Source: Candidatus Omnitrophota bacterium
GTDB lineage: Bacteria; Omnitrophota; Gorgyraeia; Tantalellales; Tantalellaceae
Direction: 5' to 3'
Assembly: GCA_043816025.1 (NCBI GenBank)
Contig: JBDRIH010000048.1
Coordinates: 1-51,928, forward strand
DNA length: 51,928 nt
Part shown: positions 1 through 51,928 of the stretch, piece by piece
Numbering within the stretch: position 1 is the first letter of the stretch
How the letters are laid out: the number at the start of each line of letters is the position of its first letter
Position numbers and translations under genes: made by a program
Notes under the pieces: model-generated
What the model was told of the DNA's origin: nothing
Databases searched by the model: none
The model's input: only the letters and a program-made list of their open reading frames with translations

Positions 1-83
1 TGGACCATGTAAAAGGGATTTTGCAGGAATCACTTATCCCTCATTGATAGTAGAATGGTGTCAGATACTTTTTCCGTTCAGGA

Positions 84-230
84 GCGATTTTTTAACGCCA
101 AAGATCTTAATCATTTCGGCGTCTGCGGAACTCGTCCGCCTTCGGCGAACTCAAACAGTCCTCGCCGCCGGAAAGATTTATTCAATCTTTCCGGATTCCG
201 AAATGTTCAAGCTGCTTTGTCTAAAATCGC
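84..230 (-). repeat. Branched hairpin element carrying the CTGTTTGAG-stem-CGAGTT motif on the minus strand
   Basis: gcgatttt(84-91) pairs with aaaatcgc(223-230), catttcgg with ccgaaatg, and ccggaaagatt(168-178) with aatctttccgg(184-194). The reverse complement of 129-158 reads ctgtttgag-ttcgcc-gaa-ggcgga-cgagtt, the same motif as in the ~200-nt rod elements. Confidence 0.6.
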
Positions 231-283
231 AATTTCACTCTAAAGGCTCCAGATCCGTTCATTCTAAGAGAATTGGCCTTTAA

Positions 284-479
284 AGATGAAAAAGTCATGT
301 TCTGGATGAGCATTGCAGGATTTTAGCATTTTTACAACTTTTTAAAGGCTAAAGTGTAAATTACTGTGTGAGCACTTGATATCAAAGAGATCAAGTGCGA
401 GTTTAATTTACACCCTTTAAAACAGTTAGAAAAATGCGGTAATAAATCCTGCGCGAAGAAAGAATATGACTTTTTATCT
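284..479 (+). repeat. ~200-nt rod-like hairpin element, copy 1 (structured ncRNA or MITE/REP-like element)
   Basis: Nested inverted repeats along its whole length; near-identical second copy at 48743-48945 with compensatory base changes. Confidence 0.85.
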
Positions 480-614
480 ACGTGGTGAGGGGCTATTGGC
501 TGCAGGCTACAAAAAATCACTTATTTTTTTGCTTTTTGCGGCGAAATCATATATTATTATACATAGTATAATATTATTTTCATTATTATATCTGGGCGAA
601 ACGAGGAGGCACAG

Positions 615-848
615 ATGGAAAAAGACGTAGCGGTATTTGAGAAAAACAAGTATCAGGATGTAAAGGTTCGAATATCCGAGTACCAGGGTAACGATGTAAT
701 AGACATCAGGATCTGGACTCAACCTCCGCAGGGAGAAGAGAAGGTGCCCACGGGCAAGGGTGTAAACATAAACGTTAAACTTTTCCCGAAGCTTAAAGAA
801 GCGGTCGAGGCACTGGAGAAGGAACTAAAAGAAAGCAATATGCTTTAA
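615..848 (+). CDS. PC4/YdbC (transcriptional coactivator p15)-family ssDNA-binding protein
   Basis: 77 aa with the pattern SEYQG..IDIRIW...PTGKGV; RBS gaggagg upstream. Confidence 0.8.
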   Translation: MEKDVAVFEKNKYQDVKVRISEYQGNDVIDIRIWTQPPQGEEKVPTGKGVNINVKLFPKLKEAVEALEKELKESNML

Positions 849-855
849 GTTTGTT

Positions 856-1320
856 ATGGCGTGTAAGGGCAAGAAAAAAAATATGGAACAGCAGAACAGA
901 AGACGTTTTATAAGACACCTTCTCGTAAATCCGCTTGAATTCCAGATTGAAGAAGACGAGCAGTACGAGAAGACAGAAACTGTCAATGTTAGCGAGGGCG
1001 GTCTCATGTTCATGTCCAAAAAAAACGTGGCCGCCGGGACGATTATAAAACTCCAGATGCCCTTATACGATAAGGTTTTCAATATAAAAGCCAAGGTTAT
1101 GCATACAAAAGAAGACGCATCGACGAAACTGTACAGCATCGGCGTCGCGTTTGTCAATTACGCGGACGCGTTCAAGGTCAAGCTGATAGAGCAGATCTAT
1201 TTGATCGAAGAATATCGTGTTCTGCGTTCTTTGCAGTTGGGCCGAGAGTTTGATCTTAAAGAAGCTTCCGTAGAATGGATAAAAAGATACTCCGAGAGAT
1301 TTGAGAAACTTTACTGGTAG
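856..1320 (+). CDS. PilZ-domain protein (c-di-GMP receptor)
   Basis: RxxxR (RRFIR) and N/DxSxxG (NVSEGG) motifs; true start may be the later ATG (MEQQ). Confidence 0.8.
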   Translation: MACKGKKKNMEQQNRRRFIRHLLVNPLEFQIEEDEQYEKTETVNVSEGGLMFMSKKNVAAGTIIKLQMPLYDKVFNIKAKVMHTKEDASTKLYSIGVAFVNYADAFKVKLIEQIYLIEEYRVLRSLQLGREFDLKEASVEWIKRYSERFEKLYW

Positions 1321-1454
1321 TTAAGTTTTACCCCGCCGCGATATTAATCCTACAAAATTATTTTTTTAACCACAACATTATGTATTGTTACTATACTCCT
1401 ATATCTATATAGTGTAGGCTTTTTAAAAAATTTTAAAATGTCCAAAATACGTAT

Positions 1455-1483
1455 TTGACAAAAGATTTATTGTTATGTATACT
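1455..1483 (+). promoter_or_regulatory. Sigma70 promoter of the dcw operon
   Basis: TTGACA(1455-1460)-N17-TATACT(1478-1483). Confidence 0.8.
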
Positions 1484-1493
1484 TCCTTGATAT

Positions 1494-1520
1494 AAGTGGA
1501 TTAAAGTGGAGGGAAGTAGA
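1494..1520 (+). promoter_or_regulatory. MraZ-binding direct repeats
   Basis: AAGTGGA, AAGTGGA, AAGTAGA at 10-bp spacing directly upstream of mraZ, matching the known GTGG-N6 MraZ boxes. Confidence 0.75.
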
Positions 1521-1958
1521 GTGTTCTACGGAGAATATTTACATACACTGGACAAAAAGAAGCGATTGATCATACCGTCGCGATTTCGCGATGCCGTAAA
1601 AGAAATGTGTATAGAAAAGTTTTACATTACGCGCGGTCTGGACGAGTGTCTATTTATGTTTCCCGAGAACGAATGGAGAACGCAGGAAAACAAATTCAAA
1701 TCCATGTCTTTCACAAAAAGGGAGACGAGAAAATTCAACCGCTTATTCTTTTCAGGAGCTATTGAAGTCATCCCCGATAAGCAGTGGAGGATATTGATAC
1801 CTGACTATTTAAGGGAATACGCAAAGCTGTCAAAAAACATAATGATGATCGGTATCTCCAACCGCATAGAGATATGGGATAAGAATAAATGGGAAGATTT
1901 TTATAAAACCTCAAAACAGAGTTATGAAGAAATCGCCGAAGGCCTGATGGAGCTTTAA
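1521..1958 (+). CDS. mraZ: Division/cell wall cluster transcriptional regulator MraZ
   Basis: MFYGEYLHTLDKKKRLIIPSRFR N-terminus (GTG start at 1521); DKQWRILIP second repeat; IEIW motif. Confidence 0.95.
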   Translation: MFYGEYLHTLDKKKRLIIPSRFRDAVKEMCIEKFYITRGLDECLFMFPENEWRTQENKFKSMSFTKRETRKFNRLFFSGAIEVIPDKQWRILIPDYLREYAKLSKNIMMIGISNRIEIWDKNKWEDFYKTSKQSYEEIAEGLMEL

Positions 1959-1990
1959 AGGGTTTTTATATTTCATAGAGGGAGGTTCGG

Positions 1991-2182
1991 ATGTATAAAC
2001 ATTACGCTATCAAGTTTCACAAAAAACAGGTGGAGTTTATCAACTGCGTGAACATGGTGGAAAGGATAAAGAAGGCAAGAGCGCTTTCCTCGGGGATCCT
2101 GCACCTGGGGGTCAAGCGTTACGTTCTTTCATCATCCGGACTGGGTAAGAAAACATATATATCAATAAAGGATTGCACATAA
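1991..2182 (+). CDS. Small basic hypothetical protein
   Basis: 63-aa ORF with strong RBS (gggaggt); family not recognised. Confidence 0.5.
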   Translation: MYKHYAIKFHKKQVEFINCVNMVERIKKARALSSGILHLGVKRYVLSSSGLGKKTYISIKDCT

Positions 2183-2204
2183 ACGCGTAGCAGGCGGAGG
2201 ACAA

Positions 2205-2387
2205 ATGAAGAAATACCTGCAGGCATGCGAAATGGGCGGGTCGATTTACGGCAAAAAAAAGCCGGTTGATGAAAAATTCAAATCCGCCGACAGAAACGAG
2301 GTCAAGGAAGATCTTATGGGCGCTTATAGTAAATTTTATAAGCACCAGGTTGTCAGGATGAATAAACTCTTCCGGAGACCCGAATAG
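2205..2387 (+). CDS. Small basic hypothetical protein
   Basis: 60-aa ORF with RBS ggagg; family not recognised. Confidence 0.5.
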
Positions 2388-2400
2388 GAAAGGACTTCTT

Positions 2401-3284
2401 TTGCATCTTCCGGTTCTTTTGCGGGAAGTCGTGGATCATCTTGACCTTGAACCCGGAGATGTTGTTCTTGACGCGACTTTAGGGGTGGGGGGCACGCGGT
2501 AGAGATATTGAAAAGAATAGTTCCCGGGGGAACTCTTGTGGCTGTTGACAGGGACCCGGAAGCTATTGAGAGAGTCAGACAGAGCCTCGAAGCCTTCAAG
2601 GAAGAGGTTATATACGTAAACGATGATTTTCGGAACATTGATAGAATACTGGAGAAAGCGGCAGCGCAAGGCATCGACGGCGCGATATTTGATCTGGGTA
2701 TATCCTCTTTTCAGATAGATGACGGGGCAAGGGGATTCAGTTTTTTGAAAGATGGACCGTTGGACATGCGGTTCGACATCCGCCAAGAACCCTCGGCCGC
2801 CGACGTTGTCAACAAGTTCGGCAGGGAAGAGCTTGCCGATATTATAAGAAAGTACGGGGAAGAGAGACACTCTAGATTGGCGGCGGCGGCGATTTGTGCG
2901 GCCCGGAAAAAAGCGCGGATCGAGACTACCGGCGAACTGGCGAATGTCATACTCAAAGCGCTTGGAGGCAAATACCGAAAACAGAGACTCCACCCCGCTG
3001 CTAGAACGTTTCAGGCACTAAGGATCTTTGTAAACGACGAGCTCGCCGCTGTGGAGGAGGCGGTAAGTAAAACGGTCTTACGTCTGCGTCCCCGGGGACG
3101 GATATGTGTTATATCGTTTCACTCGCTTGAGGACCGTATTGTTAAAAATCTTTTCCGCGATATGGCAAAGACTGGGGAGATTGCTGTTGTGACAAAAAAG
3201 CCTGTGTGTCCCGGCAGTGAAGAAATCAGGCGCAATCCGAGGTCCAGGAGCGCTAAACTGCGCACGGCGGAAAGAGTGAAATGA
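2401..3284 (+). CDS. rsmH: 16S rRNA m4C1402 methyltransferase RsmH/MraW, with a 1-nt frameshift at ~2482-2492
   Basis: TTG at 2401 (RBS aaagga) gives [27 protein letters not shown]. The frame then shifts in gggg-t-gggggg and continues HAVEILKR...DLGISS...[12 protein letters not shown]...[10 protein letters not shown]. Confidence 0.92.
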
Positions 3285-3643
3285 GAATATATAAATTTAT
3301 TTTTATAGGTATAATTATTACAATCATAGCGACAGGGTATGTGCATCAGCGCGTCGAGATCATAAAGGCAGGATATGACCTGCAAAAAACCAGAGAGTAC
3401 CTGACCCGCCTCGTTGACCAGAATTCAAAGTTAATGTATAATCTATCCAAAGTAGAATCCCCTAGATATTTACTTGCCTCGCTGAACAGTGAAGAGATAG
3501 AATTTGCGAATCATAGAACCGGACAGGCAGACAGATGCGAACTTACTCAGAAAGATTCCGGTAAAGGCCCTGCCATAGCGGGTTTTATCGGCAAGTTCTT
3601 TGATCTTTTCACTTTGAATGCCGAAGCTAGACCCCGTGAATAA
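3281..3643 (+). CDS. ftsL: Cell division protein FtsL-like
   Basis: One N-terminal TM helix plus coiled coil, located between rsmH and ftsI. Confidence 0.7.
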   Translation: MRIYKFIFIGIIITIIATGYVHQRVEIIKAGYDLQKTREYLTRLVDQNSKLMYNLSKVESPRYLLASLNSEEIEFANHRTGQADRCELTQKDSGKGPAIAGFIGKFFDLFTLNAEARPRE

Positions 3644-3664
3644 AACTGTGGCAGAATAAAGCTA

Positions 3665-5380
3665 TTGCGAGGGACAATGTTCAGGGCACGCCAGTATTTG
3701 GTGTTTTTCTTTTTAATATCGCTCCTTTTGTCGCTTTTTATCAGGCTGTTTTATCTGCAGGTTCTCAACTTCCATAGATTTTCAGATATGGCATCCGAAC
3801 AACATAACAGGGTGTTTAAGACGGAGCCGCGCAGGGGCACCATATTCGATAGGTATATGGAACCCCTGGCCATAAATCTGGATGCCCCGAGCGTTTATTG
3901 TGACCCCAGGAACATGAAGGATAAAGAACGAACATCCCAGGTCCTCTCGGAGATCCTTCATCTTGACCGCGGGAAGCTTCTGGAGAGGTTTAACAGGGAC
4001 AAAGCGTTCGTATGGGTAGACCGCAAAATCGATCCGGAAACAGCGGAAAAGATAAAAAAACTGAACCTGTCCGGCATACATTTTTTCGATGAAAGCAAGC
4101 GGAACTATTCAAGCGATAACATGGCCGCGCATGTCATAGGATTCGTTGGTATCGACAACGATGGTCTTGAAGGCCTTGAGCTATTGCTTGATGAAAAGCT
4201 CAAAGGAAAACCCGGATGGAAGCACCTGGTAAGAGACGCAAAGAAAAGGGCGGTTCTGTTTAATGAAGAGGAATCGGTGCCCCCGCAAAACGGGTATAAC
4301 CTTATCCTGTCGATCGACAGCGTAATACAGTATATAGCGGAAGAAGAATTGGCAAAGATGGCACAGAAGTTTCACGCTTCCGCCGCTTCCGTTGTGGTCA
4401 TGGACCCGTTTTCCGGGGAGGTTCTGGCGTTGGCGAATTACCCCGATTACGACCTTAATACTTTTTCCGAGGTGCCTAAAGAGGCCCTTAAAAACGAGGC
4501 CGTATCCAGTGTTTTTGAACCGGGCAGCGTTTTTAAAATAGTTACGGCCAGCGCGGCCCTGAACGAAAAGCAGGTGGACCTCGATGATCGGTTCTATTGC
4601 GAGAAAGGGGAATACAAGGCAGGGGGGAGGATATTGCATGATTTTCATCCTTACGGGGAACTCTCTTTCCGCGAGGTAATAATAAAATCCAGCAATATCG
4701 GAACAGTTAAAGTGGCCCAGAAGCTTGGTCAGGGTACGGTTTATGATTATATCCAGAGGTTCGGTTTCGGAGAAAAGACCGGGATCGATCTGCCGGGGGA
4801 GGTAAGCGGTATAAGCAGGCCCCCCGCGGTATGGTCACGCAGCGATATAACTACCATACCGATAGGCCAGGGCATAGCGGTAACTCCCATTCAGATGGCA
4901 TGCGCCATAAGCGTCATCGCGAACGGCGGGTATTTGATGAAGCCTTATGTCGTGGATAGAATAGTGACATGGGAAGGCACGCTGTACGAGAAATTTGGAC
5001 CTGAGATAAAGAATAGAGTTTTAGAAGAGGAAACCTGCGAGAAGATGAAGGGTATACTGCGGCGCGTGGTAACCGAGGGTACCGGCAAACGTGCCAACTC
5101 CAAACTATATGATACGTGCGGGAAGACAGGCACCGCCCAGATGGTCAATCCCGAGGGCGGGTACTATCCGGATAAATACAATGCTACCTTTATAGGGTTC
5201 GCGCCGGCGGGGCGGCCCGCCATCAGTATAGTTGTAACCGCGCGTGATCCGCATCCTGTCCATTTCGGCGGAAGCGTCGCCGGACCGACATTCAAAAACA
5301 TAGCGGAACGCGTGCTGCAGTATATGGGCTCTGATGTTGCAGTGGCCTCCGAAAAACAAGCGGAAACTGTAAAAAAATGA
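3665..5380 (+). CDS. ftsI: Class B penicillin-binding protein FtsI (PBP3)
   Basis: RG.I.DR, EPGSVFK (SxxK), SSN and KTGTAQ motifs; dcw position; alternative start ATG 3677. Confidence 0.93.
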   Translation: MRGTMFRARQYLVFFFLISLLLSLFIRLFYLQVLNFHRFSDMASEQHNRVFKTEPRRGTIFDRYMEPLAINLDAPSVYCDPRNMKDKERTSQVLSEILHLDRGKLLERFNRDKAFVWVDRKIDPETAEKIKKLNLSGIHFFDESKRNYSSDNMAAHVIGFVGIDNDGLEGLELLLDEKLKGKPGWKHLVRDAKKRAVLFNEEESVPPQNGYNLILSIDSVIQYIAEEELAKMAQKFHASAASVVVMDPFSGEVLALANYPDYDLNTFSEVPKEALKNEAVSSVFEPGSVFKIVTASAALNEKQVDLDDRFYCEKGEYKAGGRILHDFHPYGELSFREVIIKSSNIGTVKVAQKLGQGTVYDYIQRFGFGEKTGIDLPGEVSGISRPPAVWSRSDITTIPIGQGIAVTPIQMACAISVIANGGYLMKPYVVDRIVTWEGTLYEKFGPEIKNRVLEEETCEKMKGILRRVVTEGTGKRANSKLYDTCGKTGTAQMVNPEGGYYPDKYNATFIGFAPAGRPAISIVVTARDPHPVHFGGSVAGPTFKNIAERVLQYMGSDVAVASEKQAETVKK

Positions 5381-6840
5381 ATAACCCGATAGATACATTG
5401 TTTGACCAGGAAGGATTCGGCAGGGATAAAATAAAAACAGATTCCCGCGAGATCAAACCCGGTGATATTTTTGTGGCTATAAAAGGTGCCGCCCATGATG
5501 GTCACGATTACGTCCGCGATGCATTAAAAAAGGGCGCGGAGTGCGCACTGTGCGAACATGAAATTTCCGGACTGGCGGAAGAAGACCGCGAGAAAATCAA
5601 GATCTTCGAGGATACCCGGATAGTTTTAGCAGATATAGCCAAACATATTTTTGCGGATCCATCGAACTCTCTTTTCGTTTATGGCGTTACCGGGACAAAC
5701 GGGAAGACCACTACGATATTTCTGATAGACGGCATTTTGAACAATGCCGCCAGGCCCGCGGGGCTGGTGAGCACGGTCTTTACAAAGGTCTCGGGAGATG
5801 TTCTCGAACGAGCGTCCATCACCACGCCGGATTCAGTAACACTGAACCGGCTTTTAGGGGAAATGGTTTCCAGCGGCAAGCAAGCCGCGGCTGTCGAGAT
5901 GTCAAGTCATGCGCTTGACCAGAAGAGGACCTGGGGGATAGAGCTGGATAGCGCTGTTTTTACCAATATAACGCCTGAACACTTGGATTATCATGGGGAC
6001 ATGTCGACATACCTTAAAGACAAGTCCAAGATCTTTCAGAATCTAAAGCCGGACGGGACAGGTGTATTAAACCAGGACGACTCTATGGTGATAAGTCTGG
6101 CGAAAACAATTGATTTTCCTAAGCTTGTGACTTTCGGGATGACAGATAATGCAGATGTCAGGGCTAGGAACGTTCGCTTGTCTATAGAGGGAATAGAGTT
6201 TGATCTGGTTGCCGGAAAACTCGGATCCACACGTGTATGCAGCAGGCTTATCGGCAAACATAATGTCTACAACATATTAGCTGCGGTGGCGGCTCTTTAC
6301 GACAGCGGGTTGAGTCTGGACGAGATAAGAGAAGGACTGGAAAAGGCTACGGCTGTACCCGGACGCCTGGACGCTGTACGGGCGCAGGCGCCTTTTAAAG
6401 TTTTTGTGGATTACGCGCATACGCCGGACGCGTTGGAAAACGTTTTGCTGTGTCTCGGTTCTCTTGCTGCGGGAAAACTCATTTGCGTGTTCGGATGCGG
6501 CGGAGACCGCGACAGGACAAAAAGGCCCGTGATGGGTAAAATAGCAACCGGGATATGCGACCGCGTGATACTTACAAGCGATAATCCAAGGACGGAAGAC
6601 CCCCAAGAGATACTGCGCCAGATCGAAAAGGGAGTGCTTAATAAAAATAACTATAGTATAATAAAGCGAAGACAAGACGCCATCCGGGAATCCTTGAAGA
6701 CGGCCGGTGAAGGCGATATAGTGATCATCGCCGGGAAGGGACACGAAGATTACCAGATCATCGGAGATTGCAGGACACATTTCGACGATAAAGAAACCGC
6801 CGGCGAAGTTTTAAGGGAACTCGGATATAGTATAATATGA
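5377..6840 (+). CDS. murE: UDP-MurNAc-tripeptide synthetase MurE (meso-DAP type)
   Basis: GVTGTNGKTT, EMSSH, DYAHTPD, DNPR and AGKGHE motifs. Confidence 0.95.
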   Translation: MNNPIDTLFDQEGFGRDKIKTDSREIKPGDIFVAIKGAAHDGHDYVRDALKKGAECALCEHEISGLAEEDREKIKIFEDTRIVLADIAKHIFADPSNSLFVYGVTGTNGKTTTIFLIDGILNNAARPAGLVSTVFTKVSGDVLERASITTPDSVTLNRLLGEMVSSGKQAAAVEMSSHALDQKRTWGIELDSAVFTNITPEHLDYHGDMSTYLKDKSKIFQNLKPDGTGVLNQDDSMVISLAKTIDFPKLVTFGMTDNADVRARNVRLSIEGIEFDLVAGKLGSTRVCSRLIGKHNVYNILAAVAALYDSGLSLDEIREGLEKATAVPGRLDAVRAQAPFKVFVDYAHTPDALENVLLCLGSLAAGKLICVFGCGGDRDRTKRPVMGKIATGICDRVILTSDNPRTEDPQEILRQIEKGVLNKNNYSIIKRRQDAIRESLKTAGEGDIVIIAGKGHEDYQIIGDCRTHFDDKETAGEVLRELGYSII

Positions 6841-8213
6841 TCAGACTTACCGTAAAAGATATAGCCCGGGCAACAGGCGGCGAGCTGTTCTCAGAAGACG
6901 CCGAGGCCGTTGTCAGCGGTTTTTCCGTTGATTCCCGCACTATAAAGCGCGGGCAAATTTTTATAGCGATAGGTGGCAGTAAATTTAACGGGCATGATTT
7001 TATCAGGGATGCCGCCGAGAAGCACGCATCGGGCCTGATCGTCGAACATTCCGCAGGGGCGGCCTGCCGGGGATTAACTGAACATGTTGTTTGTGTCGAG
7101 AATACCCGTTGGGCCATGGGTATGATAGCGCGAGAGATAAGAAAGCGCGCAAGTATCCCGGTCATCTGCATAACGGGTACTAACGGGAAGACGACCGTAA
7201 AAGACATTTTATCTCATATCCTTAGCGCCAGGCATAACGTCCTGAGGAGCGAGAAATCATATAACAATATTATCGGGGTGAGTCTGACATTGTTCGATAT
7301 GGATCCGTCGCACGATGTTGCTGTCGTGGAACTTGGGGCCAATCATCCCGGCGAGATTTCTAAACTGGCGGGGATAGCCGGGCCGCAAACGGCTATCATC
7401 ACCAATATCGGTGACGCACACCTCGAAGGCTTTATCGACAGGGAAGGGGTCTTTGCCGAGAAGATAAGCCTTTTGGATTCTCTTCCCGCCCAAGGGACGG
7501 TGTTTTTGAACAAGGACGACCGTATGCTGGCAATGGCCGACACCGGAGGTATCGCGAGAAAATATTACGGAACGTCGCCCGACTGCGATTTCAAAATTAC
7601 CGATCTTGCAGAAGGACCGGACGGGTACGATTTCTATCTCAACGAAAAGAGTTTCTTTCTTCCAATGGAAGGCGTACATAACGTTTATAACGCGGCGGCT
7701 GCGATTGCCGCGGCCGCTTGTTTCGGTATGGATTACGAGGAAATACGGAAAAGCTTGAAGGAAGTTTCTTTGCCGAAAATGCGTCTTGAAAAGCTGAAGA
7801 TAGAGGGCCTGCTGTTCATCAATGATGCATACAACGCCAACCCCGGTTCTTTTGAGTGCGCGCTTGAGGTTTTGCAGCACAGCGCCTCAGGCGGCGGGAA
7901 AGGCGTGGTGGCGGGTGATATGATGGAACTGGGAGATAAGAGCGATGAACTTCACCGTATAATAGGAAGGAATATTGCCGGTAAAGATATAGATTTTCTT
8001 ATAACACTGGGAAGCAGGGCCAGGCATATTGCGGAGGGCGCGATTGAAACGGGCATGGAGAAGGATCGAGTTCTGTGCGCGGAAAGTCATGAAGACGCCG
8101 CCAGAATGATTTGGCAGGTGGCCCGTCCCGAAGCGGTAGTGCTGCTAAAAGGCTCGCGTGCGGCAAAGATGGAGGAAGTGCTTAAGTGTTTTACCATGTC
8201 CTGTATCCTTTAA
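6837..8213 (+). CDS. murF: UDP-MurNAc-tripeptide:D-Ala-D-Ala ligase MurF
   Basis: ITGTNGKTTVK, NN.IG, DAYNANP, GDM.ELG and LKGSR motifs. Confidence 0.95.
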   Translation: MIRLTVKDIARATGGELFSEDAEAVVSGFSVDSRTIKRGQIFIAIGGSKFNGHDFIRDAAEKHASGLIVEHSAGAACRGLTEHVVCVENTRWAMGMIAREIRKRASIPVICITGTNGKTTVKDILSHILSARHNVLRSEKSYNNIIGVSLTLFDMDPSHDVAVVELGANHPGEISKLAGIAGPQTAIITNIGDAHLEGFIDREGVFAEKISLLDSLPAQGTVFLNKDDRMLAMADTGGIARKYYGTSPDCDFKITDLAEGPDGYDFYLNEKSFFLPMEGVHNVYNAAAAIAAAACFGMDYEEIRKSLKEVSLPKMRLEKLKIEGLLFINDAYNANPGSFECALEVLQHSASGGGKGVVAGDMMELGDKSDELHRIIGRNIAGKDIDFLITLGSRARHIAEGAIETGMEKDRVLCAESHEDAARMIWQVARPEAVVLLKGSRAAKMEEVLKCFTMSCIL

Positions 8214-9274
8214 GGGAATTCTGGTTCGGATTCAATGTCTTTAGGTATATAACGTTTCGCGCCAGCATGGCCGCGGTTACGTCTTTTGCGATATGCGTTA
8301 TATTCGGCCCGGCGATCATAAAACAGCTCAAGAAGTTTAATATAAGCCAGTATGTTAGAAAAGAACATGTCGAGAGCCTGTACGATCTTCATAAACATAA
8401 GGAAGGCACGCCGACGATGGGCGGTCTTCTCATTATCGTTTCCGTTCTTGTCTCATCGCTTTTATGGTGCAGTTTTGATAATGATTACATCTTGCTTGCG
8501 CTTGCCGGCATGATATGGCTTGGGGTCATAGGGTTTTTGGATGATTTCATTAAACTCCGCAACAAAAACGCCAAGGGCCTGCAGGCGGTAACCAAGTTGA
8601 TAGGTCAGGCGATACTTGCCCTGATTATAGGCATTTTTGTTATCAACAATAAAGCCATAGGATCGGGCCTGTATATTCCGTTTATTAAGAACGCCGTAGT
8701 TAATCTCGGCGTTTTTTATATACTTTTTATCCTCTTTGTGATCGTCGGCACCTCTAACGCTGTTAACCTGACGGATGGTCTTGACGGCCTGGCGATCGGT
8801 TGCGTGACCTTTATCGCCCTTACTTATGCGGTTATCAGTTACGTTACAGGGCATGCGGAGATCAGCAGGTATCTGCAGATTTTTTATCTGCCTGGTTCGG
8901 GGGAACTGACGGTTTTTTGCGCGGCGCTGGCTGGGGCCGGACTCGGGTTTCTGTGGTTCAACAGCCATCCTGCCACTATTTTTATGGGAGATACCGGGTC
9001 TCTCGCTCTGGGCGGATCGATCGCGATCGTAAGCGTTCTGATCAAAAAGGAAATCCTGCTTTTTATCGCCGGAGGCGTGCTTGTCGCGGAGTCCGCGTCG
9101 GTTATCTTGCAGGTACTTTCGTTCAAGTTAAGAAAGAAGCGTCTTTTTCTCATGGCGCCGATCCATCATCATTTCCAGATAAAAGGATGGCACGAGTCCA
9201 AGATTACCATACGCTTCTGGATTATAGCGGCCATCCTTGCCCTTTTGAGTATGGCCACGCTAAAAGTTCGATAG
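8186..9274 (+). CDS. mraY: Phospho-MurNAc-pentapeptide transferase MraY
   Basis: TPTMGG, DDFIK, NAVNLTDGLDGL, FMGDTGS and MAPIHHHF motifs. Confidence 0.97.
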   Translation: MFYHVLYPLREFWFGFNVFRYITFRASMAAVTSFAICVIFGPAIIKQLKKFNISQYVRKEHVESLYDLHKHKEGTPTMGGLLIIVSVLVSSLLWCSFDNDYILLALAGMIWLGVIGFLDDFIKLRNKNAKGLQAVTKLIGQAILALIIGIFVINNKAIGSGLYIPFIKNAVVNLGVFYILFILFVIVGTSNAVNLTDGLDGLAIGCVTFIALTYAVISYVTGHAEISRYLQIFYLPGSGELTVFCAALAGAGLGFLWFNSHPATIFMGDTGSLALGGSIAIVSVLIKKEILLFIAGGVLVAESASVILQVLSFKLRKKRLFLMAPIHHHFQIKGWHESKITIRFWIIAAILALLSMATLKVR

Positions 9275-9301
9275 CAGCACGTAGTAGGGGCAATTTTTAC
9301 T

Positions 9302-10675
9302 ATGATCGATATTAAAGGAAAGAAAGTACTGGTTGTCGGTTTGGGCGCAAGCGGGTATGCCGCTGCTGAGTTGCTTTTCCGCGAAGGGGCCAGGGTCAGC
9401 ATCACTGAAATGACCGACACAATGGAGGCAAGACAGTACCTGGAGAAGCTCGCGCCTTATCATCCGCGATTTGAGCTCGCCGGACATACGGAAAGTTTTT
9501 GCGGTGATTGCGAACTTGTGGTCACCAGTCCGGGGGTTGATGTCCGGGCGTTGCCTTTATCCCGTGCCGGGGAGAGACAAATTCCCATTATAGGAGAAAT
9601 GGAATTAGGATCCTGGTTCTGCCGCGCCCCGATTGTTGCTGTAACCGGGACCAATGGTAAAAGTACCACTGTGGAACTCATCGGCAGGATACTTTCTCTT
9701 TCAGGCAGACACACGGTGGTGTGCGGGAATATAGGCAATCCTTTAAGCGGGGAAGTCAGCGGTCTTACCGAAGAAAGCGTGGCGGTAGTAGAGGTAAGTT
9801 CCTTTCAGCTTGAGACGATAAAATATTTTAAACCCTCGATCGCAGTTCTCTTAAATATATCGGAGGATCATTACGAGCGCCACACCGGATACGACAATTA
9901 CAAGGCGGAAAAGTTCAAGATATTTATGAACCAAGCAGAAAGCGATTGGGCGGTTCTCCATTCTTGTTTTTCCGGCGAGGCGATGACAAGCAGCATAAAG
10001 AGCCGGCTTGTGTTTTTTGGTCCGGAGACAGGCGGAGCCGTTGTGGGGGAAAGAGGAATAAGCGTAGAGTGGGGCGGCAAACAGGAGGTCATCATTAAAA
10101 GGGAGGAGGTTCCGTTAAAAGGTCGGCACAACCTGGATAACGTTGCATGTTCTGTTCTCGTTTCCCGCCTCATGGGCGTGGACAACCGCAATATCCGTGA
10201 AGGGATAATGACTTTCAAAGGACTGAACCATCGGTTCGAAAAAATAGGCTTTTTTCGCGGCGTGGAATTTATCGACGACTCGAAAGCCACAAACATAGAC
10301 GCAACCCGGAGAGCCCTTGAATCAATGGATAAAAAAGTGGTCCTTATAGCGGGCGGCAGGGATAAAGGCGGGGACTATCTTTCCGTTTTGCCGGTAGTGA
10401 AAGAAAAGGTAAAAGCTGTGGTGGTTATCGGAGAGGCCCGTGACAGGATAAAAGATGCTTTTTCCCCCGCGGTCCAGATACTTATGGCGGAGAACATGGC
10501 TGATGCGGTAAAGACGTCCTTTAGCGTGGCCGGAGAGGGCGAGGCTGTAATGCTCTCTCCCATGTGTTCCAGTTTTGATATGTTTTCCAGCTACGCCGAA
10601 CGCGGGGAAGCGTTCCAGCGGGAAGTTGCTAACCTGGTTCAAGCTGCAAGCCATAGGCCTCAAGCTCAGGGATGA
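9302..10675 (+). CDS. murD: UDP-MurNAc-L-Ala:D-Glu ligase MurD
   Basis: GLGASG, TGTNGKST, EVSSFQL, DDSKATN and SP.CSSFD motifs; the last ~11 codons run into a heptamer repeat. Confidence 0.95.
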   Translation: MIDIKGKKVLVVGLGASGYAAAELLFREGARVSITEMTDTMEARQYLEKLAPYHPRFELAGHTESFCGDCELVVTSPGVDVRALPLSRAGERQIPIIGEMELGSWFCRAPIVAVTGTNGKSTTVELIGRILSLSGRHTVVCGNIGNPLSGEVSGLTEESVAVVEVSSFQLETIKYFKPSIAVLLNISEDHYERHTGYDNYKAEKFKIFMNQAESDWAVLHSCFSGEAMTSSIKSRLVFFGPETGGAVVGERGISVEWGGKQEVIIKREEVPLKGRHNLDNVACSVLVSRLMGVDNRNIREGIMTFKGLNHRFEKIGFFRGVEFIDDSKATNIDATRRALESMDKKVVLIAGGRDKGGDYLSVLPVVKEKVKAVVVIGEARDRIKDAFSPAVQILMAENMADAVKTSFSVAGEGEAVMLSPMCSSFDMFSSYAERGEAFQREVANLVQAASHRPQAQG

Positions 10676-10701
10676 AGCCCGAAGCCTGTAGCTTGTAGCC
10701 A
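10640..10701. repeat. Self-complementary degenerate heptamer array
   Basis: caagctg caagcca taggcct caagctc ... gaagccc gaagcct gtagctt gtagcca; related to 17072-17148. Confidence 0.7.
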
Positions 10702-10765
10702 ACTTCAGTGAATCGTGAATGGTCTGTGGTCTGGAGTTTGGGTTCTGGTTGGGAATTTGAAAAAG

Positions 10766-11851
10766 ATGAATAACGATGCGAAAATAATACTCCTGGTGGT
10801 ATCCCTCTTGATAATGATAGGGATAGTTATGATGTATTCCTCCAGCGCCGTCTATGCGCACGGGAACTACGATGACAGTATGTATTTTGCAAAAAGACAC
10901 CTGGTGTATTTAACGGCGGGCCTTGTGGTCGCGATATTATGCATGGCGGTCCCGGTCGGCAAGATAGCCGACAGCGCCAGAGGGGTGATGGTTTTTTTTC
11001 TTATACTTCTGGTTATCGTTCTTATCCCGGGTATCGGCAGGGAAATCGCTGGTGCGCGCAGGTGGATACGTTTTTTCGGAGTAGGTTTTCAGCCGTCTGA
11101 GATGGCGAAAATCGCGTTAATAATATACCTTGCCGATCTGACCTCGCGGAAAAGGCATCTTATGCAGAATTTTAAATACGGTTTTCTTCCGCCTTTTTTC
11201 ATTATCGGGCTAACAGGGGGGTTGGTCCTTATGGAACCGGACATGGGCACGTCTGTATCTATATTTTTTATAGGACTTGCTATACTGTTTGTCTCAGGCG
11301 CGCGTCTCAGACATCTCGCATTTATCACAATGGGCATACTTCCCGCGTTGGGCCTGGCGGTGATCTACGAACCTTACCGCCTCAGGCGCATGCTGACATT
11401 TTTCAATCCATGGAAGGATGCCAGGGGGTCCGGTTTTCAGCTTATCCAGTCGTTCATAGCACTGGGATCCGGAGGTCTTTTGGGGGTCGGGCTCGGCCAG
11501 TCGAAGCAGAAACTTTTTTACCTTCCTGAATCGCACACCGATTTTATATTCTCCATAATCGGAGAAGAGCTGGGATTTTTAGGTTCCGCCGCCGTGCTTG
11601 TACTGTTCGCCGTTCTTATATGGTTTTCTTTGAGGATTTCTTTTAAGCTCAGGGACTACTTTGCTTCGCGTGTAGTGCTTGGTATAAGCGTGATGATAGC
11701 TTTTGAGGTTATAGTGAATATCGGCGTGTCTACAGGAATGTTGCCGACGAAAGGGCTTCCTCTGCCGTTTGTAAGTTATGGCGGAAGTTCCCTTGTAAGT
11801 CATCTGGCGGCAGCGGGCCTTATTTTTAACATGGCAAGAGGAGCTGAATAA
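10766..11851 (+). CDS. ftsW: SEDS peptidoglycan polymerase FtsW
   Basis: GARRWI, FQPSE.AK, EPD.G, LPESHTDFIF and SYGGSS motifs; ATG 10766 preferred because the upstream extension is repeat-derived. Confidence 0.95.
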   Translation: MNNDAKIILLVVSLLIMIGIVMMYSSSAVYAHGNYDDSMYFAKRHLVYLTAGLVVAILCMAVPVGKIADSARGVMVFFLILLVIVLIPGIGREIAGARRWIRFFGVGFQPSEMAKIALIIYLADLTSRKRHLMQNFKYGFLPPFFIIGLTGGLVLMEPDMGTSVSIFFIGLAILFVSGARLRHLAFITMGILPALGLAVIYEPYRLRRMLTFFNPWKDARGSGFQLIQSFIALGSGGLLGVGLGQSKQKLFYLPESHTDFIFSIIGEELGFLGSAAVLVLFAVLIWFSLRISFKLRDYFASRVVLGISVMIAFEVIVNIGVSTGMLPTKGLPLPFVSYGGSSLVSHLAAAGLIFNMARGAE

Positions 11852-11852
11852 T

Positions 11853-12956
11853 ATGCGGGTTATTCTGGCAGCGGGCGGCAGCGGCGGGCATATCTTTCCT
11901 TCGGTTGCCCTGGCTGCAGAACTCGAGAAAGCCGGGATTGAAAAGATATTTTTCATTTCGAGTAAGCGACGTCTGGACAAGAACATCTTAAGAAACAGCA
12001 GGCACAGTTGTTTTTTTCTGTCCGCCAACCCCATGCCTTTGAGATTCAACCCGTTCCGTCTTGCGGTTTTCGCTGGAAAACTTTTTATAGACACTATAAT
12101 GTCTATGTATCTTATCGCGAAGTTGCGTCCGGATGTTGTGGTGGGTTTCGGGGGGTACTCTTCCGGGGCCATCGTTGCCGCGGCAAAGATGTTTAATGTC
12201 CCCGTTATCATACACGAGCAGAACCTTCTACCAGGCAGGGCAAATAGGATTTTAAGCCGCTTCGCCGATCGCGTGGCGGTCAGCTTTAAAGATTCAGCCG
12301 GGTATTTTACGCGTGCCGCCGGAAAGGTGTTTTATTCCGGGAACCCCCTGCGGCTTGATATTCTCTCCGGCGACAGGACGGAATCAGCGCGGCGTCTTGG
12401 ATTAGATCCGGAGAAGACGACTGTTTTGATAATGGGGGGTAGTCAGGGATCCTCGTTTTTAAACAGGATCGCTTCCGAAAGCGCCCGTTTTATAAAGGAA
12501 CAGAAAAGCGACGAAGTGCAGTTTATTCACCTTACAGGGAACAAAGACTATGAATATGTGCGACAGTTTTACGAAAAAAACAAGATCGCAGGTAAGGTTT
12601 TTTCGTTTCTTGAAAGGATAGACGAGGCTTATGCCGCCAGCGATCTGGCTATTTCAAGAGCCGGGGCCGCTGCCGTGTTTGAGCTGGCGTTTTACGCTAA
12701 ACCAATGATACTGGTCCCGTATCCAAATCCTAAAAACAACCAGCGGTTTAACGCGATGTATTTTTCGCAAGTGGGAGCTGCTGTCTACAAGGAGGAGAAC
12801 GATCTCTCGGCGGATGATCTGGCCGGCGAGGTCATGAGTATATTAACGGACGCGCAGCGACGTGATCGCATTTCGCAAGCTGCCGGAAGTCTGAGCGCTC
12901 CCGCAGCCGGTAGGATTTTGGCAGAAGAAGTTATTAACTTGGCGGAGAAAAACTGA
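11853..12956 (+). CDS. murG: Lipid II GlcNAc transferase MurG
   Basis: GGSGGHIFP, HEQN, GNPLR, GGSQG and SRAGA motifs. Confidence 0.96.
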   Translation: MRVILAAGGSGGHIFPSVALAAELEKAGIEKIFFISSKRRLDKNILRNSRHSCFFLSANPMPLRFNPFRLAVFAGKLFIDTIMSMYLIAKLRPDVVVGFGGYSSGAIVAAAKMFNVPVIIHEQNLLPGRANRILSRFADRVAVSFKDSAGYFTRAAGKVFYSGNPLRLDILSGDRTESARRLGLDPEKTTVLIMGGSQGSSFLNRIASESARFIKEQKSDEVQFIHLTGNKDYEYVRQFYEKNKIAGKVFSFLERIDEAYAASDLAISRAGAAAVFELAFYAKPMILVPYPNPKNNQRFNAMYFSQVGAAVYKEENDLSADDLAGEVMSILTDAQRRDRISQAAGSLSAPAAGRILAEEVINLAEKN

Positions 12957-12969
12957 TAAAATCTATATT

Positions 12970-14343
12970 ATGAAAAAGATTCATTTCATAGGAATCGGTG
13001 GGATAGGGATGAGTGCCCTCGCAGACATACACCTGGCTAAAGGCGGTATCGTAACAGGGTCTGATTTGAGACCAAACAGTCTGACGGACGAACTGTGTAA
13101 AAAAGGAGCCGTTATATATAAAGGTCATGACGCGGAGAATATCCCGGAAGACGCGGATCTTGTGGTGCGGTCCACCTGTATTCGCGATGAGAATCCCGAG
13201 ATAAAGAAGGCAAGACACTTGGGCGTGCCCGTTATTTTAAGAGGCGAGATGCTTAAAGAGCTTATAGAGGAGGTTCCTTTATCCATAGCGGTTACCGGGA
13301 CACACGGCAAGACGACTACAAGCGCACTCGTAGCGCACATAACGGAACATTGCGGCAAGGACCCAACAGTCGTTGTGGGCGGAGAGATGTCAGGTTTCGG
13401 GGGCAACGCAAAATTCGGCCGTGGTAATATGATCGTCTCGGAAGTCGACGAAAGCGACGGGTATTTCCGGAATATCAGCGCGCAATACGCCGTGGTAACG
13501 AATATAGAAAGAGAGCACATGGAGAACTACGGTTCTTTGGAAAAACTCATAGACGCTTACAGGGAATTTATCGGCAGGATCCCCGCGGACGGATTTTTGG
13601 TATTCAACGGGGAAGATCCCGTGCTTGGACGTATTGCCGGTGACATCGCACCCGGAAAGCTAAGTTTTGGAATCGACGGCGATTTCGACGTGACGTGCCG
13701 CCGCCATGTTCATGCTAATGCGATAACGTTCGATCTCCTCGTGCGCGGCAAAAATTACGGGAGGGTTTCCAGTCCTCTTATAGGGCGTTACAACCTGATG
13801 AATATACTGGCCGCTATAGCCGTGTGTATGCAAGTAGGCCTTGATTTTGACCGTATTGCCGAAGCGGTCAGTTCGTTTCATGGAGTTAAAAGGAGGTTTG
13901 ACTCTGTGGGCAGGATAGGCAACATAGAGGTGATAGAGGATTATGCCCATCATCCGACAGAGTTACGGTCTGTAATCGCCGCGGCCAGGGACCGCTCTTC
14001 GGGCAGAATAGTGACGATTTTTCAGCCGCACCGGTACAGCAGAACACGCGACCTGATGCGCGAATTCTCTGATTGTTTTTACGATTCGGATATCCTTATA
14101 TTAACTGACATATATTCCGCTGACGAAGACGTGATCGAAGAGGTTGCGGTAAGGGATATGTATGAAATGATTGACAGGGAGAGGTTCCAGACGCTTAATC
14201 TTGTGGAAAAAAAGGATATCCCGGGATTTGTCTCAGGACTTGTTCGGCAAAACGATACGATCCTGGTTCTGGGAGCCGGGGATATCAGCGAGATATCAGG
14301 CAATTTGGTCAAGAGAATAGAAGAGAAAACCGATGCTCGTTAA
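12970..14343 (+). CDS. murC: UDP-MurNAc:L-Ala ligase MurC
   Basis: IGIGGIGMS, GTHGKTTT, DESD, DYAHHPTE and FQPHRYSR motifs. Confidence 0.96.
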   Translation: MKKIHFIGIGGIGMSALADIHLAKGGIVTGSDLRPNSLTDELCKKGAVIYKGHDAENIPEDADLVVRSTCIRDENPEIKKARHLGVPVILRGEMLKELIEEVPLSIAVTGTHGKTTTSALVAHITEHCGKDPTVVVGGEMSGFGGNAKFGRGNMIVSEVDESDGYFRNISAQYAVVTNIEREHMENYGSLEKLIDAYREFIGRIPADGFLVFNGEDPVLGRIAGDIAPGKLSFGIDGDFDVTCRRHVHANAITFDLLVRGKNYGRVSSPLIGRYNLMNILAAIAVCMQVGLDFDRIAEAVSSFHGVKRRFDSVGRIGNIEVIEDYAHHPTELRSVIAAARDRSSGRIVTIFQPHRYSRTRDLMREFSDCFYDSDILILTDIYSADEDVIEEVAVRDMYEMIDRERFQTLNLVEKKDIPGFVSGLVRQNDTILVLGAGDISEISGNLVKRIEEKTDAR

Positions 14344-15253
14344 AGAAGTTCGCGATAAGTTGCTCCAGCTGTGCAAAAAGTACGGCGACAGTGTTGTTTT
14401 TGATCACCCGCTTTGCGATCACAGTACTATATCGATAGGAGGGAAAGCCGCCGCGTGGTATGTGCCGTTTTCGCTTGATGGTCTGTGTCGGACGAAGACC
14501 TTTCTCGACGACTCAGGTATAAGGACGATCCCTATGGGTAACGGAAGCAATATATTGATCCCGGATGAGGGATTGGACGCGGTTGTTATAAACCTGTCGG
14601 GCACTATTTTTAAAGAGATAAAGATAGAAGGAAACACGGCTGTTGCCGGTGCCGGTGCCAAATTGGGGACGCTTGTGTCCAATTGCTGCACAAAGGGTCT
14701 GGCGGGACTGGAAGGACTTATAGGAATTCCGGCTACCGTCGGCGGCGCCCTTGTCACGAACGCCGCGTACCGCAGCGCGATCAGCGAACGTCTATCGAGG
14801 GTGTTGGTTCTTAGCGAGGGAGCTAAGGCGGAGTGGGTAGAAAAAAAAGATATACAGTTCGGATACCGCTTTTCTTCCATTGACAGGGGGGAAATCATAC
14901 TTCAGGCGGTTTTTCAGCTTGATGAAGCAAACCCGGATGAGCTGAAGAAGAAACTAAAGCATTATTTTTTTGAAAAGATGGAGAAGCAACCTCTCACCCG
15001 GAAAACCTTAGGATGTATTTTTAAAAACCCCACAGAAGAGAAACATCCCAGCGGAAGACTTATAGAGGAAGTCAGCATGAAGGGGTACCGGAGCGGCGCG
15101 GCCGAGGTCTCAGAAAAACATGCTAACTTTATAATAAACACCGGCGGAGCAAGTTCGCGGGATGTGACGAATCTCATGGACGAGATACGTGTAAAAGTGC
15201 GGGACAAGTTTTCCATAGAGCTTGAGACGGAGATAGAAGTCTTAGGAGCTTAG
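14333..15253 (+). CDS. murB: UDP-N-acetylenolpyruvoylglucosamine reductase MurB
   Basis: G.GSN.L, GIPATVGGA..NA, G..FKNP and HANFIIN motifs. Confidence 0.94.
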   Translation: MLVKEVRDKLLQLCKKYGDSVVFDHPLCDHSTISIGGKAAAWYVPFSLDGLCRTKTFLDDSGIRTIPMGNGSNILIPDEGLDAVVINLSGTIFKEIKIEGNTAVAGAGAKLGTLVSNCCTKGLAGLEGLIGIPATVGGALVTNAAYRSAISERLSRVLVLSEGAKAEWVEKKDIQFGYRFSSIDRGEIILQAVFQLDEANPDELKKKLKHYFFEKMEKQPLTRKTLGCIFKNPTEEKHPSGRLIEEVSMKGYRSGAAEVSEKHANFIINTGGASSRDVTNLMDEIRVKVRDKFSIELETEIEVLGA

Positions 15254-15264
15254 CGGAGACATAA

Positions 15265-16212
15265 ATGGATAAAGAACTTGATATGCTTAAAAAGTATAAG
15301 ATCGGCGTGCTTGCCGGCGGAAGCTCCAGCGAAAGAGAAATAAGCCTTAAAAGCGGGAAAGCCGTCTTCGGGGCATTGCAGGGGAAAGGTCTGAACACGG
15401 TCTTCATCGATGTGGAAGAAGATAATTTCTCTTCACTGGTCGACCGCCCAGGTATAGATGTGGCTTTTATCGCTCTTCACGGCAAGTTCGGAGAGGACGG
15501 GACTGTTCAGAGAATTCTGGATGAAAGAAGCGTTCCTTATACGGGGTCCGGTCCGGAACCGTCACGCCTCGCACTTGACAAAGAGGCCTCGAAAAAAATA
15601 TTCGAAGATGAAGGGTTATGTGTTCCTGAATACAGGGTCGTGCGCGCGGGGGAAGATGTTTCACGTTTGGATATCACCTTTCCATGTGTGGTCAAACCCA
15701 GGTACGAGGGATCAAGCATAGGGCTGTCCATCGTTCCTTCGAGGGACCTTATGCGCGGGGCGATAGACAGGGCGGCCCGGTTTGGAGAAAGGATTATTAT
15801 AGAAAAATTTGTTTTCGGCAGAGAAATAACGGTGGGGGTACTTAACGACAGAGCATTGCCCGTTGTGGAGATTATTGCGGCTGGCGGGGTGTATGATTTC
15901 AGCGCAAAATACTATTCGGACGATACGGAGTATGTTGTGCCGGCAAAACTTGATAAAGATGAGTATCTTCGCGCGCAGGAGACGGGTTTAAAAGCGCACA
16001 GGGCTCTTGGGTGCGAAGGTTTTTCGAGAGTGGATTTAAGGTTGTCGGACCGGGGCGATATCTTTGTTCTGGAAGTTAACACGATTCCCGGTCTTACCGA
16101 GAGAAGCCTGCTTCCGATGGCTGCGAAAGCGGAAGGCGTGGATTTTTCCGAGTTATGTGTTAAGATGCTTTTGGGAGCGATCTCAAAAAACGGCAAAGTA
16201 GGGCACGTTTAA
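15265..16212 (+). CDS. ddl: D-alanine--D-alanine ligase
   Basis: GG.S.EREISL.SG, LHG.FGEDG, GSS.G and LEVNTIPG motifs. Confidence 0.96.
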   Translation: MDKELDMLKKYKIGVLAGGSSSEREISLKSGKAVFGALQGKGLNTVFIDVEEDNFSSLVDRPGIDVAFIALHGKFGEDGTVQRILDERSVPYTGSGPEPSRLALDKEASKKIFEDEGLCVPEYRVVRAGEDVSRLDITFPCVVKPRYEGSSIGLSIVPSRDLMRGAIDRAARFGERIIIEKFVFGREITVGVLNDRALPVVEIIAAGGVYDFSAKYYSDDTEYVVPAKLDKDEYLRAQETGLKAHRALGCEGFSRVDLRLSDRGDIFVLEVNTIPGLTERSLLPMAAKAEGVDFSELCVKMLLGAISKNGKVGHV

Positions 16213-16227
16213 ACGTGCCCTACTTTG
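16194..16227. repeat. 34-bp perfect palindrome, GTAG/GTTTAAAC REP-like family, copy 1
   Basis: caaagtagggcacgttt|aaacgtgccctactttg; contains the ddl stop codon. Confidence 0.85.
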
Positions 16228-16260
16228 GTTTGCTCAAAAGGGGGCAAATAAGGAGGGAAA

Positions 16261-17058
16261 GTGGCAGGTAAAGGAACTTCAAAGAAAACGAAAAAGAAAA
16301 AACGCATAAGCGAGTTTTTATCCGGGAAGATTTTTTCGATAAAGCTGATTATTATTTTTATTTCTAGTCTAGTAGTGTTGGCAGGCGCCTTTTTAGGAGC
16401 TAAGTACCTTTTTCTTAACAGTCAGTTTTTTACGATTAAAGAGATCGAGGTAAACGAGTCTCGTGGCAGCTCTTTCAGAGAAGGCAAACAAAAGCTCGAA
16501 AAGTTCTATGTCGGACAGAACATATTTACTGTTGACCTGAAACAGGCACAGGCGCTGATCAAAAAAGATTTTCCGGAATTAAGGAAGATCGAGGTAAGAA
16601 GAAATCTGCCAGATGAACTGGAGATCGATATTCTTTCGAGGGAACCCATAGCCGTCATAGCCGCCGGTAAAGGTATTGTTATAGACAGGGAGGGAGTGGT
16701 CCTTGCCCTCGGAGAAGGTGCCGGAGCTTTGGTGAAGATAAAGGGGATCAAATTTTTTCTCATCAGGCCTTCAAGGGGGGAAAAGATCAAAAGCGGTATT
16801 CTGAACAAGGGACTGGTGCTACTTGAGGGCCTCCGCAAAAAGATGCGTAAAAATGAAAAGGACATAGAATACATGGATGTTTCCGACCGCAACAACATAA
16901 TACTCGGCATTCGTGGCGTAACGATAAAGATGGGAACGGACGATTTTTCCAGAAAAATCGATGAGTTAAAAGAAATATTGAATGACTCCAACATAAACTT
17001 GAAAGACATAAATTACATCGACCTCAGGTTTGAGGATCCGGTTATTTCGCCGAAATGA
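16261..17058 (+). CDS. ftsQ: Cell division protein FtsQ/DivIB
   Basis: Basic N-tail, TM helix, POTRA-like region (FTIKEIEV...VRRNLPDEL.I) and C-terminal YIDLRF. Confidence 0.88.
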   Translation: MAGKGTSKKTKKKKRISEFLSGKIFSIKLIIIFISSLVVLAGAFLGAKYLFLNSQFFTIKEIEVNESRGSSFREGKQKLEKFYVGQNIFTVDLKQAQALIKKDFPELRKIEVRRNLPDELEIDILSREPIAVIAAGKGIVIDREGVVLALGEGAGALVKIKGIKFFLIRPSRGEKIKSGILNKGLVLLEGLRKKMRKNEKDIEYMDVSDRNNIILGIRGVTIKMGTDDFSRKIDELKEILNDSNINLKDINYIDLRFEDPVISPK

Positions 17059-17071
17059 TCGGTTTTAGTTG

Positions 17072-17148
17072 CAAGCTACAAGCCACAGGTTTCAAGATTC
17101 AAGCCTGTAGCCTATGGCATGTAGCCTGTAGCTTGAGGCCTGCAGCCG
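17072..17148. repeat. Eleven in-phase degenerate heptamers forming a fold-back
   Basis: caagcta caagcca caggttt caagatt caagcct gtagcct atggcat gtagcct gtagctt gaggcct gcagccg. Confidence 0.8.
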
Positions 17149-17160
17149 ACAAGGAGAACA

Positions 17161-18213
17161 ATGAGTAAACGTTTTGCCGCCTTGAATGTGGGGTCCGGCG
17201 AGATCACCGCCGTTGCCGCAAGATGGAATAAGAACAGGGATTATATAATAGAAGGTTTCTGTCGCGTCAGGTCGAAAGGTTTCCGCGAAGGCATGGTTGC
17301 GGATGCCGCCATGGCAACCGACTCCATAGCCGAGGCGTTAAAAAAACTTAAGGAACGGACGGGTAAAAAAATCCAGGATGTATATGCTGGGGTAAGTTCC
17401 ACATCTATAAAGGTAATACCGTCCAGCGGGGTACTGCTGCTTTCCAAGTACGGCAGGGAGATCTCCGAGAGGGACATTAGAAAGTGCATGCAGATAGGTT
17501 CGACCATCAAAATACCGCTTGATAAAGAACCGTTGCACAGAATCGTGCGAGGTTTTTCTATCGACGAGGAGAAAGAGATAAAGAATCCGCTGAACCTGGA
17601 GGGGGTAAAGCTGGGAGTTGACATGAATATCCTGATGATCAATTCATCCACGCTGCGCAACATGTCAAAATGCATCTCCCACGCGGGATTCGTCCCTGCA
17701 GGATTCGTATTTTCGGGTCTTGCCGCCGCCTACAGGGTTCTCGCCGAGGAGGACAGACAGACGGGTGTCGTCCTGATGGATATCGGCAAGGACCTTATGG
17801 AAATAATGGTATTTTGCCGCGGGATATTGACAAGTTGCAAAGTTTTTCCGGTCGGGACGGATGAATTACTGTCAAAAGACGGCAGCATCAACCTTGACAG
17901 TTTAGAGAAAACGCTCCCGCAGATCGTTTCATTACCGGGATGGGGGAAGGTCCGCAAGGTTATGGTGATCGGCGAAGGAGCGCTTATGGATAATCTGACC
18001 GAGTCATTGGAGGGACTTTTCGGGCTTTCCGTTACGGTCGGGACGTGTATCGTGAAACCGTTTGAAGAACTTCCTCCTGAAAGAACGGGATATATCGGCA
18101 GCCTGGGAATCCTGGATTATCTCCAGCAAGAAAACCAGAGACAACGCCGTGACGGCAACATAATAAAAAGAATCCTCGATAGTATCCTCACCTTCCTCAA
18201 CCACTACTTCTAA
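17161..18213 (+). CDS. ftsA: Divergent, internally deleted FtsA-like protein
   Basis: Follows ftsQ. Has SKGFREGMV.D, a 1C domain (IKNPLNLEG), VL.EEDRQTGV..MDIG and a C-terminal amphipathic helix. Only 350 aa, with degenerate ATP motifs. Confidence 0.85.
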   Translation: MSKRFAALNVGSGEITAVAARWNKNRDYIIEGFCRVRSKGFREGMVADAAMATDSIAEALKKLKERTGKKIQDVYAGVSSTSIKVIPSSGVLLLSKYGREISERDIRKCMQIGSTIKIPLDKEPLHRIVRGFSIDEEKEIKNPLNLEGVKLGVDMNILMINSSTLRNMSKCISHAGFVPAGFVFSGLAAAYRVLAEEDRQTGVVLMDIGKDLMEIMVFCRGILTSCKVFPVGTDELLSKDGSINLDSLEKTLPQIVSLPGWGKVRKVMVIGEGALMDNLTESLEGLFGLSVTVGTCIVKPFEELPPERTGYIGSLGILDYLQQENQRQRRDGNIIKRILDSILTFLNHYF

Positions 18214-18354
18214 TTCTAAGCATATAGAATTAGCCAGAAATTTCAGTACGGTTCCCGAACCCTGCTTGGACTTTACAGAACAGTGTGATATAGAGATAAT
18301 CCATAGGAAAATAAGCTTAAAAGGCGGTAAAGTGCCCTCCAGATTATTATAATT

Positions 18355-18382
18355 GGGGATTCGAATCTCTCGCCCTCCCCCA
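18355..18382 (+). other. Degenerate tRNA 3'-end-like relic (possible att site)
   Basis: gggga-ttcgaat-ctctc-gccctcc-c-cca has exact T-arm + 7 nt + discriminator + CCA spacing; no 5' half found. Confidence 0.45.
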
Positions 18383-18536
18383 AAATTTTTACTAAGTGCA
18401 CCAAACATGTAGATGCGGTATAATTAAAACATAATATAAGGCAGAGAGATACAGGAAATGAATGTTTGAGAGAGACAGATTATATTGAAGGACAAATGAG
18501 AGAATATCAAATAATAAAAACAAGGGGAGATAGCAT

Positions 18537-19334
18537 ATGAATAAACTAATAAACCTTACCGGAGTAGTCTTATTTATTTTGGCAACATTTGTTTCTTCTG
18601 CTATAGCTGCCGAAGAACCTTTTAAGATAAAAGGCTTTTACGTAGGCATGGAGATAGGGGCGGCAAGAGACCGGCTGGCAGAATTGCTGAACGATCAGGA
18701 AATCATGGTAGAAGAAAATGCGGAAGAGGACGAAGGATTAACTTATATCAGTAACCTCAATAAAATAACGAAAGAAGAACTCAGTCAGATACCGGCTCTG
18801 GCTTCCCCGGGTCATGCCGACAAAATTTGGGAGAGTTTAATTAAGGTTGGATACATAAACAAAAATGGCACTACGCAAAAAAAGTTTTGGCGGCTGAAAA
18901 ATCCATCTGAAATGGAGAGTGTCAGCGCAGCTATTGATATGACCCTCGGCAAAACGGAACCTAGCAGGCTCGACACATCTATTTACACGCTTTTGAAAGC
19001 GGCCAGCGCCCTCCCGCCGCCAGCTTACTATAGGATATTGGCGGATGACGACAAGAGGGTAAAATCAATATTTTTCTCCGGACCCCTGGTAGATAAATTG
19101 TTTAATACTGAAGGGGCCGACCCGCGTGTTTTTCGGGAAAATTTTGTAGGGGCTTACGTGAAATATTTAGCGGAACCGGGTGGGTCCGTCTATTCCCCCA
19201 ATTATATCAGCTCAGATAAAGTGGTATCGATATTAGACTGTCCAAAGGCTAGAGGATGCAAAATTACCTTATTCTCGGATAAATCGCTAAGTATCGAGAA
19301 AGTCGCCGAGGAGAAGGATTTTAAATTTGATTGA
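18537..19334 (+). CDS. Hypothetical exported protein
   Basis: 265 aa, RBS aaggggag, signal peptide ending AIA-AEE. Confidence 0.8.
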   Translation: MNKLINLTGVVLFILATFVSSAIAAEEPFKIKGFYVGMEIGAARDRLAELLNDQEIMVEENAEEDEGLTYISNLNKITKEELSQIPALASPGHADKIWESLIKVGYINKNGTTQKKFWRLKNPSEMESVSAAIDMTLGKTEPSRLDTSIYTLLKAASALPPPAYYRILADDDKRVKSIFFSGPLVDKLFNTEGADPRVFRENFVGAYVKYLAEPGGSVYSPNYISSDKVVSILDCPKARGCKITLFSDKSLSIEKVAEEKDFKFD

Positions 19335-19346
19335 TCCGCGCCTAGA

Positions 19347-19451
19347 TAGAGACGGTTTTGATGCACACAAGACACCGTTTTGGCTTCACACAGGAGACGG
19401 TTTCCCGTTCAGAGGCAATACACTTTCCTGTGTGATTGGAAAGCGTTTCTA
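19347..19451. repeat. Cluster of ~22-bp GARACGSTTTTG-N3/4-CACACAG motifs: direct copies plus one inverted copy
   Basis: gagacggttttgatgcacacaa, gacaccgttttggcttcacacag, gagacggttt; inverted copy at 19418-19451. Confidence 0.65.
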
Positions 19452-19501
19452 AGTACCTTGTCGGCTCGTACTGATTCAGAACAAACGAAAGGCGTGTAAA
19501 T

Positions 19502-20829
19502 ATGAAAAATGCGATTGCGATAAAGATTGGAGCGATTTTCCGGTGTTTTTGTATCGTGGTTCTATTGATAAGCGCATGCGCTGCGATATCTTATTCAGAA
19601 GATGTGGGATCCGGCGATGGTTATAAGATATGGATAGATTCTACGGTTGCTCCGGATGCGGATTCAAAGGGTAGAAATTATTACATATCATCTGCCATGC
19701 AGGACGTCGGCGATAATGATGCGCGATTCCAGGAGTTCGCCAGGTACGTGGAAAACGCGCTTTTACTGTCCAATAATGAATATGTGCGCCTTGGCGACCC
19801 TGACAAAGCGGATATCGGTATCCGGATCAGCTACAACGTAGGTAAAATGGAAGCGGTTAAAGGCGGTTCGATTTCTAGGAAATCTTTGACAGTGGGAGCG
19901 TATGACCTGAAAGACCCCGATCAGCCTCAGCTTTGGAAGGTCAATCTATATAGCAAAGATGGAGGCGTTGATGAGATCCACTCGGGAAGAGATGCTTTAC
20001 TTGAGATAGCTCCACATATGGCGATCGCGGCAATGCCCTATTTTTGGGCACCTTTTAATCTTCCTTCCGTAACACAAACTGAGGACGGGAAAAAATATAT
20101 TATCATCTTTCTTGATGATCCAAGGCTTACGTATATAACGAACAACAGGGAGGAGCAAGGCCAGCCCAGCACCTACGTTCCGCCGGCCAAATATGCGGCG
20201 AACTTTAATTATACCCCTTCTGCTAAGACGGTGCCCGGCTCGGCAGGGGTGACTTTTGCGATAGGGGATCTTACCTATAATTTTCAGCGTGATACTGCAG
20301 TACACTGGTATAATTCCGAGCAGTTCGCTAATTTACCTGATGCGACGAAGCGGGATTTATCAAATCTTCTTATGGCAAAGGGTTTTAGCGTCAGCGGCTC
20401 TTTTGACTCTTATGATCTGATACCTTTTCAGGATAAGAAGGTGATTGACTTATACCTGGTTCCCACGTTTGAACTATTTGTTACGGTAAAAGATAAAAAA
20501 ATGGAGTACAAAGCCGGTTGGGTCCAAACCGGAAATATACAAGTTACCGGAAAAATGCTCCTGGAATTAAGAGAGATTGTGACCCGTGAACTGATGTGTC
20601 CAAGAGTATCCCCTACAAATTTGAATTTCCCTATAGATTAAACGTTCCGGTAGAAGAACCCGGTAACGTGGATGCGCTACTATGGCCCAGGTATATGAAT
20701 GACCTGGCTAAAGGATTAGAGAAACAGTATCCTGACACCATGGCTACCATTGAAAAATTAATTGACCCGGAAGAGATGGCAATGATCAAGAAGCAGTGCC
20801 AGGAGCTTAAGGGTAAGAGGGGATATTAA
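19502..20829 (+). pseudogene. Exported two-domain protein (DUF4136-like N-half plus HpaA-like C-half), split by a 1-nt frameshift at ~20597
   Basis: ORFs 19502-20641 and 20596-20829 overlap; adding one G gives ...RELMWSKSIP... Segments LMAKGFSVSGSFDSYDLIPFQDKK and IDPEEMAMIKKQCQELK resemble HpaA-family proteins (from recall). Could be a sequencing error. Confidence 0.6.
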
Positions 20830-20835
20830 TATATA

Positions 20836-20869
20836 TAGAAACGCTTTTGCCTCAAACAGGAAACTGTAT
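20836..20869. repeat. 34-bp imperfect inverted repeat of 19418-19451
   Basis: 28 of 34 positions match the reverse complement by manual alignment. Confidence 0.75.
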
Positions 20870-21017
20870 AGGATCCACGCGGAAAACTGCCCCTCAGGCC
20901 TCAAGATAACCTTTGAGGCCTGTTTCGTTTACCTGATACATCTATCGCCTGCTGCCTTGCCTTTGCCACATTTTCCAAAATTCTGGCTAATTCGACCTCT
21001 GATAGGCTCATTAGAGA

Positions 21018-21047
21018 GTTGCGAAACTCGTCCAGTAGGGGGAGCCA
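21018..21047 (+). other. tRNA-3'-like att relic (…tccagtagggggagcca); minus strand reads WLPLLDEFRN
   Basis: Ends GGGGGAG-CCA like a tRNA acceptor end; the antisense peptide has no start codon (in-frame TAA four codons upstream of the W). Confidence 0.45.
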
Positions 21048-21194
21048 GATTAGACTTTATGGTGCCCATCCAAAATCTCACCATAAAATCGATATTTGAT
21101 TCGCTCTCAAACCCGAAACAGACCAACATTGACATTGGGGCTGAATTATGATAATTTTAACCATTAATTATTATAAGAGCGGGAGAGGTATGCC

Positions 21195-21995
21195 ATGGAA
21201 GGATTGATTGTAGGTATAATAGGTTGCGGTAATATGGGTAGCGCCATAGCCAGGGGGATGGTCGATAGAGGGATAGCATCCGGTGATTCTATCTTTTTAT
21301 ATGATAAAGATATAAAAAAGGCGGCCCAGCTGGCGGAGAAGACAGGGTGCGTCCAGAAAGATCTATCCCAGCTGGTGAGAAGTTCTGATTTTCTGGTGAT
21401 AGCGGTCAAACCTCAGGATTTTGATGTCCTGGCGGGGGAGATTGCCGGAGATATAGCCGAACAGACTATAGTATCGGTGATGGCGGGTATCGGCATAAGC
21501 GCCATTACGGGTAAACTTGGCAGGGAGCTTCCCGTGGTCAGGGCCATGCCTAATATGGCGGCTTTTGTCGGGGAAAGCATAACCTGTATTTCATGCAGCG
21601 GTATGGTTAATAATACCGAAAAAGTGAAGAATATCTTCAGCGGTATCGGCAAGGTCCTGGAACTTGACGAGAAGCTTCTGGATGGCGCAACAGCCCTCTC
21701 CGGCAGCGGCCCCGCGTACCTTTTTTACCTGGCGGAGGCGATGATAGACGCGGCGAGAGAAGCGGGTTTTGATGAGGTGACAGCGAAGGAGCTGGTCGTG
21801 CAGACGCTTTACGGTTCCGCTGCGCTTTTGAAGGGCACGGGAAGCTCCCCGGAAGATCTGATCAGAAAAGTCGCCTCAAAAGGCGGGACCACGGAAGCGG
21901 CGTTGTCGGTTTTTGACGAAAAAGACCTTAAATCCCACATAAAGGCCGCTATCCTGAAGGCAAAGCAGCGGTCCGAGGAGTTATCGCGAGGGTAA
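21195..21995 (+). CDS. proC: Pyrroline-5-carboxylate reductase
   Basis: IIGCGNMG, AVKPQ, RAMPN, SGSGPAY and VASKGGTT motifs. Confidence 0.96.
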   Translation: MEGLIVGIIGCGNMGSAIARGMVDRGIASGDSIFLYDKDIKKAAQLAEKTGCVQKDLSQLVRSSDFLVIAVKPQDFDVLAGEIAGDIAEQTIVSVMAGIGISAITGKLGRELPVVRAMPNMAAFVGESITCISCSGMVNNTEKVKNIFSGIGKVLELDEKLLDGATALSGSGPAYLFYLAEAMIDAAREAGFDEVTAKELVVQTLYGSAALLKGTGSSPEDLIRKVASKGGTTEAALSVFDEKDLKSHIKAAILKAKQRSEELSRG

Positions 21996-21998
21996 CGG

Positions 21999-22295
21999 AT
22001 GTTTATTGTCGGAGAATTATTACGAAGTCTTGCGCTGCTCGTATCTCTTGTTTTCAATATTTTATATTTTGTCCTTGTGGTCAGGATCATCCTTTCGTGG
22101 GTCAACGCAGATCCTTATAACGATATAGTTCGTATCATCTACAGGGTCACCGACCCTATACTGGCGCCGTTCCGGAGGCTTCCGCTGCAGATGGGCGGGA
22201 TAGATTTTTCGCCGATTGTCGCGTTTTTGGTGTTAAGCGTCCTGAGAAATTTTATAGTCAACATACTTTACCAGATCGCGCACAGACTTGGATGA
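21999..22295 (+). CDS. yggT: YggT family membrane protein
   Basis: ILSWV..DPYN, TDPIL.PFRR and GIDFSPIV motifs. Confidence 0.93.
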   Translation: MFIVGELLRSLALLVSLVFNILYFVLVVRIILSWVNADPYNDIVRIIYRVTDPILAPFRRLPLQMGGIDFSPIVAFLVLSVLRNFIVNILYQIAHRLG

Positions 22296-22297
22296 TT

Positions 22298-22325
22298 AGT
22301 AGGTCACGTTTAAACGTGACCTACT
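22298..22325. repeat. 28-bp perfect palindrome, GTAG/GTTTAAAC family, copy 2
   Basis: agtaggtcacgttt|aaacgtgacctact, 2 nt after the yggT stop. Confidence 0.85.
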
Positions 22326-22340
22326 TTACTCAAAGAGAAA

Positions 22341-22565
22341 ATGAAAATTCAGGTAAAGGTCTTTCCAAAATCATCGCGGGAAGAGCTCATAGAAAAGGGC
22401 GGTATCGTAAAGGCTTACATCAAAGCGGCCCCCGATAAAGGTAAGGCCAACAAGGCATTGATAGAGCTTATTGCAAAAAAGTATAACACAAGAAAAATGG
22501 ATGTAACGATAGTTTCCGGACAAACCAGCAGAAACAAAATCGTGGAGGTTAAAACAAATGGGTAA
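22341..22565 (+). CDS. yggU: DUF167/YggU family protein
   Basis: VKVFPKS, AAPDKGKAN.ALI and SG.TSRNK motifs. Confidence 0.9.
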   Translation: MKIQVKVFPKSSREELIEKGGIVKAYIKAAPDKGKANKALIELIAKKYNTRKMDVTIVSGQTSRNKIVEVKTNG

Positions 22566-23421
22566 GATAGGGATAATAGGCGGCAGCGCCCTTTATGAAA
22601 TCGAAGGTCTGGCGGTCACAGAGAGAAAAGAAGTGACTACGCCTTTTGGCGAGCCTTCTGATGAGTTCGTGATAGGTAAACTCGCGGGTAAGGAAGTGGT
22701 GTTTCTTCCCCGGCACGAACGTACGCACAGTCTTCTCCCGACGGAGATAAATTACAGGGCGAACATATACGCGTTCAAAGTTCTGGGGGTGGACCGGATA
22801 ATATCCGTATCGGCGGTAGGCAGCCTGAAAGAAGAAGTTAAGCCCCTTGACATACTTCTTGTCGACCAGTTCATAGACAGGACCAACCAGGGAAGGTCCA
22901 CGACTTTTTTCGGTGACGGGATTGTCGCGCATGTGGCCTTTGCCGAGCCTATATGTAAGGAACTGAAAGAACTTATATATAAAAGCAACCGCGCTCTGGA
23001 GATAAAGATTCACGACGGCGGGACATACGTCAATATGGAGGGGCCGACGTTCTCGACTAAAGCCGAATCCTTTCTTTATAAAAGCTGGGGAGCTGATGTG
23101 ATAGGCATGACCAATATACAGGAAGCGCGTCTCGCGCGGGAAGCCGGGATCTGCTATTCGACCATTGCGATGATAACCGATTATGATTGCTGGTACCTTT
23201 CATCCGAGGTCGAGACCGTTTCGGTCGAAATGATAATAGAAAACCTCGTCAAGAACGCGGAAGTGGCTAAAAAGATGCTGGTTAATACCATAGCTAATAT
23301 GCCCGAGAAAAGGGCCTGCGCCTGCGGTGAGGCGCTGCATAACGCGATAGTCACAAGAAAGGAAGCGGTTCCCAAAGAAACGCTCGAGAAACTCAAACCC
23401 ATAATAGAGGGATTCATTTAG
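22558..23421 (+). CDS. mtnP: S-methyl-5'-thioadenosine phosphorylase
   Basis: IGIIGGS, TPFG.PS, NYRANI, EGP.FSTKAES, IGMT..EA.LARE and TDYDCW motifs. Confidence 0.93.
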   Translation: MGKIGIIGGSALYEIEGLAVTERKEVTTPFGEPSDEFVIGKLAGKEVVFLPRHERTHSLLPTEINYRANIYAFKVLGVDRIISVSAVGSLKEEVKPLDILLVDQFIDRTNQGRSTTFFGDGIVAHVAFAEPICKELKELIYKSNRALEIKIHDGGTYVNMEGPTFSTKAESFLYKSWGADVIGMTNIQEARLAREAGICYSTIAMITDYDCWYLSSEVETVSVEMIIENLVKNAEVAKKMLVNTIANMPEKRACACGEALHNAIVTRKEAVPKETLEKLKPIIEGFI

Positions 23422-26228
23422 TGGAAGAGAAGAGAATAAACTACAAAGATACGCTTAATCTGCCGCGTACCAAATTTCCCATGAAAGCCAATCTTTCCGA
23501 GAGGGAGCCGGAGGCACTCAAGAAGTGGGCCCGGGAGGACATCTACGCGAAGATCATAGATAAGCGTAAAGACTCCCGGAAACTTTTTGTCCTGCACGAT
23601 GGCCCGCCTTATGCCAACGGGCGCATACATATGGGGCATGTTCTTAACAAGATACTCAAGGATATATGCGTAAAATATTTCACGATGAAAGGGTACTTGG
23701 CGCCGTACGTACCCGGATGGGATTGTCACGGGCTGCCCGTGGAACACCAGCTTTTTAAAGAACTGAACATAACTAAACACGATATCGATCAGGTCAAGTT
23801 CAGGAAGAAGGCCTATGATTATGCCATGAAATACGTGAAGATACAGGCCGGTGAGTTTAAAAGGCTGGGTATATTCGGCGACTGGAAAAACCCATACCTG
23901 ACGCTTTCCAAAGATTATGAGGCCAACATACTTTTCGCGCTGGCGGACCTATATGAAAAAGGTTACATTTACAAGGACCTTAAACCGGTCAACTGGTGCA
24001 GCACGTGTGAGACGGCCCTTGCGGAGGCTGAAGTGGAATACGAGGATAAAACTTCACCTTCGGTGTACGTGAAGTTCGCCACCGGAGAGAACGAGGCAAA
24101 GACGTTTTTTGTGATATGGACCACCACTCCCTGGACGCTTCTTTCTAATGTCGCGATCGCGCTCCATCCGGAATTTAAGTATTCTTTTGTGAAGGCCGGT
24201 GACGAGACATGGATAATGGCAACCGAGCTTGTTCAGGGCCTTATGGGAAAATTCGGAATAAAGGATTACCGCGCCGACGAAGAACTTAAGGGCAGGGAGT
24301 TGGCGGAACGCTTCAATACCGCAAAGCATCCTTTTATCGCGAGAGACGCTCAGGTAGTGCTGGCGGATTACGTCACAAAAGAGGAAGGTACCGGCTGCGT
24401 TCATACGGCGCCCGGCCACGGACAGGAAGACTATATTACGGGTAAAAAATACAGCCTTCCCGTTATTATGCCGGTCGACAGCACGGGAAAGTTCACCGCC
24501 GAAGCGGGTGAGTTTGCCGATCAGAATGTTTTCAAAGCCAACGGCGCCATAGTAGAGAAGATGCGCACCTCGGGCGTGCTTATCAAATCCGAAAACATAA
24601 CACATTCTTATCCTCACTGCTGGAGGTGCAAACAGGCAATTATATTTCGTGCCACCGAACAGTGGTTTATGAACGTCGATCATCTCAACTTGAGGGAGAA
24701 GATGGTCGAGACTATCGAGCGCCAGGTGGAATGGATACCCGAGGCGGGAAAAGAGAGAATAGCTTCCATGGTCAGGATGCGGCCGGACTGGTGTCTTTCC
24801 CGGCAGCGGTACTGGGGGGTGCCGATACCCGCCTTCAGGTGCGTCTCGTGCGGCGAGGCGTTTACCAGTACGGAGATTATCAGAAAAGTAGCCGAACTTA
24901 CCAGAGAAAACGGCGCGGACGTGTGGTTTGAGAGACGTACCGACGAGCTGTTACCGCCGGATGCCGTTTGCCAGAAATGCGGCAGCAAGGATTTCCGCAA
25001 AGAAAACGATATTCTCGATGTATGGTTCGATTCTGGTGTAAGCCATAAAGCCGTTCTGGACCAGAGGCGGGAACTGACTTTTCCGGCGGATCTTTATCTG
25101 GAGGGATCAGACCAGCACAGGGGATGGTTCCAGACGGCGCTTATCACATCCATGGCCATAAAGGAGAGAGCGCCTTACCGCAAGGTCCTGACACACGGTT
25201 TTGTGGTGGATGGCTCCGGCAAAAAGATGTCCAAGTCCATCGGCAACGTAATAAGTCCGCAGGATATAATGCAGAAATACGGCGCTGATATCCTGAGGCT
25301 GTGGGTGGCTTCCAGCAACTATGAGGGCGACATAAAAGTTTCCGTGGAGATACTGGAACGCCTTGCGGATGGATACAGAAAGATACGGAATACGTTCCGG
25401 TACCTTGCGAGCAACCTTTACGATTTCGATCCCGCGGAGGACGCACTTGAGGCGAGCGCCCTGACGGAGACGGACAGATGGATGCTGTCCCGGCTTTACG
25501 GCCTGGTCGAAGAGGTGAACGGCTATTATGACAAGTGGGAATTTTACAAGGTATATCGCGCTGTATATAACTTCTGCGTATATGAAGTGAGTTCTTTTTA
25601 TCTTGACGTTTTAAAGGATGTGTTGTATATAATGACACCAGATTCTTTTGAAAGAAGGTCGGCTCAGACGGCCCTCTTCAGGGTACTCGATACTTTAGTC
25701 CGTCTTGTGGCGCCGCTGCTTTCTTTCACCGCCGAGGAGATTTGGGGACATATCACTTCCGGAGGCAAGGAAGAAAGCGTTCATATCGCGGATTGGCCGG
25801 ATATCGATAAGGATATGGATGGCTGGAAGGACGCCGAACTTGACGCGAAGTGGCGGAAAATACTGTCCATAAGGGACAGTGTTATGAAGTTTCTTGAACT
25901 GAAGCGCGAAGAGGGACTGATAGGAAGTTCCCTGGAGGGAGCTATCACGCTTTATTCGGATAATGACGGAATGCGTGATTTTCTCCGGGAGAACATGGAG
26001 CTGTTTCCCGGGCTTTTTATAGTGTCGCAGGCGGAACTGGCAGATAGCCCGGAGCCCGGCATGAAAGATGTCCCGGCGCTGGATCTGAAGATCGGGGTAA
26101 AAAAAGCCAGCGGGACAAAATGCCAGAGATGCTGGAATTTCAGCAAGACCACCGGGAAGAGCAAAGATTTCCCGGATTTATGCGAGCGGTGTTATAATAT
26201 AACGTTAGAAAGGAGCCGTAATGGTTAA
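23421..26228 (+). CDS. ileS: Isoleucine--tRNA ligase (type 1)
   Basis: LHDGPPYANG.IHMGH, WTTTPWTL, EGSDQHRGWF, KMSKS and a C-terminal Zn finger. Confidence 0.98.
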   Translation: MEEKRINYKDTLNLPRTKFPMKANLSEREPEALKKWAREDIYAKIIDKRKDSRKLFVLHDGPPYANGRIHMGHVLNKILKDICVKYFTMKGYLAPYVPGWDCHGLPVEHQLFKELNITKHDIDQVKFRKKAYDYAMKYVKIQAGEFKRLGIFGDWKNPYLTLSKDYEANILFALADLYEKGYIYKDLKPVNWCSTCETALAEAEVEYEDKTSPSVYVKFATGENEAKTFFVIWTTTPWTLLSNVAIALHPEFKYSFVKAGDETWIMATELVQGLMGKFGIKDYRADEELKGRELAERFNTAKHPFIARDAQVVLADYVTKEEGTGCVHTAPGHGQEDYITGKKYSLPVIMPVDSTGKFTAEAGEFADQNVFKANGAIVEKMRTSGVLIKSENITHSYPHCWRCKQAIIFRATEQWFMNVDHLNLREKMVETIERQVEWIPEAGKERIASMVRMRPDWCLSRQRYWGVPIPAFRCVSCGEAFTSTEIIRKVAELTRENGADVWFERRTDELLPPDAVCQKCGSKDFRKENDILDVWFDSGVSHKAVLDQRRELTFPADLYLEGSDQHRGWFQTALITSMAIKERAPYRKVLTHGFVVDGSGKKMSKSIGNVISPQDIMQKYGADILRLWVASSNYEGDIKVSVEILERLADGYRKIRNTFRYLASNLYDFDPAEDALEASALTETDRWMLSRLYGLVEEVNGYYDKWEFYKVYRAVYNFCVYEVSSFYLDVLKDVLYIMTPDSFERRSAQTALFRVLDTLVRLVAPLLSFTAEEIWGHITSGGKEESVHIADWPDIDKDMDGWKDAELDAKWRKILSIRDSVMKFLELKREEGLIGSSLEGAITLYSDNDGMRDFLRENMELFPGLFIVSQAELADSPEPGMKDVPALDLKIGVKKASGTKCQRCWNFSKTTGKSKDFPDLCERCYNITLERSRNG

Positions 26229-26637
26229 AAAGAAATCGACAGGCAAAAACCAGCCTTTTACCGAAAATGATCTCGCGACCATAAGAAGAGCACTGGTCAA
26301 AAAGAAGGCGCTGATTTTGGAGGAGCTTTTAAAGATCAAAGCCGAGACTTTAAATAAATCGCTCAAGGACGCTTCCGGTGACCTTTCCGGATATTCTTTC
26401 CACATGGCGGACATGGCAACAGATCTTTATGACAGAGAATTTTCCCTGGAACTGGCCGAAGGAGAGAGGGAGAGGTTATATGCCCTGGATGACGCGATAA
26501 AGCGTATTGACGAGGGCACATACGGCGTGTGTGATGAGTGCGGCATAAGTATTTCAAAACAGCGTCTCAAAGTCATGCCACAGGCGAAGTATTGTATCGA
26601 GTGCCAGGAGAAAGAAGAAAAATCCGCAGGCAGATAG
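26221..26637 (+). CDS. TraR/DksA C4-type zinc finger protein
   Basis: Coiled coil with HMADMA tip; GTYG.CDEC...RL...P.A.YCIEC. Confidence 0.9.
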   Translation: MVKKKSTGKNQPFTENDLATIRRALVKKKALILEELLKIKAETLNKSLKDASGDLSGYSFHMADMATDLYDREFSLELAEGERERLYALDDAIKRIDEGTYGVCDECGISISKQRLKVMPQAKYCIECQEKEEKSAGR

Positions 26638-26639
26638 GG

Positions 26640-27083
26640 TTGTATTATTTTATAGTCCTTTCCATATACCTTCTGGATCAGGTGTCGAAATTCTGTGTCG
26701 AGAAACTGGTCCTTCAGGGGTCCAGTATTCCGGTAATCAAGAACATTTTTCATATAACGCTCGTGTATAATACAGGTGCCGCTTTCGGGATGCTCCGGGA
26801 ACATGCGTACCTCTTTGTTGTTATTGCCGTTTTGGCGGCAGCTCTTATCTGTTATTTTTTAATGCGGAGGTCACGCGTATTGAGCGTTACCCAAAAACTG
26901 GCGCTTTGTTTTATCCTGGGCGGTATTCTGGGAAACCTCACGGACAGGATACGCTTCGGTTATGTAATAGATTTTATCGATTTCAGGGTATGGCCGGTGT
27001 TTAATTTTGCCGACAGTTTCATTACCGCAGGCGCTGCGCTTCTGGGATTCTCGATTCTTGTAAAGGGCAAAGAACGAAAGTAG
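26640..27083 (+). CDS. lspA: Lipoprotein signal peptidase II
   Basis: DQ.SK, N.GAAFG, GNL.DR, VIDFI and FN.AD motifs; start uncertain (TTG 26640 chosen to avoid the overlap). Confidence 0.92.
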   Translation: MYYFIVLSIYLLDQVSKFCVEKLVLQGSSIPVIKNIFHITLVYNTGAAFGMLREHAYLFVVIAVLAAALICYFLMRRSRVLSVTQKLALCFILGGILGNLTDRIRFGYVIDFIDFRVWPVFNFADSFITAGAALLGFSILVKGKERK

Positions 27084-27101
27084 GGAGGACAAGGAACAAA
27101 G

Positions 27102-27842
27102 ATGTATCGTATAATCTTCCAGATAGGACCTTTTACACTTTATTCTTACGGCCTGTTCGTGGCGATCGGTTTTTTGCTTTCCACGATCCTCATACTCAAG
27201 GATTCCAAAAGATTCGGGATACCCGCCAACGACGTTTTTGATTGCCTCATCGCGATCTTGATAGGGGGCCTCTTAGGAGGCCGCCTTCTGTTCGTTTTTA
27301 TCAACTGGGGATATTATTCCCGTCATCTTCTGAGGGCGTTTATGTTTTATGAGGGGGGCTTGGCCTTCCAGGGAGCCCTCGTGGCGGCCATACTCGCGGG
27401 AGCAGTTGTGATGCGGATAAAAAAACTTCCTTTTTGGAAGACAGCGGACCTGATAGCCCCGTATGTCGCCCTGGGCCAGGCTCTCGGGCGTATAGGGTGT
27501 TTTTTAAACGGCTGCTGTTACGGCAAGGTTGTCGAAAGCGGGATAGCCGTTACGTTTCCGCAGGAGACGGTGATGAGGGTGCCCACACAGCTTTATTCGA
27601 GTCTTGTTCTTCTTTTTATCTTTGTGATTCTTATCGCGCTTAGCCGTAAGCGGCCGTTTGACGGATACGTTTTTACAGCGTACATAATCCTGTACTCTAT
27701 TTTTAGATTTTTTATGGATTTTGCCAGGGGCGACGACCTAGCCCTTCTTTACGAGATAAAGCTTTCCCAAGGTATTGCCATAGGCATGTTCGCCTGCGGT
27801 GTTGTAATGTACGTTTTCTTGCGAAAGAGAAATTTAACCTGA
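27102..27842 (+). CDS. lgt: Prolipoprotein diacylglyceryl transferase
   Basis: YSYG, GGRL, GGL.FQG, GR.GCF.NGCC.G and PTQLY motifs. Confidence 0.94.
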   Translation: MYRIIFQIGPFTLYSYGLFVAIGFLLSTILILKDSKRFGIPANDVFDCLIAILIGGLLGGRLLFVFINWGYYSRHLLRAFMFYEGGLAFQGALVAAILAGAVVMRIKKLPFWKTADLIAPYVALGQALGRIGCFLNGCCYGKVVESGIAVTFPQETVMRVPTQLYSSLVLLFIFVILIALSRKRPFDGYVFTAYIILYSIFRFFMDFARGDDLALLYEIKLSQGIAIGMFACGVVMYVFLRKRNLT

Positions 27843-27873
27843 CAGATCTAACCTGGCTGCTGGCAGGTTAGAT
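27835..27873. repeat. TAACCTG/ATCTAACC palindromic family, copy 1
   Basis: taacctgacagatctaacctggctgctggcaggttagat; includes the lgt TGA stop. Confidence 0.75.
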
Positions 27874-27889
27874 GGGGTTTTAGGGACTT

Positions 27890-28795
27890 ATGGAAGAATT
27901 CAAGTTTACGGTCGGTGCTACAGAGGCCGGTGACCGTATTGATAAATGTATAACATCTAAACTGGGTGAGGGATATTCCCGCACCTTTGTAAAGTTTCTC
28001 ATGGATAATGATTTTGTCCGCGTTAACGACAAGGCTGTCAAACCTCATTATATCGCGCATGAAGGAGACGAGATTTTTCTAGAGTTGCCGCCGCCGGAAG
28101 CCAAGGACATAGAGCCGGAGAACATCCCGATAAAGATCCTTTACGAGGATGAAAGTATAATCGTGGTGGATAAACCGGCAGGGATGGTAGTTCATCCGGG
28201 CGCGGGAAACAAAACGGGTACGCTGGTGAACGCGCTTCTCTATCATTGCAGCAAACTGCCCGATACCGGCGACGAAACAAGGCCTGGGATCGTGCACAGA
28301 TTGGATAAAGATACCTCCGGGGTTATCGTGGCGGTTAAGAATGACCGTTCTCTTAGGTCACTGGCCAAGCAATTTCAGAAAAGAACCGTTAAAAAGCGTT
28401 ACTGGGCGCTGGTGGAAGGGCGCGTTGAGATGGATAACGGTGTTGTCGAGGCGCCCGTCGCCAGGCACGTTACCGACCGAAAAAAGATGGATGTGGAATA
28501 TACCGGCGGTAAAAAGGCGCGCACGGTTTATCACGTTATCCGCAGGTTCGACAAGTTTACGCTGCTGTGTTTAGAACCGGAGACTGGACGAACACATCAG
28601 ATACGTGTGCACATGAAACATCTCGGCCATCCCGTTCTCGGGGATACCAAATACGGGGCCCGTCCCGTGATAGCCCGGCAGGCGCTTCACGCCGAAATGA
28701 TAGGTTTTACCCATCCGGTTACGGGCAAGCATGTGGAGTTTGCCTCGCCCATGCCGGAGGATATGAAAGAGATACTGAAAAAGGGCGAGTATTAA
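27890..28795 (+). CDS. rluD: RluA/RluD-family pseudouridine synthase
   Basis: S4 domain, KPAGMVVHP, HRLDKDTSG and TGRTHQIRVH motifs. Confidence 0.93.
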   Translation: MEEFKFTVGATEAGDRIDKCITSKLGEGYSRTFVKFLMDNDFVRVNDKAVKPHYIAHEGDEIFLELPPPEAKDIEPENIPIKILYEDESIIVVDKPAGMVVHPGAGNKTGTLVNALLYHCSKLPDTGDETRPGIVHRLDKDTSGVIVAVKNDRSLRSLAKQFQKRTVKKRYWALVEGRVEMDNGVVEAPVARHVTDRKKMDVEYTGGKKARTVYHVIRRFDKFTLLCLEPETGRTHQIRVHMKHLGHPVLGDTKYGARPVIARQALHAEMIGFTHPVTGKHVEFASPMPEDMKEILKKGEY

Positions 28796-28809
28796 CGCAG
28801 GAGATAAGC

Positions 28810-30105
28810 ATGGACTGGAAAATCAGAAAGGCCAGTAGTGGATTAAAGGGTGAACTTGCACTTCCCCCGGATAAAAGCATATCGCACAGGAGCGTAATGT
28901 TTGCATCGATATCCGGCGGCAGGTGCTGTATACGCAACTTTCTTCTTGGCGAGGACTGCATGCGGACGCTTGAGGCGTTCCGCGCCATGGGCGTGGAAAT
29001 AAGCGTCAAAGACAACATGGTCACGGTTCATGGCAGAGGCCTGAAAGGACTTAAAGAACCACAGGGAGAGCTTTATCTTGGGAATTCCGGGACAACGATG
29101 CGCATAATATCCGGGATACTTGCCGGACAGGATTTTACGTCCGTTCTTACCGGTGACGAGTCACTTTCGAGACGGCCCATGAGGCGCATCATCGAACCTC
29201 TTTCACTGATGGGGGCAAGGATCGAGTCTGCCGAAGGTACTTCCTGCGCGCCTTTGAGGATAAAAGGAAAGACGCCTTTAAACCCCATAGATTACAGTAT
29301 GCCCATAGCCAGCGCGCAGGTAAAGTCATGTGTGCTCGCGGCCGGACTGTACGCTAATGGGAAAACATCTGTCAGCGAACCGTTTCAATCCAGGGACCAT
29401 ACTGAACGAATGCTGGAATACTTTTCGGCGGATATTAAAAGAGAGGGCCTGACGACAGAGATCACGGGGCTGGAGGAACTGGCACCCAAAGATCTGGAGA
29501 TCCCAGCTGATATATCGAGCGCCGCTTTTTTTATAGTAGCGGCACTTCTCGTGAAAGGTTCGCGTCTTATCATGCGCGGTGTGGGGCTCAACCCCACACG
29601 GATCGGCATAATCAACGTCCTGAAGAGGATGGGTGCGTCAATCCAGATCCTTGACTGCCGGGAGAGTCTCGAACCCGCGGGCGATATAGAAGTGCGACAT
29701 TCGGATTTAAAGGGCACGGTAGTGGAAGAGGAAGAAATTCCTCTTCTGATTGACGAGATTCCCGTCCTTACAGTCGCGGCGGCCATGGCCGAAGGGACCA
29801 CGGTGATAAAGGGGATTAAGGAACTTAAAGTCAAGGAAACGGACAGGGCCAAGAGTGTAATTGAAAACCTTTCCCGTATGGGGATCCGCCTGGAGGAAGA
29901 AGAGGACACCCTGATAATCCCCGGCAAGAGCGTTCGGCTGAACGCGGCTGAGTTGGACAGTTTCGGCGACCATCGCACTGCTATGAGCATGGCGGTAGCT
30001 GGTCTGGTTTCTGAGGGCACTTGCCTTATCCGGGATACTGCTTGCGTGGACACATCATATCCCGGTTTCTTTGCTGATCTAGAAAAACTAGTAAGGCACG
30101 TTTAA
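28810..30105 (+). CDS. aroA: 3-phosphoshikimate 1-carboxyvinyltransferase
   Basis: DKSISHR, GNSGTT.R, SAQVKS, RDHTERM, VKETDR and DHR.AM motifs; ATG 28810 with RBS aggag. Confidence 0.96.
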   Translation: MDWKIRKASSGLKGELALPPDKSISHRSVMFASISGGRCCIRNFLLGEDCMRTLEAFRAMGVEISVKDNMVTVHGRGLKGLKEPQGELYLGNSGTTMRIISGILAGQDFTSVLTGDESLSRRPMRRIIEPLSLMGARIESAEGTSCAPLRIKGKTPLNPIDYSMPIASAQVKSCVLAAGLYANGKTSVSEPFQSRDHTERMLEYFSADIKREGLTTEITGLEELAPKDLEIPADISSAAFFIVAALLVKGSRLIMRGVGLNPTRIGIINVLKRMGASIQILDCRESLEPAGDIEVRHSDLKGTVVEEEEIPLLIDEIPVLTVAAAMAEGTTVIKGIKELKVKETDRAKSVIENLSRMGIRLEEEEDTLIIPGKSVRLNAAELDSFGDHRTAMSMAVAGLVSEGTCLIRDTACVDTSYPGFFADLEKLVRHV

Positions 30106-30116
30106 ACGTGCCTTAC
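30091..30116. repeat. 26-bp perfect palindrome, GTAG/GTTTAAAC family, copy 3
   Basis: gtaaggcacgttt|aaacgtgccttac; contains the aroA stop codon. Confidence 0.85.
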
Positions 30117-30191
30117 ATTGTGGATAACTAGAAAGGTAGCCCAAGCCACCTTAATTTCGGGTTATCGGGTTAGAGGTCATATAAATAACAT

Positions 30192-30220
30192 TTGACAAAG
30201 GTATTATTATTTGTTACTAT
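30192..30220 (+). promoter_or_regulatory. Sigma70 promoter of the mre operon
   Basis: TTGACA(30192-30197)-N17-TACTAT(30215-30220) with an extended TGn. Confidence 0.7.
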
Positions 30221-30291
30221 TTTCACAGTTTAGTTAACAGAGGGTTACAACCTACCGTTAAAAATATACAGTGTTAGCCGGCATTCTACAC

Positions 30292-31353
30292 ATGATAAGA
30301 CAGCAAATAGCAAAAATTTTTGACAATTTTCTCGGGCTTTTTTCCAGCGATATGGGAATAGACCTGGGGACTGCTTCCACGCTTGTCTATCTTAAAAATG
30401 AAGGTATTGTTCTATGTGAACCTTCGGTTGTGGCTATAGAAGCGGGGACCTCGAATGTTCTGGCCGTAGGAGAAGAGGCCAAGCGCATGTTGGGAAGAAC
30501 CCCGGGTAATATAATAGCGATAAGGCCCATGAGAGACGGGGTTATCGCCGATTTCGAAATCACAGAGGCAATGCTGAGATATTTCATAAAGAAAGTCCAC
30601 AATTCCCGCAGATTAGTCCGTCCGCGGGTCGTTATAGCTATCCCATCAGGTATTACAGAGGTAGAGAAACGCGCGGTCAGGGATTCTGCCCTCCACGCGG
30701 GTGCCAGAGAGGTTTATATGCTGGAGGAGCCGGTAGCGGCTTCGATCGGTGTCGGTCTTCCGATACAGGAACCTTCGGGGAACATGATAATAGATATAGG
30801 CGGCGGAACCACAGAGATGGCGGTGATATCTCTGGCCGGTGTCGTGTTTTCCAAATCTATCCGCATCGGCGGGGATGAGATGGACGAAGCGATCATAAAT
30901 TATCTGAAGAGAACTTATAATCTTATGATAGGGGAAAGAACCGCTGAAGAAGTCAAGATAAGAATAGGTTCCGGCTATCCCATCGAAGAAGAGATGACGA
31001 TGGATGTCAGGGGCCGCGATATTGTCGCGGGGCTTCCCAAGATGATTACCGTAACCAGTGAGGAGATTCGGGAAGCACTTTGCGAACCGATCGCCCAGAT
31101 AGTAGAGGCGGTAAGGATCACACTGGAAAGAACGCCTCCGGAATTGTCAGCAGACCTTATAGAAAAGGGACTGATACTGTGCGGCGGCGGAGCGCTTTTA
31201 AGGGGGCTGGATAAGCTTATAGCCGAGGAGACCGGTCTGCCCGTTCATCTGGCGGATGACCCCTTAACAGCTGTGGCGCTTGGTACTGGAAAGGTGCTGA
31301 GTGAGCTGAGGTACCTCAAGAGGTTGACGATTGCACCCAGCCTGCACAAATAA
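30292..31353 (+). CDS. mreB: Rod shape-determining protein MreB
   Basis: [21 protein letters not shown] and GGGALL motifs; start uncertain (30271/30292). Confidence 0.97.
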
Positions 31354-31369
31354 GTAATAACTGTTCGAT

Positions 31370-32146
31370 GTGCCTAGACTTTTTACCAAAAATAGAATCT
31401 GGCTACTTATCGGATGTATCCTTCTAGCGATACTTCTGTTTTCTTTCATCCCTCACTTTTCCTCCGGCATTAAAAATTTTTCCCTCAAAGCATTTTCGAT
31501 TCCAATAAGGGCTTGTTCCCGTATTGGTCAATATTTTAGCAGCAAACGCCTTCTTGTTCAGGAGAACAGCTTTCTGCATAAAAGGGTCGGAGATCTCTCT
31601 CTGGAGGTCGGACAGCTTAAAGAGCTGAGCAGCGAGAACGAGCGTCTCCGTGCGCTTTTGGTCTTTAAGGAGAGAACGAGATTCGATACGATTTCCGCCG
31701 AGGTTATCGCACGTAATCCCAATGACTGGATAGGGTCGTTCGTTATAGATAAGGGAAGCGAGGACGGCATACGGAAGAACTCAGCCGTTTGCTCCGCCAA
31801 GGGCTTGCTGGGAAAGGTAACCGAACCCGAGGCAAGGACCAGTTCCGTAATACTCATAACACACCCCGGTTTCAAGGCCGGCGGTATTATCAAGGATACG
31901 CGGATCAACGGCATTGTTGTGGGTTCAGGAAAAGGCACGGCCCGGATGCTTTATATCCCCATAGACGCGGAAGTACGAAAAGGCGAGATTGTTATAACCT
32001 CGGGTTTCAGCCGGGTTTTCCCAAAAGGCATAACTATAGGTGAGATCGTTTCTGTAGGCAGGAGCAAAACGGGACTGTATAAATATGCGGTAATTAAACC
32101 CTCCGCGAATCTCTTCGACCAGGAAGAAGTCTTGTGTATAAAATAA
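31370..32146 (+). CDS. mreC: Rod shape-determining protein MreC
   Basis: ENERLR.LL, IDKGS.DG and TSG...FPKGI motifs. Confidence 0.93.
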   Translation: MPRLFTKNRIWLLIGCILLAILLFSFIPHFSSGIKNFSLKAFSIPIRACSRIGQYFSSKRLLVQENSFLHKRVGDLSLEVGQLKELSSENERLRALLVFKERTRFDTISAEVIARNPNDWIGSFVIDKGSEDGIRKNSAVCSAKGLLGKVTEPEARTSSVILITHPGFKAGGIIKDTRINGIVVGSGKGTARMLYIPIDAEVRKGEIVITSGFSRVFPKGITIGEIVSVGRSKTGLYKYAVIKPSANLFDQEEVLCIK

Positions 32147-32619
32147 AGAAACGAGTATTCCTTTACGGCTTACTGATGTTTTCCGTTCTGGCCCAGGTCA
32201 TTCTCATGAAACGCGTTGCCTGGTTCCCTGATATCATACTGCTCATGGTAGTTTTTGCGGGTATCTTTCGGGGCGGGATAGAGGCAGCGGTACTTGGTCT
32301 TGTGGCCGGTCTTCTTCGGGGACTCTTTTCGCCTGAAACGCTTCCGATCGATATTTTTATCTTTCCGGCGGTAGGTGTGATCTCTTCCGTGATGACCAGA
32401 ATGTTTTACAGGCAGAACCCCGCCGCTCAGATTTTTACCACGACCATTGCAGTAACTCTAGTTGTGGCGCTTCAGACACTTTACCTGAACGCCACGAGCG
32501 GCAGCGACATAGGAGTGCATATTGTTTTACTGAAGAGCTGGAAGCCTATTGTAGTGACTGTCGTCATCTCTCCGTTTGTGTTTACTTTTCTTAAGGAACT
32601 ATTGCGATTGGAAGAATAG
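32134..32619 (+). CDS. mreD: Rod shape-determining protein MreD
   Basis: Hydrophobic protein with PD..L and G...GLL pattern, between mreC and mrdA. Confidence 0.82.
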   Translation: MYKIKKRVFLYGLLMFSVLAQVILMKRVAWFPDIILLMVVFAGIFRGGIEAAVLGLVAGLLRGLFSPETLPIDIFIFPAVGVISSVMTRMFYRQNPAAQIFTTTIAVTLVVALQTLYLNATSGSDIGVHIVLLKSWKPIVVTVVISPFVFTFLKELLRLEE

Positions 32620-32629
32620 ATAACTTGTC

Positions 32630-34351
32630 ATGAGAACGAAAATATTCGCATTTGTACTTATTTTTTGTATGGCGGTGCTTCTGTTATGCCTGGCCTATGT
32701 CCAGATCGGCCGGCACGAAAGATACAGGGTCATGTCGGAAGAGAACAGGCTTAAGGTTATTCCTTTAATGGCTCCCAGAGGCGGTATTTTTGACAGGAAC
32801 GGAAACGTTTTGGTGAAAGATGTTCTGTGTTTTGACGTTTCCGTCATATACAACCGGATCAAGGATACGGATTTCCTGACGAAGGTTTTAAGTTCTATCC
32901 TGGATGTGCCGGAGGAAAAAATAGCGGCCAATATTAAAAAAGCCCGGGGATACTCCTTTACGCCGATCCGCGTCGCTACCGATATCGGGATAGAGAAAGC
33001 CGTGCATATAGAAGAAATCGGGATGGATTATCCGGGTCTTTTGCTTGAGGTATCCGCCAAGCGAGAATATTTAAACGGAAAGAGCGCGTCGAACATACTG
33101 GGTTACCTGGGGCTTATAAACCGTCCCGAGTTCGAGCGCCTGAAACATTATGGTTATAGGATAAACGATCTGGTGGGCAGAGACGGCATTGAGAAGTATT
33201 ATGATGATTATCTGAGGGGTACGCACGGCGGCAAACAGGTCGAGGTCGATTACCGCGGGCGCGAAGTTACAACGTTGGGACTCAAGGAACCGGGACCGGG
33301 AAGGGACGTCCGCCTTACTATCGACAGCCAGCTCCAGGCCTTTTGTGATAAACTTCTAGAAGGCAAACGCGGTGGCATTATCGCTATGAACCCTGAGAAC
33401 GGGGAAATACTGGCGATGTCCAGCGCGCCTTCTTATGACCCGGAGATCTTTATCGACCAGAAAAGAAGAACGGAAGTTGTCGGCATACTCGAAGACGAAG
33501 AATATCCTTTACTCAACAGGGCCATCGCCGGTGTATATCCCCCCGGTTCGGTTTTCAAAGTCGTCATTGCGGCAGGCGCGCTGGAGGAGGGCGTGATAAC
33601 CCCCGGTACTACATTCGACTGCAAGGGCAGTCTGACCCTTGGTAAGAGTGTTTTTCATTGCTGGCGGGAAAAGGGTCACGGTATTCAGGCTTTGACGGAA
33701 GGCCTGAAAAACTCATGCAATGTTTTTTTCTGGAGACTCGGTTTGATTCTGGGTGTGGACAGGATAGCCGAATATGCTGAAAGGTTTGGTGTCGGCACGC
33801 CCACAGGGATAGATCTTCCTAATGAGGCCGCGGGGATGCTTCCGACACGCGAATGGAAGAAGAAGCGTTTCAACGAGAAATGGTATAAAGGCGAGACAAT
33901 GAATTATTCGGTCGGGCAGGGATATCTGTTGTGTTCCCCGATCCAGGTGGCCCGGATCATGTCTGTGTTCGCCAACGGGGGAAATATGGTGAAGCCCCAC
34001 GTGGTGAGTGAAGTCGGGGGGATATCCGTAAGCGATGGAGAGCGAGAAAAGCTGGGTATTTCCTCCGAGACCATTGAGGCCGTGCGGGAAGGACTGCGGG
34101 AAGTTGTAAATAACCCCAGGGGCACGGGAATGAAAGCGAAGCTGAGAAATGTTGTTGTTGCTGGCAAGACCGGGACGGCCCAGACATCGAAAGGGAAGAG
34201 CCATGGTTGGTTCGCGGGATTTGCGCCTTTTGAGGATGCGAAATTGACTGTCGTGGTCTTTGACGAATACGGGGGCAAGGGCGGATATTACGCGGCCGAG
34301 ACAGCGGGCGAGGTGTTTAAGAAAGCGGATGATCTCGGTCTTTTAAAATAA
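32630..34351 (+). CDS. mrdA: Penicillin-binding protein 2
   Basis: APRG.I.DRNG, YPPGSVFK, SCN and KTGTAQ motifs. Confidence 0.95.
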   Translation: MRTKIFAFVLIFCMAVLLLCLAYVQIGRHERYRVMSEENRLKVIPLMAPRGGIFDRNGNVLVKDVLCFDVSVIYNRIKDTDFLTKVLSSILDVPEEKIAANIKKARGYSFTPIRVATDIGIEKAVHIEEIGMDYPGLLLEVSAKREYLNGKSASNILGYLGLINRPEFERLKHYGYRINDLVGRDGIEKYYDDYLRGTHGGKQVEVDYRGREVTTLGLKEPGPGRDVRLTIDSQLQAFCDKLLEGKRGGIIAMNPENGEILAMSSAPSYDPEIFIDQKRRTEVVGILEDEEYPLLNRAIAGVYPPGSVFKVVIAAGALEEGVITPGTTFDCKGSLTLGKSVFHCWREKGHGIQALTEGLKNSCNVFFWRLGLILGVDRIAEYAERFGVGTPTGIDLPNEAAGMLPTREWKKKRFNEKWYKGETMNYSVGQGYLLCSPIQVARIMSVFANGGNMVKPHVVSEVGGISVSDGEREKLGISSETIEAVREGLREVVNNPRGTGMKAKLRNVVVAGKTGTAQTSKGKSHGWFAGFAPFEDAKLTVVVFDEYGGKGGYYAAETAGEVFKKADDLGLLK

Positions 34352-34401
34352 CCTGCCAGATCTAACCAGGTTAGTCTAACCTGGTTAGATCTGGCGGCAG
34401 G
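34349..34401. repeat. TAACCTG/ATCTAACC palindromic family, copy 2
   Basis: 20-bp perfect arms at 34355-34374 and 34376-34395; begins at the mrdA TAA stop. Confidence 0.85.
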
Positions 34402-34413
34402 ATAAAGGAAAAG

Positions 34414-35514
34414 ATGATGTTAGTCAGAAGAGGACGGATAGACAGGCTCTTATTGTTCGTTGTAATACTGATCTCCATTCTTGGGGTCATTTTTATATAC
34501 AGCGCGACATGGGGCCAGGAAAAAGGCAGCGGTTTGACCTTTAGCGCTCTGGCGCTAAAACAGAGCCTGTGGGTCATGATCGGGTTCGCTTTTCTTTTTA
34601 TAATCGCAAATGTCGATTATCTCAGGATCCTGAACGTTGCTTATCTCGCGTACGGCTTGAATCTTGCGTCGCTTGTTTTTATTCTAATGTTCGGAGGAGA
34701 ACATTACGGCGCCAGGAGGTGGATAGACCTGGGGCCGATTTCTCTGCAGCCTTCCGAATTCGTAAAAATCACCGTGATCCTGGCCCTGGCCACTTTCCTT
34801 GGTGAGAGGCGAGAGAAGATAGGGACTCTTAAAAATTATCTGGGTGCCGTTATATTGATAATGCCTGCGGTGGTTTTGATCTTCCTGCAGCCTGATCTGG
34901 GGACGGCGCTTGTTCTTGTGCCCATACTTTTTTCCATGCTGTTCATATGCGGCGAAAAATTGAAATATCTGTTCTGGAGTACGGCAATAGGCCTGGGGAG
35001 TCTGCCTTTTTTCTGGGGTATGTTGAAAGGGTACCAGAAAACCCGTCTTATGGTTTTTATGAATCCGAATCTGGATCCGCTTGGGGCCGGGTATACCATA
35101 ATACAGTCAAAAATCGCCATCGGTTCCGGCGGTATATTCGGAAAAGGCTGGCTGAGCGGTACGCAGAGCTATCTGAGGTTCCTTCCCGAGAGGCATACAG
35201 ATTTTATATTTTCAGTAATCGGGGAGGAATGGGGTTTTATCGGCGCGGCAGTGCTGATAGGTTTGTATGCGCTGGTCATATTTCGCGGGATAAAAATCAT
35301 ATCGACAGCGAACAATATTTACGGTAAAGCCATTGCTACCGGAGTCGTGACATTAATAGCTTTCCAGGTTCTTGTAAATATATCGATGACGATCGGGCTT
35401 ATGCCGGTTGTGGGTCTGCCTCTTCCGGGTATAAGTTACGGCGGGTCCAATACGGTCGCGTCTCTTATAGGCGTGGGCTTTTTGTTAAGTGTCGGCCGGA
35501 GGGTCAGCCGCTAA
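34414..35514 (+). CDS. rodA: SEDS protein RodA
   Basis: GARRWI, QPSEF.K, QPDLGT, QSKIAIGSGG and LPERHTDFIF motifs; follows mrdA. Confidence 0.95.
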   Translation: MMLVRRGRIDRLLLFVVILISILGVIFIYSATWGQEKGSGLTFSALALKQSLWVMIGFAFLFIIANVDYLRILNVAYLAYGLNLASLVFILMFGGEHYGARRWIDLGPISLQPSEFVKITVILALATFLGERREKIGTLKNYLGAVILIMPAVVLIFLQPDLGTALVLVPILFSMLFICGEKLKYLFWSTAIGLGSLPFFWGMLKGYQKTRLMVFMNPNLDPLGAGYTIIQSKIAIGSGGIFGKGWLSGTQSYLRFLPERHTDFIFSVIGEEWGFIGAAVLIGLYALVIFRGIKIISTANNIYGKAIATGVVTLIAFQVLVNISMTIGLMPVVGLPLPGISYGGSNTVASLIGVGFLLSVGRRVSR

Positions 35515-35518
35515 AGCT

Positions 35519-37279
35519 ATGGACAGTCTAAACCAGATACTCAACAAGGTTCAGAAACCGGGGCGGTACGTAGGAGGAGAGACCAATCAATCCCTCAAAC
35601 GGTTTTCAAAGGACAAGTTTTCCGTAGCCCTGGCATACCCTGACGCATACGAAGTGGGCATGAGCTATCTGGGCTTGCGCATTCTTTATCACCTTCTTAA
35701 CGAGCGGGACGATATTGTATGCGAACGGGTGTTTATGCCCTGGAAAGACATGGAAGAAGAGCTGAAGGACCATTCCCGGAAGCTGTTCAGTCTGGAATCA
35801 AAGACCGCAATAAACAAGTTTGATATAGTAGGATTCTCCCTTTCATACGAATTGACATACACTAATGTCCTTAGCATGCTCCATCTCGGCGGGATAACGC
35901 TCCCCTCAAAAAACCGGCGCGAAGACGAACCCTTGATCATAGCGGGAGGGGCCTGCTGCTATAATCCTGAACCGATGAGCGCGTTTATCGACGTATTTAT
36001 AATAGGTGACGCAGAAGAAGTCCTTCCGAAGTTTATCGATGAATACAGGAGGGCAAGATCCAAGAACCATGGCAGGAAAAAAAATCTCAAGGGCCTCTCC
36101 GGGCTTGAAGGGGTGTATGTTCCGTCCCTCTACGAAGCCGAATATTCCGGGGGGAGATTTTTGGGAATCAAGCCTACAGAAGAAGGTGTAAAGACAGAAG
36201 TCAAAAAAGCAACGGTTACGGACCTGGAGAACGCGTATTATCCGGTAAAACAGATAATGCCTCTGGTAAAGATCGTCCATGACAGGATCGCGGTGGAGGT
36301 AATGAGGGGGTGCCCGAACAGGTGTCGTTTCTGCCAGGCCGGATCCGTTAACCGTCCGGTGCGCATCAGAACCCCGGATCGCGTCAGGGACATATGCCAA
36401 GAAGTTTATAAGCACACGGGTTGCGAGAGGATCGCTCTTTTGTCGCTTTCCAGCGTGAATTACCCGTTTCTGGCGGACCTGGTCAGGAGCTTGAACAGAG
36501 ATTTTCACGAGAAGGGAGTAGGTATATCCATACCTTCACTGCGGGTGGATGAAGCTTTTTACGGTCTTCCGGAAATGATATCAACCATCCGCAAGGCGGG
36601 TTTGACTTTCGCCCCGGAATCGGCCAGCGCTGTTATTCGGGAATCCCTGGGAAAGGACATGGACAGCCAAGTGCTGTGCAAATCGGCTTTGCTCGCGTTT
36701 CGCTACGGCTGGCGCAGGATGAAACTCTATTTTATGGTCGGTTTTCCCGGTGAACCGCAAGATGAGGCGGAAAAAATAGTTAAGCTGGCGCGGGAACTTT
36801 CGGTTTTGAAGAAGACGGTATCCGGCGGCGCCGCCGAGATAAAAGTCAGCGTCAATCCTTTTATCCCTAAAGCGCACACCCCTTTTCAGTGGCTTGGTAT
36901 GAAAGAGAGGTCCGCTCTTTCCCGGGTGAAGGAGGACCTCTTATCTAGTTCTTCCAGGAAGATACAGGTAGAGTTCCATAACCTGGACCAGTCTTTGCTG
37001 GAAGCGTGCCTCTCAAGGGGGGATCGCAGGTTATCCGGCGTTATTTATACGGCATGGCAAAAAGGCGCGCGGATGGACAGCTGGACGGATTTTTTTAATT
37101 TCAAAATATGGGAGGAAGCATTCAGCGAAAACGGACTGGATATTCATGATTATGCCCGCAGGCATTACGCCCTGCGGGATATCTTACCCTGGAGCCATAT
37201 CAACACAGGTGTAGACAGTAAGAACCTCGAAGCGGAACTCGAAGCAAGCGGTTTTCGCGAACAAATAGCGGCATTTTGA
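35519..37279 (+). CDS. Radical SAM protein (TIGR03960-like family)
   Basis: KPGRYVGGE, YPD.YEVGMS.LG, RGCPNRCRFCQA and W..GAR.D.W motifs. Confidence 0.88.
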   Translation: MDSLNQILNKVQKPGRYVGGETNQSLKRFSKDKFSVALAYPDAYEVGMSYLGLRILYHLLNERDDIVCERVFMPWKDMEEELKDHSRKLFSLESKTAINKFDIVGFSLSYELTYTNVLSMLHLGGITLPSKNRREDEPLIIAGGACCYNPEPMSAFIDVFIIGDAEEVLPKFIDEYRRARSKNHGRKKNLKGLSGLEGVYVPSLYEAEYSGGRFLGIKPTEEGVKTEVKKATVTDLENAYYPVKQIMPLVKIVHDRIAVEVMRGCPNRCRFCQAGSVNRPVRIRTPDRVRDICQEVYKHTGCERIALLSLSSVNYPFLADLVRSLNRDFHEKGVGISIPSLRVDEAFYGLPEMISTIRKAGLTFAPESASAVIRESLGKDMDSQVLCKSALLAFRYGWRRMKLYFMVGFPGEPQDEAEKIVKLARELSVLKKTVSGGAAEIKVSVNPFIPKAHTPFQWLGMKERSALSRVKEDLLSSSSRKIQVEFHNLDQSLLEACLSRGDRRLSGVIYTAWQKGARMDSWTDFFNFKIWEEAFSENGLDIHDYARRHYALRDILPWSHINTGVDSKNLEAELEASGFREQIAAF

Positions 37280-37304
37280 CTTTTAGATATATATAATGTA
37301 TTAT
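37276..37304 (+). promoter_or_regulatory. Putative sigma70 promoter of the GGDEF-pilT-pilB operon
   Basis: TTGACT-N17-TATTAT in an AT-rich stretch. Confidence 0.5.
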
Positions 37305-37311
37305 TAATATT

Positions 37312-37378
37312 ATCTAATCTGCCAAATCTAACCAGGTTAGTTTAACCTGGTTAGATTTGGCAAGATCTGTCGGGTTAG
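37312..37378. repeat. TAACCTG/ATCTAACC palindromic family, copy 3
   Basis: 20-bp perfect arms at 37320-37339 and 37343-37362. Confidence 0.85.
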
Positions 37379-37408
37379 CAACAATAACATCTTACCTGGA
37401 GGTTCATT

Positions 37409-38821
37409 ATGAATTTGTTTAAATATCTGTCTTTAGGTACAAAAAGCTTGAAGTATAAACTGATGATAGCTTTCTGCCTTATGTCTATTGTCCCTCTTCT
37501 GATCCTGGCGTATTTTGTTTCAAACTATATATTCCCGCATACAATGGCAGACATGTTCGAGACCAGTGCCATTGTCCTTTTTACTGTATGGGTATCCTTC
37601 GCCGGTTACATACTGATAAAAGAGATCATAACCCCCGTTATCAGCCTTGCCATAGAGGCAAAGATAATAGCGGAAGGGCAGTATGACACAAAGATCCTGC
37701 TTAAGAGGGAAGATGAACTGGGCGACATAGCCACTGCCGTTAATACCATGACCGGCAAGATGCGCAGCTATATAGGAGAACTTCAGGAATACAGCAAAAA
37801 AACGGCCGATCTTAACGCCAGAGTACACAGAAAGGTGCTCACGCTTACAAATTTGATGAGGCTGGGCGATCTTATCTGCTCGGGAGCCGGGTTCGAAGAG
37901 GTAGCCGGCTTTGCCGCCGAGAGGATGGCGGGAGAGGTGTACGGCGGTTTTTGCGCAATCTTCAGGAAGGAAAAGGAGGGCAGATATTCTCCCGAGTCTT
38001 TTTTTAATAATTCCGGCAGGGATATTGCCGCCGGTACCATTGAATCGGAGCTCTATTCTATAGAAAAACTTCTCGTTAAAAAAGAGTCCCTTCTGGTTGA
38101 TTCGCGTCCAGCAGGGGAGCCGTGGCAGAAGGACCTCAGGGACAGACTCGGAAAGATAAACGTTATACTGGTTCCCATGAAACTGGGCGGCAACATTGTG
38201 GGGATTATCGTGCTCGGCAATTTTGCGGATGATATCAAGTTCGATTCCGAGAACGTAGACGTATTAATGGCTTTTGCGAAAGAGTTGGTTATAGGATACC
38301 AGAGCTCGCAAGCACTTGAAAAGGTGAAAAGCCTGGAAATCATTGACAGTCTTACCGGGCTTTATACGTTTTCTTATCTTAAAGAAAGGCTGGAAGAAGA
38401 GATCTCGAGGGCTGTGTATTATCAAAGGCCCTGTTCTCTTATAGTGGTGACTATGGATGATTTTCAAAAATACTCGGATCATTACGGCGCGTTAAAGACA
38501 GAACGGGTCATGAAACAAGTAGGCAGGCTTTTAAGTGAAGTCATGCCGCCGGTCGGTAAGGTCGCAAGGCTCGACCAGGACGAATTCGGGGCGCTTTTAC
38601 CCGAGATGAACAAAAGAGAGAGTCTCGAGTTGGCCGAAAATATTCGCAAGAAAATAGAGGAAATGAAGTTTTCTGACGCGGCGGATGATAGAATTACCGT
38701 GAGTATCGGGGTCGGCGAAAACCCCATTGACGGCGCGAATGCGGAAGAGATCCTTGCTAAATCCCGTCAGTATGTGGCCAGGGCCAGACAAGAAGGTAAG
38801 AATAAAGTAGTGGGAGAATAA
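37409..38821 (+). CDS. Membrane HAMP-GAF-like-GGDEF protein with a degenerate active site
   Basis: Two TM helices, HAMP (REDELG.IA.A.N.M), DSLTGL and ITVSIGV; DQDEF in place of GGDEF. Confidence 0.85.
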   Translation: MNLFKYLSLGTKSLKYKLMIAFCLMSIVPLLILAYFVSNYIFPHTMADMFETSAIVLFTVWVSFAGYILIKEIITPVISLAIEAKIIAEGQYDTKILLKREDELGDIATAVNTMTGKMRSYIGELQEYSKKTADLNARVHRKVLTLTNLMRLGDLICSGAGFEEVAGFAAERMAGEVYGGFCAIFRKEKEGRYSPESFFNNSGRDIAAGTIESELYSIEKLLVKKESLLVDSRPAGEPWQKDLRDRLGKINVILVPMKLGGNIVGIIVLGNFADDIKFDSENVDVLMAFAKELVIGYQSSQALEKVKSLEIIDSLTGLYTFSYLKERLEEEISRAVYYQRPCSLIVVTMDDFQKYSDHYGALKTERVMKQVGRLLSEVMPPVGKVARLDQDEFGALLPEMNKRESLELAENIRKKIEEMKFSDAADDRITVSIGVGENPIDGANAEEILAKSRQYVARARQEGKNKVVGE

Positions 38822-38834
38822 AGGAGATATATAC

Positions 38835-39908
38835 ATGAGAGACGATATCAGAAAAATACTGATGGATATGCCCGAGAAAAAAGCCTCCGACGTTCATATC
38901 GGCGCACACACGCCAGTACATTATCGCATTGATAATGTACTGGTAGCCATAGGAGAAGGGTCCTTATCCGAGGAAGAGGCGAGAGATGCGATTTTCAGCA
39001 TGCTTAGCGAGGAACAGATAGAAAGACTGGAAGAGGAAAAGGAACTCGATTTTTCCCTGACGTTAGAGAATGCGGGACGGTACAGGGGTAATGCCTTTAT
39101 TCAGCGGGGCTGTGCGGGTTGCGCCATAAGGCTGATACCTTTGCGTATATGGAGTCTGTCGGAATGCGGGTTGCCCGAAGAAGTGGTGCGTAGGTTTTGC
39201 AACATCCAGAGAGGGCTGGTCCTGGTGACCGGTGCGACAGGCAGCGGCAAAACAACGACCCTTGCGTCTATGGTGGATGAGATCAACAGGAGCCGCCCGT
39301 GTCACATAGTGACGGTCGAGGATCCCATCGAGTTTGTCCATAAAAACAAAAAGGCCATCATCGACCAGCGGCAGCTGTTCGAGGATACCTATTCCTTCGG
39401 CAATGCTTTGAGGCATGTGCTGAGGCAGGATCCGGACGTTATTCTTATAGGTGAATTGCGTGATCTTGATACCATACAGCAGGCGTTGATCATAGCCGAT
39501 ACGGGACATCTCGTCCTGGGCACGCTTCATACCTCGGACAGTATCCAGACAATAAACCGCATAGTGGATGTGTTCCCGGCGCATCAGCAGAGGCAGATCA
39601 GGGTTCAGCTTTCGTTTGTTTTGGCGGGTATTGTTTCGCAGCAGCTAGTGCCGCGCAAGGATCAACCCGGCAGGGTTCTGGCTGCCGAGGTTCTGGTGGC
39701 GACCCCGGCTGTCAGAAGCATGATACGCGAAGCTAAGGAACACCAGATCTACTCTATTATCCAGACTTCTCAAAAATCCGGGATGAGGACGATGAACCAG
39801 GCCCTGGCCGAACTTTATGCGGCCGATGCGATAGCATACGATGACGCGATTGTCAGGTCGTCTGACGTTGAGGAATTGACCAAAACGATTGGCCAGCGCC
39901 AGCCGTGA
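38835..39908 (+). CDS. pilT: Type IV pilus retraction ATPase PilT
   Basis: ASD.H, GATGSGKTTT, EDPIE, RQDPD.I..GE.RD and AVRSMIRE motifs. Confidence 0.92.
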   Translation: MRDDIRKILMDMPEKKASDVHIGAHTPVHYRIDNVLVAIGEGSLSEEEARDAIFSMLSEEQIERLEEEKELDFSLTLENAGRYRGNAFIQRGCAGCAIRLIPLRIWSLSECGLPEEVVRRFCNIQRGLVLVTGATGSGKTTTLASMVDEINRSRPCHIVTVEDPIEFVHKNKKAIIDQRQLFEDTYSFGNALRHVLRQDPDVILIGELRDLDTIQQALIIADTGHLVLGTLHTSDSIQTINRIVDVFPAHQQRQIRVQLSFVLAGIVSQQLVPRKDQPGRVLAAEVLVATPAVRSMIREAKEHQIYSIIQTSQKSGMRTMNQALAELYAADAIAYDDAIVRSSDVEELTKTIGQRQP

Positions 39909-39922
39909 AGTAAGGAGAAAAA

Positions 39923-40363
39923 GTGGCACCTGAAAAACGCATAGGAAAGAAACTCGGAGAGATACTTTTCGCTAACGGGATTATCTCTGAAGAACAGCTG
40001 CATCGTGCCCTTGATTTCCAGAGACACGAAGGAGGCCTCTTAGGGGAGATCCTGGTCAAACTGGGATATGTGAAGGAGGAGGATATAGTTCACGCGTTGA
40101 CTGTCCAGTACGGGTTTCCCTATCTTCCGCTGGAAAATTATGAACTGAAGAAAGAGGTCAAGAGCGCGATCCCGGAAAACGTAGCCAGGCAGTACAGCGT
40201 TGTGCCGCTTGACTTGATGGGCGGGATCATCACCGTTGCGATGTCGAATCCGCTTAATGAAAAGGCTGTCGAAGATATCGAGATGATAACAAAAAAGAAA
40301 GTCCAGATCTTTATAAGCACCGTTACATCCGTACACGAAGCTTTAAACAAACTTTACAAATAA
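39923..40363 (+). CDS. Stand-alone MshEN / T2SSE-N domain protein
   Basis: KLGEILFANGIISEEQLHRALDFQ followed by LLGEILVKLGYV, then a VAMSNP subdomain; no ATPase domain. Confidence 0.85.
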   Translation: MAPEKRIGKKLGEILFANGIISEEQLHRALDFQRHEGGLLGEILVKLGYVKEEDIVHALTVQYGFPYLPLENYELKKEVKSAIPENVARQYSVVPLDLMGGIITVAMSNPLNEKAVEDIEMITKKKVQIFISTVTSVHEALNKLYK

Positions 40364-40386
40364 GCCCATGGCTAAGGGGCGCCAAT

Positions 40387-42111
40387 ATGGTCCTGTCGCT
40401 GACGAAAAAAATTTGTGATCTTCTTATCGAAAAAAAACTTGTCTCGGAAGACGACCTGAAAAAGGCCCGCCAGATAAATTCGGAAAAAGGAGGCAGCCTC
40501 AGCGATATTCTGGTCAAGATGAACGTTGTGTCCAAGGACGATCTTCTGACCACTCTCAGCGAGGGATTGGGTTTTCCCCCGGTCGATCTTTCACGTTTAC
40601 GGATCGACGATGACACGCTTAGGCTGATACCCAAAAGGGTGGCGGAGATGTATCAGATATTGCCGATATCTCACACGGGAAAACGTCTTACCGTGGCTAT
40701 GGTGGATCCGCTCAACATCCTGGCTCTGGATGACCTTAAGATACTGACACAGCTGGATATAAGTCCGGTAATCTCGTCCGAGGACGACATGAAGGAAGCG
40801 ATACGCAAATATTATGAGAAGTCGGCCGACGAGGAGATCAGCGCGATAGTGGAAGACATCAAAAGTTCACAGATAGAAATGGTCTCCGGCGACGAAGAGA
40901 GGGTTTCTTCCGAAGAGCTCTTGCGCATAACGGAAGAGGCGCCGGTGGTGAAACTCACCAACATGATATTGAGTAGAGCCGTGAAAGAGCGCGCCAGCGA
41001 CATCCTGGTAGAACCGATGGAGGCAAATACCCGGGTCAGGTACCGGATAGACGGAGTATTGTGCGAGCGTTATGAGCCTCCCAAAAAACTGCACCGGGCG
41101 CTGGTATCGCGTCTTAAGGTCATGTCGGACCTTGATATCGCCGAAAGACGCCTGCCTCAGGACGGGCGCTTCAGGATAAAGGCCGAGGACAGGAAGATAG
41201 ATTTCAGGATCTCCGTTGTTCCGGCCAGTTTCGGGGAGAAGGTGGCTTTGAGGATACTTGACAAGGGGCAGGCCAATCTGGATCTCGATGTACTCGGGTT
41301 TAAGGAACGCGACAGAAAGAAGATACGCGCTGCCAGCGAGAGACCTCACGGCATGATACTGGTGTGCGGCCCGACGGGGTGCGGTAAGACTACTACACTC
41401 TATTCCGTATTAAAACACGTGGACGATCCCGGGAAAAACCTCGTAACCGTAGAAGACCCCGTGGAATACGAACTTAAAGGGATCAATCAGGTCTCCATAA
41501 ACGAGGCGATAGGATTGACCTTCGCAGGGTGTCTGAGGTCCATCCTGAGGCAGGATCCGGACATAATCATGGTCGGGGAAATCAGGGATTTCGAGACACT
41601 TGATATAGCCATCAAATCCGCCCTGACGGGTCATCTTGTCCTGAGCACGCTTCATACAAATACCGCAAGCGGGGCGATCGTAAGGATGGTGAATATGGGG
41701 GTTGAACCCTTTCTTGTCGCGGCCTCTGTCGAGCTTATTGCGTCGCAGCGGTTGTTGAGAAAATTGTGCCCCGAATGCAAAAAACCATACATACCCTCTA
41801 AGGAGATTGCCGAGAAGTACGGTATTTTTGACGAAAAAGGCAGGGCGGCGCAGATTTACAGACCCGCGGGGTGCAGTAAATGCGTGGATTCCGGTTATCA
41901 GGGAAGGATCGGTATCATCGAGTGTATAAGTCTGACCCCGGCGATAAAAGAACTTATATTTAAGCGCGCGCAGGGCGCGGAGATCGATAAAACGGCCAGA
42001 GCCGAAGGTATGATCACCATGAGAGAGAACGGCATAGAGAACGTCATCGAAGGCGTCACTTCTCTTGAAGAAGTTCTGCGCTCGACCCTTGAAGACAGCC
42101 AAACGGGGTAA
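40387..42111 (+). CDS. pilB: Type IV pilus assembly ATPase PilB/GspE family, paralogue 1
   Basis: ERRLPQDGR, GPTGCGKTTT, EDPVE, GEIRD and CxxC...CxxC motifs. Confidence 0.9.
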   Translation: MVLSLTKKICDLLIEKKLVSEDDLKKARQINSEKGGSLSDILVKMNVVSKDDLLTTLSEGLGFPPVDLSRLRIDDDTLRLIPKRVAEMYQILPISHTGKRLTVAMVDPLNILALDDLKILTQLDISPVISSEDDMKEAIRKYYEKSADEEISAIVEDIKSSQIEMVSGDEERVSSEELLRITEEAPVVKLTNMILSRAVKERASDILVEPMEANTRVRYRIDGVLCERYEPPKKLHRALVSRLKVMSDLDIAERRLPQDGRFRIKAEDRKIDFRISVVPASFGEKVALRILDKGQANLDLDVLGFKERDRKKIRAASERPHGMILVCGPTGCGKTTTLYSVLKHVDDPGKNLVTVEDPVEYELKGINQVSINEAIGLTFAGCLRSILRQDPDIIMVGEIRDFETLDIAIKSALTGHLVLSTLHTNTASGAIVRMVNMGVEPFLVAASVELIASQRLLRKLCPECKKPYIPSKEIAEKYGIFDEKGRAAQIYRPAGCSKCVDSGYQGRIGIIECISLTPAIKELIFKRAQGAEIDKTARAEGMITMRENGIENVIEGVTSLEEVLRSTLEDSQTG

Positions 42112-42116
42112 ACTAT

Positions 42117-43820
42117 ATGGAGATATCCATAAAAGACAGGATTGTAAAGGCTCTCCAGGAAATCAAGCTGGTTGATAAAAAGCGCCTGAAAAATGTGTTG
42201 GACGAAACACAGAAGAAAAATAAAGGCGATATTATAAATGCGCTTGCCGAAAGCGGCGTCATAACGCCCCGCGACCTTTTGACGGTATTAAGCATGGAGC
42301 TGGACATTCCGCCTATCGATATTTCAAGGGTTGCCATACATGAGCAGGTCATGGCCCTGGTGCCCGAGCGCCTGGCGCGTCGGTATTCCGTAGTGCCCCT
42401 GTCAAAGATAGGGAAAAAACTGACGCTTGTGGTTTCCGACCCTACCGATATTTTTGCGATAGACGACATCAAGACGGTTACGGGTTGCGATGTGCAACTT
42501 GTTCTGGCTACCCGTCGTGATCTACAGGAAGTCTTACGGTCTTTTTACGAACAGGAGGAGGATATCTCCGCCCTTATAGAGTCAGAGGAAGGAGAATCCG
42601 ACGTTCAGATCATCGGCAAGACCGAGGGCCTTGACGCGACGGAGATAACCAAAGAGAGCAAGACCGCTCCGATCGTCAAGATCGTTAATCTGGTCATAAG
42701 CGAGGCGGTCAAGAAAAGAGCAAGTGATATACACGTCGAGCCGCAGGAAAAATCCCTGCGTATTAGGTACCGCGTGGACGGTGAACTGCATGACGCCTTT
42801 GACCTGCCAAAAAAGAACCAAAATGCCGTAATTGCCCGTCTTAAGATAATGTCGAACCTGGATATTACGGAAACAAGGACACCCCAGGACGGCAGATTCC
42901 GTATAAAGATGGAGAGGAAAGAGATCGATTTTCGTGTGTCCGCGCTGCCGACGGTTTTCGGTAATAAGATGGTCCTCCGGGCCCTCGATAAAAGTAATTT
43001 ATCCGTGGGGCTGGAGACGCTCGGGTTTCTGCCCGAGCCGCTGGCCGATTTTAAAAAAGCCCTTTCAAAGCCTTTCGGGATAATACTGGTCACCGGTCCC
43101 ACCGGTAGCGGAAAATCCACAACGCTTTATTCCGTACTCAGCGAAATGAACGTTCCAGAAAAGAACATAATCACCATCGAAGACCCGGTAGAATACCAGG
43201 TTGCCGGGATAACACAGATAGCGGCGCGTCCGGAGATAGGCCTGGATTTTGCCGGAGGATTAAGGGCCCTACTCAGGCAAAGCCCGGATGTGATAATGGT
43301 CGGGGAGATAAGGGATTTTGAGACGGCCGATATAGCTATTAAAGCTTCTCTTACGGGGCAGATGGTACTCAGCACGCTGCATACAAACGATGCTGTAGGG
43401 GCCATTACACGTCTTGTGAATATGGGGATCGAACCGTTCCTCGTGGCTTCAAGTCTTGTTATGGCCTGCGCCCAGAGACTTCTTAGGAAGATCTGTCCGC
43501 ATTGCAAGGTCGACGAGGAAATCCCCAAAGAGGTATTAAAGGACATAAGAAAAAAATATCCGGAAGCCGCAAGCGTGGATAAGTTCTACAAGGGTAAAGG
43601 TTGCGCGAGATGCAACGGCACCGGGTACTTGGGCAGGATAGGGACACTGGAAACTTTACTCGTGGATGACGAGATAAGAGAGATGATAAACAAAAATACG
43701 TCCGAAGAGGAAATGAAGGAATACTTGAGATCGAAGGGTGTAAAGACCATACGGGACAACGCGATGCGGAAATTTTTCAAGGGATGGACTACCCTCGAGG
43801 AAGTATTAAGAGTGACATAA
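42117..43820 (+). CDS. pilB: Type IV pilus assembly ATPase PilB/GspE family, paralogue 2
   Basis: ASDIH.EP, GPTGSGKSTT, GEIRD and tetra-Cys motifs. Confidence 0.9.
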   Translation: MEISIKDRIVKALQEIKLVDKKRLKNVLDETQKKNKGDIINALAESGVITPRDLLTVLSMELDIPPIDISRVAIHEQVMALVPERLARRYSVVPLSKIGKKLTLVVSDPTDIFAIDDIKTVTGCDVQLVLATRRDLQEVLRSFYEQEEDISALIESEEGESDVQIIGKTEGLDATEITKESKTAPIVKIVNLVISEAVKKRASDIHVEPQEKSLRIRYRVDGELHDAFDLPKKNQNAVIARLKIMSNLDITETRTPQDGRFRIKMERKEIDFRVSALPTVFGNKMVLRALDKSNLSVGLETLGFLPEPLADFKKALSKPFGIILVTGPTGSGKSTTLYSVLSEMNVPEKNIITIEDPVEYQVAGITQIAARPEIGLDFAGGLRALLRQSPDVIMVGEIRDFETADIAIKASLTGQMVLSTLHTNDAVGAITRLVNMGIEPFLVASSLVMACAQRLLRKICPHCKVDEEIPKEVLKDIRKKYPEAASVDKFYKGKGCARCNGTGYLGRIGTLETLLVDDEIREMINKNTSEEEMKEYLRSKGVKTIRDNAMRKFFKGWTTLEEVLRVT

Positions 43821-43843
43821 TCAGGTGTCAGGAAAGGATACAA

Positions 43844-45064
43844 ATGCCCACGTTTATATATACGGCAAAAGACAGGGACGGGCGCACCGTAAAAGGCGAG
43901 ATGCAGGTTCCCGATAAAAAACATGCACTCAGTATTTTGCACGGGAAACAGTTGCTTATACTCAAGCTCAGGGAAGCCAAGGACACACCTTCGCTTTTTT
44001 CTTTGTTAAAATTGCCCGGCAGGAAAAAAGTGAAGATGGATGAACTTGTTATATTTACCCGGCAGCTGGCCACCATGACAGGGGCCGGCATAACCATTGT
44101 CAATTCGCTCGATACCCTTGCTGATCAAGAGGATAATGCCAGCTTTAAGAAGGCGTTGTGGGATATACGTGATTCGGTTAACACGGGAGCGAGCCTTTCC
44201 GAGGCGATGAGCAAACATGTAGTCATTTTTTCCGCTTTTTTTGTGAATATGATAAAAGCCGGTGAGTCCAGCGGCATGCTGGATGAAGTCCTTGAAAGAC
44301 TGGCGTTATATCTGGAAAAGACCAGCGCGCTTCAAAGGAAGATAAAATCGGCCATGATATATCCGATGGTTGTTACTTTTATGGCGATATCTATAACACT
44401 TATAATGATCTTGAAGGTAATACCCGTATTTAAGGATATCTTCGCCGGGTTCGGTGCCGCTTTGCCCGGACCCACACAGTTTCTGATAGATCTGAGTGAC
44501 ATGCTGCGGAAATATTTCTGGCTGTTTATTTTAGTTGGTGTGGTCGCGGTGCTTGCCGTAAGGTGGTATATTAACACCGAGAAGGGGAGGATGCTTGTAG
44601 ATGGTCTTAAATTAAAAATTCCGGTCTTCGGGCCCCTATTAAAAAAAGTCGCTATAAGCAAGTTTACCCGCACTTTAAGCACTCTTGTCAGGAGCGGAGT
44701 TTCCATACTTACAGCGCTGGAGATCGTCGCGAAGACTTCCGGCAATGTGGTCATCGAGAAGTCAGTTGAGAATGTAAAGGAAAGCGTGAGAGAAGGAGAG
44801 AGTATAGCCGCTCCTATGGAAAAAAGCGGGATATTCCCTCCTATAGTTACCCGCATGGTTTCAGTCGGGGAGAAAAGCGGTGAGCTTGAAAAGATGCTTA
44901 CAAAGATCGCGGATTTTTTTGACAGCCAGGTCGATAGCGCCGTCGATGGTATGACCAGCCTGATAGAACCTCTTATTATAGCTTTTCTTGGCATAGTGAT
45001 AGGGGGCATAGTGATCTGCATGTTCCTCCCGATATTCAAGATATCCACCATCATCAATTTTTAG
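43844..45064 (+). CDS. pilC: Type IV pilus platform protein PilC (T2SSF family)
   Basis: FTRQLATM, AGE.SG.L, YP, GE.SG.L and LIEP motifs; RBS aaagga. Confidence 0.93.
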   Translation: MPTFIYTAKDRDGRTVKGEMQVPDKKHALSILHGKQLLILKLREAKDTPSLFSLLKLPGRKKVKMDELVIFTRQLATMTGAGITIVNSLDTLADQEDNASFKKALWDIRDSVNTGASLSEAMSKHVVIFSAFFVNMIKAGESSGMLDEVLERLALYLEKTSALQRKIKSAMIYPMVVTFMAISITLIMILKVIPVFKDIFAGFGAALPGPTQFLIDLSDMLRKYFWLFILVGVVAVLAVRWYINTEKGRMLVDGLKLKIPVFGPLLKKVAISKFTRTLSTLVRSGVSILTALEIVAKTSGNVVIEKSVENVKESVREGESIAAPMEKSGIFPPIVTRMVSVGEKSGELEKMLTKIADFFDSQVDSAVDGMTSLIEPLIIAFLGIVIGGIVICMFLPIFKISTIINF

Positions 45065-45080
45065 TAATAGTTTAGCTAAT

Positions 45081-45238
45081 GCTGCCTGATGTGATGGGCA
45101 TATCCTGCGCGCGCTGTAAAGTTATCTCTTTTTTATCATACTTCAGGCGTAGTAAATTCAAAGAAGTGTAAATTATTTTTATCCCAGGGGGAAGATAACT
45201 TTACACCGTGCTCGAACATGCCCATCACATCAGGCAGC
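45081..45238 (-). repeat. 158-nt hairpin element related to the ~200-nt rods
   Basis: 21-bp perfect terminal IR (45081-45101/45218-45238) and 13-bp inner IR (45115-45127/45193-45205). Confidence 0.8.
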
Positions 45239-45373
45239 TTTTTCTGAGCTAATTGTTACGATTAATATTAACCAAAAATTAATATGAAGTTAACATAATA
45301 TTAAAGGCTGTCGTGTATATTTTAAGTGAATGCAAAGAAAGCCACATGGAATGTTGTATATTTGCGGGGGGAT

Positions 45374-45402
45374 TTGCATTTTGGAGGGACTGCAGGTATA
45401 CT
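45374..45402 (+). promoter_or_regulatory. Sigma70 promoter, pilin 1
   Basis: TTGCAT-N17-TATACT; identical hexamers precede pilin 2. Confidence 0.7.
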
Positions 45403-45463
45403 AAAAATGGAAGAGTGGATAGGGGCCATTCTCCAGATTTATTTTTGAAAGGAGGTGAGAATA

Positions 45464-45808
45464 ATGAAGATGCGTAAATTTTTGGGCAAAGGCGGTTTTA
45501 CTCTTGTTGAGATCATGATAGTAGTTGCAATCATAGGTTTATTAGCTGCTATAGCCATACCGAACTTCATGAGGGCCCGTGAAAGAGCGCAGACAAACGC
45601 CTGTATAGCTAATCTGAAGCAGATTGACGGGGCCAAGACGCTTTATGCGCTGGACAGCAATCTGTCAACGGGCGCGAGTGTTGCAATGACGGACCTTGTA
45701 ACTGCTTATATTAAAGCTACACCGTCCTGTCCAGCCGGTGGGACGTACACTGTGGGAGTCATAGGCACTGATCCGACGTGTACCGTCACAGGACACGTGT
45801 TGCCTTGA
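45464..45808 (+). CDS. Type IV pilin (probable major pilin)
   Basis: MKMRKFLGKGG|FTLVEIMIVV class III signal; RBS aaggaggt; own promoter and terminator. Confidence 0.92.
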   Translation: MKMRKFLGKGGFTLVEIMIVVAIIGLLAAIAIPNFMRARERAQTNACIANLKQIDGAKTLYALDSNLSTGASVAMTDLVTAYIKATPSCPAGGTYTVGVIGTDPTCTVTGHVLP

Positions 45809-45834
45809 TCGGTTGTTTCAATGAGGGTAGAGGG

Positions 45835-45868
45835 AAAAGGGCAATCATTTAATGATTGCCCTTTTTTT
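45835..45868 (+). terminator. Rho-independent terminator
   Basis: aaaa-gggcaatcatt-t-aatgattgccc-ttttttt. Confidence 0.88.
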
Positions 45869-45902
45869 GTCCGCATTTTTAACCGGGACATGTACTGGAT
45901 GG

Positions 45903-45931
45903 TTGCATTTCTGAGTCTATAGGGGTATACT
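45903..45931 (+). promoter_or_regulatory. Sigma70 promoter, pilin 2
   Basis: TTGCAT(45903-45908)-N17-TATACT(45926-45931). Confidence 0.7.
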
Positions 45932-45966
45932 TTACGCAATTATTAAGGAAACAGGGAGGGGGTTTT

Positions 45967-46293
45967 CTGGATAAGAAAGGGTTTACTCTTGTTGAAATAA
46001 TGATAGTGGTTGCGATTATAGCATTAGTAGCCGCTATAGCCATACCGAACTTCATGAGGGCCCGCGAAAGAGCGCAGACAAATATCTGTATTGCGAACCT
46101 GAAACAGATCAATGAGGCAAAGTCCATGTGGGCCATGTGGGAAGGCGAGGTCTCATCGGATATACCCACGTGGAGTGACCTTGTAACCGCATATCTCCAG
46201 AAAACACCGACTTGTCCGGCAGGTGGAACTTATACGATAGAAAGCGTCGACGAGAATCCTACCTGCAGTGTTTCGGGACACGCTTTGCCGTAA
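45967..46293 (+). CDS. Type IV pilin paralogue 2 (inferred CTG start)
   Basis: (CTG)DKKG|FTLVEIMIVV; GGAGG 7 nt upstream; no in-frame ATG/GTG/TTG before the cleavage site. Confidence 0.82.
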   Translation: MDKKGFTLVEIMIVVAIIALVAAIAIPNFMRARERAQTNICIANLKQINEAKSMWAMWEGEVSSDIPTWSDLVTAYLQKTPTCPAGGTYTIESVDENPTCSVSGHALP

Positions 46294-46327
46294 TAAGAAT
46301 AAGAGACATTAAAAAAGGTGGAATTTC

Positions 46328-46654
46328 CTGAAGAAACAGGGTTTTACTCTTGCGGAAATCATGGTGGCTGTCGCGGTTTTAGGTGTGGTGATGGCTATAG
46401 TCATTCCCTCCATGATACAGATAGCACGTTCTGCTCATACAAAGATTTGCATAAAAAACCTGAAACGCGTCGAAGAGGCCAAGGCATTGTGGGCGATGGA
46501 TTATTCAATGGGAGGGGAGGATACGCCCGCGTGGAGCGACCTTGTAACCGCTTATGTCAAAAGCCGGCCTCGATGTCCTAATGGCGGTACTTATACTATC
46601 GGAAACATGAATACCAAGTCTACATGCAGCATCACAGGACACGTCCTGCCCTGA
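46328..46654 (+). CDS. Type IV pilin paralogue 3 (inferred CTG start)
   Basis: (CTG)KKQG|FTLAEIMVAV; aaggtgg upstream; in-frame TAA at 46310. Confidence 0.8.
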   Translation: MKKQGFTLAEIMVAVAVLGVVMAIVIPSMIQIARSAHTKICIKNLKRVEEAKALWAMDYSMGGEDTPAWSDLVTAYVKSRPRCPNGGTYTIGNMNTKSTCSITGHVLP

Positions 46655-46659
46655 TACCC

Positions 46660-48525
46660 ATGCAAATGCGTGAAAATATTTTGATAATCCTGCTTCTTTT
46701 AGTTGCCGCTGCGGTGTGTTATAACGCCGTTTTAGACGCGGGATTTATCTGGGATGACGAGTACATAGTCCTGCAGAACCCACTTATCCGAGCACCTCTC
46801 GGGTCTTTTCAGATTTTCAGGCAGGACATTATAAATTCCGGTTTTCATTCCACAGTATACTACAGGCCCATCCAGATACTGAGCTATGCTATAGATTACC
46901 GTTTATGGGGGATGTCTTCTTCCGCGTTCCACGGGGTTAATGTTTTTCTGCATTTTTTGAACGGTGTACTGGTCTTTTTCTTTACATGGAAGATCACCGG
47001 GGAGAAAGTGGTTTCTTTGCTTGCTGCGATGCTGTTCGTGATCCATCCCGTGCATGCGGGAGCGGTTTCGTATATTTCAAGCAGGACGGATCTTTTGTTC
47101 TTCTTCTTTGGTTTTCTGTGCATGTTGTTTTACGTATTCTTTGTCCAGCGAAGAAGATATATCTTGCTGGGTATGAGCGTTTTCTGTCTGGTCCTTGCGC
47201 TTCTCAGTAAGGAGGCGGCGGTTGTGTTTCCGCTTCTTTTGCTTCTTTTGGACGCGACGGTCCTGCGCGGGAAATACAGGTCCAGACTGGCGTATCATGT
47301 TCCTAACTTTTTCGCGGCGGGCGGATATATCGCCCTGCATCACTTTATCTTCAGCCAGCGGCATTTCATGGTTTTCTCACCCGGCGCCTTCGCATCAAGC
47401 ATTGTAAAGTATTTCCGGATAGTCAGGGAGTTCCTGGTGCTTGGCTTTTTCCCTGTTGACATGCATATGAGAAGGGGCTTAGAAAGCCCAGGGGTGGGCT
47501 TGCTTCCCGTTCTGGTAGGGATATTTTTTATCTTTTCTTTTGTTTTCTTAAGGAACAGGCGAAGGATACTGCTGTTTGCGCTCGGGTTTTTTCTTATAGC
47601 GCTTGTTCCTTTTTTCTTCGTGACGGGATACTTTAAGGTGGTCGCGGAACACTGGATGTACCTGGCCAGCTACGGTCTCTTTCTTTTTACGGCGACGGCC
47701 CTTGTAACGCTTTATCAGCATAGAGGAATATTCGGAAGAAGTGTGGTTGCGGGGGTGATACTACTGGTTATAGTCTATTGTTCCGCGAACACGATCAGGC
47801 AGAATGTCTACTGGCGGGAGGACGTATCCTTAAGCGACCGGGTTCTTGCTTTTTCGGCTCAGGATATGCCCGCTATGCATTACAAGGCGGTTTCGTATTT
47901 AAAAAGCGGCCGGGACGACGAGATGATGGAGATAATGGATGAGTATGCGAAAAATAATCCCCGGGACGCCCGGGCGTGGTATATCAAAGGGCGCTTAACA
48001 CTTGCCGCCGGTAAGACGGAGGAAGCCGAACAGGATTTCAAGGAAGCAGTCAGAGTAGATCCGACCTACGATAACGGTTACATGGGATTGGCCCTGGCAG
48101 CTTTCATAAAAGGCCAGAGTCATATCGGGATAGAGTACCTGGAACAGGTTATAGAGATCAACCCGAAACATTCCGAGGCGCTTCTTATCCTTGGCTCTGC
48201 TTACTCGGAAGCAGGCCAGAATCAAAAGTCCCTTCAGACGGCGAAGAAAGCCGTGGAAATCAACCCTTACGATTATGATTCCCTTGTCAATCTCGGTACC
48301 GCATATACACGTCAGGGGTACCTTCAGGAAGGCGCCAGATACTATCTGGAGGCCACACGTCTTTATCCGGAAAGGCCCTTGGCCTATTATAACCTCGCTC
48401 ATGTTTTTCTTGCGGGCGGACAGGAGCAGGAAGCTGCCAAGTGGCTCCGCAAGGCTCTGGATGTGGATCCGTCCTTCACCCCCGCAATAGAACTTCTTCA
48501 CAAAATGCGTTCAGACAACAAGTAA
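46660..48525 (+). CDS. TMTC-like multi-pass GT-C glycosyltransferase with C-terminal TPR repeats
   Basis: FIWDD, YYRP, HPVH..AV.YIS.R, SKE and AEHWMY motifs; multiple TM helices followed by several TPRs. Confidence 0.8.
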   Translation: MQMRENILIILLLLVAAAVCYNAVLDAGFIWDDEYIVLQNPLIRAPLGSFQIFRQDIINSGFHSTVYYRPIQILSYAIDYRLWGMSSSAFHGVNVFLHFLNGVLVFFFTWKITGEKVVSLLAAMLFVIHPVHAGAVSYISSRTDLLFFFFGFLCMLFYVFFVQRRRYILLGMSVFCLVLALLSKEAAVVFPLLLLLLDATVLRGKYRSRLAYHVPNFFAAGGYIALHHFIFSQRHFMVFSPGAFASSIVKYFRIVREFLVLGFFPVDMHMRRGLESPGVGLLPVLVGIFFIFSFVFLRNRRRILLFALGFFLIALVPFFFVTGYFKVVAEHWMYLASYGLFLFTATALVTLYQHRGIFGRSVVAGVILLVIVYCSANTIRQNVYWREDVSLSDRVLAFSAQDMPAMHYKAVSYLKSGRDDEMMEIMDEYAKNNPRDARAWYIKGRLTLAAGKTEEAEQDFKEAVRVDPTYDNGYMGLALAAFIKGQSHIGIEYLEQVIEINPKHSEALLILGSAYSEAGQNQKSLQTAKKAVEINPYDYDSLVNLGTAYTRQGYLQEGARYYLEATRLYPERPLAYYNLAHVFLAGGQEQEAAKWLRKALDVDPSFTPAIELLHKMRSDNK

Positions 48526-48592
48526 GGCTGCTTGTACTACTCCTAGGTCCGGCTAGAAGAAACAAATCTGAAACCTTTTCCGTTCAGCGAAA

Positions 48593-48677
48593 GTTAAAGC
48601 CATTTGCCATGCTCCTACCAGGGCCCCTCCGCCCGGTGTGGATCCTCCCTGTACGGAGCTTGGCAAACGACTTTAAC
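48593..48677. repeat. 85-nt imperfect hairpin
   Basis: Paired segments gttaaag/ctttaac, tttgcca/tggcaaa, gctcc/ggagc, tac/gta and aggg/ccct. Confidence 0.65.
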
Positions 48678-48726
48678 CTGCCAGATCTTGCCAAATCTAA
48701 CCTGGTTAGATTTGGCAGGTTAGATC
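48674..48726. repeat. TAACCTG/ATCTAACC palindromic family, copy 4
   Basis: taacctgccagatcttgccaaatctaacctggttagatttggcaggttagatc; resembles the reverse complement of copy 3 minus one internal unit. Confidence 0.8.
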
Positions 48727-48742
48727 CTTTCGTTCTTGGATA

Positions 48743-48945
48743 ACTAGGTTTTAAAAGCCATGTTCTGGATGAGCATTGCAGGATTTTAGTATTTTTATAA
48801 CTTTTTAAAGGATAAAGTGTAAATTACTGTTTGAGCGCTTGATATCATAGATATCAAGCGCGAGTTAATTTACACCCTTTAAAAAGTTAGTAAAATGCGT
48901 TAAGAAATCCTGCGCGAAGAAAGAATATGGCTTTTAAAACCTAGT
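48743..48945 (+). repeat. ~200-nt rod-like hairpin element, copy 2
   Basis: 24-bp terminal stem actaggttttaaaagccatgttct/agaatatggcttttaaaacctagt; core homologous to 284-479. Confidence 0.88.
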
Positions 48946-49046
48946 GCTGCGATAGACAGGGAATTTGAATTTCTGCCCCGCCTTGACAATGGCACCTTGG
49001 TATGATACTCTTTGGTTAAAATATATACTTTAGCTGCTATAATATT

Positions 49047-50063
49047 ATGTTTAAATTAGGCAAGACAAAAGAAGAATCGGTTGGGCTTGATATAGGGAGT
49101 TATTCCGTAAAAGTCGCCGCTATAAGGAAAGAAGCCGGAGAAAATACGCTCACAGCGTACGATATCAAAAAAATCCCCCTTGACCAGAAAGACATAAAAG
49201 TAGAATACCGCATAAGAGAAGCCCTCGACGAGATCAATCTTCATCCGGATACGGTAAACCTATCGATATCCGGGCCCGACGTGATCGTTCGGTTTATAAA
49301 CCTTCCAAAGATGAATCGGGAGCAGTTGCAAAACGCCATGGTCTTCGAGGCCGAAAAATACATCCCGTTCAATATCAGCGAAGTGGTTCTTGACTTTATA
49401 ATATTGGGCAACGCTCCCGAAGCCGGTCAGATGAGAGTGCTTCTGGCTGCCGCTAAACGCGAAACTGTCGAGTCCCGGGTAAAGGTGATAGAAGACCTGA
49501 ATATGACGGTAAACGCCATGGATATCAATCCGTTCGCGGTGTTTAATGCCTTTACTGAGTCCTATCCGCTCTCGGGGGATGACGGCAACGCATTTTTAGA
49601 CCTTGGTCATTCCGGGACCGACGTGTTGGTATCGATCGGCGAGATTCCATGTTTTATGAGGCAGATACAGATAGGCGGTAAGGATGTTGCCGATGCGATC
49701 TGCCATAATTTGTCCGTTTCCCAGGAAAAAGCCGAAGAGTACAAAGTCGGCCTCGGGGGACCGGATAAAGAAGCAATCACCCAGGCCACCGTGCCAATTC
49801 TGGATGATCTTATCACGGAAGTGCAGCTTTCCTTCGGTTATTTTGAAAACAGATATAATAAAGGCGTCAGTAATATTTACTGTTCCGGAGGTATGATTTT
49901 TCAGGAAGGGGTAGCTGACTATTTGACTAAAAAACTGGGTATACAGGTAAAGAAATGGAACCCGGTGGAAGGCATAGGAATTTCCGAAAACCTTTCAAGA
50001 GAGGATATAGATTCGGTCGCGTCTCAACTTGCGGTCAGTATCGGACTGGCGCTCAGGGACTAA
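49047..50063 (+). CDS. pilM: Type IV pilus assembly protein PilM
   Basis: GLDIGSYSVK, EAEKYIPF...V.LDF, LLAAAK and SGG actin-like motifs. Confidence 0.92.
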   Translation: MFKLGKTKEESVGLDIGSYSVKVAAIRKEAGENTLTAYDIKKIPLDQKDIKVEYRIREALDEINLHPDTVNLSISGPDVIVRFINLPKMNREQLQNAMVFEAEKYIPFNISEVVLDFIILGNAPEAGQMRVLLAAAKRETVESRVKVIEDLNMTVNAMDINPFAVFNAFTESYPLSGDDGNAFLDLGHSGTDVLVSIGEIPCFMRQIQIGGKDVADAICHNLSVSQEKAEEYKVGLGGPDKEAITQATVPILDDLITEVQLSFGYFENRYNKGVSNIYCSGGMIFQEGVADYLTKKLGIQVKKWNPVEGIGISENLSREDIDSVASQLAVSIGLALRD

Positions 50064-50078
50064 AGGGACAATAAAATC

Positions 50079-50720
50079 ATGATAGAACTGAACTTATTAC
50101 CCAAAGAACTTCGAAAAAAGAAAAAGCCCCCGGCACAATTGCCCCGGATACCGGTCCTTCCTATAGCGGCGGGTGTGGCAGTAGTTCTTGTCGTTATGCA
50201 CATTTTATTTGTACTCTTTGTAATGAATAATAATCGTCTTTCCAGGACGCTAAAGGCCAAGTGGGAACAGATACAGCCCGAGAGAGAAAAGACGGAGAGT
50301 ATTGCCAGGGAAACCAACGCGCTCCAGAGGAGGATTACGGCTGTAAAAGAGGTTTCAAGACCTGAAATCAGCTGGGCGAGGCTCTTGAGCGGGTTAAGTC
50401 AAGCGATGATCCCGAACGTCTGGCTTTCTGATTTTGAGCTTAAATTCGATGGCCGTGCGTATAATATCAAGAAAGGAAGCGAGAGGCCGACAACGCTTAT
50501 TCTTACAGGATACGCGCTCGGTAAAAGCGAAGCGGCGACGACCGCCGTCGCAAAACTAATAAATAGTCTGAAACGAGACAAGGACTTCTCTGAATATTTC
50601 GCGGATGTCGAACTGCAAGACATGCGAACTCATGAGATAGCGGGGGAAGAGGCCATGGCATTTAGCCTTGCCTGTGATTTTAAAAAACAGGCAAAACCGG
50701 TTAAGCCGAGGGAAAAATGA
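50079..50720 (+). CDS. pilN: Type IV pilus assembly protein PilN
   Basis: ELNLLP motif, TM helix, coiled coil and P.VWL. Confidence 0.88.
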   Translation: MIELNLLPKELRKKKKPPAQLPRIPVLPIAAGVAVVLVVMHILFVLFVMNNNRLSRTLKAKWEQIQPEREKTESIARETNALQRRITAVKEVSRPEISWARLLSGLSQAMIPNVWLSDFELKFDGRAYNIKKGSERPTTLILTGYALGKSEAATTAVAKLINSLKRDKDFSEYFADVELQDMRTHEIAGEEAMAFSLACDFKKQAKPVKPREK

Positions 50721-51322
50721 TAGATCTTAAAACGATCAATCTGGAGACAGATAAAATAAAAGAATTTTTAAGTGACGCGCAGAACAGGATGTACCTTATC
50801 CTGGGCGCGACGTTTGTCCTCGCGGCGCTATACCTGAGTTTTATCATAGTTCCCAAATTTAACGAACTGTCCATGGTCTCCCGGACAGTGAGAGAGCTTA
50901 GCAATAACATAAACCTTGTCGAGGGCAGGATGAAACGCCTGGACGAGATGACCAAAAGATTGGAAGAGCTGAGAGAGGAACAGGCCAGTTATTCCAAACA
51001 GCTTCCTGCGCAGAAAGAGATCCCGGCGTTTCTGGAGGGTCTGGCCTCGACGGCGAAGAAATCGAATGTCCGGATATTAGGCGTTGACCCGGGTGAATTT
51101 ATCGGAGAGGAGGCGGGAGAGAAAGACAAGCGGTATTATCTGGAGATGCCGATCGTTATAACCGCGAGGAGCGGGTACCATCAACTTGGACATTTTATCA
51201 ACAACCTCGAACAGGGAGAGCGGTTTATCACGATCGAAGACCTGCGGATACAATATGACAATAAGCTCCCCAGAACGCATAACGTGAAAATAGTTTTGAA
51301 GACTTATGTGTCGGTGGAATGA
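50717..51322 (+). CDS. pilO: Type IV pilus assembly protein PilO
   Basis: TM helix, coiled coil, LP..KEIP..L and YH.LG.FI..LE motifs. Confidence 0.9.
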   Translation: MIDLKTINLETDKIKEFLSDAQNRMYLILGATFVLAALYLSFIIVPKFNELSMVSRTVRELSNNINLVEGRMKRLDEMTKRLEELREEQASYSKQLPAQKEIPAFLEGLASTAKKSNVRILGVDPGEFIGEEAGEKDKRYYLEMPIVITARSGYHQLGHFINNLEQGERFITIEDLRIQYDNKLPRTHNVKIVLKTYVSVE

Positions 51323-51672
51323 TGAAAATAAATAAGGCAATTTTTATCTTTTTTTTGATATTCATGGCGTCTCAGCACGTTTATGGGGCCGCTTTCAAGT
51401 ACACTTCGTATGACCGCAGGGATCCTTTCGTTCCGCTAGTCGGCGTTCCCCAGGAAGGGACAACCGCAGGGGTATTGGGTATCCTTACTATAGATGATGT
51501 CGAACTTGGTGGTATTGCGGTCGACCCCGACGGCAAGCGCAGCGTTATAATCAATAATGAAATAATGAGAGAAGGGGACGGTATCGGGCATCTATCCGTA
51601 GAATCGATAGGCACGAACGTTGTGAAGGTAAAGATAAATGGAGAAAGCCACGAGCTGAAACTTTATGAATAA
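51319..51672 (+). CDS. pilP: PilP-like protein
   Basis: Signal peptide, RRDPFVP and L.GI...VIINN...EGD.IG motifs; follows pilO. Confidence 0.7.
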   Translation: MMKINKAIFIFFLIFMASQHVYGAAFKYTSYDRRDPFVPLVGVPQEGTTAGVLGILTIDDVELGGIAVDPDGKRSVIINNEIMREGDGIGHLSVESIGTNVVKVKINGESHELKLYE

Positions 51673-51693
51673 GGGTTTTGAAGTCTTTTAAAG

Positions 51694-51788
51694 ATCCCTC
51701 GACCTTGGCCTTCTTGGCCTCGTTCTCGGGATAAATTCGCACTTATAACTTATGTTCGCTACTGCTTCATAAGTTATGTGCTCATTTA
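51694..51788 (-). repeat. Two adjacent REP-like hairpins with YGAG...CGAR internal loops
   Basis: Minus strand: taaaTGAGcac-ataacttatg...cataagttat-aagtgCGAAttta and atccCGAG...gtCGAGggat. Confidence 0.65.
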
Positions 51789-51856
51789 AAGGAGCTACAA
51801 TGATAATTTAGCGCATCCGAACAAGTGGTATACTTAAAATAAACGGGAGGTGCGCT

Positions 51857-51928
51857 ATGCAGTATATCGGAGTGGATAACCACAAGAAATTCAGTTATCT
51901 GGCGATCATGGACGAAAAGGGAAAGATA
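51857..51928 (+). mobile_element. IS110-family transposase, N-terminal fragment truncated by the window end
   Basis: RBS gggagg, then MQYIGVDNHKKFSYLAIMDEKGKI, which matches the YxGxDxHK first strand of the IS110 DEDD domain; only 24 codons visible. Confidence 0.78.

Follow-up and report, generated by a model that had tools for sequence, protein, structure and literature searches.

ERIC (or IRU) elements of enterobacteria are intergenic sequences of ~127 bp that form an imperfect palindrome over their whole length, and their transposition mechanism is unknown. They are conserved across genera, with very different copy numbers, and in longer variants additional sequence is inserted at fixed positions within them. 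The BIMEs of Escherichia coli are mosaics of REP sequences and other motifs, and are bound by IHF, gyrase and Pol I. REPINs are REP doublets that form hairpins and are associated with Y1 transposases of the RAYT type (Bertels and Rainey 2011, PMC3116915).

Here we describe a rod-shaped intergenic repeat, about 195-215 nt in size, two copies of which lie in the window, i.e. the whole 51,928-nt stretch of Omnitrophota DNA that was analysed; the genome it belongs to (G000) comprises 1,275,234 bases in 103 contigs, has 48% G+C and is 87.5% complete. Like ERIC, the rod is an intergenic imperfect palindrome that occurs in several genera with variable copy number and takes up inserts at fixed internal sites. 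It differs from ERIC in phylum, in having no sequence relationship to it, in a length of about 200 nt against about 127 bp, in consisting of two old subfamilies that often stand head-to-head, and in a strand asymmetry that was measured for the rod. As in BIMEs, several modules stand together in recurring order within intergenic gaps, but the modules associated with the rod are much longer and are nested in each other's loops. With REPINs the rod shares an extragenic, multi-copy and non-coding nature, two conserved inverted arms around a spacer in which only pairing is kept and compensatory changes are frequent, a hairpin predicted in ssDNA or mRNA, and clusters formed by insertion into or beside existing repeats (PMC3116915). 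It departs from them in its size of ~200 nt, in the asymmetric internal loops being its most conserved part and, from reading the alignments, in having arms of ~55 nt rather than short palindromes, a REP arm being an imperfect palindrome of ~20-40 nt.

Results

Two copies of the rod in the window

The first-pass annotation of the window had reported two intergenic copies on the + strand, and BLASTN confirmed them (284-479 and 48747-48940; Table 1), with 91.9% identity and E = 2e-70 over the 185 aligned columns that join positions 290-474 of copy a to 48753-48935 of copy b. Folded as RNA, each copy forms a single long imperfect hairpin, a rod of ~95 bp. The fold energy is -77.7 kcal/mol for copy a (270-490, z = -8.9) and -99.7 kcal/mol for copy b (48735-48955, z = -13.3), and it was matched by 0 of 200 dinucleotide-preserving shuffles for either copy.

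Table 1. Coordinates of the two rods and of the associated features in the window
Feature	Positions	Strand	Description	Basis
Rod copy a (B-type)	276..487	+	basal stem, two conserved internal loops, apical hairpin; covariance-model core 314-453	
Rod copy b (B-type)	48735..48950	+	longer, nearly perfect outer stem CTAGGTTTTAAAAGCC / GGCTTTTAAAACCTAG; core 48777-48914	
Apical hairpin of copy b	48835..48870	+	G+C-rich hairpin, then conserved GAGTTAATTT tract	consensus scan
Companion repeat 5' of copy a	60..283	+	outer 'shell' of A1 (matches 68-98, 221-259) around a different interior; ends ...CCAGATCC	upstream alignment, module BLAST
Companion repeats 5' of copy b	48560..48745	+	shell-like 5' end, H47, pal36	module BLAST
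H47	48600-48668	+	69-nt hairpin module within the companion cluster of copy b	
pal36	48685-48728	+	36-nt REP-type palindrome within the companion cluster of copy b; ends in GGTTAGATCC	
Promoter-like block before pilM	48983..49011	+	TTGACA-N17-TACTCT; boundary marker outside the element, 3' of copy b; unlisted by the consensus scan	

The shared core of the two copies differs at 15 columns, which we read as 13 events. Two are compensatory changes of both partners, T-A becoming C-G in the basal stem and A-T becoming G-C in the apical one, and a third is a wobble-compatible change of C-G to T.G; these are exactly the three examples that the first-pass annotation had given. Three one-sided changes give a mismatch in copy a and a pair in copy b, one further one-sided change breaks a pair, and six are loop changes or single-base indels. 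As had also been noted, the outermost stems differ in sequence between the copies, each pairing with itself, and the outer loop GGATGAGCATT / GCGAAGAA is identical in both. Short ORFs that overlap the rod were rejected as coding, since the single-base indels between the copies break their frames. Pfam identified PC4 and PilZ genes 3' of copy a, and a TPR protein before copy b with PilM, PilN (weak match) and PilO after it, in agreement with the gene blocks originally assigned.

Fold, covariation and strand polarity

R1 is a covariance model of a 139-position core of the rod, not of its full length, and covariation was measured on 49 distinct sequences aligned to it. In this alignment, which is fitted to the model and thereby favours pairing, standard pairs fill 91.0% of cells, compared with 67.0% after shuffling of partners and 41-50% when partners were slid; 50 of the 53 pairs changed on both sides, and none of the observed covariation measures was attained in any of 500 shuffles. 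The most conserved positions are two asymmetric internal loops with their closing pairs, 5'-A.G / C-GUUAA-3' and 5'-UGUUUGA / GAGU-3', which together with helices 2-4 make up a conserved centre; in helices 2 and 3 the sequence itself is conserved, on either arm, while the apical and basal stems tolerate any sequence provided that pairing holds. Next to the apical helix, both strands of the loop 5'-UGUUUGA / GAGU-3' contain GA; its bulge is 5 nt long. Reading of the alignments revealed no stable self-hairpin within the ~55-nt arms, and minimum-energy folds pair arm with arm only. A conserved part that is central and holds long internal loops suits an RNA or a protein-bound structure and speaks against a typical mobile element, known transposase substrates being conserved at their ends.

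The rod is also polar. The same loci score 133-153 bits with R1 on the favoured strand and 40-45 bits on the other; for copy a the values are 143.3 bits on the + strand versus 42.3 on the - strand, and for copy b 153.6 versus 42.8. In model-free folds with 32-nt flanks the favoured strand is the more stable one in 64 of 71 copies, by a mean of 8.3 kcal/mol, and the folds of these 71 copies contain 249 G-U pairs on the favoured strand against 111 on the other. In the model alignment, 82 G-U pairs stand against 44 A-C. Since the same strand folds better in 64 of the 71 copies, selection works on one strand, in its single-stranded form, and the earlier proposal of selection on a single-stranded fold is strongly supported by the pairing, the double changes and the strand preference alike. 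The existence of the rod, its fold and its strand polarity are secure, and we are highly confident that it is a dispersed structured repeat selected as a single strand. The bias argues for function or processing on one single strand, be it RNA or ssDNA, and both readings first put forward for the rod, an ncRNA and an ssDNA-mobilised element, stand.

In addition, polarity and conserved loops argue against a purely double-stranded palindrome, either kept symmetrical by cruciform or fold-back repair or serving as the site of a dimeric DNA-binding protein, with no single-strand function. Such a palindrome would agree with the sequence conservation of helices 2 and 3 on both arms, and the perfect 16-bp outer stem of copy b could arise by fold-back copying. 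However, arm-to-arm homogenisation should erase asymmetric loops, yet these are nearly invariant, and strand bias in stability and in G-U versus A-C pairs is unexpected for duplex DNA; of all the explanations considered we give this one the least credence.

Copies, paralogues and companion repeats in the genome

The rod had been taken for a two-copy duplication, which it is not. A BLASTN count of genome copies, a check that the first-pass annotation had proposed, returned 11 B-type rods in G000 with 89-93% identity. Eight are uninterrupted; in the other three a 64-nt insert interrupts the 5' arm, and one of the three has an additional insert in its 3' arm; the sole extra match is a 35-nt rod fragment. 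Their G+C content is about 30-33%, as against 48% for the genome. Several rod copies lie at contig ends. R1 further detected about 9-10 copies of a 195-nt element, A1, which scores 79-97 bits on the strand opposite to the adjoining B rod and has the same loops and helices as the B-type rods. A1, being matched by R1 on the opposite strand, is therefore a second, paralogous subfamily of the same element.

At 6 of the 11 loci a full A1 adjoins the B rod head-to-head, with the 5' ends adjacent, and the sole A1/B doublet of another genome, G024, is arranged likewise. All 11 B-type rods have another repeat module, ending AGATCC or AGATT, within ~60 nt on their 5' side; at the remaining five loci this companion is a combination of an A1-like 'shell', H47 and pal36. 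Module BLAST placed H47 and pal36 at dozens of places each in G000, and the modules recur within gaps in the order A1 or shell, then pal36, then rod.

All rods of G000 are intergenic. Their neighbours, named from reading translations while Pfam was run on the genes of the window, are housekeeping genes, among them argS, mfd, rpsA, tyrS, aroB, leuC, bioA, pabB and those for an aspartate dehydrogenase, a Na/Pi transporter and an ABC ATPase. A special tie to the PC4-PilZ or pilMNOP blocks is not borne out; the other copies adjoin unrelated housekeeping genes in both orientations, and the link of rods to pil or PC4 genes is incidental.

Among the neighbours of the 11 copies there is no transposase gene. 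By reading, the flanks of these copies are inverted complements or unrelated and include no direct target duplication. These observations bear on a classical MITE, i.e. an internally deleted cut-and-paste transposon whose terminal inverted repeats are recognised by a DDE transposase. The rod is small, A+T-rich, intergenic, multi-copy and palindromic as such an element would be, and rve-type genes are present in G000 and in a second rod-rich genome, G042. Nevertheless, direct target duplications are missing from the flanks as read, the termini are wholly different between genomes while the centre is conserved, and BLASTN in G000 found neither a longer element sharing the rod ends nor an IS end with the same termini, the one extra match being the short fragment mentioned above. 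Besides, none of rve, DDE_Tnp_1, IS110 and TnpB is present in more than two of the four rod-rich genomes, and strand asymmetry is unexpected for a double-strand substrate. The rod therefore shows none of three MITE hallmarks, namely conserved ends, a target duplication and a parent IS, and we consider this origin highly improbable.

Insertions nested within rods

Some rods are themselves interrupted. Three B copies and one A1 copy carry a 61-64-nt two-hairpin module, which in all four follows exactly on helix 3, at the 5-nt bulge, and points the same way relative to the favoured strand. A different insertion, of 24 nt, occupies the same bulge in a rod of genome G004, and others are found in a small internal loop of the 3' arm (a rod on contig C99), at the GUUAA loop (G014) and in the apical loop (G042); the sites in these four rods are all unpaired. 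Either the fold guides the insertions to their sites, or those that would disrupt it are lost. On both readings the fold matters in the cell.

Genomic context and orientation

In eight relatives the genes from the TPR gene to pilM stand in the same order, with a spacer of about 100-325 nt as against 521 nt in G000. Comparison with the relatives' sites, another of the checks proposed at first pass, was done by reading: none of the eight TPR-pilM spacers holds a rod, and other hairpins or nothing are found there. Also by reading, a TTGACA-N17-TAnnnT block before pilM is common to the window and all eight relatives. Because this block is kept before pilM in relatives that have no rod, the repeat cluster fills the gap from the upstream stop to the next promoter, and the position of copy b upstream of it speaks against a special tie to the pil genes. 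In the rpsA-tyrS gap, as far as can be read from it, a canonical terminator precedes the repeat cluster and a promoter-like block follows. The closer relative G024 has no clean empty site there, its rpsA-tyrS spacer containing other sequence.

Orientation was counted on simple longest-ORF gene calls. Among 62 copies with both neighbours called in this way, 50 lie between tandem, 8 between convergent and 4 between divergent genes. Within tandem contexts the rods of G042 are sense in 18 cases and antisense in 2; with G000 and G042 set aside, the genomes contain 6 rods in sense and 15 in antisense orientation, so that orientation relative to genes is inconsistent.

These data bear on the possibility that the rod is a cis-acting RNA element in the 3' or 5' UTR of operons, acting as a processing site, 3'-end protector, terminator or insulator, with loops that bind a host protein and with spread at the DNA level being secondary. 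The covariation is RNA-like, with loops as the most conserved positions, and G-U pairs are in excess on one strand. The tandem G.A-type loops, as read, presumably resemble RNA motifs such as K-turns; in a K-turn, which is bound by an L7Ae-type protein, tandem sheared G.A pairs follow a bulge of three nucleotides. The apical G+C hairpin with the U-rich tract after it, a run that is itself paired in the rod, is terminator-like, the consensus scan flagging the hairpin of copy b but not that of copy a, and copy b lies between the TPR stop and the promoter-like block of pilM, which is a terminator's place. Head-to-head subfamilies, as in G000 and G024, would offer one 'sense' copy for either direction of transcription, and 18 of the 20 copies in tandem contexts of G042 are sense.

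Other observations fit a cis-acting RNA poorly. Outside G000 and G042 antisense rods outnumber sense rods, 15 to 6, and the terminator that already precedes the cluster at rpsA-tyrS would leave the rod in a probably untranscribed gap. The U-rich tract begins 3-4 bases past the stem. Furthermore, the near-identity of freely covarying stems between G000 and G024 (see below) fits recent transfer better than constraint. Among public sequencing runs no RNA run was listed with the sequence, and six DNA runs contained 4-7% of the sampled words. Overall, we judge a cis-acting RNA to be somewhat unlikely.

Comparison with described RNA families

The outcomes named at first pass as refuting its reading did not arise: the rod matched no Rfam family and, in G000, no IS end with the same termini, and its covariation is abundant. 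At gathering thresholds Rfam had 0 matches in the whole window, and in E-value mode the best was a plant microRNA precursor model with 30.3 bits against a threshold of 230. A literature search on Omnitrophota intergenic hairpin repeats and RNA motifs found no description of the rod. The rod is real, multi-copy, absent from Rfam and undescribed. A hammerhead ribozyme was rejected: the outer loop CUGGAUGAG ... CGAAG is similar to it, but stem I is missing, the core is one base too long and Rfam gave no match. Identity with 6S RNA was dismissed for misfit of copy number and the absence of an Rfam match, and an integron attC site was set aside, as no integron-type integrase was noted and rods are dispersed in both orientations.

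Rods could also be multi-copy genes for stand-alone small RNAs, 6S-like or Y-like rods or guide or scaffold RNAs, with a promoter for each copy. This would suit a strongly polar conserved structure of ~200 nt with two conserved asymmetric internal loops; the consensus scan found a promoter-like TTTACA-N16-TAAAAT in the conserved 3' arm, and head-to-head doublets would permit divergent transcription from their junction. Against this, promoter-like matches in the rods are no more frequent than in shuffled sequence, and no protein gene consistently adjoins them. Numbers that run from 1 to 51 R1 matches per genome, with none in 34 of 54 family genomes, are unlike those of a housekeeping RNA, and even at E values up to 10 Rfam offered no family, save generic microRNA-precursor hairpins far below thresholds. 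Such genes are in our view very unlikely.

Candidate mobilising enzymes

Genes for Y1_Tnp transposases (IS200/RAYT-type) were found in 48 of the 54 family genomes and in all four rod-rich ones, and this presence in nearly all genomes of the rod's family is a further likeness to REPINs. G000 has a single Y1 gene (187 aa, Pfam E = 9e-20, contig C27) with pal36-type palindromes on both sides and no flanking rods; palindromes so placed are the classic REP-RAYT picture. At 14 further Y1 loci of eight genomes each gene has its own short flanking palindrome (REP), and the Y1 gene of G022 has a REP of a different type. When R1 was applied to the 15 Y1 loci of these nine genomes, a rod was found at one, 2.5 kb from the gene, and at none of the 15 did a rod adjoin the Y1 gene. 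We also considered whether rod termini track the REP of the local RAYT; by reading they do so loosely for the A1 shell and pal36 in G000, but the correspondence fails in G042 and G022, and the idea was rejected. No Y1 gene is flanked by rods, in contrast to REPINs, the G000 gene being flanked by pal36, and the rod fails two defining REPIN features, namely short self-palindromic REPs and a repeat-flanked RAYT.

As for other enzymes, Xer-type recombinases are present in all four rod-rich genomes, while IS110, TnpB, DDE_Tnp_1, rve and resolvase genes each occur in only one or two of them. Reverse transcriptase (RVT_1) was detected in 0 of the 4, and in 12 of the 54 family genomes. A retron or other retroelement was accordingly rejected, as were an IS110 bridge RNA and a TnpB or IscB guide RNA, whose genes are absent from most rod-rich genomes. 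Since Y1 genes are found in all four rod-rich genomes and the other enzymes are mostly missing, a Y1 enzyme acting in trans is the best available candidate, without a positional link to the rods.

Distribution among relatives

With BLASTN, weaker matches to the rod (68-74% identity, in one case 91%) were obtained in 5 of 24 same-family genomes and in 0 of 16 genomes from other families of the class. The relatives' rods have the sequence-conserved centre, and apical and basal stems that are unrelated in sequence yet pair. R1 matched 20 of the 54 family genomes, which represent 17 of 43 genera. A matched genome had between 1 and 51 matches (17 in G022), figures that are not copy numbers; the other 34 genomes had no match at the threshold used. 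Outside the family, 2 of 145 genomes of the class were matched. The three nearest relatives by PilM identity (G012, G011 and G007), which are 92-94% complete, have no R1 match. Among species-representative genomes a 23-24-nt core motif was found in 14 contigs, 8 of them in one MAG titled Candidatus Omnitrophota and the rest chance matches in unrelated taxa, and had 0 matches among viral contigs.

In a tree built from 72 cores, the A1-type copies, which come from G000, G024, G021, G042 and G023, form a clade (support 99/96) apart from the B-type copies, and within each type the copies group by genome, not by locus. G042 holds both types in variable relative arrangements. The rods of G000 and G024 are 89-93% identical, freely covarying stems included, whereas pilM, tyrS and rpsA of the two genomes are 69-72% identical at the DNA level. 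Some loci are shared across genomes: a rod stands at the gpsA locus in G024 and in G041 and G015, the latter two having a single match each, in the aspartate-dehydrogenase / Na/Pi-cotransporter spacer in G000 and G022, and in the ABC-leuC spacer in G000, G021 and G008. Taken together, the shared loci, clustering by genome, the near-identity between G000 and G024 and nearest relatives that lack the rod fit recurrent invasion or exchange with hotspots, or gene conversion; simple vertical descent fits them less well. Rods shared at the same loci across genera fit long retention or function as well as they fit hotspots.

Discussion

We infer both the way in which the rod spreads and any function that it may have in its host. 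The explanation that we tentatively prefer, at a little short of an even chance, is that the rod belongs with REPINs and ERIC among the non-autonomous mobile elements and that its copying proceeds through folded single-stranded DNA. New copies would always land in the same orientation, next to or within hairpin repeats already present and with no target duplication, and these landing repeats would occupy the gap from the end of one gene to the promoter of the next. The mobilising enzyme would act in trans, and only Y1 (HUH, RAYT-like) transposases and Xer-type recombinases are candidates present in all four rod-rich genomes. That the route of spread is specifically the ssDNA, Y1-type one is possible, and we hold it more loosely than the general proposal.

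A bolder version, which we consider unlikely, is that the rod represents a new kind of non-autonomous element, in which the folded core and not the ends would be constrained and a single strand would be read by a dedicated protein. Such an element would move between genera, stand head-to-head with its paralogue and offer a landing pad to the two-hairpin element. The two-hairpin module resembles a minimal IS200/IS605-type transposon, a likeness that forms part of this version. If it were true, the intergenic DNA of Omnitrophota would amount to an ecosystem of mobile elements, nested in one another and addressed by structure, whose mobilisation chemistry has yet to be described.

Whichever way it spreads, the rod is an unusually clean case: its ~70 copies come from 15 or more genera, their covariation is very strong, the strand bias has been measured and the loops form a conserved core. 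It provides a defined substrate with which to ask which protein reads the rod, and whether it acts as RNA or as ssDNA. Because the two-hairpin module nests at a specific site and the single Y1 gene has its own REP on either side, the Y1/REP question can be put to a direct test in vitro. Rod repeats also break assemblies, and they can pass for regulatory leaders or small-RNA genes. The Omnitrophota are uncultured bacteria with small genomes, yet the short gaps between their genes are crowded with nested hairpin repeats of several families.

Modules nested in the rods and gene blocks bracketed by them

Rods of both subfamilies, B (that of the two window copies) and its paralogue A1, were found to carry a nested module of 61–64 nt that folds as two hairpins, starts at its 5' end with AAACCGTGC and finishes at its 3' end with TGCCAG. 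In the rods on the four G000 contigs (C24, C15, C99 and C65; all outside the window) the insertion point is constant, at the bulge directly past helix 3 of the conserved rod core (...AGG^A...), and the orientation of the module is identical across B and A1, subfamilies which share only ~70% identity. With insertion that is site- and orientation-specific and leaves no obvious duplication, the module resembles a minimal IS200/IS605-type element. The blocks bracketed by A1+B doublets on C24 and C69 look like composite transposons, but the genes enclosed are housekeeping genes.

Features in G000, the genome of the window
Feature	Position	Strand	Details
Na/Pi cotransporter gene	C24:10898-13593		between two direct A1+B doublets
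Thioesterase, YjbQ-like, aroB	C69:40688-43484		three-gene block between two inverted A1+B doublets
Two-hairpin module	C24:11032-11095		inside B rod
Two-hairpin module	C15 and C99		inside B rods
Two-hairpin module	C65:49585-49850		inside A1 rod
Y1 (IS200/RAYT-type) transposase gene	C27:4748-5311	minus	187 aa; locus L155, C27:4648-5346
Promoter-like block before pilM	window 48983-49011		TTGACA, 17 nt, TG-n-TACTCT

A REP-RAYT pair and sequences shared with G024

Locus L155 holds the sole Y1 transposase gene of G000, and the 36-nt palindrome AACCTGGTTAGAT (pal36) is present on either side of it; pal36 was further found at window 48685–48728, 5' of copy b, and at dozens of additional sites. The Y1 gene and pal36 are a textbook REP-RAYT pair. 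Also 5' of copy b, a 47-nt stretch of the hairpin module H47 (CTCCTACCAGGGCCCCTCCGCCCGGTGTGG..., window 48612–48658) recurs with 100% identity at about ten sites in G000 on many contigs; in G024, a genome of the same family, 28–29-mers of the stretch were observed on nine contigs at 93–100% identity. The same two genomes share 96% identity across 168 bases (G000 C45:32765-32932 vs G024 C8:1436-1603), the background identity of their other genes being ~70%. These bases comprise the final 80 of gpsA and the spacer after the gene; the G000 gpsA is incomplete, as C45 stops within it and the remainder is absent from the assembly.

Surroundings of the window copies

Directly downstream of copy a (window 284–479) lies the PC4-PilZ-mraZ-rsmH (dcw) region, with mraZ at 1506. 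At copy b, both the sequence and the position of the promoter-like block before pilM are kept in eight relatives from other genera. Among the TPR-pilM spacers of relatives (loci L075-L086), those of G007, G014 and G004 were observed to hold long hairpins, different and unrelated. The TPR-pilM gap is a collecting place for hairpin repeats in several lineages.

Follow-up and report, generated by a model that had tools for sequence, protein, structure and literature searches.

The window, by which we mean the whole 51,928-nucleotide stretch of DNA analysed here, encodes a genuine FtsA orthologue of an Omnitrophota bacterium, a protein of 350 amino acids, and about 55-60 residues of subdomain 2B are gone from the FtsA of its family. 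Its close homologues carry the name of that phylum. The phylum as a whole is without FtsZ and keeps FtsA, FtsQ, FtsB, FtsK, FtsW and FtsI together with a positional FtsL candidate. We consider it probable that this short FtsA is an FtsZ-independent membrane adaptor, which would act through its conserved 1C/1A surface on FtsQLB-FtsWI. The features concerned are listed below with their positions in the window.

1506..16212, + strand: rest of the dcw cluster, namely mraZ, rsmH, ftsL candidate, ftsI, murE, murF, mraY, murD, ftsW, murG, murC, murB and ddl (NCBIfam)
3281-3643, + strand: ftsL candidate, 120 aa, at the ftsL position and with a TM segment and coiled coil only
16261..17058, + strand: ftsQ, with a basic cytoplasmic N-terminal tail (Pfam POTRA_1 and FtsQ_DivIB_C)
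17151..17156, + strand: Shine-Dalgarno AAGGAG, 4 nt 5' of the ftsA ATG, read directly from the sequence
17161..18213, + strand: ftsA, short form of 350 aa without subdomain 2B, ORF intact with an ATG start (TIGR01174)
17182..17202, + strand: degenerate phosphate-1 motif LNVGSGE, opposite LDIGTA/LEIGTA of solved FtsA
17404..17634, + strand: subdomain 1C (SHS2 insert), residues 82-158 (PF02491 SHS2_FTSA, 56.8 bits)
17779..17802, + strand: degenerate phosphate-2 motif MDIGKDLM, canonically VDIGGGTM (alignment)
17857..17955, + strand: remnant of subdomain 2B, residues 233-265, 33 aa against about 95 in solved FtsA (phmmer and model)
17965..17982, + strand: degenerate adenosine motif VIGEGA, canonically LTGGGA (alignment)
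18160..18210, + strand: C-terminal amphipathic helix, residues 334-350, ending in ..HYF (hydrophobic moment and model)
21195..21995, + strand: proC (TIGR00112, 249.5 bits)
30271..35514, + strand: mreB-mreC-mreD-mrdA-rodA elongasome cluster (NCBIfam)
49047-50063: a separate true PilM (170.8 bits), with PilN/O-like genes next to it, in a type IV pilus cluster

The assignment to FtsA rests on profile matches, gene order and fold. The NCBIfam ftsA profile TIGR01174 matches the protein at 172.5 bits, below its equivalog cut-off of 175.85, and aligns to residues 5-240 only, that is to profile positions 2-234 of 371; the Pfam FtsA profile PF14450 likewise falls short (29.1 bits, cut-off 31.8). These low scores arise because the C-terminal half of the profile match is missing. 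The gene lies directly after ftsQ at the distal end of the dcw cluster, as canonical ftsA does, and FtsQ is present also in the ftsA-bearing loci of relatives, the order ftsQ-ftsA at the dcw end being found phylum-wide. The AlphaFold model (pLDDT 90.7, pTM 0.87) adopts the actin-like fold with a 1C (SHS2) insert replacing 1B that is shared by the FtsA proteins of E. coli, V. maritimus and T. maritima (7Q6D, 7Q6F, 4A2A). Its best Foldseek match is V. maritimus FtsA (7q6f_A, E 1e-31), on which it superposes with a Z of 36.9 and an rmsd of 2.3 A, 318 of the 382 chain residues being aligned. Over canonical FtsA structures the Z was 31-37 and the rmsd 2.3-3.3 A across 316-322 residues; VIA-align Z scores were 30-37 for solved FtsA, 19-25 for PilM (best 24.6) and about 18 for MreB.

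The deletion itself was delimited in two ways, and both bear out the short interval that the earlier note had reported from the letters alone. In a phmmer alignment with X. poinarii FtsA (7q6g), chain residues 11-237 correspond to query residues 6-234 and chain residues 332-361 to query residues 267-296, this second stretch scoring only -0.9 bits, and the interval between the two is 33 residues in the short FtsA versus 95 in 7q6g. Between strands 222-229 and 266-271 of the model there are only helices 233-236 and 245-256, so that 2B is reduced to one short helix of 12 residues. A full-length relative modelled in the same way (L042, pLDDT 88.2) carries two helices, a beta-hairpin and a 25-residue helix in this place. 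The spacing of the anchor glycines agrees with this, at 38 residues in the window FtsA and 37-40 in all 23 same-family sequences, whereas 36 full-length proteins have 88-102. Both the binding site for the FtsZ tail and half of the longitudinal filament contact lie in subdomain 2B. It is there that FtsA is bound by the FtsZ C-terminal peptide (PMC9098913), and in FtsA filaments the longitudinal contact is IIA-IIB while lateral contacts are made via IC (PMC7613929). Unlike canonical FtsA, the short FtsA is thus without about 60 residues that include both the site for the FtsZ C-terminal peptide and the IIA-IIB contact.

The phosphate-1, phosphate-2 and adenosine motifs also set the protein apart from canonical FtsA. 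That all three are degenerate had been claimed before and is borne out by alignment with solved FtsA, where phmmer places NVGSGE against DIGTA/EIGTA, DIGKDL against DIGAGT/DIGGGT and IGEG against TGGG. The canonical binding glycines are gone and are not conserved within the window family, the glycine of phosphate-1 included, indicating a presumed loss of nucleotide binding in this family. Three sister families (f18, f19 and f9) have the same deletion yet keep LDIGSxK and TGG motifs, and the loss of nucleotide binding would therefore be specific to the window family.

Other parts of the protein remain under strong conservation, namely 1C, the adjoining helix of 1A and the C-terminal amphipathic helix. 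Among 64 short-form sequences the mean frequency of the top residue was 0.70 in 1C and 0.74 in residues 161-195, the most conserved parts, versus 0.41 in the 2B remnant, the least conserved. The six top 14-residue windows of helical hydrophobic moment all fall within residues 329-348 and are the highest in the protein, AlphaFold places a helix at 334-349, and the ending ..[DE]xYF is common to almost all Omnitrophota FtsA. We therefore take the C-terminal helix, which canonical FtsA has too, as a putative membrane-targeting helix. The retention of 1C and of this helix, as well as the intact reading frame with its ribosome-binding site, had been noticed earlier and holds.

The earlier note placed this gene at the end of a dcw cluster lacking ftsZ. 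Downstream of ftsA there are indeed two unannotated ORFs and then proC, with no ftsZ, and in 31 related loci proC follows ftsA at a distance of at most 1.5 kb, immediately or nearly so, a synteny that leaves ftsZ no room there. Of the other genes named with it, ftsI, ftsW, ftsQ and mreBCD-mrdA-rodA are identified by NCBIfam or Pfam, and the ftsL assignment has to be softened to that of a candidate by position, TM segment and coiled coil. Elsewhere in the window's genome, which is 87.5% complete, TIGR00065 gave no FtsZ match at E<=1 and PF00091 none at E<=10. When two real FtsZ proteins were run by tblastn on the entire assembly, the best E values were only 0.36 and 7.8; as a positive control, FtsA proteins adjacent to the FtsZ queries in their loci matched the window ftsA at 1e-33. 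FtsZ was above cut-off in none of 41 relatives, and at E<=0.001 it was found in 0 of 301 Omnitrophota genomes (0 of the 270 of high quality among them), the same search recovering it from 61/61 genomes of a control phylum and 13 of 14 named controls; HMM and BLAST searches of this kind could miss a tubulin-like protein that has diverged very far. The FtsZ-bearing control phylum was entered via L009, the lone weak related locus of a single-protein search.

The same genome was searched for other division factors. SepF, ZapA and MinC had no match and ZipA_C reached only 13.5 bits; no tubulin, no second FtsA and no PspA/IM30 was found, and for MinD, whose cut-off is 212.9, only ParA-like matches of 54 and 41 bits turned up. 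The profile searches of this 87.5%-complete genome revealed no other FtsA, SepF or ZipA anchor beside the short FtsA, which fits the candidate FtsZ-independent divisome put forward earlier. FtsB lies on contig C17 (62.6 bits) and FtsK on contig C30 (231 bits).

A further claim, that the short FtsA marks an independent or intermediate loss of FtsZ, has to be given up. The absence of FtsZ covers the whole phylum, as Pende et al. 2021 already state for Omnitrophica, and it does not go one-to-one with the 2B deletion: FtsA is retained in 195 of 201 Omnitrophota genomes, mostly at full length, and in most FtsZ-less relatives it is 404-459 aa long and has the canonical 2B motif. Since FtsZ is absent phylum-wide but FtsA is mostly full length, the loss of 2B is a later event, a lineage-specific and repeated erosion. 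The full-length proteins, such as that of L042 (410 aa), are like the short form in coming from an FtsZ-less background, in their gene position, in the ..[DE]xYF ending and in the basic FtsQ tail adjoining, and unlike it in having a folded 2B with GGxxxTxxIAxxL...AExxK and mostly LDIGSxK.

In the window family the deletion is fixed. A colinear short-FtsA orthologue with 38-66% identity is present in 24/24 same-family genomes, with an in-frame stop in just one copy, at a contig edge, and 79 database homologues of 42-91% identity are nearly all 346-355 aa long, most of them 347-352 aa. The loss is likewise fixed in related families and recurs elsewhere with different boundaries. FtsA matches ending at the 2B boundary numbered 0 of 143 in the FtsZ-bearing control phylum versus 24 of 150 among the Omnitrophota matches listed. 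Parsimony on a quick gene tree gave five changes in 2B state, the starred branches forcing at least two; the number of independent deletions rests on this quick-tree parsimony, on the differing boundaries and on taxonomy codes, for 37 short forms.

The FtsZ-binding site appears to decay in Omnitrophota FtsA even where 2B persists, judged by its aligned residues. E. coli R300 and E303 (T. maritima R301 and E304) are residues that we take to have a role in FtsZ binding. At the R300 position, 3 of 3 outgroups from outside Omnitrophota have an arginine, as do the chains of E. coli, Vibrio, Xenorhabdus and S. aureus; of 27 full-length Omnitrophota FtsA, just 2 have it. Since a folded 2B persists in most of the FtsZ-less Omnitrophota, it must still have a use in them, polymerisation for instance, and its absence here could stem from an altered function and not from relaxed selection alone.

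For the adaptor role that we think probable, the mechanism would run as follows. The C-terminal helix would hold the short FtsA on the inner face of the membrane, where it would be a largely nucleotide-independent adaptor, non-filamentous or differently assembled. Its 1A-1C cleft may take the short cytoplasmic tail of at least one bitopic divisome protein, as in FtsA-FtsN and PilM-PilN: the FtsN tail sits in the IA-IC cleft of FtsA like PilN in PilM (PMC7613929). The FtsQ tail MA(R/K)KK.. recurs phylum-wide. Tail binding would couple or activate septal wall synthesis by FtsQLB-FtsWI without a Z-ring, and the loss of 2B would have come after the much older loss of FtsZ, once the FtsZ-binding surface was no longer selected. 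More generally, and only tentatively, the core FtsZ-independent job of FtsA might need no more than membrane anchoring, 1C and the 1A-1C cleft, with no requirement for ATP or for canonical polymerisation. On this view the short FtsA would be FtsA in its minimal form, and at the same time the hub of a division machine of a kind so far undescribed in free-living or epibiotic bacteria. That 2B has eroded repeatedly would show that anchor, 1C and cleft suffice for this core job, and the loss of the nucleotide-binding glycines in the window family points the same way, to ATP being dispensable.

Alternatively, FtsA itself could be the division scaffold, the short form polymerising through lateral 1C-1C or new longitudinal contacts into a membrane ring or patches that organise septal synthesis. 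The best-conserved part here, 1C, is the one that makes the lateral contacts in FtsA double filaments (PMC7613929), and the presence of FtsA in 195/201 FtsZ-less genomes suggests a central role; nevertheless, with 2B gone there can be no IIA-IIB longitudinal contact, and polymerisation normally relies on nucleotide motifs that have degenerated in the window family, and we regard such a scaffold as unlikely. We give much less credit to an undetected partner of tubulin or FtsZ type, hidden by its divergence or by gaps in the assembly, which the short FtsA would bind via another surface. TubZ-like proteins do occur in 3 of the 41 related genomes (54-56 bits to the ftsZ model; PF00091 and TubZ-like_C on both of the two scanned), and the window's genome is 87.5% complete. 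However, the TubZ-like genes have unrelated surroundings (secretin, DUF362, TrkA) and are absent from 38 of the 41, the window's genome included, FtsZ is found in 0/270 high-quality genomes of the phylum, tblastn returned nothing, and ZapA, MinC, SepF and ZipA are missing too.

It is equally improbable that the short FtsA has left division for another membrane machine, a pilus or secretion platform, in the manner of PilM. PilM (2YCH, 5EOU) has an FtsA-like fold and binds the short cytoplasmic tail of the bitopic PilN in its 1A-1C cleft (PMC7613929), the likeness of the two folds is measurable (Z 24.6), and the window also holds a type IV pilus cluster. Against this stand the phylum-wide conservation of the ftsQ-ftsA order at the dcw end, the separate PilM-PilN-PilO set, and a PilM_2 score of 17.4 bits against a cut-off of 27; by TIGR01175 / PF11104 score together with pilN/pilO adjacency, the short FtsA does not class as a PilM. 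Close to refuted is the reading of ftsA as a functionless, decaying relic of FtsZ loss. The loss of 2B and of the ATP motifs and the TIGR01174 score just under its cut-off (172.5 versus 175.85 bits) would fit decay, but the ORF is intact behind a strong ribosome-binding site, colinear copies persist in 24/24 same-family genomes with only the one stop at a contig edge, most of the 79 homologues keep a length of 347-352 aa, conservation is domain-specific and the fold is predicted confidently.

To our knowledge, bacterial division without FtsZ is an open problem on which work has to date been confined to Chlamydiota and Planctomycetota; these two phyla are also without FtsA, a few Planctomycetota with ftsA excepted. 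These PVC-superphylum bacteria keep peptidoglycan and late divisome genes (PMC5147048, PMC12283558), a combination that Omnitrophota share, and according to Pende 2021 and Henriques 2025 they have lost FtsA and SepF too; Omnitrophota differ in keeping FtsA (195/201). In the genomes searched, this whole phylum is without FtsZ yet has FtsA, and several of its lineages then trimmed the subdomain that binds FtsZ and forms filaments. If this is true, Omnitrophota offer a natural experiment on an FtsA that outlives FtsZ, and the natural loss of 2B separates the roles of FtsA in a manner out of reach of E. coli mutagenesis. Canonical FtsA, short FtsA and a full-length FtsA devoid of the arginine at the R300 position would offer a contrast for which FtsA activities switch on septal wall synthesis. 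The phylum's lack of FtsZ was known from the 2021 survey; a naturally 2B-less FtsA was not found in the literature searched, whose supplements may hold presence/absence tables, and the main text of Seymour 2023 (PMC10066038) is without FtsZ, FtsA or divisome.

A search of sequencing runs listed no RNA run; a single DNA run, from a groundwater metagenome, held a fraction of 0.12 of the words sampled, a value uninformative on expression or habitat. Finally, a conserved unknown gene 3' of ftsA was considered as a substitute for ftsZ and rejected: the window's two ORFs downstream of ftsA are there in 0 related loci, and proC occupies that place instead.

The ftsA gene directly follows ftsQ and closes a complete dcw cluster, which in the window comprises mraZ, rsmH, an ORF at the ftsL position, ftsI, murE, murF, mraY, murD, ftsW, murG, murC, murB and ddl. 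MreBCD-PBP2-RodA are also encoded in the window; in Chlamydia, MreB has acquired a function in division. The features around ftsA are:

16261-17058, + strand: ftsQ, with POTRA_1 and FtsQ_DivIB_C
17151-17156, + strand: Shine-Dalgarno AAGGAG, upstream of the ftsA ATG
17161-18213, + strand: ftsA, short form, 350 aa, intact ORF with an ATG start
18537-19334 and 19502-20641, + strand: two ORFs between ftsA and proC (265 and 379 aa), with hydrophobic, signal-peptide-like N-termini

The FtsA-specific 1C insert is recognized in the product (PF02491, 56.8 bits, residues 82-158). The score against the NCBIfam ftsA equivalog is slightly below the cut-off (172.5 versus 175.85 bits), with an alignment limited to residues 5-240, i.e. 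profile positions 2-234 of 371. Using phmmer against all solved chains, residues 6-234 align with residues 11-237 of gammaproteobacterial FtsA, and the alignment picks up again, weakly (-0.9 bits), at query residue 267 opposite chain residue 332; the interval of the FtsZ-binding subdomain 2B thus counts 33 residues versus 95 in the solved gammaproteobacterial FtsA. In the same alignments, the nucleotide-binding motifs DIGTA, DIGGGT and TGGG are replaced by NVGSGE, DIGKDL and IGEG. In a confident AlphaFold model derived from 64 homologues (pLDDT 90.7, pTM 0.87), the stretch from strand 222-229 to strand 266-271 holds just two helices, of 4 and 12 residues. The full-length relative L042 FtsA (410 aa), modelled in the same way (pLDDT 88.2), has there two helices, a beta-hairpin and a 25-residue helix, that is, a canonical 2B. 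The model of the short protein superposes on V. maritimus FtsA with a Z of 36.9 (rmsd 2.3 A, 318 of 382 chain residues aligned), far over PilM (Z 19-25) and MreB (about 18). Its highest helical hydrophobic moment lies in the C-terminal 17 residues. The earlier note had described a 2B-less FtsA with degenerate ATP motifs, a kept 1C domain, a C-terminal amphipathic helix and an intact ORF behind a ribosome-binding site, and this observation is confirmed in every detail tested.

The same note had placed this gene in an ftsZ-less cluster, and the absence extends to the whole assembly (1.275 Mb, 103 contigs, 87.5% complete). In this genome, neither the ftsZ model (E<=1) nor Pfam Tubulin (E<=10) returned a match. 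Two genuine FtsZ sequences from a control phylum, used as tblastn queries, reached no better than E 0.36, while the FtsA encoded beside those two FtsZ matched the window ftsA at 1e-33. A second FtsA was not found with the ftsA model, whose other matches are MreB, PilM, a 651-aa actin-fold ORF that is probably DnaK, and a marginal one at E 0.04. SepF, ZapA and MinC gave no match in this genome, PspA was not found, ZipA_C gave only a 13.5-bit chance match and MinD only ParA-like matches; FtsB (62.6 bits) and FtsK (231 bits) are encoded elsewhere in it. In related loci, proC lies at most 1.5 kb downstream of ftsA (31 loci) and, in 16 loci of f1, the family of the window's genome, it is the first ORF of appreciable size after ftsA on the same strand. 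Since proC comes so soon after ftsA, ftsZ is cleanly absent from its usual slot. The 265- and 379-aa ORFs have no Pfam or NCBIfam match, and none of the related loci was found to carry either of them behind ftsA; they resemble a recent insertion, and the G+C content of the 18-20 kb stretch is 0.435, lower than the values of about 0.47-0.50.

We then considered whether the short FtsA marks an independent or intermediate loss of FtsZ, as had been proposed. The nearest database homologues of the protein carry the name Candidatus Omnitrophota in their source records and the nearest ESM Atlas clusters concur, from which we infer that the phylum sampled in our genome surveys is Omnitrophota. FtsZ was not detected above the cut-off in 40 relatives or in the window's genome, nor at E<=0.001 in any genome of an even sample of the phylum (0/301 at >=80% completeness, including 0/270 high-quality genomes), whereas the same search was positive in 61/61 genomes of the control phylum, reached via locus L009, and in 13/14 named control genomes. 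Three of 41 related genomes (G022, G015, G002) gave ftsZ-model matches at 54-56 bits. The two scanned ORFs (L006 1222-2517 and L007 1318-2517; the third locus is L008) are TubZ-like, with PF00091 at 45-47 bits and TubZ-like_C, and have secretin, DUF362/ferredoxin or TrkA genes as neighbours; none of the three lies in a dcw context. The window's genome has no such TubZ-like gene. FtsA is present at E<=1e-20 in 195/201 sampled Omnitrophota genomes. It was not found at this threshold in G027, G190 (f4), G162, G171 (f31), G096 and G097, and some lineages may have lost FtsA too, as did Planctomycetota and Chlamydiota.

The absence of FtsZ from Omnitrophica is stated by Pende et al. 2021, who by implication have them retaining FtsA. 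Rivas-Marin et al. 2016 (PMC5147048) report FtsZ for a single genome that was classed as Omnitrophica at the time, the other two being impossible to judge, and Henriques et al. 2025 (PMC12283558) group Omnitrophota with phyla of highly conserved dcw genes; the main text of Seymour et al. 2023 (PMC10066038) mentions no FtsZ, FtsA or divisome. FtsZ loss in Omnitrophota is thus published yet barely noticed. The earlier interpretation is partly right: an FtsA without its FtsZ-binding subdomain does occur in an organism without FtsZ, but the loss of FtsZ is ancient and phylum-wide, and the 2B deletion is not paired one-to-one with it, since most FtsZ-less relatives retain 2B.

A colinear ftsA copy of 347-360 aa (38-66% identity) was found in 24/24 f1 genomes searched, and 79 further short forms, nearly all of 346-355 aa (42-91% identity), in a big protein database. 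To compare 2B lengths, we extracted 76 FtsA sequences and counted the residues separating two anchor glycines (G232 and G271 in the window FtsA).

Residues between the anchor glycines of FtsA, by family
f1 (23/23 sequences): 37-40
f18, f19: 41-45
f9: 18-40
f29: 29
f8: 31
f56 (a different class): 32
f14: 42
f15 (four sequences): 69, 69, 80, 102
36 full-length FtsA, three non-Omnitrophota outgroups included: 88-102

A quick gene tree was inferred with IQ-TREE after removal of the 2B columns. In it, f1, f9, f18 and f19 form one starred clade (SH-aLRT 97), within which a single full-length sequence departs from an unresolved fork on a long branch; the remaining short forms are placed elsewhere. 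Parsimony on this tree requires 5 changes, at least 2 of them forced by starred branches, and the deletion boundaries differ among short-form lineages. In f15 (L035, L080, L056, L062), nested deletions of the beta-hairpin part give lengths of 102, 80 and 69, which looks like 2B erosion caught at an intermediate stage. The FtsA match stops at the 2B boundary in 24 of the 150 Omnitrophota matches listed (48 further matches lie outside this list), and in 0/143 FtsA-bearing genomes of the FtsZ-bearing control phylum (one genome unpublished). No report of a 2B-less FtsA was found in the main texts of the literature searched. What is new here is a fixed, recurrent erosion of 2B, with loss of the ATP motifs in f1, later than the loss of FtsZ.

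Full-length Omnitrophota FtsA retain the 2B helices GGxxxTxxIAxxL...AExxK. E. coli R300 and E303 (T. maritima R301 and E304) reportedly contact the FtsZ tail. The R300 position was counted from the 7Q6D alignment, with R286 as a check. It holds an Arg in 3/3 outgroup sequences and in the chains from E. coli, Vibrio, Xenorhabdus and S. aureus, and in only 2/27 full-length Omnitrophota FtsA. These are signs that the FtsZ site may have decayed before 2B was lost. Radler et al. 2022 (PMC9098913) place the FtsZ peptide on 2B near R286. Across 64 short forms, continuing selection is most visible in 1C and in the helix and strand next to it (161-195), where the commonest residue reaches a mean frequency of 0.70 and 0.74, respectively; the value is 0.55-0.63 for the remaining 1A and 2A and falls to 0.41 for the 2B remnant. 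Members of f1 do not conserve the Gly of phosphate-1 or the Gly-Gly of phosphate-2, and sister families with the same deletion retain LDIGSxK and TGG; the f1 protein probably functions without nucleotide. Nearly all Omnitrophota FtsA, long or short, share an amphipathic C-terminal helix ending in [DE]xYF.

According to Nierhaus et al. 2022 (PMC7613929), an IIA-IIB longitudinal contact holds the FtsA protofilaments and IC holds double filaments laterally, while FtsN inserts its basic cytoplasmic tail into the IA-IC cleft in much the way that PilN binds PilM. With 2B gone, a protein can neither form the canonical longitudinal contact nor grip the FtsZ tail; the short FtsA retains the 1A-1C cleft, 1C and the membrane helix. 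The best reading is that it may act as a membrane-bound adaptor engaging the tail of a bitopic divisome protein, which would couple or activate FtsQLB-FtsWI without a Z-ring. FtsQ begins with MA(R/K)KK followed by a basic run before its membrane helix (window 16261-16340; loci L011-L086), as in most Omnitrophota families sampled. Its tail is a candidate ligand of the 1A-1C cleft; as many membrane proteins have basic juxtamembrane tails, this is no more than a lead.

Minor features were observed elsewhere in the window. The ftsQ-ftsA spacer (17059-17150) contains a number of short direct repeats (TGTAGCC / CAAGC(C/T) type), and a terminator-like hairpin (17038-17062) overlaps the ftsQ end. The rsmH ORF (2508-3284) has TTG as its listed start, and its alignment to the RsmH profile (310 positions) begins only at position 48; translation may really start further upstream or in a different frame. 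Finally, downstream of a GGDEF protein gene, a type IV pilus cluster (38835-51322) encodes PilT, two tandem PilB-type ATPases (574 and 567 aa), PilC, a TPR protein and PilM-PilN-PilO-like proteins.
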